Shown here: positions 1-64,000 of the stretch, piece by piece | Position numbering within the stretch: the first letter of the stretch is position 1 | Layout of the letters: each line of letters starts with the position of its first letter | Source of the DNA: a virus | Strand: one strand, 5' to 3' | DNA length: 64,000 bases | Virus genome (UHGV): UHGV-1352889 | The notes under the pieces: model-generated | The model's database searches: none | Told to the model about the DNA's origin: nothing | What the model saw: the letters and a program-made list of their open reading frames with translations, nothing else | Program-made: the position numbers and the translations under genes

Positions 1-159
1 AAAGTACTGTATATTACGACCAAAGAATATTCACAAACCACTACCCGGCAAATGCGGGATATGGAACGGCTCGCAAGTTGCAACGGCTTTCATATCGTAC
101 CTACCGAACGCGTTGAAGCCTATGCAAATATCCTTGAAGGACAGTATCATACATATTAA
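1..159 (+). CDS. 3' end of an upstream plus-strand gene (partial, hypothetical)
   Basis: Frame 1 is open from the window edge to TAA at 157-159 (…ANILEGQYHTY*); co-oriented with the downstream early gene block. Confidence 0.3.
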   Translation, partial: KVLYITTKEYSQTTTRQMRDMERLASCNGFHIVPTERVEAYANILEGQYHTY

Positions 160-189
160 AGTAAAACCTGATAGAGTATTATCTTTTCT

Positions 190-219
190 CTTAGAACCAA
201 CAAAGAACACTACAAAATT
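190..219 (+). promoter_or_regulatory. conserved early-gene upstream motif (TTAGAACCAACAAAGAACACTACAAAATT variant)
   Basis: Related to the TTAGAAACCTCA…CTCTAnA motif present immediately upstream of the ATGs at 856, 1241 and 1629. Confidence 0.35.
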
Positions 220-825
220 ATGACTGCATTTGACATTGATATTAAGGGCAGGAAACGTGATGAACTTTCCCGCACGGAATGGCTTAAACTCACAAATCAA
301 ATCAATAAACTTCAACCTGCAATCTTTTCTTTTAAGGCAGGTGTAATATCCCATAGGATAGACAGGCCTTCCGAATGGAATGGAGAAGGAACGGTATGTG
401 TTAAGCCGTACATGCGGCCCTACGCAATCGAACTGGAACGCACACACAATGGTGCGTGCATTGTCCGGCTCCACAAGTTGAAGTGGAATGGCACGGTGTG
501 GAAACTTGCGGAAACGGCGGCTCTGACTGTAGGGGATGCTATAGAACTGGCAAAGCACTTTATTGCGGTGGTTAATCAGAACTGGCAGGAAGTGGGGTTG
601 CGTATTGCGCAGGAAGCAGGGGCGGTGGACTTCATGGTGGACGGTAGCCTCACCTATATGCGCTTCCGATTCCTCACACCCGATAAGGAATCCATGAATA
701 AACTTAACTCCATAAAGGTTCGCAAGCTGGCAGAACGTTTCTTCCTCCCCTGCATGGTGAAGTTTACGAGCAACAAATGGCACGATGAATTGAATCTGGA
801 AACCGTGAAGCTCGTACTCCGTTGA
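220..825 (+). CDS. hypothetical protein (201 aa)
   Basis: Protein-like composition; preceded by conserved motif; the overlapping 311-aa minus ORF 31..966 looks like a shadow frame. Confidence 0.5.
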   Translation: MTAFDIDIKGRKRDELSRTEWLKLTNQINKLQPAIFSFKAGVISHRIDRPSEWNGEGTVCVKPYMRPYAIELERTHNGACIVRLHKLKWNGTVWKLAETAALTVGDAIELAKHFIAVVNQNWQEVGLRIAQEAGAVDFMVDGSLTYMRFRFLTPDKESMNKLNSIKVRKLAERFFLPCMVKFTSNKWHDELNLETVKLVLR

Positions 826-828
826 ACC

Positions 829-855
829 CTTAGAAACCTCACATAGCTCTATAGT
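829..855 (+). promoter_or_regulatory. conserved early-gene upstream motif CTTAGAAACCTCACATAGCTCTATAGT
   Basis: Near-identical to motifs at 1210 and 1591; sits in the 30-nt gap between two plus-strand genes. Confidence 0.4.
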
Positions 856-1209
856 ATGACCTCCGAAAAAGAATCTAACGTCGTCATCCTCCGCAAGAAC
901 TGTCTCCACCACATCGGGCGAGCCGATAGGCTTCATGCCTTGTGGAGCATCGTGGAGCACCTCCATTCGGTAGTGGACATTGTTGCCCTCGTAAGCGCAC
1001 TGGTTTGTTTAGGTTATCTCCTTGCCACTGGTGAACTTCTCGTATCGTACCTTACATGGTGCATCATCATCACGGGCTGGTTTGTCTTCCAGCTACTGGT
1101 AGAGTGGGGCATTGACATCATACGCCGACGCCTAAAGCGGCATCAGTTGGAGGCAAATCGCCTCGCCCGTTGCCTTGAAGATATGGGATTCACTCGACCT
1201 ATCTTCTAA
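856..1209 (+). CDS. hypothetical small membrane protein (117 aa)
   Basis: ORF with two hydrophobic helices (LVSALVCLGYLLATG…WCIIITGWFVFQLLV); motif upstream. Confidence 0.45.
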   Translation: MTSEKESNVVILRKNCLHHIGRADRLHALWSIVEHLHSVVDIVALVSALVCLGYLLATGELLVSYLTWCIIITGWFVFQLLVEWGIDIIRRRLKRHQLEANRLARCLEDMGFTRPIF

Positions 1210-1240
1210 TTAGAAACCTCAAAGCACGCTAGAAATTATT
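1210..1240 (+). promoter_or_regulatory. conserved early-gene upstream motif TTAGAAACCTCAAAGCACGCTAGAAATTATT
   Basis: Same TTAGAAACCTCA core; starts immediately after stop codon 1207-1209. Confidence 0.4.
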
Positions 1241-1594
1241 ATGGAGAATTTTGACCTAATACTTAGCCAAGCAGAAACCACAACTGGAAGGAAGCCGTAC
1301 CCCGATAAGCCGAAAGAGCAGGACCCTCTTGCAATCAGCTTCAAAATATCTAGTCGGAAAAAGCGGATGCTACTTTGTCTTCAACAAACAATATCATCAA
1401 AGACTGGAGAAAACATCTTCCCCATACGAACCTATAGGTTGCCCTATTCTATGGTTGTCAAGGATATATTCATTTATCTGTGCGGGTACGTCCCAGATAG
1501 CGTGACCTTCGTAATATCTCGTGACGGCATCTTCCTTTACCTTGAATCCAGTGAGGACGGCTACCCAACTATTCGCTGGAAACTGGATATTTAG
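1241..1594 (+). CDS. hypothetical protein (117 aa)
   Basis: ORF flanked by conserved motifs on both sides. Confidence 0.45.
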   Translation: MENFDLILSQAETTTGRKPYPDKPKEQDPLAISFKISSRKKRMLLCLQQTISSKTGENIFPIRTYRLPYSMVVKDIFIYLCGYVPDSVTFVISRDGIFLYLESSEDGYPTIRWKLDI

Positions 1595-1619
1595 AAACCT
1601 CACATCGCTCTACAAAAAC
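1591..1619 (+). promoter_or_regulatory. conserved early-gene upstream motif TTAGAAACCTCACATCGCTCTACAAAAAC
   Basis: The TAG of TTAGAAACC is the stop codon of the preceding gene; ATG of next gene at 1629. Confidence 0.4.
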
Positions 1620-1628
1620 AAAACAGAT

Positions 1629-2204
1629 ATGAAACCTATCGCACTCGCTCAACAAATCATGCTCCTTCATTCTTGGGCACGGGATAATAATGGTCGTACC
1701 GGAAAACTTGGAAGCCCTATGGTTCTTCCTGCCCATGTCAAGGGAGAGTTCTATATTCCCCGGAACCCGGAGGATAATAGTCTCCAATCTGAACAGACCA
1801 AATTCCAGATTGAATCCTTCGGTATTGGGGAGGTATTCACGTCAGGCATCTTCTTTGCGGTTAGGACACTCTACGACCCGAATGCCTATGAGGATAGAAC
1901 GGTGCGCATCATTCGTCTCAACTACCATAAGGTGAAGCGCGGAGAAAACCATGATTATGCCACCCTATTTTCCTACCATAATTTTTACGCCGTTAGGTAT
2001 AGCAAAACCCTTTACGATGCTATGTTTAAGGCCCGCCCATCTCTTGCCTGCTCCGTTAAATTGGGTTGTATATTTCCTACGGAGCCGGGTGCGGAGATTC
2101 TGTCCATGACGCCTGACCACATGGTGCTTAACATGAGCACGCTATCTAAGGATGAAATCCTCTCACTCCACAAAGATTCCTTCCAATGCAATCTAAGAGT
2201 TTAA
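1629..2204 (+). CDS. hypothetical protein (191 aa; longer ORF opens at 1521)
   Basis: In-frame ATG at 1629 (MKPIALAQQ…) directly downstream of conserved motif; chosen over the 1521 start that would overlap the previous gene. Confidence 0.5.
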   Translation: MKPIALAQQIMLLHSWARDNNGRTGKLGSPMVLPAHVKGEFYIPRNPEDNSLQSEQTKFQIESFGIGEVFTSGIFFAVRTLYDPNAYEDRTVRIIRLNYHKVKRGENHDYATLFSYHNFYAVRYSKTLYDAMFKARPSLACSVKLGCIFPTEPGAEILSMTPDHMVLNMSTLSKDEILSLHKDSFQCNLRV

Positions 2205-2318
2205 CCCAACAATTTCTTGCACTCCTTCGGGTTTCCCGTTTAACTCGGGAGATAATGGAGGAACAGAAAAAAGAATACGAACGAAATCCAAAAAGTTATA
2301 ACCACTACTATCAAGAAT

Positions 2319-2855
2319 ATGTTAGAACCCAAAGACTATCAAAAATATATCGACGAGGACATCAACCCCGGTGACTACATTGTCAGAGAACTGGGTGGAG
2401 AGTATTACGTGGGGAGAGTAGTCGAGCTTTCTCCAAACTTCTACAGATACAAAGTCTTAAATGCTTTCCCTCTGGGTGAGGGGGTTGTCCGTCATGAAGA
2501 AGCAATCAAATGTTACCCTACACCTCTTCGGAAGTTTAAGGAGGGGGACGAGGTAATTTGTAGAGAACATATAGGTAAATGGACTGTAATGGAGGACGAG
2601 AAGGATTCCGTTCTTGTTGGTATTAAGGATAAATGTACAGGAACTATCAAAGCAGTAACCCCTGCCTCTCTTCTTCTCATCAGGCCAATCGACCTGCATT
2701 ATCGGTTCAGAGTTATCGACGGAGCTATTTGGGACTTCAAGAAGAACCAGTCCTTACGTGTCAACCCTTCATGTGAGGGAACAACTGAAATGGAACGTCT
2801 CTGCAATCTTCTGAATGAATTAGACAGAAACGAAGAAACTTCTCTTGACAAGTAA
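2319..2855 (+). CDS. hypothetical protein (178 aa)
   Basis: ORF, protein-like composition. Confidence 0.5.
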   Translation: MLEPKDYQKYIDEDINPGDYIVRELGGEYYVGRVVELSPNFYRYKVLNAFPLGEGVVRHEEAIKCYPTPLRKFKEGDEVICREHIGKWTVMEDEKDSVLVGIKDKCTGTIKAVTPASLLLIRPIDLHYRFRVIDGAIWDFKKNQSLRVNPSCEGTTEMERLCNLLNELDRNEETSLDK

Positions 2856-2881
2856 TAAAACCCAGATACTATTATCCGCAC

Positions 2882-3484
2882 ATGAATAATACTACAGAAC
2901 CAAACAAATTGAGCCTCGATAATATTCAGGAAGAGGTAGCCCGCATTCTCACCGAACCGAAGTCTATCATGTTGAAGGAAAGACTGCAACGGGAGTGGGA
3001 TGCAGTCCCCGCATTCAACCTGCCCATCGACGCGCCTGCGGAGGCGGTTGCCGAGAAGGCTCTTGAACTGGGGGACTACGCCGCCAACATCTTTGATATT
3101 GAACCCCCGCCGCTGGCGGGAGTTCAGTTCATCATGGCAGAAGTCGCCGAGAACCTCGTCACTGTGAAGGAATACATTGCCTTCATGCAGGAGCTTGAGA
3201 ACCCCGGCAAGGCGTGCAATATCTTTACAGATTCCCACGTCATGATTAAGGCACTCGTCCTCTTCATGGCCATTCACCTCTTGGTAGCGTATGCCAGTCA
3301 GAACGACCCGGACCGCATTGATGAAGAGAAGGGAGGCATCTCCGCATTCCGTCTCTTCTCCGTGGCGAGCAATGTAATTTCCATGAACCTGATGGAACAG
3401 TCTACTCTTACCTTCGTAGATAAGTCGGAGCTTGCCGAGAAGGAAGCTAACGCCCGTAAAATTATTCTGCCTCACGAAGCATAA
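2882..3484 (+). CDS. hypothetical protein (200 aa)
   Basis: ORF, protein-like composition. Confidence 0.5.
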   Translation: MNNTTEPNKLSLDNIQEEVARILTEPKSIMLKERLQREWDAVPAFNLPIDAPAEAVAEKALELGDYAANIFDIEPPPLAGVQFIMAEVAENLVTVKEYIAFMQELENPGKACNIFTDSHVMIKALVLFMAIHLLVAYASQNDPDRIDEEKGGISAFRLFSVASNVISMNLMEQSTLTFVDKSELAEKEANARKIILPHEA

Positions 3485-3488
3485 AGCA

Positions 3489-3740
3489 ATGGAAATGACT
3501 AGCGAACAGAAGAAATATCGTAAACTTGTACGGAAAATTATTCGGACAATCTGTAAGAATTTAGTGAAGAAAGCTAGCGAGTATAACACAGTCCCTTTGA
3601 GGATGGAGTATGTTACCTTATTGGAGTTTGTACTTATGCCTCCTTCAGATTGTCACAAGATAGTAGAGAAAGAACTTGACAATCTCATTAGTGAAGGTAT
3701 TATTCCAGTCAGAAAGGAAGACGACAATGGAGATAGGTAA
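3489..3740 (+). CDS. hypothetical protein (83 aa from MEMTSEQ…)
   Basis: ORF 3432..3740; ATG at 3489 follows the stop of the upstream gene. Confidence 0.35.
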   Translation: MEMTSEQKKYRKLVRKIIRTICKNLVKKASEYNTVPLRMEYVTLLEFVLMPPSDCHKIVEKELDNLISEGIIPVRKEDDNGDR

Positions 3741-5721
3741 TCCTAAAAACATGAGCGTGATGGAGTTGGAAGAAGTGATTGCTATCTTCAATAGCTCCTA
3801 CTACAAAGAGGGGAAAACCCTTCTCCCTGACACGGTTTATGATACGCTGGTTGAAGAACTGCGTTCCCGTTCCCCGGAATCCAAGGAACTCGATAGTCTT
3901 GGGGACGACATACAACGGGGAGCCAAGACCTTCCGGCATCCTAATCCCGTGCTCTCCCTTGCCAAGATTCATGAGGGCAAGGACGGAATTGGTATGGACC
4001 AGCTTCGCGGCTGGATTGCCGGACGTGACGTCGTGGTTGAACCGAAGTACGATGGCCTCACCCTCGTTCTGTACATTGAAAAGGGACGGCTCGTCAAGGC
4101 CGTTACCCGTGGCAACGGAACCGAGGGGGAAGTAATCCCCCTTGATAAGGTTCTCTATATGGTCCCGCCAAGTTATGGCAATTACACGGGAGCTATCCGC
4201 GGGGAAGTGGTCGTAGCTAAGAGCGAAGAGGGGCGGGTGGAAAGCATGGGGTACTCCAACCTCCGCGCCTGTGCCGTTGGTCAACTCCGCAACAATAAGC
4301 TCAAGTGGTCTGACTGGCTCATTACCTTCATCCCGTTCGATGCAAGTCCCTTCCCGGAGGGTGTTGAATCCCGCATGGAACTGCATGGGTGGCTGATGGA
4401 AATGTTTGACCTCGTAACCCTCCCCAATGAATGGCCAGAAGGCGAAGCTCTGACAGATGAATACATCCGGGACATGGCCAAGTACCTGCGCGACGACATC
4501 GCATATCCTACTGATGGTATTGTGTTTAAGTTGAACCAGAAGAATGCCATTGCCGCGGCAGGGGAGGCTACCGCCCATCACCCGAAGGACGCGGTAGCCT
4601 TTAAGTTCAACCCGCAGGGAGTTGAAACTACCCTCCGAGATGTCATTTGGCAAGTAGGCAGAACCGGAGTTCTTACCCCGGTTGCTGTCTTCGATACGGT
4701 GAAGATTGGTGGAACCAACGTTTCCCGTGCCACCCTCTCCAACGTGGCTAATGCGGCCTCCTTCCACATTGGTGATACCGTGGAGGTGATTAAGGCAGGG
4801 GAGATTATTCCGTACATCCGCAAGGTTCGCGGCTGTGGCAATACGGTTTCCGTTGTCCCTCTGACCTGTCCCTGTTGCGGCTCCACGTTATCCTCTAGTG
4901 ACCTCAACATCTTCTGTACCAATCCGTTGTGCAGGGATAAGGTAGCGGCCAAGCTGGAATACGCATGCGGTAAGAATGCACTGGACATTGATGGCATGGG
5001 ACTTGTATTCTCACGTATGATTGCAGACAAACTGCTCGCCGGGGAGAATGATGTAGAGCCTCCGACCGCAGAAACTGCTTACCTCCACCACCCGTTCCTG
5101 CTTCTCATGTCCGGCACGATGGACAATCTCATCAACGGAATCCCCGGAACCCAAGGGTACAGAGGATTCCTTGAAATCGTGGAGGAACGGAAGCACCATG
5201 CAACCCTTGCTCAATGGATTACTGCGATGGAGATTCCCCATGTTGGTTGCACCCGTGCGGAAAGTCTCTCCTATGCTTACCCCAATCTCTACTCTTTCCT
5301 CACTCTCTTTCCCGAAGATTTAAGGAACAAGCGTCATGCGGAGTTCGGCCCCCTGATGACCGAGGCAATTCTGAATTACATGGAGACCGTGCCAACGTGG
5401 AACGAGATGACGGCAATGGTTATGACAGGAGATATTCCCAATGCCGAGGGCAATGTTCCCAAGAGCACCGCGTTGCGGGGAGTAAACTTCGTCATCACGG
5501 GAACCCTGTCCCAGCCTCGCCATGTATATAACCTGCTCGTTCAGGACATGGGAGGCACGGTCAAGGAGAACGTGTCGAGGAAGACCAACTACCTTGTTGT
5601 CGGTAAGGAACCGGGGGAGCACAAGCAAAAGATTGCGAGGCTCCACAAGATTCCTTCAATTACAGAAGAAGAATTCATGCAAATGATTAACCCTTCAATT
5701 ACAAATGAAAAAAATTCCTAA
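3727..5721 (+). CDS. ligA: NAD-dependent DNA ligase (LigA-like)
   Basis: N-terminal Ia-like region (ELEEVIAIFNSSYY…PDTVYDTL), adenylation KxDG motif (EPKYDGLTLVLY), Cys4 zinc finger (CPCCGST…CTNPLC), C-terminal BRCT-like segment (VNFVITGTL…YLVVGKEPG); AGGAAG 7 nt upstream of ATG 3727. Confidence 0.85.
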   Translation: MEIGNPKNMSVMELEEVIAIFNSSYYKEGKTLLPDTVYDTLVEELRSRSPESKELDSLGDDIQRGAKTFRHPNPVLSLAKIHEGKDGIGMDQLRGWIAGRDVVVEPKYDGLTLVLYIEKGRLVKAVTRGNGTEGEVIPLDKVLYMVPPSYGNYTGAIRGEVVVAKSEEGRVESMGYSNLRACAVGQLRNNKLKWSDWLITFIPFDASPFPEGVESRMELHGWLMEMFDLVTLPNEWPEGEALTDEYIRDMAKYLRDDIAYPTDGIVFKLNQKNAIAAAGEATAHHPKDAVAFKFNPQGVETTLRDVIWQVGRTGVLTPVAVFDTVKIGGTNVSRATLSNVANAASFHIGDTVEVIKAGEIIPYIRKVRGCGNTVSVVPLTCPCCGSTLSSSDLNIFCTNPLCRDKVAAKLEYACGKNALDIDGMGLVFSRMIADKLLAGENDVEPPTAETAYLHHPFLLLMSGTMDNLINGIPGTQGYRGFLEIVEERKHHATLAQWITAMEIPHVGCTRAESLSYAYPNLYSFLTLFPEDLRNKRHAEFGPLMTEAILNYMETVPTWNEMTAMVMTGDIPNAEGNVPKSTALRGVNFVITGTLSQPRHVYNLLVQDMGGTVKENVSRKTNYLVVGKEPGEHKQKIARLHKIPSITEEEFMQMINPSITNEKNS

Positions 5722-6025
5722 CGAATTTACACGCAACCCCTTCACCTGTCGCCTCATTTTCCGTGAGGCTGGCGTTGCCATCTATGAGCTAACCCATAAA
5801 GGAAGCGGGAAGGTAAACAATTATGAGGTTGTCATCGTCCGTCAGCACAAAGCGGACAATGATTTCATCAAGGTTAAAGCCGGAGATGAATACCTCCCCA
5901 GCACCAGTGAGTGGGGCCAGTATGGATGGACATTCCCCACTCTTGAACTCGCAAACTACAAAGCCAAACATATCATTCATGAACGTTCTATGGATAAATC
6001 AGGAAGTCACACTTCCGCTAACTAA
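5705..6025 (+). CDS. hypothetical protein (106 aa)
   Basis: ORF bridging ligase and thyX; overlaps both ends slightly. Confidence 0.35.
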   Translation: MKKIPNEFTRNPFTCRLIFREAGVAIYELTHKGSGKVNNYEVVIVRQHKADNDFIKVKAGDEYLPSTSEWGQYGWTFPTLELANYKAKHIIHERSMDKSGSHTSAN

Positions 6026-6641
6026 ATCAGTAATAGATAAACAGGTTGAGGCCGCAGAGATAATGGGTCGTATCTGCTATAAAAGCGAACCGAAGGGCGA
6101 CCCCATTGCGTTTCTCTCCCGTATCATTAACCGCGGACACGAAAGTGTCATCGAGCACATCAACATCCCGGCAGTCCTCTCGACGGATAGAGCGGTGACA
6201 CATCAGTTGGTGCGACACAGGCACATGAGCATCAGCATGGAGAGCCAGAGGTACGTCAACTATGACCGGAAGGGAATCATTTGCTTCGTCCGTCCGCAGT
6301 TCTTTAACGACGAGAAGGTTGACCCGAAGACCATTGAAGAGTTTAAGAATACCTGCCAGAACCTTGCGGAGAAGTACGTGGAACTTGTCCAAGGAGGACT
6401 GCCTCCCGAAGAAGCGCGGGGATTGCTTCCGAACTGTACGGCTACGGTGATTGGCGTGACTGCTAACCTCCGCGAGTGGAGGCACATCTTCCGTATGCGA
6501 TTGGACGGTGCGGCCCAGCCGCAAATCCGTGCGCTCCTTCTGGCCCTCCGGCAAAAGATGGAATTGAAGTACGACCTCGCATGGGCATTCAAGGACATCC
6601 CCGTTGATACTAACCGACTTCATTCCGTTCCAGAACTATGA
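5979..6641 (+). CDS. thyX: flavin-dependent thymidylate synthase ThyX
   Basis: ThyX signature RHRxxSxxxxSxRY present as VRHRHMSISMESQRYV; about 220 aa from ATG 5979 (ORF opens at 5823). Confidence 0.8.
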   Translation: MNVLWINQEVTLPLTKSVIDKQVEAAEIMGRICYKSEPKGDPIAFLSRIINRGHESVIEHINIPAVLSTDRAVTHQLVRHRHMSISMESQRYVNYDRKGIICFVRPQFFNDEKVDPKTIEEFKNTCQNLAEKYVELVQGGLPPEEARGLLPNCTATVIGVTANLREWRHIFRMRLDGAAQPQIRALLLALRQKMELKYDLAWAFKDIPVDTNRLHSVPEL

Positions 6642-7243
6642 GCCGTATCAGTCTCAAGAAGTATCGGGAACAGATGGCGGCTAACATGAAAGCCCCAACC
6701 GCGAAGCGTCGAAGAGGAAAGTTCAAGTGCAAGAAATATGGAGATAAATTTTACTGGTATCGAGATAGCCCCGCGGAGCAAAAGAAGTTCTTGAGGGAGA
6801 CAAAAGCTAACAAGCTTCGGTCTCGCATCATGCCTGAACATAAGCAACTTATCCATGCCTCTCTCCGGTCGAAGAAACAACTGACCGAGGAACAACTAAC
6901 CTACGGTCGCATCCTTGCGTCCAATAAAATATCTACTGGTGCAGTTGGAGAAACTACCCCAGATGAAACCCCTAGCTGGATTAAGGAGGACAACTCCTTT
7001 TTCTTCCAGTTTAAATTTCATGGCTATTTCATCAAAGGTGAAGTCCCCGTGGCTCTTGTTGGAAGTTCCTCTGCGGCTCTGGAAATATGCAGGAAGGCGT
7101 ACAAGTTCGCACGGAGAATTACAAGGAAGTGGACAGTCAAAGAAGGATGTTTAACTCTACCCTCTCCCCGCCTCTTCGTCATAGCCAAGATGTCTATTCG
7201 CAAATATATCAACAAACAAATTTACAAGCACCTCACAAAATAG
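6638..7243 (+). CDS. hypothetical basic protein (201 aa)
   Basis: Lys/Arg-rich N-terminus (KRRRGKFKCKKYGDKFYWY); ATGA start/stop overlap with thyX. Confidence 0.5.
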   Translation: MSRISLKKYREQMAANMKAPTAKRRRGKFKCKKYGDKFYWYRDSPAEQKKFLRETKANKLRSRIMPEHKQLIHASLRSKKQLTEEQLTYGRILASNKISTGAVGETTPDETPSWIKEDNSFFFQFKFHGYFIKGEVPVALVGSSSAALEICRKAYKFARRITRKWTVKEGCLTLPSPRLFVIAKMSIRKYINKQIYKHLTK

Positions 7244-7244
7244 T

Positions 7245-7751
7245 ATGCACGCGCACGAAGCAATCAACGCAATCGTTTCAACCAAGGTAAACTCACAGGC
7301 TTTTCCCGACCTGCCGGAAGGAAAGGAATCCATGAACGATGCCGTCAACCACCCGAAGCATTACACCTCCCACCCCAGCGGAATCGAAACCATAGAAATT
7401 ACTGGCAAGCTTCCCTTCGCATTAGGGAATGCCGTCAAGTATTTGATGCGGTCACAGTACAAGAAGGACCGTATTGAAGACCTCAAGAAAGCACGATGGT
7501 ATTTGGAGTACCACGCTAAGCACTGGTCCAAGGTGTTTGAAACGTTTGACCTTTACCTTATCCTTGAACAGTTCAGGCGCACGGTGATGAGCCATAGCTA
7601 CCAACGTAGTCCCGAAGATTCCATTCTGGTACGGCTCTTCTATATCTGGGCGCATGATAAGTTGGTTGAGGTAAACCCCGCATCGGAATTGCAACGATGT
7701 ATCGGCGAGATTACCCAGCTAATAGAATCCCTCGAAGCGAAACAGAACTAA
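7245..7751 (+). CDS. hypothetical protein (168 aa)
   Basis: ORF; last gene of plus-strand block, followed by terminator. Confidence 0.5.
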   Translation: MHAHEAINAIVSTKVNSQAFPDLPEGKESMNDAVNHPKHYTSHPSGIETIEITGKLPFALGNAVKYLMRSQYKKDRIEDLKKARWYLEYHAKHWSKVFETFDLYLILEQFRRTVMSHSYQRSPEDSILVRLFYIWAHDKLVEVNPASELQRCIGEITQLIESLEAKQN

Positions 7752-7758
7752 AACAAAA

Positions 7759-7788
7759 CCCCCGGAAGGAAATATCTTCCGGGGTTTT
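7759..7788. terminator. bidirectional rho-independent terminator (convergent blocks)
   Basis: 9-bp GC stem CCCCGGAAG/CTTCCGGGG with 7-nt loop, A-run upstream and TTTT downstream; lies between the end of the + block (7751) and the end of the - block (7875). Confidence 0.7.
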
Positions 7789-7874
7789 CGCTTAGAACCC
7801 AAACAACTTACAGTCCAAACAGAATGATGTCGTTGCGGATTCTTTATACCATGCAGTACCTATGATGTCAATAC

Positions 7875-8258
7875 CTAACTGACAGGAACTTCGTTTTTCT
7901 CAATGCTCGCCATCAGTTCGGCGAGCTTTTTCTTTCTGGTTTCGAGTTGTTGTTCGAGCCTCTCTATCTCTTTGACGTAATCATGGCACGCATGCTTGGC
8001 CGCATCCTCATAGGTGAGGAAGACAGTGTGGTTGAGATATCCGTTTTCTATGGTTCTGAATCGGTGGTTGATGTATTCGATTCTGACACGGGAAACGAAA
8101 CATTCAAAGGCGACATCAGATACTTCAACGGCTCTCACTGTGGGCATGCCACCGCAATGTACGTTAATGAACACCGTGCATCCCTTATACAGGGGGAGCT
8201 TGCTAGCTTCTTCTGCGGTGAAGGTTTGGTTCTTCATACGGAGGGAAGTATGTACCAA
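7875..8258 (-). CDS. hypothetical protein with C-terminal coiled coil (127 aa)
   Basis: ORF; C-terminal heptad-like IERLEQQLETRKKKLAELMASIEKNE; preferred over overlapping + ORFs. Confidence 0.5.
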   Translation of the reverse strand: MVHTSLRMKNQTFTAEEASKLPLYKGCTVFINVHCGGMPTVRAVEVSDVAFECFVSRVRIEYINHRFRTIENGYLNHTVFLTYEDAAKHACHDYVKEIERLEQQLETRKKKLAELMASIEKNEVPVS

Positions 8259-8277
8259 CTTGAAATAATGTCAAGGA

Positions 8278-8883
8278 TTATTTCAACCAGCAGTCAGATT
8301 CGATATCGAAGTGAGCCTTTACGGATAGGTCGCAACCGCATAAGGTACAATAGAGAGGGGCCTCCCCGTTGGTCAGGTCTGCCCGCCCGGAAATTTTTTC
8401 CTTGAGGAATTTGCGGCCAGCTCCTTCGGCTCCACATGTGGCGCACCCCTGCTTCTCTAAATCCGGGGGAGGCGTAGAGGTAGCATACGGACAGGAGGAA
8501 CAGATAGCATAGCGGCGGCGTGCTTCTGCCTCGTCTACAAATCTGTGTCCCCGCCGATACCAGAGAACCATAGTACCGAAGAAGGCCAGTACCTTCTTGG
8601 CACTCATGGGTTCATACTCCCTCCATTCAATCCCCTTATCCCCGCAGGTAGTACAGTATTGGGGAGGGAGAGAGGAACAGAGTTCTGATTCAAAGAGCGC
8701 AACCTGAAAGGGTTCTCCATTATTCATGAAGAGACGGGCAACGGATTTGCGAAGTTGTTCCAGTGAACCCGCGGAAACCTTGGTTCCCTTGAGCCTGACA
8801 CTCATGGATTCAGGGACAACAAACTTCCAGCCACCCGGAGGTGTAACCATAACATGATTGGGGACTATACGAAAAGAGGGCAT
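8278..8883 (-). CDS. hypothetical Cys-rich protein (201 aa)
   Basis: Multiple CxxC pairs (CTTCGD, CSSCPY, CATCGA, CTLCGC). Confidence 0.5.
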   Translation of the reverse strand: MPSFRIVPNHVMVTPPGGWKFVVPESMSVRLKGTKVSAGSLEQLRKSVARLFMNNGEPFQVALFESELCSSLPPQYCTTCGDKGIEWREYEPMSAKKVLAFFGTMVLWYRRGHRFVDEAEARRRYAICSSCPYATSTPPPDLEKQGCATCGAEGAGRKFLKEKISGRADLTNGEAPLYCTLCGCDLSVKAHFDIESDCWLK

Positions 8884-8933
8884 GGGAGAATTATAGCTCC
8901 CATGCCCCCGAAGGTCAAGGATATAAATCCTTG

Positions 8934-11900
8934 CTACTTCATCCGATTATGAATTTCCTCTGTACTCAATGCCCCATCAATCGGAATGCTACCCTTCTGC
9001 ATGAGGTTGATAATGAGTTGCTTCTGCTCTTCGATTAGGCGTTTGCCCTCGTCCGTGGTATTAGACTTCTGCAATTCACGGTTGAGCTTCGCGATAGCTT
9101 CACGTCCTGCTTGCGGACTAATGACGTAGGGCATGATGCCCTGCATGGCCGCGCCGTAGGTCTTGGCACTCATACCGGAACTCTCAATCACGGAGTCCAG
9201 AACTTCCGAACGGATGGACGGGTCAAGCATGTTTGTAATTTCCGTAACGAACCGGACACTATTGACTAGCTTGGTGAAATTCTTCACGGCATCCGCGGTT
9301 TCCACGGCTTCCATGAGTTCCACATCCATCCCGGATTCCATTCTCTTGTAGAAGTCCGGACGCAGAATGCTCATTCGCTTCGACTTAGTGACCGCCGCGT
9401 TGGCATTCTTTAACCCGGCGGCAAGGGCTTCGGTCAAATCCTTTGGACGACGGAGACCAGCACCGAACGTTTGCAACAAGTATGCCGCGGTACTCATGTC
9501 AGGTGTATCGCTAGCAAATTGTTTACCAGTCTTGACTGCCCAGCCGTAGAAGGGAATCTTTTTATTGGCAACCGTCGCAACTCGTTCAAGGGCTTGCCAT
9601 GTATGTCCACTGCCAAACGAGGGGTTCAGTCCTGCGGCCAACAGGATTGCGTTGCCGACTGCCGGGAGAACGTTGACGCTTTCATCACCGGAGAGGCTAT
9701 GCTTGTAATTGAAGTCTTCCTCATTAAACAATTCAGAAGCGGCATTCAGAAGGAGGGATTCTTCGAGCACCGTATTTTCCAGCAGGTTTTTCAGTTCGGC
9801 AACCTTGTTCATCCCCCACTTGTCCACATCCATATCCATGAAGAGGCTGGGCAGGGTTTTGGCTAACACCTTGATGGTCTTGAACGGGTTCATGTATTCA
9901 AGGTTCAAATACTCGAACTCATGCCGCTTCATATCTATGATGCCAATCAAGTCCCCGAACTTATCATAGTCAGGAATTAGCCCACTGTCTGCCAGCTTCC
10001 TCATGACTTCCGCGTCGTCAATGATTTTACGGTCATCGTCATCTCCCAAGACACTGGTGATAATCTGTCGGGCAAACAAAGAAGAGACCGCAGAGGTTGC
10101 AGAAATAGTTCCTACGGAACCAGCGGCGCGGAGGATAGCGCGTCCCAAGAGGTAAGCCCCCTCCTTCTTCATGCCGTTATTGATAGCCCACACACCATCT
10201 ACCCCTTCGCCTATGGCGTGGCCAAGGTTGTAGACTACGGACTGGGCGGTATGGTACTGGAACATGAAGAACGGAGCCATAACTATGTTCAGGATTTTCA
10301 CCCACGAAGGAGTACGCGAACCCGTGGGGAGCAAGCTCTTCACCATGTGGGCAGTATACCTATCCACATACGCATTCCAACTCTGGTCAGTCTGGCTCGC
10401 GTCAAGGAGTATCTGGTCCCGCGCATTGGGGTTGGCCTTGCCTTTCGCCCGTGCCAGTTGTACCTTTAATTGGGTGTCGGCAATCGCTCTCTGGTTAGTG
10501 AAGAGAACAATCTTGGCCGCCGCGTCCGGCAAGCCATAGGCGAAGGCCATCGTTTTGATGGGCCATGCTACCACTTTGCCCGCCATCTTGGCGGCATCCT
10601 TAGCCACCTCGCCCTTCGTCCGTTCCTGTTTCTCGTTCAGAGCTTCGGCGAGTTTGAAGAAGGAATCTTCATTCACTTCTTCGAATTCTCCTGCCATCTT
10701 ACTGAACTCGTCAGACTTCCAGACGTTGCGCAGGAACTCCCCTTGACCTGCGTCCAGCAGACCAAGCTCTTGCCAGTAGCGAATCTTCTCGTTGTACCTG
10801 TCTTCCGCGGCCAGCAGTCTATCCGCGGAAGCCTGTGAACCAAGGTCCTTGCCTTTGGACAACCGCCGCAACTTACGCAACTGAAGCCAGTCCCCGACAA
10901 GGTTTGCGATGTCTTTACTCCCCGTGAATGGAAGTGCACCCGCATGGGTCATTTGAGCTACTGTACCATATAAGTTACGTAACGTGGAATTAGGACTAGC
11001 TATTAAGACAGAAAGGTTAGCCAAGCTACCCGCCTTACTCCCCCATCCTTGACCCTTGCCGGACTTCTGCCAGTACTTGCGCACCTTCTTATAGTCGTCC
11101 GTCCGACTGTTCATGATGTCGTCGCTCGGCCTGTAGATGTGATAGATGGCGTCGGCTACATCCTTGTCGGCATATAATCCGTTCAACGCATTCTTCGTAT
11201 TCTTCAAGGAGATTTCCACCATGTCGGGGGTACGGTTCGTGCTAGTCGCGGGTACGACTACACCCTGTGCCTTGAGCACGGTGGCGTACTCGTCAGCAAG
11301 CAACTGGTTCACGGCAATCTTCGACTGCATGGATATGGTATTCTGCAATGTCCCAATGGCATCCCCAATGGTGAGGTCGCTAAGTTCATACATAGCTTTC
11401 CTCTGCCATTCGGGCAAGCGTTTCCGCTGGGCCAGCGCATCTTCATTCGTCCTCTTCTTGGTCAGCACTTCGTCGATGGCCTTCATGGCATCGCTCACCG
11501 CAAGACGGGAGAGTTCCGGATATTGCAACACTTTCAAGTCGGTAGCGGAGATGACGTTGCCCATATTGTTTGCCCTCATGAGAATGCCCGCCTGACCCCG
11601 GAGAAGATTGAGCGTCTTGTCCAGTCGTTCTGCGGCATTCATATTCGGAGCGTTCCATATCTGGTCGATGGCCGAAGTCGGGATAGTGGGGATGGCCTTG
11701 TTCACTTCGGAAGCCACGGATGCCGGGGATTCAAGGCCGCCGATTTTGTCGGCAATCGTGTTTCCCGGAAGGCTGGAGAAGACATCGGCGAGGAAACTAT
11801 CTCTGGCTTTCATGTCCAGAGTTTCTTTCATCTCTGCCATCTTTGACTTCGTGCGATAGTCTGCCTGTGCTATCATGCTCATGGCCTTGTTATACATGGC

Positions 11901-14900
11901 ACTGATGTTGTGGCCGTCCCGCAGGTCCGCAAGCATTTGAACCCTGCCGAAGTTGTTCTGAATGAAGTCAAGAATTTCTCTGGTCCTGTAGTTCTTGGCT
12001 ACACCTTCGAACAGGAGTTTATAATTCGAAGAGGCTCCCGGGGGAGCTGACACCAGCGGAAGTTTCAACTCGTCATGGAACGCGGCCAATGCTTGCATGT
12101 TGTCCAGCACTTGGCTTATGTTTTCGGACAACTCTGTCTGGTGCGCTTCGGCATGAGCGATTGCGGCTTCCTGCAACAACTTCGTCAGGCCATCATACTT
12201 CTGTGCCATCTCCCCGTTGGGATGTGCAATGATGTCCTTCATCGTCCGGGTGAAGTCTCCGGCATGGCGACCTACGGCCATGTAGGTGCGATGAAGATAA
12301 TTCATCTCCGCGGCGTTGTTAGCCATACGGCTATCCCCAATGAGCTTGGCAATAGAGATTTGCGTCGCGGCAATTTCTTTACGGGAATCGGCGATGACAT
12401 TGTAGACCAGTTGACCTACAACCCCTTGTGACAGAAGCCATTGTTCCGCGGCATCCCGCTTAGCCATATACTCTGCCTGTTTCTGACGGCGTGCATCGAG
12501 GATAGCGTTGTCCCGTTTCAGCCACACGGAACCAGCAGGAGTAGTTACGCCAGCACGAGTTACACCCGCTCTCTTTGTTGCAGCGTAGAAATCATCGTTG
12601 GCTTCCCGGATGATTTGTTTAGCTTCGGCCCGTGCCCTAGAGATGTCCTGAATCATAGGAGCAATGGCGGGGTGGTTTGTACTCTCCGCATAGAGGTAGT
12701 CGTTGCGAAGGTTGGACCACCTGTCCAGAAGTTCATCCATAGAGAAGGGACTGTCCACCTCGTTAATCATATCCGCGAGGTAGTTCTGCGTATCGCGGGC
12801 AAGACTAAAGTAGGAGGTTTCCAGATTGGCATCCCCTGTCGCGGAGATACGAGAGCCAAGGTCGGAGAGCGATTTGTGAATCTGCTGGGAGAGCATGGGG
12901 AGAGCCACCGTCTTGTCCAGCATGGCCCCATATCCCTTGACGCTCATGTCTTTAATCCGGCGCATCATGTCATTGATTTCCAATCGCCCTTCACTATTAA
13001 GCGCAAGGGAGTTGGCTAGACGCACCGCTTCCGCGTGCCTATTGACGGCATCGGTAACGGTCTTCTTAGCCAACGCGATACGGAAGTCGCGGGTCTGTTC
13101 GTGCTGGCGAACTTCTGCTTGGGCCTCTGCGTTAATGCGTGCAACGGTTTCAGGGTCAATGTCGTTGTCCATATTCCCCGACATGTCGAGAATGGACTTG
13201 CTCCATTTCTTTCGCGTGGCGGCATCCCAGCCCAGACTATCCGCACGGCGTTGAAGCATATCACCGATTTTGTCGATGCGTTTAATACTGCGCTCGTATG
13301 CCGCATTCACGTTGGTCCTTTGTTCCAGCACAATCAGCTTCTGTTCCTCGGACTTAACATTGATGCCAGCTTTGTCCCAGCCCTTAGACACGCCTTGCCA
13401 TACGTTCTTAACACTAGTCACCCAGTTCCCGGCATTCGTACCGATAATCTCTGCACCCAGACCGAAGGACAGTCTTTGGGTCATGTCGGTCTCATAGGCC
13501 AACGGGTTGAAATAATCTACCTCATGGCTCATGGTGTAGTCCGTATCGTCTACTTTCCATGATGGGGTGCGAGGCATATCGAACCACTTGCCGGGGGTTA
13601 TGTCCGCGACGCGGTCCACATAGGAATCCCATTCAGCCGCATTCTTGGCGGCGGTGGTTCCGTCCATGTCGTCCGCAGTTTGCCGCACATCTCTAATCAA
13701 ATCCTTAAGCCATTCAATGAGGCGCACGTGAACGGGTCTCCTGCCCCCAGCCGCTTCGGCATAGCGAGCCAAATCCGTGAGGGTTACATTGTCTCCGCTC
13801 ACCTCCGCAATCATGAAGTTCATGACAGGATTGGAGAACGCAACACTGGCAAATTCGTCCGGGCCACGGAGACCATAGTTGAGGTCGGAGGCAAGCGCGG
13901 CGATGGCATTCATCTCATTGATGTCCACGCTAGCTTCATACATAGCGGTGAGGCTATCAATGAATTGATTATAGTTCTCCGCAACTGCGCTTCTAATCTT
14001 GTCCATCCGCTGGGAGTAGTCCGCGTTAGTGGCACGAAGATGACGGTCAATGAGGTGGATGGCCTCATGCAGTACTGTTCCCGTTACGCTCTCAATCGCA
14101 TTGTCCCGGTCCATGTACAGGTCAATGACACCACCGACAAGCTTCCCGTCTGTTCCGTTCATGTAGGTGATACTGGCGGGGGAGGCTATATTGGCAGGAG
14201 CATTGGTGGCTCGGATAGCCACGTCCAAACCAGCGGCATGCAATGCGCGGAGCACTCCGTCAATGGCCGCGGCCTGTGCAGGAGATGCCTTGACGCGAAG
14301 GTCCGAAAGGATGCCGTAGGCATTTACGCCCGTCCCGTCAGAGGGGAGATTGAGAGCGGAGACCCTATCCCCCCACTTGGTGCTGGGTGTCCCTCCCTCG
14401 CCCATGTTGTACATGCTTGCGTGCGGAGAGACGACAATGGTTTCTCCCGTGTTGCTCGTAACCAGCGGGGCATTAATCCCGGTCATCTCGTTCAAGGAGA
14501 CGAGCTTGGTTCCGCGGTCAAGAGGTGAACCGGATGAAAGCCATGCCCCAGTGTTGGGGTCGAACGAAGTAATGGCGGCATCCAAGGTATCCACGGTTTC
14601 CACGGCTTCGGGGGTAACTACTCCCGTATCTACCATGTTAGTGACGGAGGCAATGGCTTGGTCCCTCTCCTTCCGTGCCGTGAGTTCCGGGGATTCCGTG
14701 GTAGCCGTGGGTTCCGTGGGCACCGGGGATTCCTTGGTAGCCGCGGCTTCCGTCAATCCGTTAATAACGTTAATGGCGGCATCGAGGTCTTCATCTCCTG
14801 TAGTAAGGATGGACAGGTCATCGTCTACTTCGATAACCTGAACCCGGTCTCCCATAGCATCAAGGGCTTCCGAAAGCATGGTGCGCATGGTGTCGAGGTT

Positions 14901-17900
14901 TTCCTTATTTGGGAATGACAGGGTATTGGGCAGGTCGTTAATGGCTTCTGCCATGAATGAGCTTGCCGCGGCACTGCCCTCGTAGGTATATATTTCGGAG
15001 GCCCGTTCCACTAGGTTGCGGAACTGGGTGAAATTGCTGATGCCCATACGGGTTGCGCCTTCCACCCATGCCTTCCGGGTTTCGTCGGAGACAACCAGAC
15101 TTTCATGGGCAATGGATTTGTCCACCCATTCGCGGGCAACTTCCGCGGCATCCCCCTTCTCCCCGGCAATCTCGATAACCTTCTTTCCGGTTTCTACCAA
15201 GCTTTCCGGCACATTGTTTTTGGTAATGGCTTTGCCCGTTTCCTCGATGATGTTGCTCGCATCTTTCGTAATATCCGGTAGCATGGAAGTAGCATCCTTT
15301 ACATCAAGGGTGGGAACGGCTTCGGTTTGGAAACGTATGTTCCCTTCCCCAGCTAACTGGCTACCAACGTAGCCGCCGATACCCCCAAGGAAAGCAATCT
15401 TTATAGCACCGCTAATCACTTGGTCAGTAGTGGCAATAGAGGATTCGGAGATTTCTCCGTTCTTCACCAGTTCAGTAAATGCCCATTCTTGGAATTCGTC
15501 TGCCAGTTCTTCGGTGGCTCCTTCCACTGCGGCCTTGCTCGTGCTGTACAGATAGGAAGCAACGGAAAGCGTCTTCTCCTTGGTAGTCATTTCAGACCAC
15601 GGCTTGCTTCTCCATCTGGCCATCTTCTGTTCAAGGGTTTGGAATGGAGATTGACCGCGAAGGTTTTTAGCTCCAACAATCTTACGCATGTAGGAATCCA
15701 CACCTGCGCGGTTGTTGATAAGCGTACTGCCAGCGGAGACCAGAGCCGCACCAAAGAGGGCACGCCTACTGGCAATGCTCTGTGCCCGGTTCGTGTTCTC
15801 GGCAGTCGGTTCCTTCCCTTCCATCTCCCTGTCATAAATGGTATAGAAGATGTCGGAGTAAGCATTCGGTGCAACCTGCGAGATGATGGTAAGGTTTACC
15901 CCAGCACCAGCTCCCGCCCTTTCAAGGCTCAAGGCCGCAAGGTTATTAAGGTTACGCTGAATAGTTCCACTCAAACGTCCCGCCAATCCCGGACGGGCGG
16001 CAGGGACCAAAGCTTCTGCCCGCTTCGCTACGACGTTAGCCGTTGCCCTCGCGAACTTGGTCAGAGCGGTACGTTCCAATGCGCGGCCAGCAAGGCCACC
16101 GATTTTACCAGCCCCCGCGGTTGCCACCATTTGGTAGCCGAGGTTAGCGATTTCCGCAGTATAGTCTGCAAGGATGTTGCCTCGAACAAGTTCAGCTTCC
16201 GCTTCCTGTTTTTTGTTCAGCTGGTCCCAGAGGGTGCGGGTATGTTCCATCGCCGCACGACTGCCGACTGCATTCTGCGCAAAGAGAAGAGCACCATAGG
16301 CGGCCCCTGTCCCAAGGTCGATGGCTTTGTGCGTGCCTATCTGGAACCCACGGAGAATAGGATTGATGTGAGCCTGTCCTTTCTCCTGCCACGCGGAGAG
16401 AATGTCCTCGTCGCTCTTGCCCGCTTCCTTCTGTTCATTGTAGAAATTCTTGAAGGAAAGGTACTTGTCCAGATACTTCATGCTTTCGGTCCAGATAGGG
16501 TAGACCCGCATGCCGAAACCAAGCCACGTATCATGGAGCGTTCCCAGCGTTTCATCTAATGCAATGTTGTCCTTCACAAGTTCCTGTGCGGATTTCGTGC
16601 GGAGGTTCTGGAACTTTTCAATGGTGCGATTAATGAGACCTTCGTCCGCGCCGCTAGCACGGAGAGCCTCAATGCTCTTGTCCATCAGCTTGTTGTCGTA
16701 GAGAGCATTGGGGTTCAGTTCGAGAGTGGCGTTCGTATCAACTTCCTTGGTGTGCGGGTTGTACGCAAAGAGACTGCCACGGCCTACGCCCAAGTCACCC
16801 ATACGTGCGGCATGGGAGAGGGAGTTGAGGGCATCGCGAGTATTTTCAATATGGTATTGGGCCATGTATTCCTTCAACCGTTCGGGACCTACATCAAAAG
16901 AGGGACCCCCCAGTACGCCATACTCCCATGTGCCACGCCTCGTTCCCTTTCTCCACTCCATTGTACTTAATGGGTCAGAGGTCTTGCCCACACTATCTCC
17001 CGGCTGGAGGGTAAGCACATCCGCAATTTGTCCCCCCGTGCTTCGGTAGTTAGCCATTGCGCCCTTGACCGCATCCATGAGAGTGCCTCTCGGCGTAGCC
17101 TTGGCGACATAACCCTGAATCAGATTGGTTACTCCCGCTTGGTACAGGATGGATTTGGGAACCCCCGGAAACCTTGTAGCCACGGCTTCCAGTATAGCCT
17201 CACTCATGCCAATCTGTTCATCGGTCTCGAAGGTCAGGGGGCGGTCCTTCTTGCGACGAAGGTCCTTGGCAAGAACTTTGGCCCTTGCACGTATTGCGTC
17301 CATGTCAGCATTGGGGACTAAAGACAGAAGGGTAGAGGCCGCGGCTTCCGGATTGAGAATCGCGTCGCGAAGTTCGAGGTAGGGAAGGCCAGTGTAGTCT
17401 TCTTCGAGCCGACGTACCATTTTGTCTGCCGCCTCTATCTGTTCACGAATCCTATCCTCAACAGGCTTTTCTTTCTTTGAAGTTTGATGCCTGGGGATAT
17501 AGATATCACCGTTCCGGGAAAGGTAATCCCCGTAGTCGCGGACAAGCCGGAACATTTTGCTGGGAGACTTAGAGAGGTTGGCGAGTTCAGCAAAAACATT
17601 CCCAGTAAATGAAGGTGCTGAATCAGAGAATTCGCCAACGCCAAGCTCCCCCACGTTCGTCTGGCTGGGGGTTTTCTTCTGCACGTTCTCCGTCGAAGCG
17701 GCTCGGTGCTTATTATAGAGAGACTTAGCGGCACGATAGTTGTCAATGTCTTCGCGCCTAATCGTATTGATGATGCTTTCTATTTCCTCCGCAGTGTAAG
17801 CAATGGGTGCGCTCTCGATGGCTTCTGCTTTAGGTTTACCTGAATAATCTAGATGCGAGTTGAGGTAATCCTTCCGGGCCTTTTCCATTGTGCTGGCAAT

Positions 17901-18578
17901 GGATTTGGCCACCGCCTTTGCGTTACGGTTTCTGTCCGCGGCAATGGCGAGGAACTTTTCCGTTACGACGGGGTTCCCGTCCTCTCCCATGCCGAAGCCA
18001 AAGCGGGATAAGAATGCGGGTTGCTGGGGAGAAAGTTCGGAGGAAGAGACTGCGACGATGCCCGTGTTATTCGTAAGCTTTTTAATGGCGTCACTATCAC
18101 CACGAGCGGCGGCCTTCAAATCAACCCGCGCATCTTCTCCGCTGTCTAGGTAGTTCTTTATGTAGTCGATTCCCTCAAAGGTGAACCCACGGTTTCCTTT
18201 GTTCAAGACATCAACGTCAGCCTTTTCCGCGGCGGTTTTCCATTGTTGTTCCGTATGGGCGCGGGTTTTTGTTTCCCATTCTACGTTACGTGCGCGGTCT
18301 GCCTGTTCAATCTGTTTCTTCTGAAAGTCCTCAATGGACTTAGAGACATAGTCATCAAACTCCGCGGTAGCTCCTGCGGCTTTCTCCGCGTGGGTCTGTT
18401 TCTTTTCCGCTAACCTTTGCTCGCGGTCTAGTGCTTTCTGTGCTCTGTCTTCCTGTTTCTGTTTTTGCGTCTCTTGCCACGTGGCGTGCCTTTCTGCGGC
18501 TCGCTGTTCACGCGCGATACTGCTTGCCGACGTCGGAGCGAAGTCGGACATATTGGCGGTACTAAAGTCAATGGCCAT
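8934..18578 (-). CDS. giant multidomain virion-associated protein (3214 aa)
   Basis: Uninterrupted 9.6-kb ORF; coiled-coil/Ala-rich N-terminus; HExxH (VLHEAIHLI) mid-protein; no canonical RNAP DxDGD motif found by eye. Confidence 0.8.
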   Translation of the reverse strand: MAIDFSTANMSDFAPTSASSIAREQRAAERHATWQETQKQKQEDRAQKALDREQRLAEKKQTHAEKAAGATAEFDDYVSKSIEDFQKKQIEQADRARNVEWETKTRAHTEQQWKTAAEKADVDVLNKGNRGFTFEGIDYIKNYLDSGEDARVDLKAAARGDSDAIKKLTNNTGIVAVSSSELSPQQPAFLSRFGFGMGEDGNPVVTEKFLAIAADRNRNAKAVAKSIASTMEKARKDYLNSHLDYSGKPKAEAIESAPIAYTAEEIESIINTIRREDIDNYRAAKSLYNKHRAASTENVQKKTPSQTNVGELGVGEFSDSAPSFTGNVFAELANLSKSPSKMFRLVRDYGDYLSRNGDIYIPRHQTSKKEKPVEDRIREQIEAADKMVRRLEEDYTGLPYLELRDAILNPEAAASTLLSLVPNADMDAIRARAKVLAKDLRRKKDRPLTFETDEQIGMSEAILEAVATRFPGVPKSILYQAGVTNLIQGYVAKATPRGTLMDAVKGAMANYRSTGGQIADVLTLQPGDSVGKTSDPLSTMEWRKGTRRGTWEYGVLGGPSFDVGPERLKEYMAQYHIENTRDALNSLSHAARMGDLGVGRGSLFAYNPHTKEVDTNATLELNPNALYDNKLMDKSIEALRASGADEGLINRTIEKFQNLRTKSAQELVKDNIALDETLGTLHDTWLGFGMRVYPIWTESMKYLDKYLSFKNFYNEQKEAGKSDEDILSAWQEKGQAHINPILRGFQIGTHKAIDLGTGAAYGALLFAQNAVGSRAAMEHTRTLWDQLNKKQEAEAELVRGNILADYTAEIANLGYQMVATAGAGKIGGLAGRALERTALTKFARATANVVAKRAEALVPAARPGLAGRLSGTIQRNLNNLAALSLERAGAGAGVNLTIISQVAPNAYSDIFYTIYDREMEGKEPTAENTNRAQSIASRRALFGAALVSAGSTLINNRAGVDSYMRKIVGAKNLRGQSPFQTLEQKMARWRSKPWSEMTTKEKTLSVASYLYSTSKAAVEGATEELADEFQEWAFTELVKNGEISESSIATTDQVISGAIKIAFLGGIGGYVGSQLAGEGNIRFQTEAVPTLDVKDATSMLPDITKDASNIIEETGKAITKNNVPESLVETGKKVIEIAGEKGDAAEVAREWVDKSIAHESLVVSDETRKAWVEGATRMGISNFTQFRNLVERASEIYTYEGSAAASSFMAEAINDLPNTLSFPNKENLDTMRTMLSEALDAMGDRVQVIEVDDDLSILTTGDEDLDAAINVINGLTEAAATKESPVPTEPTATTESPELTARKERDQAIASVTNMVDTGVVTPEAVETVDTLDAAITSFDPNTGAWLSSGSPLDRGTKLVSLNEMTGINAPLVTSNTGETIVVSPHASMYNMGEGGTPSTKWGDRVSALNLPSDGTGVNAYGILSDLRVKASPAQAAAIDGVLRALHAAGLDVAIRATNAPANIASPASITYMNGTDGKLVGGVIDLYMDRDNAIESVTGTVLHEAIHLIDRHLRATNADYSQRMDKIRSAVAENYNQFIDSLTAMYEASVDINEMNAIAALASDLNYGLRGPDEFASVAFSNPVMNFMIAEVSGDNVTLTDLARYAEAAGGRRPVHVRLIEWLKDLIRDVRQTADDMDGTTAAKNAAEWDSYVDRVADITPGKWFDMPRTPSWKVDDTDYTMSHEVDYFNPLAYETDMTQRLSFGLGAEIIGTNAGNWVTSVKNVWQGVSKGWDKAGINVKSEEQKLIVLEQRTNVNAAYERSIKRIDKIGDMLQRRADSLGWDAATRKKWSKSILDMSGNMDNDIDPETVARINAEAQAEVRQHEQTRDFRIALAKKTVTDAVNRHAEAVRLANSLALNSEGRLEINDMMRRIKDMSVKGYGAMLDKTVALPMLSQQIHKSLSDLGSRISATGDANLETSYFSLARDTQNYLADMINEVDSPFSMDELLDRWSNLRNDYLYAESTNHPAIAPMIQDISRARAEAKQIIREANDDFYAATKRAGVTRAGVTTPAGSVWLKRDNAILDARRQKQAEYMAKRDAAEQWLLSQGVVGQLVYNVIADSRKEIAATQISIAKLIGDSRMANNAAEMNYLHRTYMAVGRHAGDFTRTMKDIIAHPNGEMAQKYDGLTKLLQEAAIAHAEAHQTELSENISQVLDNMQALAAFHDELKLPLVSAPPGASSNYKLLFEGVAKNYRTREILDFIQNNFGRVQMLADLRDGHNISAMYNKAMSMIAQADYRTKSKMAEMKETLDMKARDSFLADVFSSLPGNTIADKIGGLESPASVASEVNKAIPTIPTSAIDQIWNAPNMNAAERLDKTLNLLRGQAGILMRANNMGNVISATDLKVLQYPELSRLAVSDAMKAIDEVLTKKRTNEDALAQRKRLPEWQRKAMYELSDLTIGDAIGTLQNTISMQSKIAVNQLLADEYATVLKAQGVVVPATSTNRTPDMVEISLKNTKNALNGLYADKDVADAIYHIYRPSDDIMNSRTDDYKKVRKYWQKSGKGQGWGSKAGSLANLSVLIASPNSTLRNLYGTVAQMTHAGALPFTGSKDIANLVGDWLQLRKLRRLSKGKDLGSQASADRLLAAEDRYNEKIRYWQELGLLDAGQGEFLRNVWKSDEFSKMAGEFEEVNEDSFFKLAEALNEKQERTKGEVAKDAAKMAGKVVAWPIKTMAFAYGLPDAAAKIVLFTNQRAIADTQLKVQLARAKGKANPNARDQILLDASQTDQSWNAYVDRYTAHMVKSLLPTGSRTPSWVKILNIVMAPFFMFQYHTAQSVVYNLGHAIGEGVDGVWAINNGMKKEGAYLLGRAILRAAGSVGTISATSAVSSLFARQIITSVLGDDDDRKIIDDAEVMRKLADSGLIPDYDKFGDLIGIIDMKRHEFEYLNLEYMNPFKTIKVLAKTLPSLFMDMDVDKWGMNKVAELKNLLENTVLEESLLLNAASELFNEEDFNYKHSLSGDESVNVLPAVGNAILLAAGLNPSFGSGHTWQALERVATVANKKIPFYGWAVKTGKQFASDTPDMSTAAYLLQTFGAGLRRPKDLTEALAAGLKNANAAVTKSKRMSILRPDFYKRMESGMDVELMEAVETADAVKNFTKLVNSVRFVTEITNMLDPSIRSEVLDSVIESSGMSAKTYGAAMQGIMPYVISPQAGREAIAKLNRELQKSNTTDEGKRLIEEQKQLIINLMQKGSIPIDGALSTEEIHNRMK

Positions 18579-18606
18579 GTTTGTTGAGTGTTAGTCTAAT
18601 AAGTTT

Positions 18607-18649
18607 GCCCCACTCATGTGGGTCTTCAACATCCTATCATGAGTGGGGC
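18607..18649. promoter_or_regulatory. perfect 12-bp inverted repeat hairpin (GCCCCACTCATG…CATGAGTGGGGC)
   Basis: 12/12 complementary arms with 19-nt loop in the 103-nt gap between the tail-gene cluster and the giant gene. Confidence 0.5.
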
Positions 18650-18681
18650 GAGGGTCAAGTGAAATATCAACTATGACAAAT

Positions 18682-19809
18682 TTATTTTCGGAATTCCAAA
18701 TGGGCGAACTCCGGACCTTGCATCAGTTCGGTATATAGCGCGAGCCTTGCTTGCGGGTCTTTCTTCTGTAGGGCTTGATACTGCGCGTACTGCCGCGCAA
18801 AGCGGGGGTCTCGGATGTTGAGCCGATTCCTGAACATGTTGCGCAGTTCCTGTTTTTTAGCCCGTTCCAGCTTTTCAAGGAGTTTAATTTCCTTGCCATA
18901 CTTTTCCGGCTGGGCGTACATGGTTCGGACCTTGAGGTATGTTCCTGCCTGTGCTCTAGCTTCTGGGCTGGCCGTGTTGTCCTGTAGGGTTCGAAGCATG
19001 TACTCGGCAGTCCCGCCACCGGGACTGTTGGAAGTATCCACGGCGGGCGCACTTGTGGTTGAACTTCTCGTGGGAATGGGAGTATTGCCAGAGGGCAGTG
19101 CGTTTGTGGAGCGTGCGGAGGGAGACGGAGCAGAACCTTTCGGTAATGCCGCCGTGGTAGCGGCTGGTGCATTCTTGGTCACCATCTCGGCGTACTTGCT
19201 ATATATGGCTTCCTGCCGTTCCTTCGGCATAGACTGGAATACCTTGTACCCTTCCGAACCGAGTTTATCTTGCAGATATTTTTGAGCCGCTTCCGTCGTT
19301 CCCGTGGGACGTCCGGTTGCCGTGGATGCCGTGGATGCCGTGGGACGTCCGGTTGCCGTGGGAACCACGGATGCCACAGGAGAGATGGTGGGCATCAATC
19401 CCCTGCTCACATTCTGGTCAACTCCCCGAAGCATGAGCCTGTCCTCCGCAGAGAGTTTCCCCGCCGCGGCTTGTTGCATGCCAGCCCGGAACGCCGCTTG
19501 TTGCCGCGCGGCGTAGCTTGCGCTATTGGGGTCAACCGCGCCCGGCACTGCTGGTTCCGTAATCCCCCGCCCGTAGGGACTGGCGGGAGGATTCTTAATC
19601 CCGTGGTTGCTATTGGCCGCGGCGATGGTGTTCATCTCCTTCGCGTCGATAGGCTTGTTCGGGTCGTTGTTATTCATGGGACGGAGAGGGATGTTGGGAT
19701 TCGACTTCGGAAGCACCTCGTCCATCGTCTTCTGTTTGAGAGACTTGGCGGCGGGGATACCCCCGCTCGCGTTCATCTCACTCGATATGTCAGTCTTTTT
19801 GGTCGGCAT
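18682..19809 (-). CDS. low-complexity Ala/Thr/Pro/Ser-rich protein with internal tandem repeats (375 aa)
   Basis: TATGRPTASTAS/TATGRPTGTTEA peptide repeat encoded by DNA tandem repeat at 19304-19380. Confidence 0.55.
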   Translation of the reverse strand: MPTKKTDISSEMNASGGIPAAKSLKQKTMDEVLPKSNPNIPLRPMNNNDPNKPIDAKEMNTIAAANSNHGIKNPPASPYGRGITEPAVPGAVDPNSASYAARQQAAFRAGMQQAAAGKLSAEDRLMLRGVDQNVSRGLMPTISPVASVVPTATGRPTASTASTATGRPTGTTEAAQKYLQDKLGSEGYKVFQSMPKERQEAIYSKYAEMVTKNAPAATTAALPKGSAPSPSARSTNALPSGNTPIPTRSSTTSAPAVDTSNSPGGGTAEYMLRTLQDNTASPEARAQAGTYLKVRTMYAQPEKYGKEIKLLEKLERAKKQELRNMFRNRLNIRDPRFARQYAQYQALQKKDPQARLALYTELMQGPEFAHLEFRK

Positions 19810-19811
19810 AA

Positions 19812-20555
19812 TTACATGAGGTTAAGTCCGGGGCACTGCATGATGCCGCCGTTCTGAATAATATTCGGAGCCTGATACGTACCCTGACGATATTTGCGCA
19901 GGTGGTCGTTCAGGTATTTGACGGCAAGGCCATAGCTGTCCGTCCCCATTTGAGTGTTGCCCTGCTCATTATAGACCACGGCCAGCATCATTGCCTTCAA
20001 TGCCGGAAGACATCCGGGGTAGATACGAACCTCCTTGTCTTCCCATGCCGCGTCATCATAAATGTTGAGGGATAGGCCGCGCAATGCGCACCGTGCCGAA
20101 ACCGTCATGACGTTGCTTGCGGGGTTGTCGTTGATACCGCTACCACCAGACAATACTGAATAGGTGCGGAGGTTCTGCTCATTCAGTCCCATGTCCAGCA
20201 TGATGGCATGGTAGCCACTGTCATGCTTCGGGTATTCGGAACGGAACCAAGTGTTGCTTTCGAACATGGCCCGGTCGATGATGTGGTATTTCTTGCCGCT
20301 GGGCGACCATGCCTCAACGATACTGTCATATTCTTCGGGCAGGGAGATAGTTCCCTCGCGAGGGATTCCTTCAAAGTCCAAGGTTTCCACGGAATCCGGG
20401 GATACCGTGGCCTCATTCAGCAGGAGGTTCTGCGCTTCCTTCAATATGCGACGGAAGTCAACGTTGGACTTGGACGGCGGCTGGTTCGTAATGAGCATGC
20501 AAAGCTCGTCACAAACATTGCGATAGGTTAAATAGGATTTGGTAATGAATGCCAT
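19812..20555 (-). CDS. hypothetical structural protein (247 aa)
   Basis: ORF packed between tail-like genes. Confidence 0.55.
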   Translation of the reverse strand: MAFITKSYLTYRNVCDELCMLITNQPPSKSNVDFRRILKEAQNLLLNEATVSPDSVETLDFEGIPREGTISLPEEYDSIVEAWSPSGKKYHIIDRAMFESNTWFRSEYPKHDSGYHAIMLDMGLNEQNLRTYSVLSGGSGINDNPASNVMTVSARCALRGLSLNIYDDAAWEDKEVRIYPGCLPALKAMMLAVVYNEQGNTQMGTDSYGLAVKYLNDHLRKYRQGTYQAPNIIQNGGIMQCPGLNLM

Positions 20556-20559
20556 GAGA

Positions 20560-23451
20560 TTAACTGGGTGGATAAATGGTTACTTTCTTGCACATCATGC
20601 CCCCGTTCCACGGGGATGCGTAATAGGAGGTCACGGGTTTCCAATCTGTGTGGGCAGTCCCCGGAAAGTTTGTATTAAACCCGCCGGGAAGCCACTTGGC
20701 GTCCTGACTGCCAATGGTTACGGATATAGTCAACGGGCCGTGGAGGCATGCGGGCAGACGGTAATCGCAAAGCGGCGAAGAGAAATACCCACTGTTCGTC
20801 GTGAATTGTACCGACGTCCCAAGACCCCAGCCTTTAGGCCATGTACCATCAGGGGAGAAGGCTTCCTCTACCACGGCGGTGCAGGGGCCGGAGTAACTGT
20901 CCCTCAACATCTTGGTCTGCGGGAAGTACTTGCCTTCCTGTCTGCCAGAGCGGTCGGGCCTCGTATCCCACGGAATCCACTGAACCGAACCGAACACGGC
21001 GGGGAAACTGTAGTTCATCGTCGTGGTATATTTTTTGTAGTACCCGATTCCCGGAATCTGCATGTAACTATCTACGGCGTAACAGGGGTTCACCCACTGG
21101 CGCAGGATGACGCGTTGAATCTTGTCGCCCGTCGTGACCTTGAACGTATTGCCTCGGAGCTGACATATAGTGATTCCGAACTGGAAGTACGGGAACTTCG
21201 CCCCATCATAGGTCAGGGTAATCTTCTCGGCAACCTCGGCATTAAGGATATAGTCCCCAACACGGTATTTAGTCTTCGCGCCGTAGGATGTATTGACCGT
21301 AGGTTCCGGCTGGTTAGGCAGTCCTACATTGCTAGTCGTGACTACCTTGATATCAAAGACCTTTGTCCCGTTGAGGAAGATAGGGATAACTCCATTGATG
21401 ACGCCGCAGTAGGGGTTAGAGACATGTACGGTCATGTTCAGCTGGCCGTTCTCCACGTCAAAATATACGTTGCCAATACCGTTAGGCAGTGTACCTATGG
21501 TGAATCTCATCTCTGGGTTATATCCATCGTCTCGCTTGTAAATGGCCGCAGTATCCGAGACACCCAGCGGGAACACCCACGGAGCACTCGTTACATCCTC
21601 CGCATAGAGGGTATCCCGGATAATCGCCTCCATCCTAATCTTGTACCATCCGTTCTGTGTCATCCACGGACCATCGGGGTTAGGGGCGTTGTAAAAATAA
21701 TCTGCTTTCATCGTGCCTGGGGACTGAACTCTGGGATAGCTGTTCTGGATATATATGTTCCACCAGCGGACCCCCTTAAACCGGATGCCCACATTCATGC
21801 CACGGTCAGCATCTTGGTTGTCCATACTAAACGAGCCGAGTAATGCGAAAGTATTCGCGAACTGGGGATAATTGGGGTCGTTCCATCCATTGATGAGGGA
21901 CATGTTTTGGAGCATACCCGTTGCTGGGGATGAATCCTCAACCGCAGTAAAGTCAGAAAGGTTATATCCGATTCTGGTCCACGGCGTGTCGGGGATAGTA
22001 ATGGCTACCTCGGTTTCCGGGGTTTCCAGCTTCCGGGCATAGTAGGCATTACCCACGGCATCCGTGTATTTGGTGAATCCTTCCCTCTGCCAGTCTGTGT
22101 CGAAGTCAGTGCTCGGATTGGGCACAATCTTCCGCAGTACCGGATAAACTTGGTTCGTAATTCGGTCAAAGGAGGATTCCCAGAACTCGTCAATCTGGTC
22201 GTAGGTGGTGCAACTCTTTCGCGTTTCCTTGTGGCTATATCCCTCACGGACTACTACAGAGGAATCGACGCGCCATTGGCTACAGTTTTCACTGGGGTCC
22301 GGGGGGTCAATCGCAGGGACGTCGCCATTCGCCGTCCAGTCAACAGACTGGCTAGTCGTCACGGTCGTATTGATGCACCGGACAAAACGGGAATCCGGGT
22401 TGCAACAATTGCCGGAGAGGGTGTTCTGTTCCTCCTTTTCCGCGATGCCGCTGTTCCGTTTGTACATGGATACGAGGGTGTACATTTGCGTACTCGGATA
22501 ACTGCCCTTGTCCCAGCCCGCACTAACGGGCCTATTGTCCAGTTCAAGCGTGGGCATGTGGGGAATGCGGGCCTGTCCCGGTTCCTTCCCTCCACCATCG
22601 ACGGGCCAAAGCGGCGCGGCCCATACCTCTCTCGATAACTTAATTGCAGTCTGTGCCACCCATTCAGATTCGGGCAGGGCCGTTCCCGGACCCCCTTCAT
22701 CCCACACCGTATCTCCCTTCCGCCAAATGTTATAAGGGATGAACTCTTTAACCACCGGGCCGGGCAGGGTCTTGTACACGCGTACCACCTTACGAAAATA
22801 CTTTCGCAGGTGTTCTTCTCCAAACTGGACTACTTCTTCAAATACCAGCTGGGCATCGTAGGCCGTGTAGAAGTGCTGGTCATAGAAGTCAGGGTCAAGC
22901 TTTTCGTTGCTGGGGTCAAACGAGCCAAGGGGAAGCGGGGCATACGCGGAATCCAAGGGTTCCACCCACTCCCGTGTAATCTCGTAAAAGTCTTTCAGCT
23001 CGTCGGTGTCTGCATCGGGTCCCATGAACTTACCCGTAGCGGCAGTATCCTTTAAGGTATAGCCGTCACGAATCTTCTTCATGTCCTGAATGTTATACCG
23101 GAACTGCTGTTCCGGCGGGACCATGTAGTAGAAACGATAAACGTGCTGTCTCGCCGCCTCGTTGACGGGTTCGACATGCACAAGAACTGCATCCCGCATG
23201 AACGGAAGGAAGGTCGTACCCGCAGTAGGTACGAACGGTGTTCCCAATTCAATGGTAATCTCGCTGGGATTCTTGGCAATCCTCTCAACGAAGAACATCA
23301 CGTTTTTTACCACCGGAGTGGGAAAGTTAATTATCGGCTCACCCATTGGCCTGTCAGGACTGAACCCATTGCGCCACGAGGAATCCGTGGTTCCAATGGG
23401 TATTGTCGGAGGCTGTGGAGTGGAGGCCGTGGTATTAGGAATTAAGGCCAT
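20560..23451 (-). CDS. large tail-associated protein (963 aa)
   Basis: 2.9-kb ORF, Trp/Tyr/Asn/Gly-rich beta-type composition typical of tail/receptor-binding proteins; function inferred from size and context only. Confidence 0.65.
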   Translation of the reverse strand: MALIPNTTASTPQPPTIPIGTTDSSWRNGFSPDRPMGEPIINFPTPVVKNVMFFVERIAKNPSEITIELGTPFVPTAGTTFLPFMRDAVLVHVEPVNEAARQHVYRFYYMVPPEQQFRYNIQDMKKIRDGYTLKDTAATGKFMGPDADTDELKDFYEITREWVEPLDSAYAPLPLGSFDPSNEKLDPDFYDQHFYTAYDAQLVFEEVVQFGEEHLRKYFRKVVRVYKTLPGPVVKEFIPYNIWRKGDTVWDEGGPGTALPESEWVAQTAIKLSREVWAAPLWPVDGGGKEPGQARIPHMPTLELDNRPVSAGWDKGSYPSTQMYTLVSMYKRNSGIAEKEEQNTLSGNCCNPDSRFVRCINTTVTTSQSVDWTANGDVPAIDPPDPSENCSQWRVDSSVVVREGYSHKETRKSCTTYDQIDEFWESSFDRITNQVYPVLRKIVPNPSTDFDTDWQREGFTKYTDAVGNAYYARKLETPETEVAITIPDTPWTRIGYNLSDFTAVEDSSPATGMLQNMSLINGWNDPNYPQFANTFALLGSFSMDNQDADRGMNVGIRFKGVRWWNIYIQNSYPRVQSPGTMKADYFYNAPNPDGPWMTQNGWYKIRMEAIIRDTLYAEDVTSAPWVFPLGVSDTAAIYKRDDGYNPEMRFTIGTLPNGIGNVYFDVENGQLNMTVHVSNPYCGVINGVIPIFLNGTKVFDIKVVTTSNVGLPNQPEPTVNTSYGAKTKYRVGDYILNAEVAEKITLTYDGAKFPYFQFGITICQLRGNTFKVTTGDKIQRVILRQWVNPCYAVDSYMQIPGIGYYKKYTTTMNYSFPAVFGSVQWIPWDTRPDRSGRQEGKYFPQTKMLRDSYSGPCTAVVEEAFSPDGTWPKGWGLGTSVQFTTNSGYFSSPLCDYRLPACLHGPLTISVTIGSQDAKWLPGGFNTNFPGTAHTDWKPVTSYYASPWNGGMMCKKVTIYPPS

Positions 23452-23991
23452 TTATATTGGATTGAAAGAAGGGCATGATTGCACCGGGAAGCGGGGTGTC
23501 CACATCATGCTAATATGCCCGTTCAACGTTAATTGCATTGGTTCTCCCCGCGGAAAACTTACTGTCTCGCCCCGATAATATGTTCGGTTCGTTCGCCTGT
23601 CAATAACATATCCTTGTATGACAAGTAATTTATGGCTTCTCTCCGCATCAATAATTCTTGGCAGTTGAACTTCTTCACGAGTTTTAACCTGTGTGACCGA
23701 AGAGGTAAAAGTTTCTCCGTCATAGCGTATCCCTACTTTCCCCCGTAAAAAATAGGCCCATCGGTTTCTGGGCAGTTTTAGCTCACCCTCGCGACCAAAG
23801 GGAAGGGAGGCATAGAATTGATTCCTTGAGCGGAGCCTTTCAGTACACGCATGGATGCTTTCCTGTAACTGATTAAGATTCTGGGTCAACTCGTTTTCGA
23901 GTTGTTCCTGCTCTGGATTTTTTCGGAACAGATTGAATAGCTTCATGTCTGTCGGAGGGGGTATCTTGTTGCGTAATTGCGCGGAAGGCAC
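23452..23991 (-). CDS. hypothetical protein (179 aa)
   Basis: ORF, start abuts stop of 963-aa gene. Confidence 0.5.
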   Translation of the reverse strand: MPSAQLRNKIPPPTDMKLFNLFRKNPEQEQLENELTQNLNQLQESIHACTERLRSRNQFYASLPFGREGELKLPRNRWAYFLRGKVGIRYDGETFTSSVTQVKTREEVQLPRIIDAERSHKLLVIQGYVIDRRTNRTYYRGETVSFPRGEPMQLTLNGHISMMWTPRFPVQSCPSFNPI

Positions 23992-23997
23992 AATCCA

Positions 23998-24303
23998 TTA
24001 TTGCTTCATGGTCGCTTCATGGTCGCTTCGTAGGTTGTCTATTTTTCCATGTAATTGGTCTAGAGATTCATCCAACTCGGATATAACTCTTAGAGCCTCT
24101 TGCAATAGTATGAGAAATGACTTCTCCTTGTCAAGACTAAACTCTATCTTTTTTGAGAGATACTTATACGCCAGCTTTACTGCCACGTAAATAACTCCCA
24201 CAAATACGAGATATGCGGGAGACATTTCCTCGACGATACGAGTGAGAAACAAAGTCCATACGTTACCGTCAATGGTGTTTAGCTGTGCGACGAATTTAAA
24301 CAC
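23998..24303 (-). CDS. small membrane/coiled-coil protein, holin or spanin candidate (101 aa)
   Basis: One hydrophobic helix (AYLVFVGVIYVAVKLAY) plus coiled-coil tail; immediately downstream of endolysin-like gene. Confidence 0.45.
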   Translation of the reverse strand: MFKFVAQLNTIDGNVWTLFLTRIVEEMSPAYLVFVGVIYVAVKLAYKYLSKKIEFSLDKEKSFLILLQEALRVISELDESLDQLHGKIDNLRSDHEATMKQ

Positions 24304-24370
24304 GGCGGCAAGGAATTACCTTGCCGCCATGTTATCATTTGGGGTTTAACGGGTCAAGAAAATTCCCCGA

Positions 24371-25135
24371 CTATTTCCTTGACAATAGGGTTAGGGCATA
24401 GGCATGTCGCGCATCGCATCGGTTCATCCAGCCCGTAAGGAACTTCGCCTTCACTGGATTGGCCCTTACAATGGAGTGGTAGCGGGCACGACAAGCGCGG
24501 TCCAGCGAATCGAGAACTACCATTTCCTCCCATGATAGGACGGCGTCCGTCCATTTGGCTTGAGTAGTTTTTCCCCACTTGCCGTCAATATCAATGTCGA
24601 GCATGCGCTGGACAACCTTAGTCGTTCCCGCCGTACCCATGTTGAAGGTCATGTCACGGAGCATGAATTCAATGGGGTAGCTTCCTGCAACACCCTTAGA
24701 GACTAGTGGTTCCGTATTGGCGAGAACATAGCGGAGGCATTCGTCCCATGCCTCTTCTCTATCCCCCCGGTCCAACATGGACTTGATTAGATTGAATTCC
24801 TTAGGTTCAATCCCATCACAGATACCGGCAATCTCCCACGTGCCGCCGCCGTCGCCAGAGGGGAGACGGGTAACGCGCAGAGAATCGGGACCTGTAATCT
24901 TATAGTCCTCCATGTTGAGAATCTTCTTGGCCATTCCTTTGCGGATAATCTCTGCCGGGGATTCCACGGGACCCACGGATTCCACGAATTCCGGGACGTC
25001 CATAGGTCCCACGGAAACCGTGGGTTCCGGTTGTATCTTTTTCCATATAGCATCAATGGTCTTCTCCCCAAGGATACCGTCGGGTGAAGTTCCCGCCCAC
25101 TTCTGTATGTCCTTTACTTTGTCTTTCCTTGTCAT
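24371..25135 (-). CDS. endolysin-like protein with N-terminal peptidoglycan-binding motif (254 aa)
   Basis: N-terminal SPDGILGEKTIDAIWKKIQ matches the DGxxGxxTxxAxxxFQ PG_binding_1 signature; catalytic domain type not resolved. Confidence 0.55.
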   Translation of the reverse strand: MTRKDKVKDIQKWAGTSPDGILGEKTIDAIWKKIQPEPTVSVGPMDVPEFVESVGPVESPAEIIRKGMAKKILNMEDYKITGPDSLRVTRLPSGDGGGTWEIAGICDGIEPKEFNLIKSMLDRGDREEAWDECLRYVLANTEPLVSKGVAGSYPIEFMLRDMTFNMGTAGTTKVVQRMLDIDIDGKWGKTTQAKWTDAVLSWEEMVVLDSLDRACRARYHSIVRANPVKAKFLTGWMNRCDARHAYALTLLSRK

Positions 25136-25565
25136 TAGTTGTTTCTACTTTGATTTCGTCAGGGGTTAACTTCCCCAATGAGATTTGATGGTTAATGATG
25201 TCCGCCATCGACTTGGCAATCTCTTCGGCCCATTGATTGAAATGAAGAGTTCCCAACGGGGTGGGTATTTCATTGGTAATTCCTGCGACAACATAGGTGT
25301 CCAACTTAACCCGAACTATATCCGAGAATACTTCTACCTTGGCTTTCGAGGGTACGGGTTCGACTTCATACCACATGACATCCTGTATCTCTTCGTCTTC
25401 ACTATCTGCTTGAGGGTAATGGACATGGAGGACACCAGCATCATCCTCGTCGGATAATACTCGGAGAATTGCATCTACCGGGATGCTATCCCCACAGGTT
25501 CCGCATCTACCCGTATCTACTCTGCGAACGATGTCCCCGCACTTAAATCTGGCTTTCATTATCAT
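25053..25565 (-). CDS. hypothetical protein (170 aa)
   Basis: ORF; CxxxxxxxxxxxCGTCGD N-terminal Cys cluster; 3' end overlaps endolysin start. Confidence 0.45.
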   Translation of the reverse strand: MIMKARFKCGDIVRRVDTGRCGTCGDSIPVDAILRVLSDEDDAGVLHVHYPQADSEDEEIQDVMWYEVEPVPSKAKVEVFSDIVRVKLDTYVVAGITNEIPTPLGTLHFNQWAEEIAKSMADIINHQISLGKLTPDEIKVETTNDKERQSKGHTEVGGNFTRRYPWGEDH

Positions 25566-25770
25566 TTTTCGTTTGGTTTATGTCTGGCAACATGACATGC
25601 TCGTTAAGGTCCTCAACGATTTGATTAGCCCAGTCCACCACCTCACAACACATATCGACCTCTTGGTCGCCCAGCTTATATCTGGTAGGTATGCGGAGAA
25701 CGGGCCGATAGTTGAAGAGGATGATAGCCTCGTCCTGTGTGTATCGGACGAAGACTTTATCGTTGGTCAT
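25543..25770 (-). CDS. small protein, tandem paralog array member 1 (75 aa, divergent)
   Basis: MTND… start shared with members 2-3; overlaps neighbour by 14 nt. Confidence 0.5.
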   Translation of the reverse strand: MTNDKVFVRYTQDEAIILFNYRPVLRIPTRYKLGDQEVDMCCEVVDWANQIVEDLNEHVMLPDINQTKNDNESQI

Positions 25771-26014
25771 TGGTGTCGTCCCTTTCGACGAAGGTAATTC
25801 CCGTGTCAGATTCTTCCGTCGTTAACTTCTTAATCTTGTCACGAAGTTCGATTGCCATTTTGAGGGCGCAGTCTCTTGTCGGAACTCCCTTCTCGTCCTC
25901 CTTCTTGCAATAGGGGAACAGGGCGATACGGTAGTTTCGATGAATCACCGCAAGGATTCCTGCTCGCGGATATTCCATTAAGAAGGTTTCCAGTAAATAT
26001 TTTTCGTTAGTCAT
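25757..26014 (-). CDS. small protein, tandem paralog array member 2 (85 aa)
   Basis: Shares the …hAhhhxxYCxxxxxxxxxxxxxAxKhAxxLxxKIxK…T…G… pattern with members 3-5. Confidence 0.55.
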   Translation of the reverse strand: MTNEKYLLETFLMEYPRAGILAVIHRNYRIALFPYCKKEDEKGVPTRDCALKMAIELRDKIKKLTTEESDTGITFVERDDTNDQR

Positions 26015-26252
26015 TGGTGTTGTTCCTTTCCCGTTTGACTAGTTTAAATCCCTTCTTGGTTTTGATGGTGGTGCTCTTTTCAATTTTGCGGACGAGCTTT
26101 TCAGATAGCTTCTTTGCTTGCTTCTTGGTGAAGAATCCTCCCTCACCTTTCGTGCAATAGTTGAAAGTGGCAACGCAATGGTCTTCGAGCATGACCCGGA
26201 ACATTCCGGGAAGGGGGTCGTTTATGGTAGTAATAGTCAGAGTATTAGTCAT
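26007..26252 (-). CDS. small protein, tandem paralog array member 3 (81 aa)
   Basis: VATFNYC…KKQAKKLSEKLVRKI…TTIKTKKGFKL; 8-nt overlap with neighbours. Confidence 0.6.
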   Translation of the reverse strand: MTNTLTITTINDPLPGMFRVMLEDHCVATFNYCTKGEGGFFTKKQAKKLSEKLVRKIEKSTTIKTKKGFKLVKRERNNTND

Positions 26253-26484
26253 GGATGTTGAAGTATATTTGGTTTAATTCTATTCCCTTAGGGGTAAGGA
26301 AAGTTCCTCGGCTAACAATGTAGCGGGCAACTTTCGTTGCCAGTTTCTTTGCCGCTTTCCTGCTTAGGTAGAACGGTACGTTCTCGTCGATGCAGTAGTA
26401 GAAACTGGCAACGACATTCCCATTATGGACTACTTCGAATTTGCCTCTCGCTATATCTTCGAAAATTCTTACGTTATCGTTCAT
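26245..26484 (-). CDS. small protein, tandem paralog array member 4 (79 aa)
   Basis: VASFYYC…SRKAAKKLATKVARYI…TFLTPKGIEL. Confidence 0.6.
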   Translation of the reverse strand: MNDNVRIFEDIARGKFEVVHNGNVVASFYYCIDENVPFYLSRKAAKKLATKVARYIVSRGTFLTPKGIELNQIYFNIHD

Positions 26485-26487
26485 GGT

Positions 26488-26727
26488 TTATTCCTCGTGG
26501 ATTGCAATGTGTTTAGGAAGTAGGCCAATACCCTTCGTGGTTGGGATAGCCTCATAGGTAAGAAGGCTACGAGCAAATTCTTTAGCCATTTTGATGGCAC
26601 TATCCTTGGTGAGGTATTTGTAATCTTCTCCTTTTTTGCGGTAGAAGACTTCCGCAAAAACGATTCCATCATACTTCACCTGAATAATCCCTACGTCAGT
26701 GTAGTCTATTACGGCTAGCTTATACAT
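26488..26727 (-). CDS. small protein, tandem paralog array member 5 (79 aa)
   Basis: FAEVFYR…KDSAIKMAKEFARSL…IPTTKGIGLL. Confidence 0.6.
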   Translation of the reverse strand: MYKLAVIDYTDVGIIQVKYDGIVFAEVFYRKKGEDYKYLTKDSAIKMAKEFARSLLTYEAIPTTKGIGLLPKHIAIHEE

Positions 26728-26748
26728 AAGTTGTCTGGATTGTTTGGG

Positions 26749-27258
26749 TTAAACAGTTGTGGTTTCTGGTTTCGTGGGGTCCCCAGGAATGGCAATCTCC
26801 CAACAGAAGGAGACGATGAAATCGTTGCGAAGAGTTACCTCTTCTCCGACTTTATACCACCCATCAGGGAGTAGATAATCTCTCTTCATATCAATGGCGG
26901 CTCCTGCCTCTATCCGTTCCAACGCCATGAAACGGTAGTCCCATTCGTTGTTTTCCGTCTTAAAGGATTGCAGGATGAACCAAGGGGTAACGTCGGCATC
27001 TTCATCCCTATTCTCGGTTTCCTCCCCGGTAGATGTTCCTACGACGCGGGCACAATAACCATTCCTCATGTTCTCCAAGGCAACGCCGAAGGGCAGGTTG
27101 AAGTGAGTGAGGGAATAGGCAATAACGCCCCACGTCAAGGACCGGGCGCGGGAGCAAACCCCGTCAAGCCGTGGAAGTACCGTGGCTATTACTTCGGGGT
27201 TGCTCTCCGGGCCGTCGGAACAAAGAAAAAATTCTCGGACGCGAGTTGTTGTGGGCAT
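26749..27258 (-). CDS. hypothetical protein (169 aa)
   Basis: ORF. Confidence 0.5.
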   Translation of the reverse strand: MPTTTRVREFFLCSDGPESNPEVIATVLPRLDGVCSRARSLTWGVIAYSLTHFNLPFGVALENMRNGYCARVVGTSTGEETENRDEDADVTPWFILQSFKTENNEWDYRFMALERIEAGAAIDMKRDYLLPDGWYKVGEEVTLRNDFIVSFCWEIAIPGDPTKPETTTV

Positions 27259-27266
27259 GGGTTCTA

Positions 27267-27638
27267 TTAGACGTAATTGTTCAGTAGTCCGTAAATCTTT
27301 TGGGCACTCTGCTCGAAGTCCTCTGCCAGTTTCCTTAGCGCGGGTTCATTCCCGGCAATGGTGTAGAGGTAGGGAACGAGGTCATGTAGGATGACATTTC
27401 TGTATATGATAATGCAATTGGTAGAAGTATCAGGCAACACGGGGCGTTCCAACATGGGCTTTACCGTCCAGTTGCGGCCATGTAATCCGAGATAGGTTTC
27501 AATGAAACTATCGGCAATGCCGCCCAATTCTTCTACCGCATCGTCGTATCGTTCATGATGGAAGCCACTACTTGTCTGGTAATGGAGGACCTTCAGGACG
27601 GGGTAGAGTTGCAGGATGTGAGATAAATCCAATTTCAT
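27267..27638 (-). CDS. hypothetical protein (123 aa)
   Basis: ORF. Confidence 0.5.
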   Translation of the reverse strand: MKLDLSHILQLYPVLKVLHYQTSSGFHHERYDDAVEELGGIADSFIETYLGLHGRNWTVKPMLERPVLPDTSTNCIIIYRNVILHDLVPYLYTIAGNEPALRKLAEDFEQSAQKIYGLLNNYV

Positions 27639-27640
27639 GG

Positions 27641-28093
27641 CTAGACGATTTGAAGTGTGAGGGGGAAGGTGCGGGTCCAGTCAACTGTATCGGAGAACTC
27701 AACAGTCATCCAGTAGGTCCCGGCAGGATATTCGGCAGGGTCTAATTCAAAGAAGTCGGTGGGGAGGATAACGGTATCGGCAGTGCCTCCGGGTTTCTCC
27801 GGGGCCGTCATGCCAGACGCGACCGTCTTCCATACAGGTAGTCCCCCAGCATTGAGCTGGGCTAACTGAAACTTCCATGTAAAGGGGCTTGACGTGGAGA
27901 CGTTGCCAAGAAGGGCAGAGGCATGGGAGATATTAAATCGGAGGTCTCCCTTAAATCCTGCGCCAAACTGGAGGACAAGTGAGGATATTCCATGCTGGAC
28001 TTCCAATGAGGCGTCTACGCTTACCTGTTCATATCGAGCCTTGCGAATGAACTGACCAAGGCTTCCGTCAAAATATAATTGGTTTGTGTTCAT
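27641..28093 (-). CDS. hypothetical protein, beta-rich (150 aa)
   Basis: ORF; composition resembles small structural proteins. Confidence 0.5.
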   Translation of the reverse strand: MNTNQLYFDGSLGQFIRKARYEQVSVDASLEVQHGISSLVLQFGAGFKGDLRFNISHASALLGNVSTSSPFTWKFQLAQLNAGGLPVWKTVASGMTAPEKPGGTADTVILPTDFFELDPAEYPAGTYWMTVEFSDTVDWTRTFPLTLQIV

Positions 28094-28116
28094 GTGGTGA
28101 ATGAAGATTAGCGATT

Positions 28117-28785
28117 TTATTTGACCGTGTCAACCATAACTTGCACGCGCCGGGGATAATCCGCAGAACAGGGGGCGGTGCTCGCGTTCTTTTCCCAGCC
28201 GCGTTTCACGGCGACGTCCAGTACATCTTTATCGTACTGGTAGTCGAGGCTCACCCCGAAGTGACCAGCGAACGCGTCATGATAGACGAGGTAGGTATTG
28301 CGCATCCTCTTAATGGCCTTAAGGTCGCTGTCGTGCCGGAACCCCCACACGCTACCATCAACGATGCCAGTCCATTCAGGATAGTCTGCGACGTTCGTCC
28401 GCTTCAATCCCATGTAGGCAGAGATGAAGATGACATCCTTCTCGGTGACAATTTGGCTGGCCATAACGTCGAGGAGGTCCGCTTCGCGTACCGGGCATTG
28501 GGTGTCGAGCACCATGATATTCTTTCCCGCATGCTCTGCGGCGATGGAGAGGATAGCCTCGTCGGGCGCGTCAGGGACACGGGCAACGTTCAGCCCCTCC
28601 GCTCTGGCCCATGAGAGAACGCCGAGGTCTTCGGACATGACGGTAACGTTCTCGCCGGGAATGTTCAGGGATTTAAGATAGTTGACTGTGTAATGGATTA
28701 GGTTCGATTCCCTCTCCGGCCAATGGAGGGAAGGGTTATACGCGCTAATAATATAATGGAAGTTGTTGTCCATGCCCGCTATCAT
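28117..28785 (-). CDS. hypothetical protein (222 aa); weak resemblance to nucleotidyltransferase-like folds
   Basis: ORF; the assignment is a guess from local sequence patterns only. Confidence 0.45.
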   Translation of the reverse strand: MIAGMDNNFHYIISAYNPSLHWPERESNLIHYTVNYLKSLNIPGENVTVMSEDLGVLSWARAEGLNVARVPDAPDEAILSIAAEHAGKNIMVLDTQCPVREADLLDVMASQIVTEKDVIFISAYMGLKRTNVADYPEWTGIVDGSVWGFRHDSDLKAIKRMRNTYLVYHDAFAGHFGVSLDYQYDKDVLDVAVKRGWEKNASTAPCSADYPRRVQVMVDTVK

Positions 28786-28848
28786 ACACAGGAAAAGATT
28801 CTGGTCAAGAAATTTTTAATTGGTATGACACAGCCGTATCACAACGAA

Positions 28849-28899
28849 GGAACCCACGGAACCCATTGTGGCCATTTGGCCGTGGGTTCCGTGGGTTCC
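28849..28899. promoter_or_regulatory. 17-bp perfect inverted repeat built from tandem GGAACCCAC 9-mers (GGAACCCACGGAACCCA…TGGGTTCCGTGGGTTCC)
   Basis: Arms 28849-28865 and 28883-28899 are exact reverse complements; inner TGGCCA…TGGCC partially pairs; lies in the 176-nt gap between two minus-strand genes, no T-run. Confidence 0.55.
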
Positions 28900-28961
28900 G
28901 TGGGAGTTTAACGTCCTGACATTTCGATGTACGAAATCGATAAGCCAGTTGTACTGCTATA

Positions 28962-29774
28962 TCAAAGTGTCGTGAACTGTAATCCCTTAAACCATTGATT
29001 CATTTGGGAGATTTCGGGAGCGGCAACGTAGGGGGTCCAACAGTAATAACTTCCAAGGCAGTCAACTTCTACTCCACCTATCGTGGTGCTCCATGTGACT
29101 GTTCGCATGGAAGCCTTATTCCCATTCGCCCAATATTTAATGGGGTAGCCTACATAGGCAAGTATCGAAAAGGTCTGCCATACACCAGAGGATGTTTTTC
29201 TCTCATACTTGAAGCTTAAATCGATACTTACATCCAGATAAACTGCTCCACTTTCTGATTCAATATACCACATATTATCCATAAATCCGCTTCCATAATG
29301 TGGTCCGTATATACTGTTTTGGTATAGCCAGCCGTCGTCATAGTAGGGCCAATCGCGGGCTTCCTGCAATGTGACTTCATGTGGAGTAATTTCAGTTCCT
29401 TCCGGCACTCCCTGCCATGCGAACCAAAGTGCTGGCTCGTATACTCGATATTGAGTACGAGCATCGACGCCTCCGGGAATGCCATTCTGACTAGGCAACT
29501 TCGCCGGAAGCGCGATGGAGTTAAATCCTTTCAATGTGTTGAAGACTTTCCACGCGTCCACAAGGTTCTTGCACTTAATCCCCGGTTTATGCGTTGCGTT
29601 TGGTGAAATAGCTACGGCTCGACCTAGAGGTACAGGAAGCCCGGAAACCGTGGGTCCTTGGGTTCCATACCACAAACTACTTTTATATTGTTCAGTGTAG
29701 TCAGGATTATTCTTCCTCATTAAAACCGAAATATCCTTCGACGAGTTCGTGGGGAGTAAGAGGTGAGACTTCAT
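28962..29774 (-). CDS. hypothetical protein, Trp/Tyr-rich (270 aa)
   Basis: ORF; stop/start overlap with upstream gene. Confidence 0.55.
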   Translation of the reverse strand: MKSHLLLPTNSSKDISVLMRKNNPDYTEQYKSSLWYGTQGPTVSGLPVPLGRAVAISPNATHKPGIKCKNLVDAWKVFNTLKGFNSIALPAKLPSQNGIPGGVDARTQYRVYEPALWFAWQGVPEGTEITPHEVTLQEARDWPYYDDGWLYQNSIYGPHYGSGFMDNMWYIESESGAVYLDVSIDLSFKYERKTSSGVWQTFSILAYVGYPIKYWANGNKASMRTVTWSTTIGGVEVDCLGSYYCWTPYVAAPEISQMNQWFKGLQFTTL

Positions 29775-30802
29775 GGTGCTACGGTAGAAACTTCTGCATA
29801 TTGCCCAACACGTCCGCTTACTCCATCCACGTAGCCACTATACCAGACGGCGGCCAGTCCAGTATTGACCAGCTGGGATTTCACGGTTGCGTCGAGACTA
29901 TTGTCCTGCGGGTTTCGCGTTACTGTCAGGATGGCAATCGCGCATTTGCTCTTACCCGTTCCCTCGGCACTCTCAATCGGAGTGATTACCTCCTTACCAT
30001 CCCACGGCTTATCATCAACAACCAGCTTGGCGTTCGTCACGGTATTGGCGGGCCAAGTGTATTCCCATTCAAGGAGTACGGGAAGTTCACCGTCGGTTAC
30101 GATTTCCTTCTTAGCCGCGCCGTCTTTGAACCCGGCAATCTCCACCTTCTTCCGTTCGGTATCACGGAAACCGCCCGGCTCGATAACTGCGTAGGTATGC
30201 CAGTTCTTGTTTGCGTCCTGCTCCTTAGTCGTCGTGACCTTGTATGGGAACTTGCCGCCACCGCCGCCGCCTCCAATGAAGATAGCACCTCGGTGAAGTT
30301 GCTGGATATATCCGTTCCTGCCCTTGCTCATCCTCGCAATGGGGACGGAGAAGTCCGCGCTGGTGTCTTTCTTACTAGACACGGTGGAGGACTTGCGGTC
30401 GGATTTAACATTGACATACCAGATAATATCCTTATCCAATGGTGCCTTCTCTCCACTATCCACTGCCTTCAACGTCCCCGGCGCACCACCAATTTCATGC
30501 ACCTCATTATCATCAATGACAACACCGCAGGTGTACATGACCTTTGCGTTAGGTCCGGAATCCGTTGGGTCATACACGACGGAGAACATGCTCTCTTCCC
30601 TGTTGCGCATGAGGGGGTCATCATTATATACCGGGGTATGGAACGTCCCTATATCACTATCCCCATAGACAGGGGCAATCGGGTCCGGCATTGAATCAAA
30701 CGGCGGGGCCTCATTAAACATCTCCGTACCCACGGGAACCGAGGGTACGGGATGATTAAAGAGGTCAGGAGCTTGTGGAATCTCGCTGTACTCTTCTGCC
30801 AT
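29771..30802 (-). CDS. hypothetical protein with Gly7 tract (343 aa)
   Basis: ORF; internal IGGGGGGGK. Confidence 0.55.
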   Translation of the reverse strand: MAEEYSEIPQAPDLFNHPVPSVPVGTEMFNEAPPFDSMPDPIAPVYGDSDIGTFHTPVYNDDPLMRNREESMFSVVYDPTDSGPNAKVMYTCGVVIDDNEVHEIGGAPGTLKAVDSGEKAPLDKDIIWYVNVKSDRKSSTVSSKKDTSADFSVPIARMSKGRNGYIQQLHRGAIFIGGGGGGGKFPYKVTTTKEQDANKNWHTYAVIEPGGFRDTERKKVEIAGFKDGAAKKEIVTDGELPVLLEWEYTWPANTVTNAKLVVDDKPWDGKEVITPIESAEGTGKSKCAIAILTVTRNPQDNSLDATVKSQLVNTGLAAVWYSGYVDGVSGRVGQYAEVSTVAP

Positions 30803-30803
30803 A

Positions 30804-31238
30804 TTATTTGCAGTATTCTTTGGAGGGGATTACCACCGGACCTGCATCCGTCTTGGGCTGTTCCTGCGTAAAGGTCAACCTTCCGGGGCTAACGATTACA
30901 CAGGATTCTCCATTGCAGATAACTGCGCGGTCCTTACTCACATCCGCGTAGGTGCAACTACTCTGCCCCAATGCTCCAAACATGGCTAAAGCTCCAAGGG
31001 CGGCACTAATAATCCCGGAGATGATAGTCTTGTACTTGCCGGGTACACCAAGCTGGACACAGTACTTCGCCGTCAGCTGGGCAAAGATGTCAGCCTCTCC
31101 CTTGATTAGTTTGCCCGCCATGTTCATGTAGGGCTTCTTCTTTACCGCGGTGAGCTGGTCCCACGGGGTTGGAAGTTCAGCCATGCTATAGAGCTTGGCC
31201 GCGACTTCTGCCTGTTCATTGAGATTATTTTTTTCCAT
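30804..31238 (-). CDS. hypothetical protein with central hydrophobic helix (144 aa)
   Basis: IISGIISAALGALAMFGALG segment. Confidence 0.45.
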   Translation of the reverse strand: MEKNNLNEQAEVAAKLYSMAELPTPWDQLTAVKKKPYMNMAGKLIKGEADIFAQLTAKYCVQLGVPGKYKTIISGIISAALGALAMFGALGQSSCTYADVSKDRAVICNGESCVIVSPGRLTFTQEQPKTDAGPVVIPSKEYCK

Positions 31239-31246
31239 GTCGTTGA

Positions 31247-31600
31247 TTAGATTGTTTGTGGCCGGAAGATGTCACGACAGAAAGTGATACCTTTCGGAGT
31301 TAGTTTACTTTTAGTTTGTTTCCTCGACCCCCTCACTCCCTCGTATTCAATATACCCTTTTTCTTCCAGCTTGCGCAGGACATAGTAGAGAGATGATATC
31401 TGGATGCGAGTACCCCTGCTAATTTCCGGGTTACTATGCTCACTCTCAAATCCATTGGCGTGCATGTACAGAAGAACACGTATGTTATCAATGGTGAGGG
31501 AGAAGTCAAGGAGGTCGATATTCAGAAGGAGACCGAGCAAGGTTTGTTGATTGCTCTGGCCCTTCTGCACTGTTCTGGTTGTGGAGTAGGTCGTTCTCAT
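31247..31600 (-). CDS. PadR-like winged-helix transcriptional regulator (117 aa)
   Basis: …EISRGTRIQISSLYYVLRKLEEKGYIEY… matches the PadR recognition-helix/wing signature (lYpaLkrLEekGli). Confidence 0.5.
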   Translation of the reverse strand: MRTTYSTTRTVQKGQSNQQTLLGLLLNIDLLDFSLTIDNIRVLLYMHANGFESEHSNPEISRGTRIQISSLYYVLRKLEEKGYIEYEGVRGSRKQTKSKLTPKGITFCRDIFRPQTI

Positions 31601-32073
31601 ATGCCAGAGCTATCTAAACCCAAATGAGAAAGGAGGTCAAGCAAATTGTACGCAAACCGTGTCCTACGACCGCGAGGGTCGCTGTCGTCACGATACCGTA
31701 CACGTTGAACCTTGCCCCGCTTGAATAGGGTGGTCAGATACGCCGGAGACTTCAAGCCCGTAGATTCCAATGCGGTAGCTACATCAACGTACCCTTCCGG
31801 GATGCTGTCATATAGACCTTTGACCTGCATCTGAATATATTCATTGGCTCCTTCCCCTTCCCAGTACATGGTATGCCCACAACGAACGTGTTTGACCTTC
31901 AATCGGTTCAGGGCGTGAATTACCCACACGGAGCTTCTCCCGATTTTATCGGCAATCTCCCCAGTGGCAATGTAGCCCCGTGGCACGTTCTTTACCGGGG
32001 GAGTACTATGCCGCGGCCTCCGTGGATGTTTCAATCCGGGATGGACGATTAGTCCTCTACTGTTCTTCTTCAT
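31597..32073 (-). CDS. HTH-containing protein (158 aa)
   Basis: IATGEIADKIGRSSVWVIHALNRL helix-turn-helix-like segment. Confidence 0.45.
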   Translation of the reverse strand: MKKNSRGLIVHPGLKHPRRPRHSTPPVKNVPRGYIATGEIADKIGRSSVWVIHALNRLKVKHVRCGHTMYWEGEGANEYIQMQVKGLYDSIPEGYVDVATALESTGLKSPAYLTTLFKRGKVQRVRYRDDSDPRGRRTRFAYNLLDLLSHLGLDSSGI

Positions 32074-32160
32074 GCAGGGGTTAAGTCGTTGTCGTTATTG
32101 TTCTCGATGATGTAGTAGAAGAGAATACCGAGAAGGAATCCAGTGAGTGTGTACATGCGT

Positions 32161-32391
32161 TTAGCGGGTGAATTTGACTGCATGGTTCAATGCGTCATTA
32201 GGGATTAGGAGGATTTCATCCCCGGTCGTATAACTACCGTTGTACGGTACGACAAAGGAATATCCTCGTTTGAGGATTGTATCGAGTAGCTCTGTGTCAG
32301 AGGCTAGACCGACTTCGATAGGGGAGAGAATGCGCTCGTCAATGAGGAATTGGCGAAGCCCTTTAATTTGTCCGATGTATGGTAGGTTCAT
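32161..32391 (-). CDS. hypothetical small protein (76 aa)
   Basis: ORF. Confidence 0.4.
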   Translation of the reverse strand: MNLPYIGQIKGLRQFLIDERILSPIEVGLASDTELLDTILKRGYSFVVPYNGSYTTGDEILLIPNDALNHAVKFTR

Positions 32392-32488
32392 GAGATGAAA
32401 TGTTATGCGGCGAGGTCTCCCTCCGCGATTAGTATGGAGTTAATGGGGAGGACGAATCCTCCCCCGCTAATGGTTATCCAGTGGTCGT

Positions 32489-33523
32489 TCATTTTTCTTG
32501 GGACTTCATAGTTAATATGAAGCTATTCCAGCGGGCTACCGCTTCTTCGCGAGTGCGGCCATGAATGGAAAAGCTATGAGGAAGGAGCTTGACCCCGTTG
32601 CAGACGACATAGCAATGTTCCTCTCCGGGATAGATGGTTTCCCCCACGACCTCCGGGATTTCTCCGCAGTAGAAGCAAGGACGTGGATGGGCGTCGCAGG
32701 CTTCAAAATGCCGTCGCACCTCTTGCCCCACTCTTTCGACAAACATATCAACAATATGCTTCGGCACAATTTCTGTGACCCCGGAATCCGTGGAATCCAC
32801 GGGTCCCCCGGTGCCTTCGTCCTCGGATTCCGTGGCTTCCTCGTAGTTCAGGGGATGGTCCAGCCCCTCGTCGAAACAGGAAGCACAGGGTCCCACGGTT
32901 CCGGGCAAGTCCCCATACTTACAGGTAGCGCAGGGGGAGAGGACATCCTCTTCATCCCCTTTATCCTCTTCATATTCCGGGTACTCAATTCCCCGCTCCT
33001 GTCGGCAATGAGAGCATGGAGGATTGCAACGGAGGTTATCCCGGTGAGTGCAAGTATTGCACGGTTCGATGACATCGTCGTTCTCGTCCGTACCTTCGGC
33101 ACATGGCGCAGATTCATCCGGGGTATAATTCTGATAGCCGTTGCAGGAGATGCAGGGTTCCTCTTCGATAGATTTCCCCTTATATTTACATGTCTGACAG
33201 GTCTGCCCCGTCATCTCGGCTTCTCTCCGCTTTGCTTCTTCCCGCTTCATCATCTCCACCTCTACCAACTTGTTGGTATCGAAGGTGTAGCAGGGAAGTC
33301 CGGGAGTGAGAGCACACTTCTGGCAGGGGGATTGCACCAGCAAGGTATCACGGAATTTGCAGAGGGAGCACCTCCGTGCATCCTCGCTTGCCGCGGTGTC
33401 CGTCGCTTGCGTGGATTCCGTGGATTCAAAGTGGCTAAAGTACATGTCACAACTGGCGCAGGGTTCCGCGGTTTCGGGGAAGTTGCTGTATGCGCAGGTC
33501 CAACAATTTGGTTCGTCGGTCAT
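32489..33523 (-). CDS. multi-zinc-ribbon protein: five tandem CxxC-x11-14-CxxC modules plus C-terminal Lar-like (restriction alleviation family) domain
   Basis: CWTC…CASC / CSLC…CQKC / CQTC…CISC / CNTC…CSHC / CATC…CASC separated by acidic linkers; terminal CFYCGE…HCYVVCNG…EEAVARWN matches the Lar-family pattern CPFCGG…C..CG…EAIxAWNxR. Confidence 0.6.
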   Translation of the reverse strand: MTDEPNCWTCAYSNFPETAEPCASCDMYFSHFESTESTQATDTAASEDARRCSLCKFRDTLLVQSPCQKCALTPGLPCYTFDTNKLVEVEMMKREEAKRREAEMTGQTCQTCKYKGKSIEEEPCISCNGYQNYTPDESAPCAEGTDENDDVIEPCNTCTHRDNLRCNPPCSHCRQERGIEYPEYEEDKGDEEDVLSPCATCKYGDLPGTVGPCASCFDEGLDHPLNYEEATESEDEGTGGPVDSTDSGVTEIVPKHIVDMFVERVGQEVRRHFEACDAHPRPCFYCGEIPEVVGETIYPGEEHCYVVCNGVKLLPHSFSIHGRTREEAVARWNSFILTMKSQEK

Positions 33524-33881
33524 TTTCTTTTGATATGCTTCTTAATGGTTTCGATTACCCACAGGGTGAATAGGACGAGGATGCACAGAGTAATTCCTAT
33601 CCATGCAAGGATGTCAGTAATACTAACAAATATCGTTGTGGTCATGGTGAATGTATTTGCTGGGATTTAGTAGGAATAAGAATAGAATTCTTACGAGGAT
33701 AGATGTACTCGTTATGATACAGAATGCAAGGATTAAATTGAGGAAGAGTGTCATACTCCTTCCTCCTTCTGCTTCATACCTGCCCTTAGCCCAGCGTAAT
33801 ACGCGAGGACCATTCCGAGAGCGGCGATGCTCATGGGACATACGATGAAGATAATGAATAAGAGGTAGGCAATCATGGAGG

Positions 33882-34292
33882 TTAATCGATTAGTTTGAGG
33901 TCAAAGAACATAACGGTGTTGAAGTAGTTGACGGTTACTCCATCGATAGCTACCCAGCCATCGCTGTCTTCATCATCGTAAACCGCGTACTCCTGATAGG
34001 GCGTAGGCTCTTCATCATAGCTTACCCAGCCGCGAGGAACGTATTGTACCCTATCCCCTCTCTTGAACGGTCGCCGGGGTTTGGCGGCGTTAGTGCAACC
34101 AGCGCGGACAGATTCTTCTGGCGCATCTAGAATTTCTTCCATCTGGTTAGCAGAGGCCCACTCCGCTAATCCTCCCGAATAGCGTACCTTGTACGGGTAG
34201 GAAGAACGTTCGTTGTCGATTTCCACGACGCGACCGCAAGGGCCGCCGTCGACGCGGACAATCATTCCGAGTTTAATTTGATTCTTTTCCAT
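33882..34292 (-). CDS. hypothetical protein with two SH3/KOW-like GxxVxV segments (136 aa)
   Basis: GMIVRVDGGPCGRVVEI and GDRVQYVPRGWVSY. Confidence 0.45.
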   Translation of the reverse strand: MEKNQIKLGMIVRVDGGPCGRVVEIDNERSSYPYKVRYSGGLAEWASANQMEEILDAPEESVRAGCTNAAKPRRPFKRGDRVQYVPRGWVSYDEEPTPYQEYAVYDDEDSDGWVAIDGVTVNYFNTVMFFDLKLID

Positions 34293-34293
34293 G

Positions 34294-34755
34294 TTAGAAT
34301 TTGATGTTTGGGTATTCGCGGTAAAGTCGATAGCGGGTCATCCACATGAAAACCCCCGTGGTTATGTAGTTAGATACAACAATAAAGAGATACCATGCGG
34401 CAATCCATGCGGAGATAAGAGAGAGGACATAAAGCGGAGGTGCGGGAAGAGTGAAGAGGCACTCGGCAATGATACTTACAGTTAGTCCGATTAGCCCAAA
34501 GATAACCCACTGAACCGAGGTATTGAAGATATGGTTGTATATGTTCTCCATTTCCTTGCGCTCATATAGGGTATACTCGCTTCCTCTCGTCCGGTAGCTA
34601 TTGGTCTCAATACCAATGAGCTTCAAGTGAGCTTTCAGCCTCTTGGCCATCTCGGTGAGGGCAGTACCTCCTAAGCCGCGGAAAGCTACACCCGCAAGCG
34701 CGAAAAGGCCCGCAAGCGCGAAGTATTGTGTGGTTGATAGATGCAATGCGTTCAT
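34294..34755 (-). CDS. membrane protein (153 aa, 3-4 TM helices)
   Basis: Several long hydrophobic stretches (YFALAGLFALAGVAF; VIFGLIGLTVSIIAECLF; ISAWIAAWYLFIVV). Confidence 0.5.
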   Translation of the reverse strand: MNALHLSTTQYFALAGLFALAGVAFRGLGGTALTEMAKRLKAHLKLIGIETNSYRTRGSEYTLYERKEMENIYNHIFNTSVQWVIFGLIGLTVSIIAECLFTLPAPPLYVLSLISAWIAAWYLFIVVSNYITTGVFMWMTRYRLYREYPNIKF

Positions 34756-34773
34756 GATTGTTCTCCTTCTTGG

Positions 34774-35358
34774 TTACTCGGCTTGCTCCATTCCCCACGG
34801 CCATTCAACTATCCTGCTGGGTTCAATGCTTCGTCCGTCTTCCAACAGGATGCGCATGGAGACGCGGGTTCTTCCTGCAACGATTCCGGTATGCCGACGG
34901 AACATACCATCGAAGTACTGGATTTCGGAACCGGGTTGAAGACGCAGAAGCGGAGGACAATGGTCAATGAAGAATCGAGCATTATTCCATGCCTCTTCAT
35001 ACGCTGTCTCCGGGTCATCGTTATCACATCCTTGCACGGCCAGTGAGCAACTCACACATTGAATGAACTCGTAGTTACCCTTCCGTCTTTCTTCCAGCAG
35101 ACCGCCGCAGATAGGACAGAACAGTGGGGGATGTTCTTCCTCTGGGAATGCCTCATCAAAGGCCTTCTCAACTACTGCTTGCGATTCTACGGATTCATCG
35201 CGAAAAGAGAATTCGCTCTTGGTAGGAATGTTCGTTGGGGCCGTGGTATTGGCTTTAACTATTTTCGGGCTAAGGTCTGACATATAAACGTGTGTCAAGC
35301 CATTGGCCTCGTCAATAACAATCTTGGTTATCTGTTTGGGGTTTGATGTCTTGGACAT
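34774..35358 (-). CDS. Lar-like restriction-alleviation family protein with extra C-terminal domain (194 aa)
   Basis: PLFCPICGGLLEERRKGNYEFIQCVSCSLAV…ETAYEEAWNNARF fits the Lar-family zinc ribbon + AWN helix. Confidence 0.55.
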   Translation of the reverse strand: MSKTSNPKQITKIVIDEANGLTHVYMSDLSPKIVKANTTAPTNIPTKSEFSFRDESVESQAVVEKAFDEAFPEEEHPPLFCPICGGLLEERRKGNYEFIQCVSCSLAVQGCDNDDPETAYEEAWNNARFFIDHCPPLLRLQPGSEIQYFDGMFRRHTGIVAGRTRVSMRILLEDGRSIEPSRIVEWPWGMEQAE

Positions 35359-35403
35359 GGCACCACCATATAATAGTTTTATTATTTGTCAAGAAATTAT
35401 TTC

Positions 35404-35436
35404 AATAAAAATCCCCGGAGGGGTTAGCCTCCGGGG
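35404..35436 (-). terminator. rho-independent terminator for minus-strand transcripts
   Basis: Perfect 9-bp stem CCCCGGAGG/CCTCCGGGG with 6-nt loop; A-run on + strand upstream = U-run after hairpin on - strand; sits after stop at 35497. Confidence 0.65.
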
Positions 35437-35496
35437 CGATGTGCTACTTGCGCTTCCAGCCAAGTAAGTCAAGAAGTTCGAGTAAGCTCATGATTA

Positions 35497-35889
35497 TCAT
35501 CCTTTTGTGAAGAAGTTAAAGAAGGATAGTGTACCGCTATCGGTGAGTACGAACTGGGGATATTGGTCAGGGGTAAATATTTTTGTACCCCCGGAATCCC
35601 CGGTAGCCTCGACAGTCAGAAGGACTGCGGGCACCTTGTCCGTCGGGCTGGAAGGAGATGGAACCTCTCCCAATCGTGCCCAAACTTGGCACGCTTGCCA
35701 CTGTTCGTCAAGAGCGGCAATGGCCTCGATAGCCCCCGCGAGGGTGGGTATCTGCTCCTTCGGCAACGTGGTCTCACTGTACTGGTCAAGGTGCGTAAAG
35801 CCCAGTGCGTCCGCGTAGATTACACTCATAATGAGCTTGGTCCAGTCGCCGGGCTGTGGGAATTGAATTTGTATTTCTGCGTTGTTCAT
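35497..35889 (-). CDS. hypothetical protein (130 aa)
   Basis: ORF; start overlaps upstream gene end. Confidence 0.5.
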   Translation of the reverse strand: MNNAEIQIQFPQPGDWTKLIMSVIYADALGFTHLDQYSETTLPKEQIPTLAGAIEAIAALDEQWQACQVWARLGEVPSPSSPTDKVPAVLLTVEATGDSGGTKIFTPDQYPQFVLTDSGTLSFFNFFTKG

Positions 35890-38033
35890 GCCTGTTCAAG
35901 GGGGATGTTAATATCTTCGAAATCCGTGGCTTCCTCGGATTCAATGGCATCGACGGCCATTGCTTCCAGTCCATAAAAGACCGGGTTCGTGCCTCCCGGC
36001 TGGTAATAGGTGTGCTCTCCGTCGCCTGCATAAACAGAAATGTTGCCAGTCGAATTATTCACCACATCAGTTACCCAGCTGATAATGCCGGAGTTTGTCT
36101 CAAAAGTGGAGACGCCGCGGCATGTGGCAATTTTATACAGATTATTCGCCTGACCTCCGGTGAGCATGAGCCAGAGTGCACCTAGATTATCATACTGGGC
36201 AATATTGGCCGAAGCGTTCTGCTGGTAAATAACCTTGGCAATCGTCCAAGGGATGGGTTCGTTTTGACTGGCCGGGATGAAGCTGGTGGTGGTTTTCACC
36301 TGCCAGCCCGCCGTGGAATTGAGCGCGTAAATCTCACGCACCCGCACCGTATAACCGTTACGCTGGGTATCTCTGACGTTGTCAAAGGTAATATCCAGAA
36401 TTTCGCCCTGATTGTACGCCAAATCGTTTGCCGGGATAATACTGTAAGAATCTATGGAAAGGTCGGAACGAACCGTCTTCGCGCCACGGCCAATACCAAA
36501 GGTCAACTTTGCCGCACCAGTAGCACGCCAAACGAAAGAGAACCCTGCGAAACTGGAATAATTCCAGCGGGCATTAACTCCCACAAAGTCTGCCTGAATA
36601 GTCGAATGAGTTCCCGGTGGAACCTTAATAGTAGCTATATGGTATGGGACTGTTTGTGTCACCGTCGAAGTCCCTGTCTTGGTAATGGTCGTCGTATTGA
36701 GGAAAGCATTAGTGGTCAGGATGTTCGCCTCGCTAGCCAATCCCAACGCATAAAAGCGATTAACCGCCCCCGTATTCGTCGGTGCACCCACGGCCAACGG
36801 GATGTTGATGCCGCTGTTGGCATTGGGGGTTTTGGTGAACGTCAGAACACCGCCCACGGAAATGGTGCCGTACATACGGGTTTGGGAGTTGAACGTAACT
36901 ACCCCGTTATGGTTTTCATTTTTGTAGACCCACAAGTCCCCAGACGTATCGATGGTCAATGTCTTATTGTTGACGTTATTGGGGTCAGTTATGGAGAGGA
37001 AACCGTCGGATTCTTCGTAAAGTATGGCTCGCGTAGGACCGCTCTCCTTGCCGAAGAGGATGCACTTCATCTTCTCGCCAGTGGTGGCAACGAAGCTAAT
37101 GCCGTCATCAAAAGTGGTGGGGTTTTGGAACTTGACAGGAATCGCAACGTCCATGTGGGAAGCGTCCGTCCCCTCAATGACTGCGGCTCCGCTACCATCG
37201 CCGTGGATTTTCACCGCGTCATCCCCTTGTCCGAGAACTAAAGGAACTTCGTTTCCGAGAACTAATCCCGCCGTGTTGGTGAAACTCCATGCCCCGGAGA
37301 TTGTCTGGTCACTAGCTGGGTCAAAGCCAGTGCCAGAACCGCCACCCTCACCGGAGCCTAACCTAAAATTTCTGATGGAGACGAAGTAGCCCGCTTCTTC
37401 AATCGTACTACCGAGAGAAAGAATTGCAGAAGTTTCAGTTGCCACAAAGACCAGCTGGTCAGTAGTCTTACCGCCAGCGAGGAATGCCTTAGGATTGTTG
37501 TCGGCTCCTACGCTAAAGAGCGCATAGCTGAATTCCGGATTAGGCTTCGTTTCCATCAAGCCGCCCAAGTCAGGATGCACATTGATAGAGTAGAGCTTAC
37601 CGCTTTCGAGGTTGGAGATTTTGTAGAAACCTTCGGAGACAGGGCCATCACCGTCCAGCGGAAGGGCCTGATACTCTTGGTCGTAGTCGAACCCCAACGG
37701 GTGAAGAGCAATCGTCGCGTGTGCACTTTCGACGGAGGCGTTCTTGTCCTGCGCGTTAGTGGGGACGACGAAGTACTTACCGTTGGGAGATGCAATCTCA
37801 ATCACCTGTCCCGCGACCGAACCATTGATGATGAACTGTTCCGGCGTAATGTTGGACCACAGTTCGTCAGTAGGAGCGGTAGCGGAAAGCTTGAAGAGAC
37901 AGGGAGAACTGGAAGCAAGAAGCCACGCGGTGTGCGTGTCGGCATCGCCCAGCTTATAGGTTACGCCCGGCGTAATAGGAGAACCGTTGACGTAGTTTTC
38001 AATATTGATTTTAGAAGAACGTTTACGTGCCAT
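35886..38033 (-). CDS. tail fibre/tailspike-like protein (715 aa)
   Basis: Gly/Thr/Ser-rich beta composition; GSGEGGGSGTGFDPASD linker; repetitive T-G-x segments. Confidence 0.6.
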   Translation of the reverse strand: MARKRSSKINIENYVNGSPITPGVTYKLGDADTHTAWLLASSSPCLFKLSATAPTDELWSNITPEQFIINGSVAGQVIEIASPNGKYFVVPTNAQDKNASVESAHATIALHPLGFDYDQEYQALPLDGDGPVSEGFYKISNLESGKLYSINVHPDLGGLMETKPNPEFSYALFSVGADNNPKAFLAGGKTTDQLVFVATETSAILSLGSTIEEAGYFVSIRNFRLGSGEGGGSGTGFDPASDQTISGAWSFTNTAGLVLGNEVPLVLGQGDDAVKIHGDGSGAAVIEGTDASHMDVAIPVKFQNPTTFDDGISFVATTGEKMKCILFGKESGPTRAILYEESDGFLSITDPNNVNNKTLTIDTSGDLWVYKNENHNGVVTFNSQTRMYGTISVGGVLTFTKTPNANSGINIPLAVGAPTNTGAVNRFYALGLASEANILTTNAFLNTTTITKTGTSTVTQTVPYHIATIKVPPGTHSTIQADFVGVNARWNYSSFAGFSFVWRATGAAKLTFGIGRGAKTVRSDLSIDSYSIIPANDLAYNQGEILDITFDNVRDTQRNGYTVRVREIYALNSTAGWQVKTTTSFIPASQNEPIPWTIAKVIYQQNASANIAQYDNLGALWLMLTGGQANNLYKIATCRGVSTFETNSGIISWVTDVVNNSTGNISVYAGDGEHTYYQPGGTNPVFYGLEAMAVDAIESEEATDFEDINIPLEQA

Positions 38034-38107
38034 GATAGTAAAAATTTGGGGCTGAACCCATAGAAGTTTAGCTCATGAGTTCAGCCCCGTCAAGGTTTAA
38101 TTGTTGG

Positions 38108-39079
38108 TTATGCGATATTTCCAACGAAGGTAATCACCGCAGTTCCTTTAAAGGTCCCGGCATCACCGCCCGTAGGAATCTGGAACGAGGCAACGGCGGC
38201 TCGCTGTCCCGCACCAAGAGCAGTCCCCTGTGAAAAGATAAGAGTTCCTCGAAGGTTCTTACCAGTCACAATACCCTGCGCGGCCTCGAGAGGAAGAAGA
38301 CCTTGCGCCCCTGCTTCCCCAACTACGTTGGTAAGGACTACGTTCTGGTTCTGGATAGTGATGTTGCCATCGTATTGGAATTCAGGTGCGGCGGCTTCGG
38401 TCACGAAGTCCACGCGGTAATATCCGGCAGGGGTAGGACCTACAAGAGCTACGTCGGAAACGGTGTCCGAAAGGGTCGTAAGCTGGGGAGCGGTAAGACC
38501 CTCAATCCCCTGCGCGGCTACGATGTCAACGTTAGCCTTTACTGCTCCATCTACGTACACCCACGCTTTCGTACCGGTGGAAGTGAAACGAGTGGTCCCT
38601 GCGGCAGTTACAAACGGAGGTTCTTCTATTGCGTCTGCAATGGTATCTCCTGTCTTGACAAATACGGTTACAGGGACTTCCGCACTTACTTTCAATTCGT
38701 ACCCCGTATCTGCGACTAAATCACCGATACTATACCACTTGTCAGGTGATAAGTCTGCGGGAAGAGTTGCTTCTTCGGGGGCCGGAATTTGGTCGGCCTT
38801 CATAGTCAGGGTAATCTCCGCGCCTTCAAGGGCATCGATGCGGAGGTAAGCGTTAGTCTGACCACCTTCCGTCACGAAGTAGAAAGCACGGCCAGAAAGA
38901 TACCCTTCGGCTTCCACCTGCTCCAACGCTTCATCTTTCGCGATGACCACATGCGGGCACTTGGTAGACGTGACAATAAACTTATACCGAGTGGCCTCGG
39001 TCAGTCCGGTAAGCTGATAGATTTGCCCGCGAGCGATAGTTGCATTCTCTGCGGGGATGGGAAGATTTTCTATTGCCAT
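38108..39079 (-). CDS. structural protein, Ig-like/beta-sandwich composition (323 aa)
   Basis: Ala/Thr/Val/Gly-rich, no Cys except one; adjacent to capsid genes. Confidence 0.55.
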   Translation of the reverse strand: MAIENLPIPAENATIARGQIYQLTGLTEATRYKFIVTSTKCPHVVIAKDEALEQVEAEGYLSGRAFYFVTEGGQTNAYLRIDALEGAEITLTMKADQIPAPEEATLPADLSPDKWYSIGDLVADTGYELKVSAEVPVTVFVKTGDTIADAIEEPPFVTAAGTTRFTSTGTKAWVYVDGAVKANVDIVAAQGIEGLTAPQLTTLSDTVSDVALVGPTPAGYYRVDFVTEAAAPEFQYDGNITIQNQNVVLTNVVGEAGAQGLLPLEAAQGIVTGKNLRGTLIFSQGTALGAGQRAAVASFQIPTGGDAGTFKGTAVITFVGNIA

Positions 39080-39109
39080 AATTCTTCGTTAAGAGTTTTA
39101 GTTAAAAGA

Positions 39110-39391
39110 TTATGCTCCAAAGCCAGAGGCGATAATAGAACCAATGTCGGCTCCTTCTGCCAGTTCTTCGGCTTCTTCGGTTTCGGTTTCCTGTTTGGGA
39201 GATTCGGTTTCTTCTTCTTCGGAGTTATCGTCGTCATCGTCGTTGCTATCATCGTCACCTATTTCTTGGTCCTCGATAGAAACAATCTCAATAGATTTGC
39301 CATCATCTGAAACAACGCCAACTCCCATGAGCTGAACCTCATCCCCCGGTTTAAGGTCTCCAAATTTTTCAGGGTCATACGTAATCTTCAT
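39110..39391 (-). CDS. highly acidic small protein (93 aa)
   Basis: C-terminal DDDSNDDDDDNSEEEETESPKQETETEEAEE. Confidence 0.5.
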   Translation of the reverse strand: MKITYDPEKFGDLKPGDEVQLMGVGVVSDDGKSIEIVSIEDQEIGDDDSNDDDDDNSEEEETESPKQETETEEAEELAEGADIGSIIASGFGA

Positions 39392-39458
39392 GCAGATAAA
39401 AAATTGAGGCGAGCGGGTTCATCCCGCCCGCCTCGGTTTAAGAGTTATAGGTTTAGGC

Positions 39459-40715
39459 TTAGAGGCCCGGCACTGCCGCGGGGGTACTTACCAGAGAGCC
39501 AACGGGCTTGCCGTCAGCACCAACGAGTTCGCGGCCAGCGGTCGTGCGAATGTGTCGGATGACTACACCGTGACGCGGGAAGACAGGCATCGGAGCGGCA
39601 GAAAGCGTCGCGATGAACATGCCCTGCGTACCCATGTAGTTATCGCCGTTGTCCTTGTTGTTCACCCAAACCAGCTCACCAGCGTAAGTCACGGGGTCCC
39701 ACTTGGCCTGACCGTAGGCAGACACCGGACGAGGAACGAGGGACTTGTACACGTCCTTCACAAAGATAATCGTATCTTCGTAGGGGGCATTCATGTACGC
39801 GGGGTTCGGCACATAGCGGTTGCCAACAGTCGTTTCCACCTTGATATACTGGGGAACTTCCACCCACTTCTGACCAGTCGGCTTGGTGTCGTCGAAGGTG
39901 TAGCGGGGGTTCATGTTGTCCACGATGTAGGTAAAGCCCTTGTACGTCCACTTCACGCCCAGCTGACGCAGGAGGGTAGCATCCTTGCCTTCCGCGGCCT
40001 CTGCGAAGTTCCAGTCCTTGCGGATAACTTCGTTGTGACGCAGGATGAAGTCCACGGTGTCCTTAGACGTGTAAGCCAAGAAGACAGGGGAACCTTGGTC
40101 CATCAGAGCGGCAGATTCGCCAGCACCTTCATTGATGAGCAACTGCCAAGCTTGGTTCATCAGGTCGTCGTTCAGAGCGGCTTCGGGCTTAACTTCCGGC
40201 ATGGAGTTAATATCGTTGCTCACGACATCGAGACCAACAACACCCGCCTTCGTGGGGATGAGTTTGTAGCTGGCGATGTTGATGTAGCTCTGACGGTAGA
40301 AGCGAGACCAAGTATTACCGACGGCACGGACCAACTGCTTCACCGCATTCTCGGCCTGTTGCTTAGCTTGCCATGACTGACGCATACGGAGTACGTCCAG
40401 TTTCTGGGAGGAAAGCCTCGTGATGAAGCGGCTGTAGGAGTATTCCGTAGCCCCAGTATCATTTACCGTAATCGGAATCTGGTTGGAGGTGGAAGCGAGG
40501 TTAATGTTCATCCATTCGGCACGGGGGTCCGTAGCACCGAAGGTTGCGATGCGCCCGGAATCACCAACACCGTCAGTCCATTCACCCGTCATAATCATCT
40601 GGGAGTTCCACGGAGAAGTACGAGCAAAGGTGCTGAACATGTTGGCGTTAAGAAGGTTGGTCATCGTGACCAGCTTCAATTCTTGGGCCTGAATATCGTT
40701 AGGAGAAGTAGCCAT
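39459..40715 (-). CDS. candidate major capsid protein (418 aa)
   Basis: Cys-free, typical MCP composition; preceded by a 212-nt intergenic region; position after scaffold-like and portal-like genes. Confidence 0.45.
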   Translation of the reverse strand: MATSPNDIQAQELKLVTMTNLLNANMFSTFARTSPWNSQMIMTGEWTDGVGDSGRIATFGATDPRAEWMNINLASTSNQIPITVNDTGATEYSYSRFITRLSSQKLDVLRMRQSWQAKQQAENAVKQLVRAVGNTWSRFYRQSYINIASYKLIPTKAGVVGLDVVSNDINSMPEVKPEAALNDDLMNQAWQLLINEGAGESAALMDQGSPVFLAYTSKDTVDFILRHNEVIRKDWNFAEAAEGKDATLLRQLGVKWTYKGFTYIVDNMNPRYTFDDTKPTGQKWVEVPQYIKVETTVGNRYVPNPAYMNAPYEDTIIFVKDVYKSLVPRPVSAYGQAKWDPVTYAGELVWVNNKDNGDNYMGTQGMFIATLSAAPMPVFPRHGVVIRHIRTTAGRELVGADGKPVGSLVSTPAAVPGL

Positions 40716-40927
40716 TTGTAAATTAAATTTGGTTTAATTTGCAACGCCTAGTTCTCTTTGGAAGATTTTGTTTTGGGGTCTTACGCGGTCATGGCAGGGT
40801 CAGGACCAAGAATTTTCACACCTGCATAAAGGTTTGTTTTGGTTTGCTCGCGGGAAAGCAAGAATGGGACACCGCATTTGATGCCCCATTCTTGTCATAA
40901 AATTACCAGTATGTCAAGGAAAATTTA

Positions 40928-42130
40928 TTATAATCCGAAGGCACTACCAATAATGTCCCCGACTGCGGTCGGCCCGGCGGGTGGCTGGGTCTCTGGGGCT
41001 TTGGAGCTACCACTGTTAGCGGAGGGGCGGGCCTTGCGAAGTTTGGCCACCTTCACGTTGAGAGCCTCGATTGTCGCGCGAGCATCTGCCAGTTCCTTAA
41101 CCATGAGTTCGGCCAGTGCGCCATCCATGAAGGAACCATTATTTATCTTGTGAGCAAGATGGCGGGCATGCTTCACATTCTCTTCGGTAATCTCCGTGGT
41201 CATGCCCAGTTCCTTGGCGCGTTCCTGCATCGCTTCCAACGTGTAGTTGTCGAGATTGACGGTGTAGGTTGCACCTTCGGATTTGCCGCCGCGGCTGGCC
41301 TTCAACTCTTCCACATACTTGTCGGCTTCGGCCTGATAGTTTCCGTGGGCGACAATGGCCGCGTCGCGGACCTTAGCCATGCGGACAAATTTGAACACGG
41401 CAGAATCGCTGATGCCCAGTTCCTTCCCAATGGCCTCATACGCTTCTTCCCGGTCGTACTCGTCGAGGTCAGGATTAAGGGCAACTTCATTCAGCTTGTC
41501 CATGTCCAGAGATGCACCAGAGGCGCGGGCAATCTCTGCAAGTTTGGCGTTAGCCTTATTGTACGGGGCAGTTACATTGGTCTTGTATTCTTCGGTTGCG
41601 GTGAAGGCATAGCCGCGTACAATTTCTCGCAGAGATTCAAGCTCTTCATTGCTTGACGTGGACTTACCCGCTTCTTCCAGCTTGGCCTTCAAGTCCGCGA
41701 TTTCTTTCTTCGCGCCCCTCAACTGGACGCGCATTTCAGCGAATGCCTTGCTCGCGGCCTTGCTCGCTTTCTGTTCCTTAGGACCGTTGTTCTGTTCTTC
41801 CTTCTTCCCTTCTTCGTTTTCTTCCTCTTCGTTTTCCCCCTCTTCGTTCTGTTCTTCCTCGGTTTCCTCGGATTCCGTGTCATCCGGGGGAACCGGGGTT
41901 CCCGTGGTATTGACTACTTCATCATCCGCGATGCGGGGACCAGCGTCCGGCATGACTACCGTACCATCCGGGGATTCAATGGGAGCCGTGGGGTTAGCGG
42001 GATTGGAGGGTTGAGTGGAATCCGTGGAATCCGGGGCGAACAGGGTCTGTTCGAAAATGCTATGTACGTCGTTGTGAATGGCACCACCTATGATGCCCTC
42101 CGCTACTGCGGGAATATTTACATTATCCAT
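40928..42130 (-). CDS. acidic coiled-coil protein, scaffold-like (400 aa)
   Basis: EEEQNEEGENEEEENEEGKKEE tract then long heptad-like segment (IADLKAKLEEAGK…). Confidence 0.45.
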   Translation of the reverse strand: MDNVNIPAVAEGIIGGAIHNDVHSIFEQTLFAPDSTDSTQPSNPANPTAPIESPDGTVVMPDAGPRIADDEVVNTTGTPVPPDDTESEETEEEQNEEGENEEEENEEGKKEEQNNGPKEQKASKAASKAFAEMRVQLRGAKKEIADLKAKLEEAGKSTSSNEELESLREIVRGYAFTATEEYKTNVTAPYNKANAKLAEIARASGASLDMDKLNEVALNPDLDEYDREEAYEAIGKELGISDSAVFKFVRMAKVRDAAIVAHGNYQAEADKYVEELKASRGGKSEGATYTVNLDNYTLEAMQERAKELGMTTEITEENVKHARHLAHKINNGSFMDGALAELMVKELADARATIEALNVKVAKLRKARPSANSGSSKAPETQPPAGPTAVGDIIGSAFGL

Positions 42131-42137
42131 CTATGTA

Positions 42138-42455
42138 TTACTTGTTTGGTGAAAGTGAGTTAATCCAAGCGTTACGCTCGGTCATGGGATGATTCATCAT
42201 AGTTACCGGGGATTCGGTTTCTTCATTCTCTTCGGCCAGATTGAAGAGAGCGGCGATAACGGATTTAGCCCCAGCCGCGAAAGCTCCATTCAATGCGGCG
42301 GCTTCCATTGTGGGCTGTAATGTCGCATTGAGTTTTGACTGAACAATGCAGAGAGCTTCTTCCATTACCGGGTCATGCAGGAGTTCAGCAAGGCGGCCAG
42401 TCGCCGCCTTGTTGCTTTTGAACCCTTCGACAGTGTAGGTAGGAACTGCCTTCAT
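42138..42455 (-). CDS. hypothetical protein (105 aa)
   Basis: ORF with ATGA-type overlap with upstream gene. Confidence 0.5.
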   Translation of the reverse strand: MKAVPTYTVEGFKSNKAATGRLAELLHDPVMEEALCIVQSKLNATLQPTMEAAALNGAFAAGAKSVIAALFNLAEENEETESPVTMMNHPMTERNAWINSLSPNK

Positions 42456-44722
42456 CGTGCACCTCCCAGCGATTGAGCCGCTTTAGCGTTAGCTTCTACG
42501 GCGTTACGAGTAATCTCGGCATCCTGCTTTTCCTTAGCCAACTGGATTTCAGCTTCCGTCTTCATGCGCTTCAATTCAATTTCGGCTTCGGCTTTCATCT
42601 GTTCAGGAGTAGGTCCTTCTTGGGGAGCCGCTTCTTCGTTCTGTTGCATCGCTTCCAAGGCCCGCATGCCGTTGGTAATAACCTCGTTGCACCTCTTGAC
42701 CAGTTTCTCGTACTGTTCAAATTCGGGGACAACTTCCTTGGCGGCCTGCAAATAGTCCATGTGTCCTGCCAACTGGGCGACCAGAAGCTGTAGAGGTTGA
42801 GCTAGCTGGGCCATCTCTTCGGGTTCCAGCTGTGCGTCCGGTAGCATGGACATGATGAAGTTGGCATGCACTTCCGCGTGCGTCCTGTGGTCCTCGTTCG
42901 GCATAACCGGAACTTCCTGACCTGCCATGAGCTGGTTGTTCTGGATGGATGCGATAGAGGCGGCCACGGTTTCGGACGGGTTGGGGTCATCCTTCAACGG
43001 CATGAACAACTGCGCGGTGCGTCCATTCGTTTCATTGGCAATGGCCATGCGGATGAGACGTTCCTGCCCAGCGCGGGGCATGAACTGCATGTAGTTGAGA
43101 CACTGACGGAGAGCCATTGTACGGCGAACCTTACTGCCCGCACCGATAGGGGGAAGAGCGGTAACGCTGTCAAGGTCGATAGCGAAGAAGGCATCCCTTG
43201 GCACACCTGCTTCGTCCAGACGTTGGAGCATGCGTTCACGTTCCTTAAACCCGCCAATCCCTTCATCGTAGTCCTTGCGGATGATACGGCGAACGATTTC
43301 ACGGAGAAGGATGGTCATGTGCTCCAAGAGCATATCCATGATGTTATTGCTGACCTTGCTCGCATTACCCATACGGATTTCAGCTTCCAGCTGGGTGCGG
43401 CCCATGCCTCCATCAGCATTCACGTCAATCTCGCCCAAGCGTTCCCGGATTTGGTTCTGCAAGAATGCGAGGGGAGTTCCGGCAACTTGTTGCAGATTCG
43501 GCACGGGATTAGGAACCACTTGCGTTGACGGGTCCAAAATGGTATAGGCCCCCATCGGGTTCACCATTGCGGAGAGACGGGAGGTTTCATTGGTGGCAGA
43601 GACGTTCAGAGCCATGCCGAGGAACGCCGCGTCCGTCGCTTGGTTCATCAACTTGTCAATGACACGAGTGTGAGGCAGAAGGTCATTGCCATATCCGCGA
43701 AGGGCATGAATATCTCCATTGGTGCTACTGCCCAGCGGGAAGAGAATGAAGGCTTCTTCCATAGAGTTGTAGGCTCCTTCCTTGGTGTAGAGGAACTTGG
43801 TGTCATCTACATCGCGGTTCTGGTCACGCTTCACATCCTGACCATTGCCGCCGCTTCCGTTGACGAAGAAAATGGAATGAGTAACCGTACCGTTGAATTC
43901 GCGTACCCACATGTGGGCAATCGGAATACTGGTTCCAATTACGTCGGTCAGGGTGTAGTCTCCGTTTTTGAGCATCTTCTCGGTCTCCCAAGAAATGCGC
44001 TGGGGCTGTACTGTCTGATTGTAACTACAGGTCTTCAACACCTTCATGACCTCTTCCACATCCCAGCCAGCTTCCCTTGCGGTCTGCGGGTCACGAATGA
44101 AATCGTAGAGTTCATGGGCACGAAGGGTACGAGTAGCAAACACAACCTCAAGGGTGCTACTGTCCGGCTTAACCTTTCGCTCGAAGGCAAACTCGTTCAG
44201 ACTACCCGCCTTGAAGTACCAAGTGTCAGGGTCCTCAAAGTAGGCAAGGCCGAAGCCGTGGAAGGAGAAGTTGTGAAGAAGGTCTGTCATGATGGAAGTG
44301 AATCCCGGCATGGACTTGACCATCTTCGTCACCTCGGTGGAAAGGATGTCTGAATAAATGGGGCGACGAGCATTATCTCCGAAGGTGGTTTGCACCGAAA
44401 CAAGTTCGGGGTTATCCCACACTTCACGGAGGCTGGCCGCCACCTTTTCACGAACAATCCGCATCGTGCGGAAGTTGTAGTTGGTTCGATAATTCTGACC
44501 AACTGCGGAAAGGGCCATTGGGTCATACGGGCGTTGTCCGTCCAGCTCTGCCTGTGCCTCTGTCCTCGCTTGCATGGATAGCTGGTCAGCGGTGAGGCAG
44601 AAGTAGAGCAAGGCGCGGGCTTGGTCAGCGGTCGGAACCCTTCGCTTGAGAAGAGTTCCGTTCTCGTCAACCACGCCAATAACCCCCGGACCTACGGGAG
44701 CATTTGCGTCTGGTTTCGGCAT
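42452..44722 (-). CDS. candidate portal protein (756 aa)
   Basis: Size and position between terminase and capsid/scaffold genes; no motif-level confirmation. Confidence 0.45.
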   Translation of the reverse strand: MPKPDANAPVGPGVIGVVDENGTLLKRRVPTADQARALLYFCLTADQLSMQARTEAQAELDGQRPYDPMALSAVGQNYRTNYNFRTMRIVREKVAASLREVWDNPELVSVQTTFGDNARRPIYSDILSTEVTKMVKSMPGFTSIMTDLLHNFSFHGFGLAYFEDPDTWYFKAGSLNEFAFERKVKPDSSTLEVVFATRTLRAHELYDFIRDPQTAREAGWDVEEVMKVLKTCSYNQTVQPQRISWETEKMLKNGDYTLTDVIGTSIPIAHMWVREFNGTVTHSIFFVNGSGGNGQDVKRDQNRDVDDTKFLYTKEGAYNSMEEAFILFPLGSSTNGDIHALRGYGNDLLPHTRVIDKLMNQATDAAFLGMALNVSATNETSRLSAMVNPMGAYTILDPSTQVVPNPVPNLQQVAGTPLAFLQNQIRERLGEIDVNADGGMGRTQLEAEIRMGNASKVSNNIMDMLLEHMTILLREIVRRIIRKDYDEGIGGFKERERMLQRLDEAGVPRDAFFAIDLDSVTALPPIGAGSKVRRTMALRQCLNYMQFMPRAGQERLIRMAIANETNGRTAQLFMPLKDDPNPSETVAASIASIQNNQLMAGQEVPVMPNEDHRTHAEVHANFIMSMLPDAQLEPEEMAQLAQPLQLLVAQLAGHMDYLQAAKEVVPEFEQYEKLVKRCNEVITNGMRALEAMQQNEEAAPQEGPTPEQMKAEAEIELKRMKTEAEIQLAKEKQDAEITRNAVEANAKAAQSLGGAR

Positions 44723-44727
44723 ATCTA

Positions 44728-45618
44728 CTATTTGTCAATTTCGTCTTTACCCTCAACCGCATCAGCCTTCATGGCTTTCTTGGTCTTGGGCTTCACAGGT
44801 GCAGGTGTAACAACTTTCGCGCTGGGTGTCAAGTCTTCTGCTTCACTTAAATCCTCGCGGGCTTTAGTTGCTCCACCTACTTGCTCGGACTGTCCCATCA
44901 TATTGATAGATTCCGCTTTGATGCTGGCGATAGATACCTCGGCAGGGGTCGTCACCGTGACTTCGCCAAGAACTTGGGGAAGCTTAAAGTTGTCCGCGTC
45001 GGGGATTTCACCAACGGTGATGAGGTCGTCCCAGTTCTCCACGTTGAAGCACTTCTCGGTCAGCACCTTGTCAAGGAAGAGACGGAAATGCTGGGAGATG
45101 GTGACGTAGGGAACTCGCTGGGGATAGAGCTTCGCCAGCTGGCTGGACATGACGAAGGTTCCGTCCACGGTGCGAGATTCGTAGGAACCTTCGGTAGCGG
45201 GAACGGTGAAGTATTTACCCGCAATAACCGGAGCCTTCTTGCGATAGAACGTTGCATCCAGCGTATCAATCGCGCCGGGCTTAAACTTTTCATTGCCGCG
45301 TTCGGAAACCCAAATGATAGCTCGTTCGTCCGGCGCGTTCTCGTAAGCCAGAGCCTGTTGCAGTCGGGCGAAGAGATGAGTAACGAGAGCGTAGCTACCC
45401 GTGACAGGGGTCAGCAACTCAATCGTGCGAAGGTCCCGGAACTGATTCTTCAAGATTTTAACCATGGGTTCAGCGGCGGCCTTGGCCCGGTAAGGGAGCA
45501 GGAGCCAAACATCGTGGTCGCCACGGCTGGAAGCCGCAACGCTGTCAATGAGGTTCTGTGCAATGTTCGCGCCGTTGATAAGGACGCGAGGTTCACAAGG
45601 GATTGCTATTGTAGCCAT
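44728..45618 (-). CDS. hypothetical protein (296 aa)
   Basis: ORF. Confidence 0.55.
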   Translation of the reverse strand: MATIAIPCEPRVLINGANIAQNLIDSVAASSRGDHDVWLLLPYRAKAAAEPMVKILKNQFRDLRTIELLTPVTGSYALVTHLFARLQQALAYENAPDERAIIWVSERGNEKFKPGAIDTLDATFYRKKAPVIAGKYFTVPATEGSYESRTVDGTFVMSSQLAKLYPQRVPYVTISQHFRLFLDKVLTEKCFNVENWDDLITVGEIPDADNFKLPQVLGEVTVTTPAEVSIASIKAESINMMGQSEQVGGATKAREDLSEAEDLTPSAKVVTPAPVKPKTKKAMKADAVEGKDEIDK

Positions 45619-45624
45619 TGTCGT

Positions 45625-46116
45625 TTATTTTGTTTTAGTTGCTTTGAGGGCGCGGCGTTCAGCCTGTATGCCCAAGGATGTGTCCGCTTGAGGCGGCAGG
45701 ATATTGAATGCCCATTCAGTTACCAACTGCTGGAAGAGATACCAGCGGAAGTAGAGCTGGGATTCGACGAGAGGCTCATACATTAGATAGGAGAAGAAGG
45801 GGTACTTTCGAGGACTGCCCGGAGTTAGCGTGAGGGGTCTAGTGAGGGGGGTTTCCGTACTATTCGAGAATATCTTTGTCCGAAAGTATTTAGGACGCAC
45901 TCCATGCACCGGGTCAACATCCTTAAAGGCCATCACGTGTGTAGGGTTCGCCCGGTCGGGGTATGGGTGCATGACCTCGCCACGTGTAGGCGCAAGCCTC
46001 GCGGACTTCCCGTTCACCCACGCAAGGTAGTAGGCACGGTATCTCCATGCTTTTCCCCACACCTCCTTATCCCGTGCTACCTCATGGAAGACGGCGGCAT
46101 TCTCACTTATCGCCAT
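45625..46116 (-). CDS. hypothetical protein (163 aa)
   Basis: ORF. Confidence 0.5.
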   Translation of the reverse strand: MAISENAAVFHEVARDKEVWGKAWRYRAYYLAWVNGKSARLAPTRGEVMHPYPDRANPTHVMAFKDVDPVHGVRPKYFRTKIFSNSTETPLTRPLTLTPGSPRKYPFFSYLMYEPLVESQLYFRWYLFQQLVTEWAFNILPPQADTSLGIQAERRALKATKTK

Positions 46117-46867
46117 TGTCGGACGTGGGTTTCAGGTTTTTATCCTCTTGTGCGTCTGCAAGGTAGTTGACGAAGTTAATGAAGGTAGCCGCGTCAAATT
46201 CGGGCAGTTCGTTCTTGTAACTGGCATACGCGCTTGTATTCGCCATTGGGATTGCGGGCCAAGGTTTATATTCCTTGGTCAGCTTCTCGGCAATACTGCG
46301 TAGGAACTGACTATATTCCTCCGACGGTGCGATGAGGGAAAGGAAAGCGTCCACCCCGTCAGGGCTACCGGAGGTCTCTACCTCCCTGTCAAACGTCAGC
46401 GGGTCGTCCGCGTACTCGACATGGGAGAGCTTGGCATTGTACTTGTTCGTTCTCTTGACGGCCTTCTTGTACTTCTTCGCGTGTTCGCGAAGCTTGTCAA
46501 GGTCATCGAGCCACAGAGGAACCTGTTGCCACCATGAACGCATAGCTTCTACCCGCAAGCGGATAAGATAGGATGAGCGCATGATTTGGGTCAGGCATCC
46601 ACAATGGTGTTGCTTGCGCGTTAATTGCAGACGGTTCATCGTGACCACATTCCCGCATGCACATTGCGCGACATACGGATATCGGACATCGTGGGAGTAC
46701 CCGATAACTGTTAGAATCCCTTGGGTATGACCAACAGGCAACGGTTCATCATCCGTTCCCATATAATCGGGGAACGTTTCTGGGGTCTTCACTTCCTCCG
46801 GCAAGTTCATGAGAGCTACCGGGGTCCAACGACGGAAGACTTCTTGAATTGATTCGGGTTGAGCCAT
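46103..46867 (-). CDS. hypothetical Cys-containing protein (254 aa)
   Basis: ORF; CxC…C..C pattern (AQCACGN…HHCGC). Confidence 0.5.
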   Translation of the reverse strand: MAQPESIQEVFRRWTPVALMNLPEEVKTPETFPDYMGTDDEPLPVGHTQGILTVIGYSHDVRYPYVAQCACGNVVTMNRLQLTRKQHHCGCLTQIMRSSYLIRLRVEAMRSWWQQVPLWLDDLDKLREHAKKYKKAVKRTNKYNAKLSHVEYADDPLTFDREVETSGSPDGVDAFLSLIAPSEEYSQFLRSIAEKLTKEYKPWPAIPMANTSAYASYKNELPEFDAATFINFVNYLADAQEDKNLKPTSDNGDK

Positions 46868-46903
46868 GCCCTCAATATAGGAGAAAATACGAACTTGTCA
46901 ATA

Positions 46904-47563
46904 TTATTTTTCGTCAGCTTCGGGCTTTTCGCCCTTCTTCTTTAGCTTCAAGGTGATGGTACGGGCCGCGCTTCCTTCTTCCAGTTCAGGACGAGTGCCA
47001 TCCTTGTTCAGAGTTACTGGTCCACCCTGCAATCCCATCTGCGTCACTATCTCGGTTTGTTCCAGCTCGAACTGCTGGATAACCTGTGACAGTAGGTCCA
47101 TGTCGCGCTTCGCAATCGCTTCGTTAAACTTCTCCCACAGACCGTGGCTTCGCTCCATGATAGAGAGGAAGAGAGGTACATCCTTAATGGATTGTATCTC
47201 TGCGTCGGCCATGAAGGAAGCGACACGGGAGAATCCACTGTTCATCAGTTCTTTGTACTGGCTACTCATGGATTCAACGATGTCAAGCTCAATCTTCGTC
47301 CTCGCCTCTTGGCGTTGGAGGATGCGTGCCTGTGTGTTCTGTGTGTACGTATTGAGAAGTTCATTGCGGATAGCCAGTTCCTCCTTCGAGAGTTGGACGC
47401 TATCAACAATCTTATCAACACGTTCACGGGAGAGGCCAGTAACTTCCGAGATGACAGGAACCGGGGTCCCTGCCTTGTACATCTCAATGGCCTTCCTTAT
47501 AACGGTGTTCTCGTTAGTGATTGGTTTGGGAGCAGAAATCTTAGCGGCGGCTCTTAGGTCCAT
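46904..47563 (-). CDS. HTH-containing protein downstream of terminase (219 aa)
   Basis: VISEVTGLSRERVDKIV helix-turn-helix-like; coiled-coil C-terminus. Confidence 0.45.
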   Translation of the reverse strand: MDLRAAAKISAPKPITNENTVIRKAIEMYKAGTPVPVISEVTGLSRERVDKIVDSVQLSKEELAIRNELLNTYTQNTQARILQRQEARTKIELDIVESMSSQYKELMNSGFSRVASFMADAEIQSIKDVPLFLSIMERSHGLWEKFNEAIAKRDMDLLSQVIQQFELEQTEIVTQMGLQGGPVTLNKDGTRPELEEGSAARTITLKLKKKGEKPEADEK

Positions 47564-49392
47564 AGCATGTTCATTGCGGCGGTTACGTCGGAGGCAAAGG
47601 TGTCGCGGGCAGGAGCGGGAGCGGGGGCATTGCCTCCGACGAAGCCTCCGAGATACCTGCCAATGTCTGCGGCTTCAATATATGCGGTTCCGTCTTCGCG
47701 ATATTTGATTACCTCTTGATGTTCTACCACCTTATGGTTCTGAATGTCAAGCCTAATCTTACCGAACTCCGGTCCCATGATTCCCCGGCACACGTGCACC
47801 AATAGTGCTAGTGCGTCCGCGTTGTCCGGGGATTTATGAATCCGCTTCTTCATGGCCGCCTTGGGTTCCACGGCAATTCGGGTTCCATTCATGGTGTAGA
47901 GCCGGGATTTAAGCTCGACGATAGTTGTCGGGTCGAGGCCATAAAGTTGGCGAGCATTGATTGCCAGTTTCATACATCCCCAAAGCTCGGAGACCTTGTT
48001 GCTATATTGCTGGCATGCCTCCTGATTCTGCAACAGGCCAATGGGCACCTTGCTCGCCATACCCGCGAAGCTGACCGTCTGGAAGTCCGTGCCGACATGC
48101 TGGGCGAGGATGTCGATGAAACCAGTACCTCCGGTTACGTCCACGGCAAGGTACTTACTTTCAACCCCGTTGGCCCGGAGAATCTCTCCAACTTGCTGGG
48201 CGATGTCGAAGTTCCTTTGCTTCATCCGTTCCTTGTCGGACGTAGACTTCAACAAATAGGTACGGAACACCGCGCACGCCCAAAGCCCTTCAACCGTTCG
48301 TCCGACTTTGGCGAGCTTCAAACATGACTGGTCGCCGCCGTTGGTGTAGGCAGGGTCGAGACCCGCTATCGTAATCAACCCGCCGTCTCCCCAGACGGGC
48401 ATGGCATCCGCGCCACTGCCGTAAATTTCAGCCTCCGACATTAGTGAACCTTCTTCCGTATCGTCTGAAAAGGTAGCCCGGTGGAACCGCATCACGAACG
48501 GACTATTCTCCCCGTACTGTTCAATCGTTTGCTGAACGATGTCCAACGGAGTGTAGAAGCTCCAATCCTCGCGGCCATATTTGATGCGGGGGTTCTGGGT
48601 GTTGTCGAAGCGGATGTAAATCCCGTCCTTGGTCTCCCACTCGTATTCCTCAAAGATGTCAACGCTGTTCCACCCATCCTTGGGCATAGCCATAACACCA
48701 AAGGCATCGGTGCGGCTCTTGGGGTTAGAGGCGGCCATCAGGGTAGGAGGCGTGTCCGCTCTGTTGGTGATGAGGTTGGTACGCCACACCTCGACGAGTT
48801 CAATCGGCAATTCGGAAAGCTCGTCGTAAAAGACGTGCATGTTCTTTGCCTTAATACCGATAAATCGGCTACTGGGGTCGCCGACGTTCGCGCAGGGGAT
48901 AATGGAGATGCCGCGGGAATCGTCAATATCTCCGTCCTCGTTCACGCCTTTAATCTGTCCCTTGCCATCAACGAGCTTACCCGGAAATTCCTTGCGCCAC
49001 AACCGTTTAATATCCTTGAAGATACGTTTCTTCGCACCTTCAATAGTAGTCGATGTGACTAGGCAAAGGGTATCGACGGGGTCGGCCAGATAGAAGAGCG
49101 TCGCCATGATAGCCATAGATAATGACTTCCCAGAGGACGAGCCTCCACCCATGATGACCACATCATATTTGCACGCGGTTTCAATCATCCGTTCAATCCA
49201 CGGTGTCCAGATAATGGGAGTAGGACTGCCCTTGTAATTCCACAGGAGATTGATGGCGTTCTTAGCGTGTCCATACCTGCCCAGCCCTCCCTTCTCTTCG
49301 GGCCACGCGTATTTGAAGCACCAGAGTTCGATGTCAAGCTCTGATACTCCGTACTCCCATTGTCGTCCGTAGCGAGTAAAGTGTCGTGCCAT
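47554..49392 (-). CDS. terL: terminase large subunit (TerL)
   Basis: N-terminal P-loop VVIMGGGSSSGKSLSMAIMATLFYLA (Walker A) followed by acidic Walker B-like HVFYDELSEL; C-terminal nuclease-sized domain; 612 aa. Confidence 0.7.
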   Translation of the reverse strand: MARHFTRYGRQWEYGVSELDIELWCFKYAWPEEKGGLGRYGHAKNAINLLWNYKGSPTPIIWTPWIERMIETACKYDVVIMGGGSSSGKSLSMAIMATLFYLADPVDTLCLVTSTTIEGAKKRIFKDIKRLWRKEFPGKLVDGKGQIKGVNEDGDIDDSRGISIIPCANVGDPSSRFIGIKAKNMHVFYDELSELPIELVEVWRTNLITNRADTPPTLMAASNPKSRTDAFGVMAMPKDGWNSVDIFEEYEWETKDGIYIRFDNTQNPRIKYGREDWSFYTPLDIVQQTIEQYGENSPFVMRFHRATFSDDTEEGSLMSEAEIYGSGADAMPVWGDGGLITIAGLDPAYTNGGDQSCLKLAKVGRTVEGLWACAVFRTYLLKSTSDKERMKQRNFDIAQQVGEILRANGVESKYLAVDVTGGTGFIDILAQHVGTDFQTVSFAGMASKVPIGLLQNQEACQQYSNKVSELWGCMKLAINARQLYGLDPTTIVELKSRLYTMNGTRIAVEPKAAMKKRIHKSPDNADALALLVHVCRGIMGPEFGKIRLDIQNHKVVEHQEVIKYREDGTAYIEAADIGRYLGGFVGGNAPAPAPARDTFASDVTAAMNMLWT

Positions 49393-49393
49393 G

Positions 49394-49909
49394 CTATATC
49401 CTTTCTATATCCCAGTTGTCGAGGGTCAGTGTGTGGTCGTCGTTCAGTTCCCGGTACGCGTACAATAGAATGAGAAGAGCGTCCGCGTTCTGCAATGTCA
49501 CCTTCGCGCCGGGGAAGTTCTCCATCGCGATGCGTTTCAGGTTGTTCTTCCACTTGGTCCGGTCCCTTGCGGTTAGTCCCGTATCATACGCGCCCATAGC
49601 CCGCATCCATACGATTGGGGAAACCTTTGTGACGGTGTACCCTGCCGCCGCGGCGTAACCGAGGACCTTCCCGGTTGCCTCTCCCAATACGCCACTACTT
49701 CTCGGATTGGACACCTTGCCGCCTCCGCTCATGGCATAGCTCATCTTCTCAATGTACATGATACGATGACGGCTACGTGGCAGTTTGTTCAATATGATTT
49801 CCAGTTCCCTTTCGTCTTCTGGCATGTGCTTTATCCAGATTTTCTTGCTCCGGGTGTCCGCGAGTACAAGGGCGCCGTGGGTTCCGGGGTCAACTCCTAC
49901 TAGTTGCAT
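49394..49909 (-). CDS. RuvC-like Holliday junction resolvase (171 aa)
   Basis: N-terminal MQLVGVDPGTHGALVL resembles RuvC ILGIDPGSRxTGYGV catalytic-Asp motif. Confidence 0.55.
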   Translation of the reverse strand: MQLVGVDPGTHGALVLADTRSKKIWIKHMPEDERELEIILNKLPRSRHRIMYIEKMSYAMSGGGKVSNPRSSGVLGEATGKVLGYAAAAGYTVTKVSPIVWMRAMGAYDTGLTARDRTKWKNNLKRIAMENFPGAKVTLQNADALLILLYAYRELNDDHTLTLDNWDIERI

Positions 49910-50051
49910 AGGAGAATATATCCCACAAAGTCCAGAAGGTCAAGCACAAAAATAAGACGGCCACCCCGGTATGGGATGGCCGAATGGAACGTGCTCCTTT
50001 TTTACCCGCAATGCGGTGCTACGGGATAAACCCGTCAGAGCCGGGAGGGGG

Positions 50052-50819
50052 TTACTTAGTTACCGCGGAAAGGAGGCCCATCTCTTGGATGGCTTCAACC
50101 TGTCCTTCCACCGGGTGCGGTTTGAACTTGAGGAACGCTTTGGCGTAGCTGTTCTTACCGTCACGGGAGACGGCGCGTTGTGCACCAATCTGCACACGGA
50201 AGGGCAGGGAGCCGAGCTTGTTCCCCTTCAACATCATGAACTGGATGAAGGGAGCACCAACGCCCGTGTACTGATTACCTTCCGGAGTGTATCGTGCCAG
50301 CGTCCACTGGTCGCCCATGAAGTCAATGGTGAAGAGAGCGTCAAGGTCATCCTCGGTGGTACTTGCGTCCTTAATACCCTGCGGCTTCTTAACCAGTAGC
50401 CACATGGCAAGGGCACGGTTGACCTGCGACTTGTCGAATCCTTCTGCTTCATACTCTTCCTTCGTATTCCACGTCTTGGCATATACGCCGGGCTGACGTT
50501 CGTTGTACGGGATGTATTCGCGGAAGAACTTACGAGCCTTCAATACGATACATTCAAGAGGATTATTGCGCTCGGCAACGACCAGACCGTTGAGAAGGAA
50601 CGCACCCAAACTGCCAATCGGTTCTTCCAGTTTAGCCTCATCGCAAGAGGCTTGCCAAAGTTTGAGGTAAGGAATCTGGATATCCGAAGCGTCGGTCTCG
50701 CCCTCGAAGGAGTGGTATTCCGTAGCGGTTGCGAGTTGATTGGGTTCGGGAGTTCCCAGTTCCAATGCGTCTCCCGGGTCTATTCCCAAGGTTTCGTGTT
50801 CTGTTTTCTTAGTAGCCAT
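50052..50819 (-). CDS. hypothetical protein, possible SSB/annealing partner of adjacent nuclease (255 aa)
   Basis: Context only (between RuvC-like and PD-(D/E)xK nuclease genes). Confidence 0.4.
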   Translation of the reverse strand: MATKKTEHETLGIDPGDALELGTPEPNQLATATEYHSFEGETDASDIQIPYLKLWQASCDEAKLEEPIGSLGAFLLNGLVVAERNNPLECIVLKARKFFREYIPYNERQPGVYAKTWNTKEEYEAEGFDKSQVNRALAMWLLVKKPQGIKDASTTEDDLDALFTIDFMGDQWTLARYTPEGNQYTGVGAPFIQFMMLKGNKLGSLPFRVQIGAQRAVSRDGKNSYAKAFLKFKPHPVEGQVEAIQEMGLLSAVTK

Positions 50820-50928
50820 AGTATTCGTTTATTCTTGGTTTTGGGTTGAGGGCTTCTTTGGCGAGTGAACTACCCTCGGTAACTTCTCTGACGTGACTAT
50901 ATCACAAGTTCGTGAAATGTCAAGATGT

Positions 50929-52143
50929 TTATTTGATTTTGAGCAAAGCCATCGCGCTCGTCACTTCTTTCACTACTCCAAGTTCTTGAAGCTCTTCGAG
51001 TAAGGATTCCTTGGCTTCTTTCATCTCGGCACGTGTGGCTCCTTCAACTTTGTTTTTATCTACCACCATGTCAAGAAGCTTCGACACAGGGAGGCGGGAG
51101 ATGCTGTCCAGAATTTCCTCTGGGGAAATGTACTGCTCGACGTAGGCACGGAAGGCATCGTTGTCCACCTTTACGGTATTACCTCGCCGTGCATACTTCC
51201 ATCCGGGAACATCAACGCCGCAAGCGAAGAGGGTCTTGGCATAGTCCTTATGCACCTTGTTGGCCTCCGCGATAATGTTCGCAAAGGAAAGAAGGGAGCC
51301 AAGGGTTTCCGGGTTGTCCATCGCCGTACCGACGCTATCAATCATCCCTTCGGCTAGGTCCTTGTCCTTCAACACTTTGAGCGAGAAGTTACGGGCCATG
51401 CTAGTCACCTTCTTACACCGGGCGAGACGGGAACAGTAGGGGCAGACGTGCGGAGAGGATGAGTAAGCGTAGGGGTTCTCCGCGTCACGGCAATGGCGGG
51501 CAATGACTGCGGACATGTTTCCCCTTGCGGTAGCCTCGTCCATAGGGACTGCGGACATGTCGGTGGTGAACTTCGGCCCCTTACCGTCGCGGTAGAACGC
51601 CGCAATCTTCATGCTTTCGGTCTGGCTGGGTTGTACCACCGCGAGGATAATGCGCTTACATTCAGGGCGTTCTGCCATTTCCAGCAAACCATAGTAGATG
51701 AACTGGGTATTCTCGGCAGGGTCAGAGACAGGGACCATCCCCATTTTGTAGTCGATAATCATGGAAGTATCACCATGCCGGACAAGAACGTCAGCCGTTC
51801 CGGTTTGTGCTTCGTCGTCTGGGTTGAAGACGATTCCTTCAAACTTGTGTTCCGGGAGTACTTCTACCTTGTCCGTTTGTACCTCGGTTGCGAAGATGGA
51901 CATGAGCCTATCCACCATGTTGGATGCCGCAGTGTAGAGGATGTGCTCATGCTTGGTAAGAAGGGATTCTGGGTTCTTGGTTTCGAGGGCCGCGTGAACA
52001 CGGGTCCCAATGGCCGCCGGGGAGAAGTCATCCTCTTCTTCCTCTTTAGTCATGGGGCGTGGGACATATCCGGGACAGGTGGCGAGCAATGCCATCTTAC
52101 TCGGACTGTACTTGCTGTGAGTGTTGGTTTCGTTATAGGCCAT
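50929..52143 (-). CDS. PD-(D/E)xK nuclease, Cas4/RecB-like, with C-terminal Cys cluster (404 aa)
   Basis: MIIDYKMGM (RecB motif III hhDYK) and HCRDAE…VCPYCSRLARC Cys cluster typical of Cas4-like Fe-S nucleases. Confidence 0.55.
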   Translation of the reverse strand: MAYNETNTHSKYSPSKMALLATCPGYVPRPMTKEEEEDDFSPAAIGTRVHAALETKNPESLLTKHEHILYTAASNMVDRLMSIFATEVQTDKVEVLPEHKFEGIVFNPDDEAQTGTADVLVRHGDTSMIIDYKMGMVPVSDPAENTQFIYYGLLEMAERPECKRIILAVVQPSQTESMKIAAFYRDGKGPKFTTDMSAVPMDEATARGNMSAVIARHCRDAENPYAYSSSPHVCPYCSRLARCKKVTSMARNFSLKVLKDKDLAEGMIDSVGTAMDNPETLGSLLSFANIIAEANKVHKDYAKTLFACGVDVPGWKYARRGNTVKVDNDAFRAYVEQYISPEEILDSISRLPVSKLLDMVVDKNKVEGATRAEMKEAKESLLEELQELGVVKEVTSAMALLKIK

Positions 52144-54559
52144 TTGATGTTAATGCGTTAAAACAAATTTCTTTAATATTGAGTGATTGTATGATTCGTT
52201 CTTCCACTGTACCAGAGGCAGTCACAATGTACTGCAAGGTGTGTGACTTAGCACCAAGACGGGCAATGCGTCCTTGTGCCTGAACCAGATTAACCAGTGA
52301 AAAATCTAAGTTAATGAGAGATGCTCTAGGGTTACTTCCTGTCGTATCGTGAAGTGAAACTCCTGCGCCCCCTGCACTGATTTGTACTAAGGCTAATCTA
52401 TTAGTATTGTTTTGGAATTTAGTTATTTCATTGTCTCGGTCATTCCCTGTAACTCGTCCACTTATCTCGGAGTAAGAGATGTCCTTACCTGCTTCTTCGT
52501 TGATTAAGTTGCTTAGACTGTCTAGACTGTCTATGAACGCAAGGAAAATCACTACGCTATAGCCACTGTCTAAAAGTTCTACTGCTTTTTTAGAGAGGGC
52601 AGGAAGCTTAGCCAGTTCCGATTGCTGACGAAGCCGCAGGAGTTCCACGATAGCGGGAAGTTCGGTTCCCTTCTCGTTAGCCCGTTCGATGGACTGGTCC
52701 CATGATTTGTCCAGCTTGTCAAGTGCTTTCTGTAATTGTTTAATCTCTCTCATACCTTTCATGTCCACGTCCACGGACAGATATTCGATTCTATTCTCTG
52801 GGAAGAAAGTGTCAAGCTTTTCCTTGTCAATCTCTGTCATAACCCCCGCAGTGTAGAGCTTTTGTTTCAGGCTCTCCATCATGGCGTGGTTACGTGGGTT
52901 GAGCTTGAACTCAATGCCTCCCCAGAAACAGTCGGTGCATCCGTGCATGCGTGCCCAGAGCCAGAACCCGCGCCGGGGGTCTTGAATCCACTTGGCATAC
53001 GTCGCGGGGACGCTCATGTCGAGAGGGGAGATAAAAGGTGTGGCAGAGAGCATAATCGTCGGAAGTCCTTGATGAGCCGCGGTTAATGCCATTATGTTGC
53101 TCTGACTTCCATAGGTCTTGGCCTTGTGGCTTTCATCGAAAATGAGTAATGAGTTGTTAGGAAGATTCCATGTACCAAAAACAACACGAGACTTAGGAAT
53201 CTTTGTGGGGCGTTTGTAGTAGGGAGTACCGCCTCTGCGCACCTTCTCCCATGAGAGGACTTCTATATATTCTACTCCTTGTTGTTCGAAGGCTCGCTTC
53301 CATTGGGTCACGACGATGGCGGGACAGACTACTAACGGCTTGAGATTTAATGTGCTCGACGTTTCTATTGCGCATAAAGTATTGTGAGTAATTGTAAAAT
53401 CTCCGAGCAAGCAATGCGGTTCTTCCTTTAGAGTGAATCCGAAGTACTCTCCTTTTCCTATAGGCTCTAGCTTAAAACTATCTCCCACTCGCCCCATAGT
53501 TTCTCCCTGCCAAGCCTTCTGGGGAATTTGTTTTCTCTTTAGTCTTGTGGGGATTATATGGATAGGACCAGTTATAAGTATCAAGTAGCATTGCGACTTG
53601 GCATGGCCGTTCTGATGCCCCGCTTGCATTGAAGTTTTCAGGCCCAAGGAATTTGCTAAAAATTGAACTCCTTTCAGTATATCTTCATTAGTATTACTAA
53701 ATTGTAATACGTGTTTAGGAGCATAGTAACAACCATCTGTATCAATTAACCCTGCTAAAAGTTGGAGACGGTCTTCTCGACTTGCTGTTAAATAATTATG
53801 AAGGATTGTCTTATATGGAGTATCTCCTTGACATACTCTCCTAATTACTCGGTAGGGGGTTTCCGCATCTTCTTTGCCTTTAATGATATGCCATTGAGCA
53901 CATTGAGTGGACACGCCGTTGAAGTACGGTCCCGTTAATTTCCACCCCTCCTTACGGCAAGTTTCCTCCACTGCCTCTTTAATTTCATGGTCATTGACGT
54001 TAATTGATATTTTAGCTCCATACTCTCGGACGGAGGTCCCATCTCCCAAATAAGCTCCTACGAAATAAGGGTCCAACGGCAGTTCCTTTTCTTCAAAATC
54101 TACCGAAGCTGTCACGAGCCTTGCACGCTTCCTCAAAGTAGGGGCTATGGCCATAAACTCTGAAATTGTGTAGTCATGAAGTTTTCCCTGCACATTTCGC
54201 CAAAAAGGTCGTAAAGAAGGTTCTGCGGGACTTACCGCAAATTGAACCGTGAGAATATGAGAGGCATTACAGGTCCAAGGCTTACCACGTCTGGGAATGA
54301 CTTTGTACATTTCTTCCTCCCCGTGAGCTAAACTGGTAATTGTTCGAGGCTTGGAATCAGGTCCCATTAACTGGTCCCCTACTTTCAAGGTTTCTACCGG
54401 AACTATGGTTCCATCATATTTGAGCATAGGGGTCCCCTTCCCCCAGCATTTACCACATCCTGTGGCACTTGTGTTAATAGTATAGCCTTGAGTTTTAATG
54501 GCTTCTACCATCTCGTTTATACATTGTTGTTGCGGAGGGAAGGGAACTAGAGGTTTCAT
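52133..54559 (-). CDS. SF2 (SNF2/DEAD-like) helicase precursor interrupted by an intein in the Walker A motif
   Basis: Walker A split: …TSATGCGK|C…intein…HN|TLCAIE; DExH box LIFDESHKAKT; motif VI LVQAQGRIARLGAK; extein about 452 aa. Confidence 0.75.
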   Translation of the reverse strand: MKPLVPFPPQQQCINEMVEAIKTQGYTINTSATGCGKCWGKGTPMLKYDGTIVPVETLKVGDQLMGPDSKPRTITSLAHGEEEMYKVIPRRGKPWTCNASHILTVQFAVSPAEPSLRPFWRNVQGKLHDYTISEFMAIAPTLRKRARLVTASVDFEEKELPLDPYFVGAYLGDGTSVREYGAKISINVNDHEIKEAVEETCRKEGWKLTGPYFNGVSTQCAQWHIIKGKEDAETPYRVIRRVCQGDTPYKTILHNYLTASREDRLQLLAGLIDTDGCYYAPKHVLQFSNTNEDILKGVQFLANSLGLKTSMQAGHQNGHAKSQCYLILITGPIHIIPTRLKRKQIPQKAWQGETMGRVGDSFKLEPIGKGEYFGFTLKEEPHCLLGDFTITHNTLCAIETSSTLNLKPLVVCPAIVVTQWKRAFEQQGVEYIEVLSWEKVRRGGTPYYKRPTKIPKSRVVFGTWNLPNNSLLIFDESHKAKTYGSQSNIMALTAAHQGLPTIMLSATPFISPLDMSVPATYAKWIQDPRRGFWLWARMHGCTDCFWGGIEFKLNPRNHAMMESLKQKLYTAGVMTEIDKEKLDTFFPENRIEYLSVDVDMKGMREIKQLQKALDKLDKSWDQSIERANEKGTELPAIVELLRLRQQSELAKLPALSKKAVELLDSGYSVVIFLAFIDSLDSLSNLINEEAGKDISYSEISGRVTGNDRDNEITKFQNNTNRLALVQISAGGAGVSLHDTTGSNPRASLINLDFSLVNLVQAQGRIARLGAKSHTLQYIVTASGTVEERIIQSLNIKEICFNALTSNGL
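53381..54448 (-). mobile_element. intein (356 aa) with LAGLIDADG homing endonuclease domain
   Basis: Starts with Cys right after GCGK of the P-loop, ends ITHN followed by Thr (+1) that restores GKT; two LAGLIDADG motifs (GAYLGDGTS and LLAGLIDTDGCYY); boundaries verified by reverse-complementing 53381-53404 (GDFTITHN). Confidence 0.75.
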
Positions 54560-54614
54560 GTGTTTGAAATTTGTGATAGGTTTACTATAGTAATTCTCTA
54601 GTAAATGTCAATCA

Positions 54615-56534
54615 TTATTTTCTGTACTTGTCCATGATTTCAGGTTCGGCAAGGAGCGGAAGGGATGAAGCCCACTGCGGAGTTTCTTCCATTATCTGTT
54701 CGATGCGCTGGGCGTATTCCTCGGCATGGTCAGCCGGAACCATCACTACGGCTTCGTCATGCACGAGAAGGATAGGTTGCGCACCCTCTAATTCCTTGCA
54801 CAGGCGGTTGAACGTGCGGACCATGAGGTCACGTGCGATTGACTGGATGTTATTGTTGCTAAGGAGGTTAGTATTGACGATGGAGGACTTGTACCCGAAA
54901 TCGACGCAGGTTGCGAAATAGGGACGACGACCGTCCTTGGGTTGAATGAGTTTCTTGTAACAGTTACGATAATAGAGCTTCCGGCCAGAGGGAAGGGAGA
55001 GCGCGAAGCTATGGGAGGGGGTACGATAGCCGCGAGCCGCTAATGCGTCCAACTCTCTCCACCATGCTACCACTTCTGGGCTACGACTGCGGTACATGTC
55101 CACAATCGCTTGGCACTGGTCCCTGTCCATTCCGGGGTTCGAGCGTTGAATAGCCTTCCATCCAGCACTAAAGCCGCAAGCAAGTACCCCCGCCTTCACA
55201 TGCTGACGAAGGTCCGCTTGCCCCGGAGTTTCCTTGCAGTACTGTTTGAAGTCCTTGACATCCGCGGGGATGAGGCCCCAACCTTTCGCGTTAGCGGCAT
55301 AGATGTCCTTCTCACCAGCACGGAGGGTATCAAGAATTTTCTCCTGCCCGCAGAGCCAAGCGGTCAGACGTGCTTCAATCCCAGCCCAGTCACATACCAC
55401 GAGCTTATACCCTTCGGGTGCTTGAATGGCGTTGCGCTGGTTAAAGCCCAGAACGTCTTCACGGTTAAGCTGTTGCAGGTTGAGCTTATCTCCCCCGGCA
55501 GTCCAACGGCCCGTACTTGCGCCACAATAGGTCAGGGTGTAGGGGAGACGTTCTATCCCTTCATGGTCAGTATAGACGCGGGAAAGCATACGCTCGGTAA
55601 TGCTAATCATGCGGTTCACGCTCCTGTACTTCCCGATAAGAGTTACCCACGGAACGAGGTGGCCATACTCTTCCAGCCAGTCCGTAAAATCTTCGCTGGA
55701 CTTGCTGGTGGTTGTGGGGGGCGGGATGTTCAGTTCCTCGCACGCTCTACGTAGTTGGGGAATGGAGAGTTTCTTTTCAAGCGGGATAGCTTCCTTGTAT
55801 TCCTCCTGCGCCTGATGGAGTTTCTCCAATCCGTCAAGAAGATACTGGCGGGAAGTAGGAACTCCGCGCCATCCCATGATGCAGGTATTGAGCCAACAGG
55901 CGCGTTCATCTTCCGGCCAGAAGTTCTTCATCTTGTCCCACAAGGCGAGACAGTAGTAACTATCGCCCGCCACGTATTCCTTCATGTCGTCGGGGATGAC
56001 TTCCATCTTGCGGAAGTCAACACCTTCGGCTTTGGCTCGGACTTCCTTGCTAATCTCTACACCCCAAAGCTTTGCGACAATCTTGTCAAGAGAGCCATAG
56101 ATGGCGAGATAGTTGGAAGCGGCGCGGGAACAGAGCCATGCCTTGAAGGGCGGCTGGAAGCTTGGCGTGCACGGGATGCCCTTGGACCCCGGCGCGTGAA
56201 GACCGAAGAGGTAAACGGCATAGTCGAAGCTGGCGTTAAACGCGACGAGGGTTTTGTCCTTCGTAGTTTTCTCCCAGTCAAAATCCTTCGGATGTCCTAC
56301 CCAGCAATACTTCCCGTCATAGACGGACATGATGTATGCGTCGAACCGCGGGTCCCTACAATAGGAATGCGGGTCCATGAACTTGAGGGAATATTTCCCC
56401 TCATAATACGTTTCAAAGTCAACGGCAAGAGTATCGCCTGTGAGTTTGGTCTGGTCGTCTGTAATCTCCATTTCATACCCCGGAATGCGAGGCAGTGAAA
56501 ATGATATAGGGTTCTTATCTATTTCTTCGTGCAT
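54615..56534 (-). CDS. family A DNA polymerase with 3'-5' proofreading exonuclease (639 aa)
   Basis: Exo I LAVDFETY, Exo II LVAFNASFDYAV, Exo III YVAGDSYYCLAL; Pol motif A VVCDWAGIEARL, motif B RQHVKAGVLACGFSAGW, motif C LLVHDEAVV. Confidence 0.8.
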   Translation of the reverse strand: MHEEIDKNPISFSLPRIPGYEMEITDDQTKLTGDTLAVDFETYYEGKYSLKFMDPHSYCRDPRFDAYIMSVYDGKYCWVGHPKDFDWEKTTKDKTLVAFNASFDYAVYLFGLHAPGSKGIPCTPSFQPPFKAWLCSRAASNYLAIYGSLDKIVAKLWGVEISKEVRAKAEGVDFRKMEVIPDDMKEYVAGDSYYCLALWDKMKNFWPEDERACWLNTCIMGWRGVPTSRQYLLDGLEKLHQAQEEYKEAIPLEKKLSIPQLRRACEELNIPPPTTTSKSSEDFTDWLEEYGHLVPWVTLIGKYRSVNRMISITERMLSRVYTDHEGIERLPYTLTYCGASTGRWTAGGDKLNLQQLNREDVLGFNQRNAIQAPEGYKLVVCDWAGIEARLTAWLCGQEKILDTLRAGEKDIYAANAKGWGLIPADVKDFKQYCKETPGQADLRQHVKAGVLACGFSAGWKAIQRSNPGMDRDQCQAIVDMYRSRSPEVVAWWRELDALAARGYRTPSHSFALSLPSGRKLYYRNCYKKLIQPKDGRRPYFATCVDFGYKSSIVNTNLLSNNNIQSIARDLMVRTFNRLCKELEGAQPILLVHDEAVVMVPADHAEEYAQRIEQIMEETPQWASSLPLLAEPEIMDKYRK

Positions 56535-56917
56535 TAGTGTTTGGGTGTATTTAGTTGTTCCTTCGCTTGCGCGTAGTATTCTTGGGGGGTGCTCATAGGA
56601 ATTCCGGCGGCCCTATCCTTCTTGTACAGTTTCACGGCACGGTTCATGCGGTTCACGACTTCCCGGCATTTTTCGTTTGCGAGGAATATCCCATCCTCAA
56701 AGGAGAAACCTTCATCGCGCCCCGTAGCGGCTACTAGGCGCAATGCGAGAATGGCGATGTCGGTTGCCTCCTTTACGCGGTCCTCCGCGTCAGCTTCCCG
56801 GTATTCTTCAATCTCCCACAGAAGATGGCGCAGGAGGTCAGCGGCTGATTCCTCTAATCCCATATAGGAGAAGTGGGAATCAATAGTTTGGGCGGCGATG
56901 GCAATTTCGTTGTACAT
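56534..56917 (-). CDS. MazG-like all-alpha NTP pyrophosphohydrolase (127 aa)
   Basis: EESAADLLRHLLWEIEEYREADAEDRVKEATDIAILALRL fits the E-x2-E…E-E-x2-D metal-binding helices of the MazG/dUTPase-like fold. Confidence 0.4.
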   Translation of the reverse strand: MYNEIAIAAQTIDSHFSYMGLEESAADLLRHLLWEIEEYREADAEDRVKEATDIAILALRLVAATGRDEGFSFEDGIFLANEKCREVVNRMNRAVKLYKKDRAAGIPMSTPQEYYAQAKEQLNTPKH

Positions 56918-56920
56918 AGT

Positions 56921-57181
56921 TTAGAGTGATATGATTATGAAGAAGAGAGTGACCAATGTTGCGGAGAGGCCGAAGATATTGATGTTCATGTCCCGGTTAC
57001 TCCGTTTCAATAGATGTGTGATGGTGATGTAGATGAAGGACCATACCCACAGAACGATGAGGACGAGAATGAGCGAGAAGATGAGGGAGGCCAGTAGGGG
57101 CATACCATTGACCAGAAGGCCCATAAATAGGGAGAGGTAATAGATGCCCATGTAGGGAGATAATTCTGCTAGGTCTTTCAT
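56921..57181 (-). CDS. small membrane protein (87 aa from MKDLAE…; ORF opens at 57361)
   Basis: Two TM helices; the start chosen avoids overlap with the upstream membrane-protein gene (stop 57187-57189, ATG 57181). Confidence 0.4.
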   Translation of the reverse strand: MKDLAELSPYMGIYYLSLFMGLLVNGMPLLASLIFSLILVLIVLWVWSFIYITITHLLKRSNRDMNINIFGLSATLVTLFFIIISL

Positions 57182-57186
57182 GATGT

Positions 57187-57510
57187 CTATACGTTGATAC
57201 CCATCCAGTGGCAGAAGAGGAAGGGGGCAATAAAGAAGGCAGTACCGAGAATGACCAGTCCGTAGAACTTGTGCTCCTTCTTCGGAATGGATATCATGGC
57301 CGCGGCAAAGAGAATCAGAATCAGGCTCATGCCGACAACGGTCAAGAAGCACATCATCCAAGAAGACTGGGGCAGGTGTGATTTAAGGTACGTGACAAAG
57401 ATTAAAGGACAGAAGAAGGCATACGGAAGCATCCGTACCATGTCCATGAAGTTATCCTTAAATCTGTCAGAGTAGTCCATGTTTTCCAATGTCATAAGTC
57501 TTTTGGGCAT
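57187..57510 (-). CDS. small membrane protein (107 aa)
   Basis: Three hydrophobic helices. Confidence 0.45.
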   Translation of the reverse strand: MPKRLMTLENMDYSDRFKDNFMDMVRMLPYAFFCPLIFVTYLKSHLPQSSWMMCFLTVVGMSLILILFAAAMISIPKKEHKFYGLVILGTAFFIAPFLFCHWMGINV

Positions 57511-57522
57511 AAGAGGTTAGAC

Positions 57523-57912
57523 TTAGAATTCGGCTTCATTGGCTTCCTGCACATCAATAATCCAGTCAAGACTGTCAATGCACTTGTTCAGCTGGTCACG
57601 CTTCTGGCTAAGCTCGTACCGGTCGCGGAGGTTCTGGTTCTGCGCCTTCAAGTTGGCGAGACGTTCATTGGACGGGCGTCCCAGCTTCTTGCCATTCTTG
57701 CTATAGCCGGGGCGGGGAGAATCCGCAACCGTGGTAACGTGCGTACTATTCATCAAGTTGCCAAGACCGTCAAGGAGATTGATGAGCTTGACAATGCGGT
57801 TGTGGTTATTGCGAAGGGACTTCAATTCCTCTTCGGCTTTTTCCACCTGTGAGCGAAGCTCGGATTCAAGAGCTTTCAACTCGGTAATCATGTTGTCGTC
57901 GGTCGTAGTCAT
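57523..57912 (-). CDS. coiled-coil protein (129 aa)
   Basis: Heptad-like N-terminus (ITELKALESELRSQVEKAEEELKSLRNN). Confidence 0.5.
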   Translation of the reverse strand: MTTTDDNMITELKALESELRSQVEKAEEELKSLRNNHNRIVKLINLLDGLGNLMNSTHVTTVADSPRPGYSKNGKKLGRPSNERLANLKAQNQNLRDRYELSQKRDQLNKCIDSLDWIIDVQEANEAEF

Positions 57913-58042
57913 GTTTATTGCTGGTTTGCTTTTTATTATTCTATGGGATTAGCGGAACGGGATTGGCCCCGCCCCGGAATCCCGGTGACGAGGCCAATGT
58001 ATCATAGCTTAGATTTTTGTCAAGAAGTTTTTAGAAGAAATT

Positions 58043-60913
58043 TTACATGGTTTCCGCAAGTACCTTAATATGTTCATATTGTGAATACACCCTTGCCTTC
58101 GTTTCTGCGCTTGCTTCCTTCAACCAAATGTCGATTGGCATGAAGAAGAAACGCTTTGTACGCTTGGGGTCATCGAGGCGTTTGACATTTTGACGTATCA
58201 GAGAATCGGAACCGTAGGACGCGATGAGGTCTCGTTTGAAGTTAGCGTCTGCCCAGTTCTCCACCTTCTCCATGTCTCCGAAGTTCTTACGGACATAAGC
58301 GAGGATGTTGCGCATAGCGGTAAAGTCGCCCGGTATCTTTTTGGAGAGCCTCTCTCCCTTCGTGTCCGTATCATTGGGAGCCACGGGGACAAGGTACTTC
58401 GTCAGGTCAGTATCATTGCCTCGGCAACTGGCATACTGTTCCGCGAGGAATGCACCGACTTTTTCCAGATTAGCCCAACGGTATTCGCCATCTTCATGAG
58501 CGTCTACCATGTATTTAATCTGTGCCCAAAGTTGCTGGTTGTCAAGTTTGAAGAGCTTCTCCACCGCCCAGCTGTTGGCACTAAACCCGGCAGGGATTTC
58601 TTCCTCCGGCGTGGTGCGTTCACCTAAGATTACCGGGTAGTAACGGCGAGTGCCTGTGGTATCTCTCAATACCTCTTCTTGGTTCGTACTCCCAATGATA
58701 CTTGCGCAGTACTCATAGGTTCCCGGAGAATGGGCGAAAGCAACACGGCAACTTTCAGATTCCCCGGTAATGATTCGCTTCAACTTACTCTCCTTTATTT
58801 TGTTAGCGACTTCTTCATCAATCTCGTCCAAGACGATAGCAGAGTGCCGGGCCATCTGGACCACGCTATCCGCACTATTCAATCCTTCGATGGAGCTAGC
58901 CACGTCATTGCGGACCCCACGGAACAACCAGTCCGTGGCTTTCGTTTTACCCAGCCCCTGCGCACCTGTGAGCATGGGAACGTAGTTCTGCGGGAAGCTG
59001 GTCTGGGATTCCACATGGGTGAGGAAGCAGAGACGGCGGGTCACGCGCTTCCACAAGGTGACGAGCCATGTCGTGAGCACCATGTCCCGGTACTTGTCCG
59101 GGGTCCAGCCTTCGGGCATATCTATGTTCTGATTCATGGGAAGGTAGTCCAAGAACGCACGCAAACGGTCCTGCCCGTCCCAAGGACGAGAACTGACGAA
59201 CGTAGCCAGCGGGTGGTAGTAGTTGGTCTGCGCAATACTTGACAACGCGTCGCGAAGTCGCGGAGTAGGAATGGCCTGACCGGGAACAATCAACTGCCAG
59301 AAGCTCGAAATCTTGCTCAATATAGTATCACTCGTCTCGTACCACCTGCTGTTCTTAAAGTCCAAGAGCAGGAGTTCGTTCGTGTTCATTCGACGGAAGG
59401 CACGGAGATTTAGGCCATGATGAAGAAGATACTTGATGTTCTCGTCGGTCAGGATGGGGATGCTCTTGCCCGCCTTGTTCTTTCGGACATAGGGGAACTT
59501 GAGAGAGCAGAGCTTCAACGCGCTGACCTCCGGGAGAGGGGTGTTCGTATTTACCGGAGCAATTCCCTGCATGAAGCACTTCATCAGGAGAGGGTCTTGA
59601 CACCACGGCTCAACCCCTGCCTTCTTCTCGGCTTCCCCCTCCAACTCCGTCAGGTACATGTCGAAGAGCCATTGCACCGACATAATCTCCGGGTTCGCGC
59701 CATTGCAACTGGCATGGAAGCAGTGGAAGTAGGACTGCCGGGGGTACTGGGGATTGGGGTAGAAGCGAAGGTCCGTGTTCTGGCTATTGCCCGATTTGCC
59801 TCCCTTGCACTGTGGGCACTCACCATAGAGGCAACCGTCCCCCTTAATATAGTCCATGCGGGAGAGGCCTTCGGCGGTATCATAATACTCGTTCACCTTC
59901 AACCACGCAATGAAGTCCTCGAATATCTTGGGACGGGAACTGCCGGGAGCCACGGACGGAAGTTCGTAACTGACCGCCCGGTTCTTGTCGTATTGAAGGT
60001 AGTCCGCTTTCGCCTTCTCCATATCGGGTACATGGAATCGAGGGGTTCCGGGGGTTCCGGGGATGAAGGTGTCCAGATAGAAGAACTGCATCCGCGCAGG
60101 GTCGGTACAGGCCATGTCGAGAACAAATCCGGTTCCCTCGTGGATGTACTGCGCGAGGGAATGATATACTGCTTTGTGGAGATAGATGCGTTCATTTGCC
60201 AATCGCTTCACGTCCAGTTCATCATTTCCCTCGTCCTCCACCACCTGCGGATTCTGGTTCAGGTATTGGAGCGTAGAGTTGGAGATTTGGAAGAATGCCT
60301 TAATCCCCTGATTGGGACTTACGTATGCGAAGAGGAAGCCATCCAGCTGGGGAAGCTTCTCCTGCGCCGCGGCGAGAAGAGATTCCGCAGTATGTTTCTT
60401 GTTCTCCTTGAGGTCTACGTCAATTCCGAAGATACCCGTATGCCGCCACGATGTTCCATCTACACTGACGAGGCTACGGTTGGTATAGTACCTTGCACCC
60501 TTGCTGTCGAGGGCGTAGTCATACAATCCGGGCTTGCTTAGGAACTGGACAGAGGGTACGATGGCAGGAAGCGCGGGCTTAATATCCTTGGCTTCTACAC
60601 CGTGCTTGTGCCAGTTGGAGAGGATGCTCTTATATACGGGAGGCATGGAGAGCGAGTTCTCGTCCAGCTTCCCCTGCATCACCTTAAAGAGTTGCACCTG
60701 ATAGTAATACTGCATCAGTTCCTGATTTTCTACCGTCATGCCCATGAGAAGGCGAAGGACCTCCGGCAGGGCAATGGCGACGGCGCGGTTGCAACTGCCC
60801 CCGGTGGGGAGTTTCTTCATACCTTCGGCCAGCTGTAGTTGAGATATGCGGGGTGCGGTAAAGGTCAGTTCAAGTTTCTGAACTGTTTCATCGTTAAGTA
60901 GTTCTATGGTCAT
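58043..60913 (-). CDS. putative primase-helicase (Zn-finger + P-loop NTPase, 956 aa)
   Basis: CPQCKGG…SYFHCFHASCN zinc-binding element resembling primase CHC2-type fingers; Walker A LTGAQGLGKTKATDW and Walker B AIVLDEIDEE in the C-terminal half. Confidence 0.55.
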   Translation of the reverse strand: MTIELLNDETVQKLELTFTAPRISQLQLAEGMKKLPTGGSCNRAVAIALPEVLRLLMGMTVENQELMQYYYQVQLFKVMQGKLDENSLSMPPVYKSILSNWHKHGVEAKDIKPALPAIVPSVQFLSKPGLYDYALDSKGARYYTNRSLVSVDGTSWRHTGIFGIDVDLKENKKHTAESLLAAAQEKLPQLDGFLFAYVSPNQGIKAFFQISNSTLQYLNQNPQVVEDEGNDELDVKRLANERIYLHKAVYHSLAQYIHEGTGFVLDMACTDPARMQFFYLDTFIPGTPGTPRFHVPDMEKAKADYLQYDKNRAVSYELPSVAPGSSRPKIFEDFIAWLKVNEYYDTAEGLSRMDYIKGDGCLYGECPQCKGGKSGNSQNTDLRFYPNPQYPRQSYFHCFHASCNGANPEIMSVQWLFDMYLTELEGEAEKKAGVEPWCQDPLLMKCFMQGIAPVNTNTPLPEVSALKLCSLKFPYVRKNKAGKSIPILTDENIKYLLHHGLNLRAFRRMNTNELLLLDFKNSRWYETSDTILSKISSFWQLIVPGQAIPTPRLRDALSSIAQTNYYHPLATFVSSRPWDGQDRLRAFLDYLPMNQNIDMPEGWTPDKYRDMVLTTWLVTLWKRVTRRLCFLTHVESQTSFPQNYVPMLTGAQGLGKTKATDWLFRGVRNDVASSIEGLNSADSVVQMARHSAIVLDEIDEEVANKIKESKLKRIITGESESCRVAFAHSPGTYEYCASIIGSTNQEEVLRDTTGTRRYYPVILGERTTPEEEIPAGFSANSWAVEKLFKLDNQQLWAQIKYMVDAHEDGEYRWANLEKVGAFLAEQYASCRGNDTDLTKYLVPVAPNDTDTKGERLSKKIPGDFTAMRNILAYVRKNFGDMEKVENWADANFKRDLIASYGSDSLIRQNVKRLDDPKRTKRFFFMPIDIWLKEASAETKARVYSQYEHIKVLAETM

Positions 60914-61905
60914 TTGAGAATGAATACTTTGTTTTCGGGGTTAATGATTTTCGAAGTGTAATCAAAAGTTATTTGCATACGGTAGATGATGTCATCCAAG
61001 TACTTGAGGGCAGTGTTTCGGCAATTACCACAGGACCGGGCGAGTTCGAGGTACTCCCGTTTCGTCATGGAGGCTCCGTTCAGCCGCCCCATTGCACGAA
61101 GCACAAAGTGCAGTATGCTGTCCGGGAAGGTGAGGTAGATGCGCTTAATACTGCGCCGGAAGTCCTCATCGATTACCCAACGGGCGAAGTGGTCTTCTTC
61201 CTTGAGCAGGTCACAACGCCCAGCGGCGGCTACTACATCTTTATATTTGGCGTAGTACCGCCACTTCCAGTCGGGAAGTACTCCACCCTCCGTAAGATGT
61301 TGGAGATAGGGGAAGACCTCGTACTTAGGCCAAATGCTCGTCTCATCTATATAGTTGAATGCCCTTGCGTACAGGAGGTCAAGGGAATGGTCGCTAAGTT
61401 CACCAAGGTAGGTGGTGCTGGCGAATGCGCGTACCATTTCCTTGGTCGGCATGAGTGGGACGTTGTAGAAAAAGTCCAGCATCTGGACGAGGGCTTCACA
61501 ATATCCTTCCGTGCCATAATTGGAATAGGCCGCCGTGATGGTGTGTCTACCGTAGGGTGTCCATACCGTTTGAGGAATGGAGTAGACGAATTGGTAGAAG
61601 TGCTCCCAGCGAAGTTCTCGCGGGGTGGAGGGTGCGATAGGTATGTCGTACATGAGCGGAACGGTAGCATGGTTGAGACAAGTTGTCAAGCTCAAACCGA
61701 GACAAAACGTTTTTCTCTTTGACCACGGAACCCACGGTAGCCGGGGGAGAACGTATGCTAAGGAGTTGAGAGCAAATGAGTTATGAAATGAGACACAGAG
61801 AAAGCTGTCCGTTGTATCACTGGGAACTCGTTGAACATAAATGGGTAATATAATTGGGTCCGTGGGTTCCGTGGGTTCCGGGGAGACAAAAGTTTGTCTC
61901 ATCAT
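60910..61905 (-). CDS. hypothetical protein, first gene of the minus-strand replication block (331 aa)
   Basis: ORF; N-terminus PEPTEPTD encoded by tandem GTGGGTTCC 9-mers; immediately downstream of AT-rich noncoding region. Confidence 0.5.
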   Translation of the reverse strand: MMRQTFVSPEPTEPTDPIILPIYVQRVPSDTTDSFLCVSFHNSFALNSLAYVLPRLPWVPWSKRKTFCLGLSLTTCLNHATVPLMYDIPIAPSTPRELRWEHFYQFVYSIPQTVWTPYGRHTITAAYSNYGTEGYCEALVQMLDFFYNVPLMPTKEMVRAFASTTYLGELSDHSLDLLYARAFNYIDETSIWPKYEVFPYLQHLTEGGVLPDWKWRYYAKYKDVVAAAGRCDLLKEEDHFARWVIDEDFRRSIKRIYLTFPDSILHFVLRAMGRLNGASMTKREYLELARSCGNCRNTALKYLDDIIYRMQITFDYTSKIINPENKVFILK

Positions 61906-61954
61906 AAGTCATTGATTTTCAACAGGGGAACTTTCCTTTTTTTATATTGAGACA

Positions 61955-62025
61955 TGAGACATATAAATAAATAAATTATAATATATAATAATATAATAGG
62001 GGTATACATATATATATATATATAG
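61955..62025. repeat. AT-rich tract with (AT/TA)n microsatellite
   Basis: …aaataaataaattataatatataataatataat…atacatatatatatatatatag…. Confidence 0.8.
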
Positions 62026-62196
62026 GAGGGAGCGGACTTGTCTCGCGTCTCACCCCGCCTGATTTAGTTGTAACTATATGCGGCTCAAGCACTTAACCCC
62101 CTGTCTCAACACGTCTCCGCCTTGTCTCACTTGGCTCACTTTTTCACAATCCTTTAACTCTCAATGCTTACCGCAGATTAGGTTTCTGTCTCACCC

Positions 62197-62236
62197 AAAA
62201 GAAAACCCCGGAAGCAGGACGAGCCTACCTCCGGGG
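62197..62236 (-). terminator. candidate rho-independent terminator for a minus-strand transcript arising in the noncoding region
   Basis: Stem CCCCGGAAG/CCTCCGGGG (7 bp + 1 mismatch), A-run AAAAGAAAA on + strand upstream; shares the 14-mer CCTCCGGGGCGATG with the terminator at 35428. Confidence 0.4.
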
Positions 62237-62365
62237 CGATGACGAAAACATCATACCTATCAAATAACCACGGCCACTATACCAAACCTCCAGCCAATGT
62301 CAAGACCTTTGTGCGTCCTCTTGTACGCACGCGCCCACGCGGGTGTACGCCCCATTTCCAAATCC

Positions 62366-62438
62366 CCTGAATTTAATCGAGGGTCCTACCCTAGAACGCG
62401 CCGCACGGGGCGGTCCGCTACAACTATCCACCCGGACC
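62366..62438. repeat. about 73-bp element, copy A (GAATTTAATCGAGGGTCCTACCCTAGAACGCGCC core)
   Basis: 34-bp identical core plus about 85% identity over about 70 bp with copy at 62845; flanked by a 10-bp inverted partner GATTAAATTC at 62468. Confidence 0.7.
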
Positions 62439-62844
62439 CCATCCCCTCCTTCTACCTCGCCACACTGGATTAAATTCGTAAACGCGCGGACTCTGTCGAT
62501 TTCCTCTTGACTTTCTCCCCTGATGTGGTATGTTGCACCTGTTCGCTCCGAACGGCAACCGAACCAGCTAAGCTCAATGCTTCTGGCTATCCCAAGCAAG
62601 GAACTTGCTCGCCACAGGAGCGGACTAAACACTCTCCTTTCTACAGGCATTTTCCATAGTTACGCCCGTGGGTAGTCTCGTCAAGCTACCTGCGGGCTTT
62701 TTCTTTACCGCCAAATCCGCGAGAGCCGCTCCGTCGCATTATGCCCGCCGTGCGCAAATTTGGTCGATGGTAGTGCCCTATCTCCTGTTTCATGACTAAT
62801 GTACCATCTCGCTACCTATACCCCGTCACACTCTTGTAAATTTG

Positions 62845-62918
62845 CCCGAATTTAATCGAGGGTCCTACCCTAGAACGCGCCACAACCGCTGGTCCGCTAT
62901 AACTACCTGCCCGAAGGG
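62845..62918. repeat. about 73-bp element, copy B
   Basis: See copy A; spacing about 479 bp. Confidence 0.7.
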
Positions 62919-62949
62919 TATGCCCGCCTTCTAGGTCGATACGTCCCCC

Positions 62950-63076
62950 CCCGTGGAACGGCCGCGTGTCGATTTTGCTTGACATGGCAGGAATGGGGTG
63001 CAGACCAGATGAGGCTGAAACAGACCAGAAGTATATCCCGCCCGTGGAATGGCCGCATGTCGATTTTGCTTGACAT
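62950..63076. repeat. two copies of a 35-bp direct repeat (CCGTGGAAyGGCCGCrTGTCGATTTTGCTTGACATG), period 91 bp
   Basis: 33/35 identical; each contains TTGACA; CAGACCAGA duplicated between them. Confidence 0.7.
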
Positions 63077-63209
63077 GCCCAGAAGGGTACTCCCTCCCCC
63101 GTACCCCACGGAAAAAATTTGACCCAACTATTTACTATGGGCCACGTGCAACCCCGGAGCCTGGGAAACCGTGGTGGTGTTTGGATTTCCTTGGCATCCC
63201 ATTACCCCC

Positions 63210-63435
63210 TGTACCCACGGAATCGGTGCATCACGGAGCCTTTTTGCCCCTGATTGCACCGGGAACGGTATATCCCGGGGGGCCTGCCTATCTCCCACAT
63301 GTAGCGGAATCGGTATGATAGGCCACCGTATTGCAACGGGAATGGTATACCACCTGCCATGAACTGCCCTCGCCCCTGTCACGGGAACGGTACGCCATGC
63401 AACCCATTGAATCCTCGGAATCAGCGGTAGCCGTT
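63210..63435. repeat. iteron-like array of about 6 ACGG(G)AAyGGTA motifs at 34-45 bp spacing
   Basis: cccacggaatcggtg, accgggaacggtat, agcggaatcggtat, acgggaatggtat, acgggaacggtac, ctcggaatcagcggtag. Confidence 0.55.
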
Positions 63436-63796
63436 TGAGCATGTGGGACTTGTAGGGAAATGGTGTGCAATGGAGACCGAGGAATCCGAGGGTGCAATAC
63501 CTGTTTCCTATTGACACCCTGATATGCGTAACTCGTTGATACTCTAAGCAATCCGCTTCCATACTTCGCATAATACATATAATGCAAAATCGGCAAATGG
63601 TAATCCTACTAATCCGATAGGAATTGAAATTGAAGGTGCCGGAGAAGGCAGAAAAGGGGCAGGGTCTTGCCCTCAAATTGTCTGGTCTGGGACTGGTTAA
63701 GTATCAACAACATGTGAAGCATACCCATGCGGGTATAGGTATTTTTCCCTCATTAATAGTCAAATATTGGACTAATGGTTTTACATTTTTGTAAAG

Positions 63797-63846
63797 CCCC
63801 TATATCTTGTACGGCATATTGTTGCACGCCCCTATATCTTGCGTAC
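63797..63846. repeat. 14-bp direct repeat GCCCCTATATCTTG ×2
   Basis: Copies at 63797 and 63827. Confidence 0.6.
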
Positions 63847-63935
63847 CTGTAGCGGTGCAATCGGCGTGCGGCCAGTCCTTGCGGATTTGCCGTCAGATAG
63901 TCAACTATCGGACTATCTATCTATCTTCAAAGATT

Positions 63936-64000
63936 GTTAGGCTGGACTTAAAAGTTAGACCGGACTTACAATGTTAGGCTGGACTTAAAAGTTAGACGGC
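63936..64000. repeat. tandem 18/19-bp repeats (GTTAGGCTGGACTTAAAA / GTTAGACCGGACTTACAAT), at least 3.5 copies, truncated by window end
   Basis: A-B-A-B arrangement = 37-bp higher-order unit ×2; runs off the window edge. Confidence 0.8.

Follow-up and report, generated by a model that had tools for sequence, protein, structure and literature searches.

A gene-free control region of an uncultured gut phage with two predicted divergent small-RNA units

The flagged stretch of 734 bp (positions 62197 to 62930) lies within a control region of about 3 kb (61650 to about 64650). This region contains no genes, and on either side of it are the two divergent operons of an uncultured phage. All positions refer to the window, that is, the whole analysed DNA of 64,000 nucleotides. 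Our best explanation overall, held with moderate confidence, is a control region that harbors two divergent small-RNA units and in which a conspicuous pair of repeats represents promoter-upstream DNA. We are more confident that the stretch is non-coding and includes a constrained plus-strand RNA, and less confident about what the repeats do.

In the proposed arrangement, each of the two small units would comprise a sigma-70-like promoter and an intrinsic terminator. The leftward unit (62303 to 62197) would give rise to an RNA of about 72 nt, encoded by a hypervariable small-RNA cassette that abuts an iteron-type origin. The rightward unit would be transcribed from promoter P1 into an RNA of about 165 nt (62541-62706), whose CU-rich CACUCUCCUUUCUAC resembles an anti-Shine-Dalgarno sequence. 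This plus-strand RNA would be expressed early and act in trans by pairing with host or phage mRNAs at their purine-rich ribosome-binding regions, and the repeats would bind a regulatory protein that acts on P1 and P2. We infer the transcription of both units from their predicted promoters and terminators. The initial annotation had described an RNA gene or a regulatory RNA region. The two predicted RNA units agree with that description; the repeats on which it had centered are not RNA candidates themselves, as they show neither a fold signal nor compensation.

Genome setting and conservation of the control region

The window represents most of a phage genome of approximately 70 kb from the human gut, since related contigs bridge its end and its start by about 6 kb of small plus-strand ORFs. 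The genome consists of two divergent operons. Long ORFs between 8934 and 61653 are almost all located on the minus strand and include a family A DNA polymerase, a primase/helicase, a helicase, an exonuclease, a terminase, and an ORF of 3214 aa. The ORFs between 1 and 8400 are located on the plus strand, and no credible ORF was found from 61653 up to the end of the window. Relatives were retrieved with a 34-mer from the repeats together with a pattern derived from the region, resulting in 17 IMG/VR contigs; a metagenome scan contributed about 37 more. The related contigs measure 65-75 kb, and the label human gut metagenome is attached to several of them. In close relatives a leftward replication/structural operon and a rightward early operon flank a gene-free stretch of 2.7-3.2 kb. 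The same layout is found in the distant relative L034 (primase 34% identical), with a gap of 2.7 kb (7258-10000). Intermediate relatives were sought via the primase and an early protein, and every contig obtained stops at the edge of the noncoding region. Among cultured phages no DNA match to the region was detected (blastn, 50,697 phage records); the identity of the DNA polymerase to those of cultured phages does not exceed 27%, and none of these phages provided a match for the terminase.

Nucleotide diversity among the relatives is near nil between 62500 and 62890, and much higher on either side. The features of the region and the identities of selected segments are listed in Table 1. For the spacer between 62707 and 62844, neither a fold signal on either strand nor a codon-position bias was found. 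A mosaic junction is located at about 62305-62330, to the left of which relatives split into unrelated sequence classes.

We note that promoters and terminators in the region are predictions from consensus scans. The scan for promoters found 8 promoter-like sites versus an expectation of 3.7 +/- 1.9, a number that is unremarkable alone. An Infernal/Rfam search, proposed in the initial annotation, did not assign the region to any known RNA: at the gathering threshold no Rfam 15 family matches anywhere in the window, and a scan of 61600-64000 with an E-value threshold gave only a chance-level miRNA match at 63638. A search with ARAGORN found neither a tRNA nor a tmRNA.

Table 1. Features of the control region and sequence identity of selected segments. 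Promoters, terminators and RNAs are predictions; identities are to the window, in the 16 genomes carrying both compared regions.
Feature	Position	Strand	Identity	Description
Origin-like iteron cluster	61674-62193			directly left of the minus-strand terminator
Minus-strand intrinsic terminator	62197-62237	-		stem 62237..62205 and U-run; fold z = -4.7
Predicted minus-strand RNA	62268-62197	-		about 72 nt; the window's allele of a hypervariable cassette
Minus-unit promoter	62303-62276	-		TTGACA-16-TG-n-TATAGT; sigma-70-type; 11/12 consensus plus extended -10 TG
Repeat copy A	62366-62459		94.7%	between two divergent promoters, upstream of P1
Site S2	62462-62477			partial third occurrence, inverted, of the repeat's initial 16 nt
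Diverged promoter motif CTGTCGATTTCCTCTTGACT and P1	62489-62534	+		
P1	62507-62534	+		TTGACT-16-TG-n-TATGTT, sigma-70-like
Segment 62500-62706	62500-62706		98.1%	
Predicted plus-strand sRNA	62541-62706	+		about 165 nt, from P1 to an intrinsic terminator
sRNA 5' domain	62541-62625	+		9-bp closing stem, three-way junction, two hairpins
sRNA CU-rich single-stranded stretch	62626-62663	+		about 38 unpaired nt, contains CACUCUCCUUUCUAC
sRNA terminator	62664-62706	+		13-bp stem 62664-62697, then UUUUUCUUU
Spacer	62707-62844		98.6%	most conserved stretch of the region, above even the plus-strand sRNA
Repeat copy B	62845-62938		96.3%	upstream of promoter motif P2, downstream of the plus-strand terminator
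Promoter motif P2	62962-62984	+		CCGCGTGTCGATTTTGCTTGACA; no recognisable -10
Promoter motif P3	63053-63075	+		second copy of the P2 motif; no recognisable -10
Segment 63200-63500	63200-63500		86.4%	
DNA polymerase gene			96.3%	
Neighbouring genes			89.1%	

The two predicted small-RNA units

The best candidate for an RNA is the plus-strand segment 62541-62706, located between the repeats and missed in the initial annotation. Its 166 nt fold with -58 kcal/mol (z = -4.4). The consensus fold comprises 38 pairs that are kept in 99.9% of the cells across 19 distinct variants from about 48 loci. The hairpin at 62596-62608 occurs in two forms, AGCAAG-GAA-CUUGCU and GCGGG-GAA-UCCGC, between which two pairs are doubly compensated, a further pair changes from GC to GU, and the GAA loop stays the same. 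The covariation of the sRNA rests on this one hairpin, which was probably swapped in a single event. Of the five helices, one is compensated, three are invariant, and a single uncompensated break, a singleton, occurs in the terminator helix; that most stems never vary is due to the closeness of the relatives. The comparison with related phages, suggested earlier as a check for covariation, yielded compensation in this single plus-strand hairpin and none in the stem proposed for the repeats. We regard the predicted structure of the sRNA as supported, not proven, by these patterns.

Further evidence is provided by the distribution of the remaining changes. Ten of the 11 other variable columns of the sRNA are unpaired, though 46% of its columns are paired (binomial p = 0.012). 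Four invariant G.U pairs correspond to C.A mismatches on the opposite strand, and therefore the plus strand is indicated. Across the 16 genomes compared, conservation of the sRNA segment exceeds that of the gene for DNA polymerase (98.1% vs 96.3%). The hexamers of P1 are invariant in 25 variants, with changes limited to the spacer and the n of the TGn element. A covariance model of the sRNA identified a partial homologue (3' half) in a distant clade, with an E-value of about 3.5e-4 that is to be read as a rough value.

The sRNA is not a leader, because the next rightward ORF, about 1.9 kb distant, is served by a promoter of its own. Within the phage, no target scored above chance; the hits of blastn-short and RNAduplex against the window were at chance level or spurious. 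One natural variant, L091, has a deletion of 62672-63038, which comprises the sRNA terminator, the spacer, repeat copy B, and P2; the deletion apparently arose by recombination between two CGCCCGTGG 9-mers. This variant keeps the body of the sRNA, which ends at a small hairpin and a T-run preceding P3.

The second unit is located on the minus strand. Its terminator, already noted in the initial annotation, is real and consists of a 14-bp stem (62237..62205) followed by TTTTCTTTT. A 14-mer within it, CCTCCGGGGCGATG, was correctly said to be shared with a second site: it occurs at 62228 and 35428 only, the latter within a minus-strand terminator-like hairpin behind an ORF (35436..35413). The promoter of the unit is the best promoter match of the region and lies about 40 nt upstream of the terminator. 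The body is hypervariable, with at least 8 alleles in about 5 unrelated families and lengths of 35-110 nt among near-identical phages; phages with swapped bodies are otherwise 90-97% identical. What these relatives preserve is the promoter format and the terminator (CCCCGGAGG...CTTCCGGGGUUUU), whereas the body is swapped. The promoter format TTGAC(A/T)-16-TAxxxT is present in all 8 alleles, and the terminator type is kept in all alleles as well as in distant clades. One allele consists of two units in tandem, and two longer alleles fold with z = -4.2 and -4.1, respectively.

In distant clades a predicted RNA of about 190-210 nt is found with the same promoter type and terminator as the minus unit, and its central stem shows compensated pairs between two clades. 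This distant-clade RNA, which is matched by the covariance model of the plus-strand sRNA, has the opposite orientation relative to the flanking operons. Both units of the window and the distant-clade RNA may belong to one loose family.

A reading that dispenses with functional RNAs altogether, which we consider unlikely, is that the whole stretch acts at the DNA level only, as an origin, a packaging region or a transcription-factor hub that contains promoter- and terminator-like sites, and that its conservation would reflect dense protein binding. Such a role is consistent with the iteron cluster and AT-rich tract that adjoin the stretch, with many short-repeat arrays further on, with the breaks of contigs from many assemblies at this location, and with the unstructured spacer (62707-62844) being the most conserved part. 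It leaves unaccounted for the compensated hairpin swap that preserves the GAA loop, the strand-specific G.U pairs, the placement of substitutions in unpaired columns of the sRNA, and the strict promoter-body-terminator format of the 8 minus-strand alleles.

The adjoining iteron cluster also bears on the role of the minus unit. Eight of the 10 exact copies of TGAGACA in the 64-kb window lie within 61674-62193, in plus orientation to the left and in minus orientation to the right of a TA-rich tract (61960-62025). Close relatives harbor other repeated words at this position. The minus unit might be an origin-associated transcript, i.e., a primer or activator RNA directed toward the iterons and the AT-rich tract, and not a trans-acting regulator. 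For lambda oop a function as an origin primer or activator RNA was historically proposed, and such a role has been shown for origin promoters of T7 and T4. The promoter of the minus unit faces the iteron cluster, the end of its terminator is 4 nt from the last iteron (62187-62193), and the unit is located on the replication-module side of the mosaic junction, with a body that varies between phages. We nonetheless judge an origin transcript improbable: a strong terminator is situated between the promoter and the AT-rich tract, and the alleles differ even among phages with the same iteron word (the window vs L054; L008 vs L047 vs L091). The RNA body is therefore not simply co-inherited with the origin, and turnover of the cassette is faster than that of the origin module.

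The repeat pair and its promoter motifs

The two copies of the direct repeat had been located in the initial annotation and given a length of about 73 bp. The existence and the positions of the pair hold, and its actual length is 94 nt (62366-62459 and 62845-62938), with 79% identity between copies located 479 nt apart. A 34-bp identical core had likewise been recognized: the 34-mer GAATTTAATCGAGGGTCCTACCCTAGAACGCGCC occurs exactly twice (62369 and 62848), versus 0 matches expected from 100 shuffles, and no further copy of the core exists elsewhere in the 64 kb even with 3 mismatches. In both copies the initial 37 nt hardly vary, and they contain the palindrome AGGGT-CCT-ACCCT within the exact core; the remainder differs by about 30% between the copies, and copy A includes an 8-nt patch (62406-62413) with 4 alleles. 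Conservation among relatives, on which the earlier reading of the repeats had been made to depend, is complete as far as the 45 loci holding both copies are concerned (45/45, with the spacing fixed at 478-479 nt); in distant clades the repeats are not detectable. A likeness to CCTAGAAC..GCGC noticed by eye in L034 was dropped, as its Smith-Waterman scores lie inside the shuffle range.

Allowing for gaps, the similarity between the copies extends over about 150 nt and into a common TGTCGATTT..TTGAC motif. Each repeat lies about 45 nt upstream of such a conserved promoter motif, and the distance from the start of the repeat to the TTGAC hexamer is 141 nt for copy A vs 134 nt for copy B. Because each repeat precedes a motif of this type, repeat and motif together constitute a duplicated cassette of about 150 bp. 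The repeats appear to be the upstream halves of this cassette, that is, duplicated promoter-upstream DNA and not folded RNA. Most likely they are protein-binding DNA, providing putative sites for a regulator of P1 and P2. The promoter-upstream role would rest mainly on P1, with P2 and P3 having no recognisable -10.

The motif itself has the shared form TGTCGATTT(T/C)..C.TTGAC. The full motif CCGCATGTCGATTTTGCTTGACA is found at 62962 and 63053, a diverged form at 62489, and the 23-mer is present four times in L034; no other non-coding word of the lineage is conserved as deeply as CCGCATGTCGATTTTGCTTGACA. The promoter motif also begins a contig of an Oscillibacter MAG, which is a weak host hint; no protein similarity between this contig and the phage was detected.

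The initial annotation took the repeats for parts of candidate structured RNAs, and in a wider form of this view the repeats would themselves constitute structured or functional RNAs or be included in them. Copy A would, for example, be closed by a long stem formed by GAATTTAATC and GATTAAATTC, or else copy B would make up the 3' end portion of a longer transcript from P1 extending past the terminator. The inverted partner of copy A does exist (arms 62369-62384 and 62462-62477, 16 nt, 88% complementary), and copy B has no partner arm. The proposed folding with RNAfold, run on 62360-62485, resulted in a minimum free energy structure that indeed uses an 11-bp closing stem, with an energy no better than that of shuffles. 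The same holds on both strands and for both copies: compared with shuffled sequence, copy A has z = -1.1 and +0.7 on the two strands, whereas the spacer plus copy B has z = +1.5 and +0.95. The long stem fails in the comparison of relatives, where three single-arm changes and no compensated change were found. Neither copy is preceded by a promoter; copy A is located upstream of P1, between divergent promoters, copy B is located behind a terminator with a 13-bp stem, and there are no Rfam matches. A few features remain in favor of an RNA. At 62388 a common A-to-G substitution converts one U-A pair of the small hairpin AGGGU-CCU-ACCCU to U.G, which applies to the plus strand only; the C-rich 3' halves of the repeats hold CCUCCUUCUAC-like motifs that resemble the CU stretch of the sRNA; and the block 62500-62890, including the core of copy B, is conserved uniformly. 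Taken together, an RNA role of the repeats is in our assessment decidedly improbable.

Several specific kinds of repeat were considered. N4-type hairpin promoters, which serve the virion RNA polymerase, have a stem of 5-7 bp and a 3-nt loop, and AGGGT-CCT-ACCCT within the conserved repeat has this geometry. Its pairing is weakened by an A-to-G change in copy A of many relatives. The 3214-aa ORF, as a potential virion RNA polymerase, has no sequence match in Pfam, PHROG or PDB, and among the large ORFs covered by the scan there was no further RNA polymerase. A miniature inverted-repeat element was rejected: inverted ends surround copy A, but the core has no other copies in the 64 kb. Likewise, the copies do not correspond to a type III toxin-antitoxin RNA or pseudo-ToxI, being 479 nt apart, not in tandem, and without an adjacent ORF.

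The earlier claim that the stretch contains no protein-like ORF is borne out by even codon-position substitutions, an indel at 62487, and zero Pfam matches. The opposing view, that small proteins are encoded on the minus strand through open frames of 57 and 116 codons, is very improbable. These frames cross both repeats in one frame (..ARSRVGPSIKF..), and stop-free frames of about 100-150 codons remain in most relatives. Within 62300-62990, however, substitutions in ORFs among relatives are equal over the three codon positions (20:18:22 and 9:7:8), the indel at 62487 is of 1 nt, the frame is broken in the closest relative L019, and the candidate ORFs of the region have no Pfam matches. In addition, the G-rich minus strand is compositionally stop-poor (GC skew -0.22). 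The coding hypothesis was rejected on the basis of the even substitutions, the indel, the broken frame, and the missing Pfam match.

Finally, that S2 (62462-62477) and S3 (62848-62863) are recombination sites of an invertible P1-sRNA switch is scarcely credible: inverted arms (62462-62478 and 62847-62863, 17 nt, 88% complementary) bracket P1, the sRNA and the spacer, and the homologous RNA of the distant clade is opposite relative to its flanking operons, yet one orientation and spacing is found in 45/45 assemblies with both repeat copies, and no recombinase is present among the ORFs scanned.

Implications and comparison with known systems

Small RNAs of virulent phages are poorly known, and for uncultured gut phages almost nothing is known. 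The lineage described here keeps about 3 kb, 4% of its genome, gene-free, including the relative whose primase is 34% identical. If the RNAs are real, the conserved plus-strand RNA is a candidate regulator of host takeover, and the hypervariable cassette provides a compact natural example of fast turnover of RNA genes. We tentatively put forward a more far-reaching possibility, namely an RNA island, carried by a widespread lineage of gut phages, in which a near-invariant sRNA of about 165 nt lies adjacent to a cassette with a swappable body and a fixed promoter and terminator, both under the control of the 37-bp cores. Such swapping of bodies would be the pattern expected of RNA weapons or decoys in phage-host or phage-phage conflict. 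If the units are silent, the finding reduces to an ordinary repeat-rich origin/promoter region.

The closest comparison is with short phage RNAs that are delimited by a host-type promoter of their own and an intrinsic terminator. The oop RNA of phage lambda has a length of 77 nt and adjoins the origin. In virulent Pseudomonas phages, short promoter-to-terminator RNAs were mapped by ONT-cappable-seq, one of them upstream of a primase/helicase gene (PMC10914365). The units of the window resemble these RNAs in size (about 70-200 nt), in being bounded by a promoter and a terminator (both predicted here), in their intergenic or 5' location near replication genes, and in their conservation at the genus level. 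They differ in having no sequence or Rfam relationship to either. Unlike oop, the units are not antisense to any gene and have no leader role for a nearby ORF; an oop-type antisense RNA was rejected, as no credible ORF lies opposite either unit.

With respect to its architecture, the plus-strand sRNA can be compared to RsaE/RoxS, base-pairing sRNAs of the Gram-positive type whose C/U-rich single-stranded motifs pair with Shine-Dalgarno regions. In the predicted sRNA, too, a folded 5' domain is followed by CU-rich unpaired sequence (CUCUCCUUUCU) and then by a terminator hairpin that carries a U-tail. Its sequence is not similar to theirs, and the phage genome yielded no convincing target for it. 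A further analogue is the pRNA of phi29 (Rfam RF00044), a phage RNA of about 170 nt from a terminal non-coding region. The sRNA is of similar size, has paired ends that close a multi-helix domain, and is highly conserved within a non-coding region; unlike pRNA, it has an intrinsic terminator at its 3' end and no Rfam match.

At the level of DNA, the cassettes are reminiscent of the promoters A1, A2 and A3 of phage T7, which are early promoters arranged in tandem where the genome begins and have upstream sequences in common. In both cases repeated cassettes of the same orientation are located in gene-free DNA upstream of early genes, and the repeated motif includes the -35 hexamer. Different from T7, a recognisable -10 is present at P1 only, P1 would drive a terminated small RNA, and the early operon has its own proximal promoter (L015, 6564-6591). 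Iteron-type origins occur in lambdoid phages and plasmids, and the segment 61674-62193 is similar to these in its opposed 7-mer clusters around an AT-rich tract and in being an origin-like module that is swapped between relatives. This likeness concerns the neighbouring segment only, and neither the repeats nor the sRNA. The RNAs predicted in the window fall into no described family and appear to be phage-encoded small RNAs of a known kind.

Spacer, inverted repeat and natural deletion

The most conserved part of the non-coding region (98.6%) is the spacer at 62707-62844, between the predicted small RNA (sRNA) and the second copy of the direct repeat (copy B). The spacer gives no signal of folding or of coding and lacks a clear promoter; the promoter motif seems to recur, inverted and decayed, in the first 25 nt. 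A 17-nt inverted repeat encloses exactly the predicted sRNA promoter (P1), the sRNA and the spacer, a layout reminiscent of an invertible switch. This segment is found in a single orientation in 45 of 45 assemblies, and flipped in none. In the related contig L091, a deletion has removed the terminator of the sRNA along with the spacer, copy B and the promoter motif copy P2; recombination between two CGCCCGTGG 9-mers is the apparent cause.

Coordinates of the features (window positions unless a contig is named)
Feature	Position	Remark
17-nt inverted repeat	62462-62478; 62847-62863	two arms
Natural deletion variant	L091 6737-7251	window 62196-62671 joined to 63039
Origin-like module	61674-62193	TGAGACA cluster around TA-rich tract
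TTGACA-17-TACCGT to ATG	61653-61689	promoter-like; end 7 nt before ATG at 61653
23-mer CCGCATGTCGATTTTGCTTGACA	62962-62984; 63053-63075	exact word
CCGCATGTCGATTTTGCTTGACA sites in L034	L034 8669-8692; 8808-8830; 8888-8914; 9180-9213	
Tandem array unit GTTAGGCTGGACTTAWAAA		19 nt, ~10 times
Tandem array unit CTTGAAGCC		7 times
Tandem array unit GGGGAACCG		~5 times
Contig break points	61960-62040; 62770; 62937-62944; ~64000-64200	
3214-aa ORF	8934-18578	minus strand

Origin-like module and leftward operon

Eight of the ten exact TGAGACA copies in the whole window fall within the origin-like module, in plus orientation to the left of the TA-rich tract (61960-62025) and in minus orientation to its right. 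Near-identical phages carry different repeated words at this site, namely AGGACC, TGTCAC/ATGACA and AACAAGCA, and the phages with such other words also have divergent primase-side genes, which together suggests that replication modules are exchanged between near-identical phages. In the distant relative L034 (9960-10001), the primase ATG follows 13 nt after the end of a perfect TTGACA-16-TATAAT; judged from these promoter-like sequences, the first mRNA of the leftward operon may have almost no leader.

Conserved words, arrays and contig ends

The 23-mer CCGCATGTCGATTTTGCTTGACA is identical across phages with only 34% primase identity. It also stands at the very start (1-25) of a 6.6-kb contig from a human-gut Oscillibacter MAG bin, a contig that resembles the phage in none of its proteins; the match either hints weakly at the host or stems from a chimeric end of the contig. 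Further right, the non-coding blocks 63076-63185 and 63500-63597 retain 73-78% identity to distant clades, a conservation about equal to that of the DNA polymerase gene at this range. The latter block carries TTGATA-18-CATACT and the minus-strand word CGATTTTGC. GGAAYGGTA-like words and CCACGGAA are dispersed across 63100-63470. Tandem arrays run on past the window end (window 63935-63997; 6016-6500 in the related contig L015).

Contigs from many independent assemblies start or end within the non-coding region; the breaks fall on the TA repeat, on the C8 run that follows copy B and on the 19-nt arrays. Contigs retrieved via flanking proteins reach no further than the edges of the region. Such breaks look like assembly failure at repeats combined with strain variation, and not like genome termini of fixed position.

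Giant minus-strand ORF

The 3214-aa ORF has no sequence match in Pfam, PHROG or PDB; its counterparts in relatives comprise 3199-3202 aa. It might conceal a virion RNA polymerase, comparable to those of N4-like or crAss-like phages.

Follow-up and report, generated by a model that had tools for sequence, protein, structure and literature searches.

Five exact copies of one asymmetric motif, CGGRAWYGGT, and a degenerate sixth copy stand in a single orientation in the main non-coding region of a human-gut phage, and our analysis shows this array to be real, unique in the genome, non-coding, independent of the neighbouring replicon module and without conserved RNA structure. Comparison with related phages suggests that it is best described as a group of DNA sites on which selection acts, and we predict that it is a new example of a familiar type of element, clustered protein-binding sites. 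The explanation of its function that we favour, while holding it at somewhat less than an even chance, is that the sites dock a putative sequence-specific regulator of the early control region and are not part of the replicon.

The phage is uncultured and has a genome of ~69.7 kb, most of which is covered by the window, the 64,000-nt stretch of DNA analysed here. Its DNA relatives are many in IMG/VR and gut metagenomes; the annotated phage collection gave none, neither the array region nor 24 kb taken from the window having a DNA match there, a tblastn search with TerL gave no match, and PolA found matches at about 25% identity only. Leftward genes run from 61905 down to 8934 and include a 956-aa VapE-type primase-helicase, PolA, an intein-bearing helicase, a PD-(D/E)XK nuclease, TerL and the structural genes, and rightward genes start just past the window end. 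Between these divergent operons, some 2.7 kb of non-coding sequence (window positions 61906 to about 64597), which we call the hub, divides the leftward replication and structural operon from the rightward early operon; there is no other large non-coding region. The array is located in this hub, and an earlier note on this DNA had correctly put it 1.3 kb from where the replication gene block begins. Its sites, with one further motif-like sequence, are as follows:

63218..63227, + strand: array copy 1, CGGAATCGGT in the context CCCACGGAATCGGTGCATC; exact match, retained in 15 of 16 relatives
63260..63269, + strand: array copy 2, CGGGAACGGT in the context TTGCACCGGGAACGGTATA; exact match
63305..63314, + strand: array copy 3, CGGAATCGGT in the context GTAGCGGAATCGGTATGAT; exact match, invariant in all aligned relatives
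63337..63346, + strand: array copy 4, CGGGAATGGT in the context TTGCAACGGGAATGGTATAC; exact match, the variants of relatives fitting the consensus with one exception
63382..63391, + strand: array copy 5, CGGGAACGGT in the context GTCACGGGAACGGTAC; exact match, with 1-base departures in two relatives
63416..63428, + strand: degenerate copy 6, CGGAATCAGCGGT, in most relatives CGGAATCTGT (from sequence and alignment)
63455..63464, + strand: motif-like GGGAAATGGT; one-mismatch match where the alignment is most variable, replaced in most relatives

The earlier note had described an array of about six motifs in one orientation and near-regular phasing. The array exists, as five exact copies and the degenerate one at 63416, and five of the six proposed positions (63220, 63260, 63305, 63382 and 63416) stand, but the copy placed at 63348 is actually at 63337. 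The single orientation also stands, all exact copies being on the + strand. From start to start the exact copies are 42, 45, 32 and 45 nt apart, corresponding to 4.0, 4.3, 3.05 and 4.3 helical turns, with a further 34 and 39 nt to copy 6 and to the 63455 site. The array is only loosely regular, and strict helical phasing is absent. In copy 6 the alignment shows the CGGAATC half to be kept in relatives and the 3' half not, and the 63455 site is probably not a functional copy. A longer consensus of ~16–17 nt, GCAMCGGRAWYGGTAT, is common to three copies.

Over both strands of the 64-kb window CGGRAWYGGT has 9 exact matches versus 1.44 expected from shuffles, which gave a maximum of 5 and in none of 100 cases reached at least 9. 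Five of the nine matches form one cluster of 175 nt, and the other four are scattered singletons; allowing one mismatch adds locally the 63455 site alone. The cluster is therefore unique in the whole-genome scan that had been proposed as a check, with four singletons elsewhere in the window and no further copy in the 5.7 kb of genome beyond it, which we read in the relative L015.

The pattern was taken from the data themselves, so we used conservation as an independent test, aligning the region from 16 distinct relatives that are 84–95% identical and, in addition, from a smaller set of relatives. Among the 16, variable columns amounted to 10/50 in the motifs and 75/159 in the spacers (Fisher p = 8e-4), the real motif mask was more conserved than every one of 79 slid versions, and the consensus was satisfied by 72 of 80 motif instances. 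Copy 2 alternates among relatives between CGGGAACGGT and CGGAATCGGT, both of them allowed forms of the consensus. The spacing between copies is constant to 1–2 nt, the single large insertion being 11 nt, about one helical turn. The alignment thus indicates that the motif positions are under purifying selection. That the array is instead a functionless relic of old local duplications, conserved in appearance through close kinship, we regard as highly improbable: its carriers are only these close relatives, and distant lineages are without it, as a relic would have it, but the motif columns are significantly more conserved than the spacers, such changes as occur keep to the consensus, and no similarity exists among the spacers, unlike those of a recent duplication.

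Gap runs across the array region measure 1, 2 and 11 nt among relatives, and ORFs overlapping the array show no codon-position bias in their alignment. The 1- and 2-nt indels and the flat codon-position profiles mark the region as non-coding, in agreement with the earlier reading, and for the same reasons the ORFs across the array and a 56-aa ORF at 63624-63794 were rejected as genes. The fold of the array region is no more stable than that of shuffled sequences (z = 0.06 on the + strand and –0.84 on the – strand), covariation was seen for 3 of 112 predicted pairs of the alignment fold, with the motifs outside conserved hairpin loops, Rfam gave no match to the region at gathering score or at E ≤ 1, and a tRNA search found none. 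A structured non-coding RNA was rejected on the z-scores, the near-absent covariation and the lack of an Rfam match. The motifs might act as RNA in a looser sense, within a long leader or RNA in which CGGAAU/GGGAAC forms a protein sponge or a C-rich + transcript loads Rho. The hub does contain several ORF-less units of promoter and terminator, GGA-containing motifs are frequent on the + strand of 63100–63500, and this strand is C-rich (GC skew –0.116). However, no promoter can be shown to point across the array, transcription running leftward from the distal promoter would first reach the – strand terminator at 63672-63657, and stable fold, covariation and Rfam match are all absent, which leaves an RNA role very unlikely.

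The array is bounded by two conserved elements:

63096..63190, + strand: Block A, left boundary of the array cassette, CCCCGTACCCCACGGAAAAAATTTGACCC..TTTACTATG..CCCCGGAGCC..GGAAACCGTGGTGGT; nearly invariant in close relatives
63500..63600, + strand: Block B, right boundary of the array cassette, CTGTTTCCYAYTGRCACC .. TCCATACTTCGCATAATRCATATAATGC; conserved in all lineages examined

Blocks A and B, together with an 18-mer, TGTCGATTTTGCTTGACA, are recognisable in lineages whose primase-helicase is 28–64% identical. The array-bearing filler between the blocks measures 395 nt in the window type, versus 280–290 nt of different sequence in other lineages, and these other fillers contain no significantly repeated 8-mer. 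Because the filler differs in this way, the array is a lineage-specific insert in a conserved framework, and the distant lineages that do without it indicate that it is not essential to that framework. One reading of this arrangement, to which we give little chance, is that the array and Blocks A and B make up an exchangeable 'specificity cassette' in an undescribed hub, with no service to the replicon but a use as a DNA decoy for a host regulator or as a polarity mark of genome entry or packaging. If so, the array would be a lineage-specific address for an unknown protein class in a family of ~70-kb gut phages.

Predicted sigma-70-type promoters and terminators lie around the array and none overlaps it; no convincing sigma-70 promoter was found within ~100 nt. 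Block B has two –10-like hexamers and no convincing –35, and it fails as a sigma-54 promoter because most relatives have GA in place of the invariant GG. The motifs themselves were tried as the –35 of alternative-sigma promoters (GGAAC/GGAAT/TGCAAC ... CGT) and rejected, the fit extending to one of five copies only.

A probable replication origin lies 1.0–1.3 kb to the left of the array:

about 61883-62193: probable replication origin, separate from the array, with ten GTCTC(A) repeats around an AT/(TA)n tract at 61960-62025
61883, 61949 and 61956, mostly – strand: GTCTC(A) repeats left of the AT tract
62040, 62047, 62103, 62113, 62124 and 62188, + strand: GTCTC(A) repeats right of the AT tract
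58043..60913, – strand: 956-aa primase-helicase with a Pfam VapE-like domain

At 10 copies per 400 nt versus a window mean of 0.675, GTCTC(A) clusters more strongly here than anywhere else in the window. Among solved structures, SaPI1 Rep1 (7PDS, E 8.5e-11) is the nearest to the primase-helicase. Proteins of the SaPI Rep family self-load at origins with 6–12 penta- or hexanucleotide iterons, two or more of them flanking an AT-rich region on either side and in opposite orientation, which are read by a C-terminal winged helix (PMC9371898). The 61883-62193 region is alike in that oppositely facing short repeats flank an AT tract (PMC9371898). It differs in position, SaPI origins being downstream of rep and the one in this phage upstream of the primase-helicase gene. 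On this layout we consider the region a probable origin with the primase-helicase as its initiator. Among relatives the origin layout is constant and the hexamer differs by module:

GTCTCA: the window and L007
AGGACA: L004
AGGACC: L005 and L006
GGTACA: L040
CTAACA: L052 and L054
GGAACA: L056 and L058
TAACAAC: L019 type

Nineteen helicase positions separate the AGGACA phage from all GTCTCA phages, and 14 of them fall in the C-terminal ~120 alignment columns. The full-length model of the primase-helicase is poor (mean pLDDT 44.9), with residues 840–956 at pLDDT 59–89 in a helix-helix-beta-hairpin pattern; Foldseek with this poor C-terminal model returned nothing significant, the P4 origin-binding domain 1KA8 appearing at E 2.8 only.

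Natural exchange of this replicon separates the origin from the array. L052 and L054 are ~90% identical to the window on both sides, and in them the segment from 58044 to about 62330, holding origin and helicase, is replaced by a module with its own iterons and a helicase 31% identical to that of the window. The same module is present in L021 and L038, and a third one in six further loci. These comparisons indicate that origin and helicase are swapped as one module, each with its own hexamer and in at least three types. The CGGRAWYGGT array is kept with the same spacing beside at least three of the replicon modules. Because it is unchanged when origin and helicase are replaced, it lies outside the replicon module and is indifferent to the initiator; inheritance with the initiator gene was not seen, the array remaining constant beside primase-helicases 31% identical while the hexamers at 61.9–62.2 kb change. 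The proposal that the array is a platform for origin-binding proteins is contradicted by this constancy and by the canonical origin at 61883-62188.

Classical iterons, such as those of lambda ori, P1 oriR/incA, F and RK2, are 17–22 nt long with a spacing of ~22 nt, lie directly against an unwinding element and are linked to the initiator gene. The array is like these plasmid and lambdoid iterons in being several direct repeats of an asymmetric sequence in one orientation, non-coding and near replication genes, and unlike them in its 10-nt core, ~16-nt site, spacing of 32–45 nt and exchangeable initiator. The layout of SaPI Rep and P4 alpha origins, with 5–8-nt iterons and an AT-rich tract, is also absent: the sites of the array are 10–17 nt long and all face one direction, no AT tract lies between them, and they do not travel with the helicase gene.

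The array could serve replication from a distance, either as an auxiliary cis element of distant initiator sites, for which crr of phage P4 and incA of plasmid P1 are precedents (a literature search on P4 crr returned nothing usable), or as the origin of another conserved initiator that unwinds the AT core of Block B. Its direct repeats in one orientation are indeed within 1.0–1.3 kb of the probable origin, a conserved AT-rich stretch, GCATAATACATATAATGCAAAAT, the nearest to the array and the 22-nt core of Block B, is found ~130 nt beyond the last good copy, on its right, and a CGGAAC-containing 9-nt tandem stands beside the origin in every module type. We nevertheless think a replication element unlikely. 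The array motif is not the origin hexamer GTCTCA, so the same DNA-binding domain would not be titrated or handcuffed; the array stays as it is when helicase-initiator and origin change, some lineages keep Block B without the array, and the spacing is irregular. A family-wide CACGGAA site joining the array to the origin-side tandem was rejected: CACGGAA has 28 copies on both strands of the whole window, versus roughly 8 expected from length alone, and the link is therefore not specific.

Terminase sites such as lambda cosB R1–R3 and SPP1 pacL/pacR are found beside terminase genes or at the genome end. A platform for the small terminase, as a pac site, had been suggested by the earlier note. On this reading, pac or cosB-like, packaging would start in or beside the array, and the genome ends or the first headful cut would fall in the hub; a few same-orientation, non-coding sites ~40 nt apart do recall the R-sites of lambda cosB. 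The hub is also the only large non-coding region, and many of the ~70-kb assemblies break inside it; these breaks, however, differ in position between contigs, occur in tandem repeats or in the (TA)n tract and in no case within the array, and look like assembly artefacts. TerL is 14 kb away (47554-49392; PHROG 2, E 4e-17), and L040, with 75% nucleotide identity over TerL, is without the array. No small terminase was found: the 219-aa neighbour of TerL, previously taken for an HTH protein, has no detectable HTH and no family match, and the 171-aa gene upstream of TerL has an N-terminus that by eye resembles a RuvC-type resolvase in the alignment. The packaging reading thus finds no support in these data, and we hold it to be distinctly unlikely.

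Among the closest parallels to the docking sites that we propose are multi-site asymmetric operators. The 17-nt operators of P1 C1 and the 13-nt 'stoperators' of mycobacteriophage L5 gp71 are each bound by one regulator and are scattered genome-wide at promoters or between genes. The array has, as an operator array should, several copies of one asymmetric site and conservation confined to the site, and it shares with the P1 and L5 systems asymmetric sites of 13–17 nt, many copies and a defined orientation. It is unlike them in that all copies are clustered within 210 nt and that no lysogeny genes were detected in Pfam and PHROG scans of the ORFs. The gene content argues against two other classes of multi-site element: arm-type sites of an attP, no integrase or recombinase family being present among the ORFs scanned (Pfam/PHROGs), and a partition centromere of the sopC, parS or parC type, no ParA/ParB or ParM/ParR family being detected and the spacers, in addition, being mutually unrelated, unlike the whole-unit tandem repeats of sopC.

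The model that we consider most likely is as follows. The array would offer five, perhaps six, asymmetric double-stranded DNA sites in the same orientation, with the core CGGRAWYGGT and an extended site of ~16 nt. It would belong to the constant 'early control' part of the hub, where it fills the lineage-variable cassette that Blocks A and B enclose. By occupying the sites cooperatively, the protein may build a nucleoprotein complex, and this complex may regulate or insulate transcription that starts at or crosses the flanking conserved elements, namely Block B with the downstream transcript bearing a hairpin and terminator, the D2 promoter-like elements and the early promoters. We infer that the array is bound by protein and that its output is transcriptional or architectural control. 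The broadest claim of the earlier note, that the array is a platform for protein binding, still makes the best general sense of these predicted sites.

A partner for the array did not emerge from the gene content. Pfam and PHROGs recognised no DNA-binding family among the early and neighbouring proteins, and cooccurrence pointed to no partner, close relatives sharing the array and most other genes alike. The first early protein (210 aa) was rejected as a covarying partner: it accompanies the array in L052 and L054 yet is missing in the array-positive L045. A 129-aa protein encoded directly after the primase-helicase (57523-57912, – strand) is 64% identical in L040 versus 34% for the helicase, and has a coiled-coil N-terminus, a KKLGRPSN motif and a weak PHROG match to 'transcriptional regulator' (E 1e-4). 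It is a candidate for binding one of the conserved non-coding blocks.

Our analysis relocates the origin call and splits two cis systems that a reading of the sequence alone had merged: a SaPI-Rep-like origin with its helicase, swapped as a module between gut phages, and a constant early-control region with the array. Where an uncultured phage family offers hardly any annotatable proteins, its cis elements give the most tangible starting points, and those described here could be used for finding a regulator via the array, for building replicons from origin and helicase, and for explaining the strong conservation of the 2.7-kb hub.

Several further signals surround the array. The 18-mer TGTCGATTTTGCTTGACA is present at 62967 (62946-62996) and 63058 (63037-63087) and nowhere else in the window, with 1–3 exact copies in lineages whose helicase is 28–34% identical. 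It includes a perfect –35 hexamer, for which the window has no –10. Ordinary promoters of a few Clostridia/Oscillibacter MAGs have it as their –35 and upstream part, a hint of a Clostridia host; the host is probably a gut species of the Clostridia or Oscillospiraceae. The D2 18-mer was rejected as a host or prophage pointer, its 30 genome matches being about the chance number and none of them related to the phage.

At the edge of the origin, a – strand unit at 62303-62197 has a strong promoter (TTGACA-16-TATAGT), followed ~40 nt later by a 14-bp terminator hairpin, and no ORF. It looks like a ~70-nt RNA ending at the origin edge, which could serve as a primer, as a transcript that activates the origin or as a regulatory RNA. 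Each type of replicon module carries a different version of this unit, and L006 has two copies (2705-2803 and 2829-2939). Pairing of this RNA-like unit (62197-62303) with the array was rejected, the match being 11 nt only and in the wrong sense, and the unit being part of the swapped module. On the + strand, a unit at 62507-62705 has a TG followed by the promoter TTGACT-16-TATGTT, ~150 nt and a 13-bp terminator (62664-62697), also without an ORF; its hairpin loop is like that of the unit at 62237-62205, and it has no Rfam match. A 94-nt direct repeat, 79% identical between its copies at 62366-62459 and 62845-62938, brackets the + strand RNA-like unit, and its left copy adjoins the recombination breakpoint of the replicon module. 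The exchanged cassette comprises the origin, the 331-aa gene and the primase-helicase (window 58044-~62330, L052 4217-8859, L019 17415-20918), and its breakpoints are sharp, at the 3' end of the helicase gene and at 62295-62358, immediately left of the D1 repeat.

To the right of Block B, conserved hairpins with loops that vary among relatives occur in 63640-63800 (63721-63736, ATACCC..GGGTAT; 63777-63798, TTTTACA..TGTAAA), and GCCCCTATATCTTG is present twice, at 63796 and 63828. Families of tandem repeats occupy 63936-63990 and continue past the window end (L015 16250-16770, – strand), with the units GTTAGRCNGGACTTAnAA (about 10 copies), CCGTTGAAG, CCGATTGC (three copies), ATAAATGC (three copies) and GGGGAACCG (seven copies). 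Past the window end they lead to back-to-back promoters before the first early gene; relatives have other repeat units there, and many metagenome contigs stop inside these repeats.

Some gene calls also deserve comment. In the 331-aa ORF at 60910-61905 the first ~85 codons (61653-61905) overlap repeats of the origin and a CGGAACCCA tandem whose conservation at the DNA level extends to all module types, and the orthologues are shorter, with 227 aa in L041 and 291 aa in L052. Its annotated start is probably wrong and 61653-61905 non-coding, in which case the hub would be longer. The 311-aa – strand ORF at 31-966 overlaps a 201-aa + strand ORF at 220-825, and the gene called in L040 matches the latter; the 311-aa ORF is probably spurious, which would place all early genes on one strand. 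Neither Pfam nor PHROGs gave any match for the 3214-aa ORF at 8934-18578 (– strand), with which the structural block ends. Finally, the 808-aa helicase at 52133-54559 (– strand) carries an intein with Hint and LAGLIDADG domains at residues 38–331, from which its orthologues of 451–454 aa in L040 and L041 are free.
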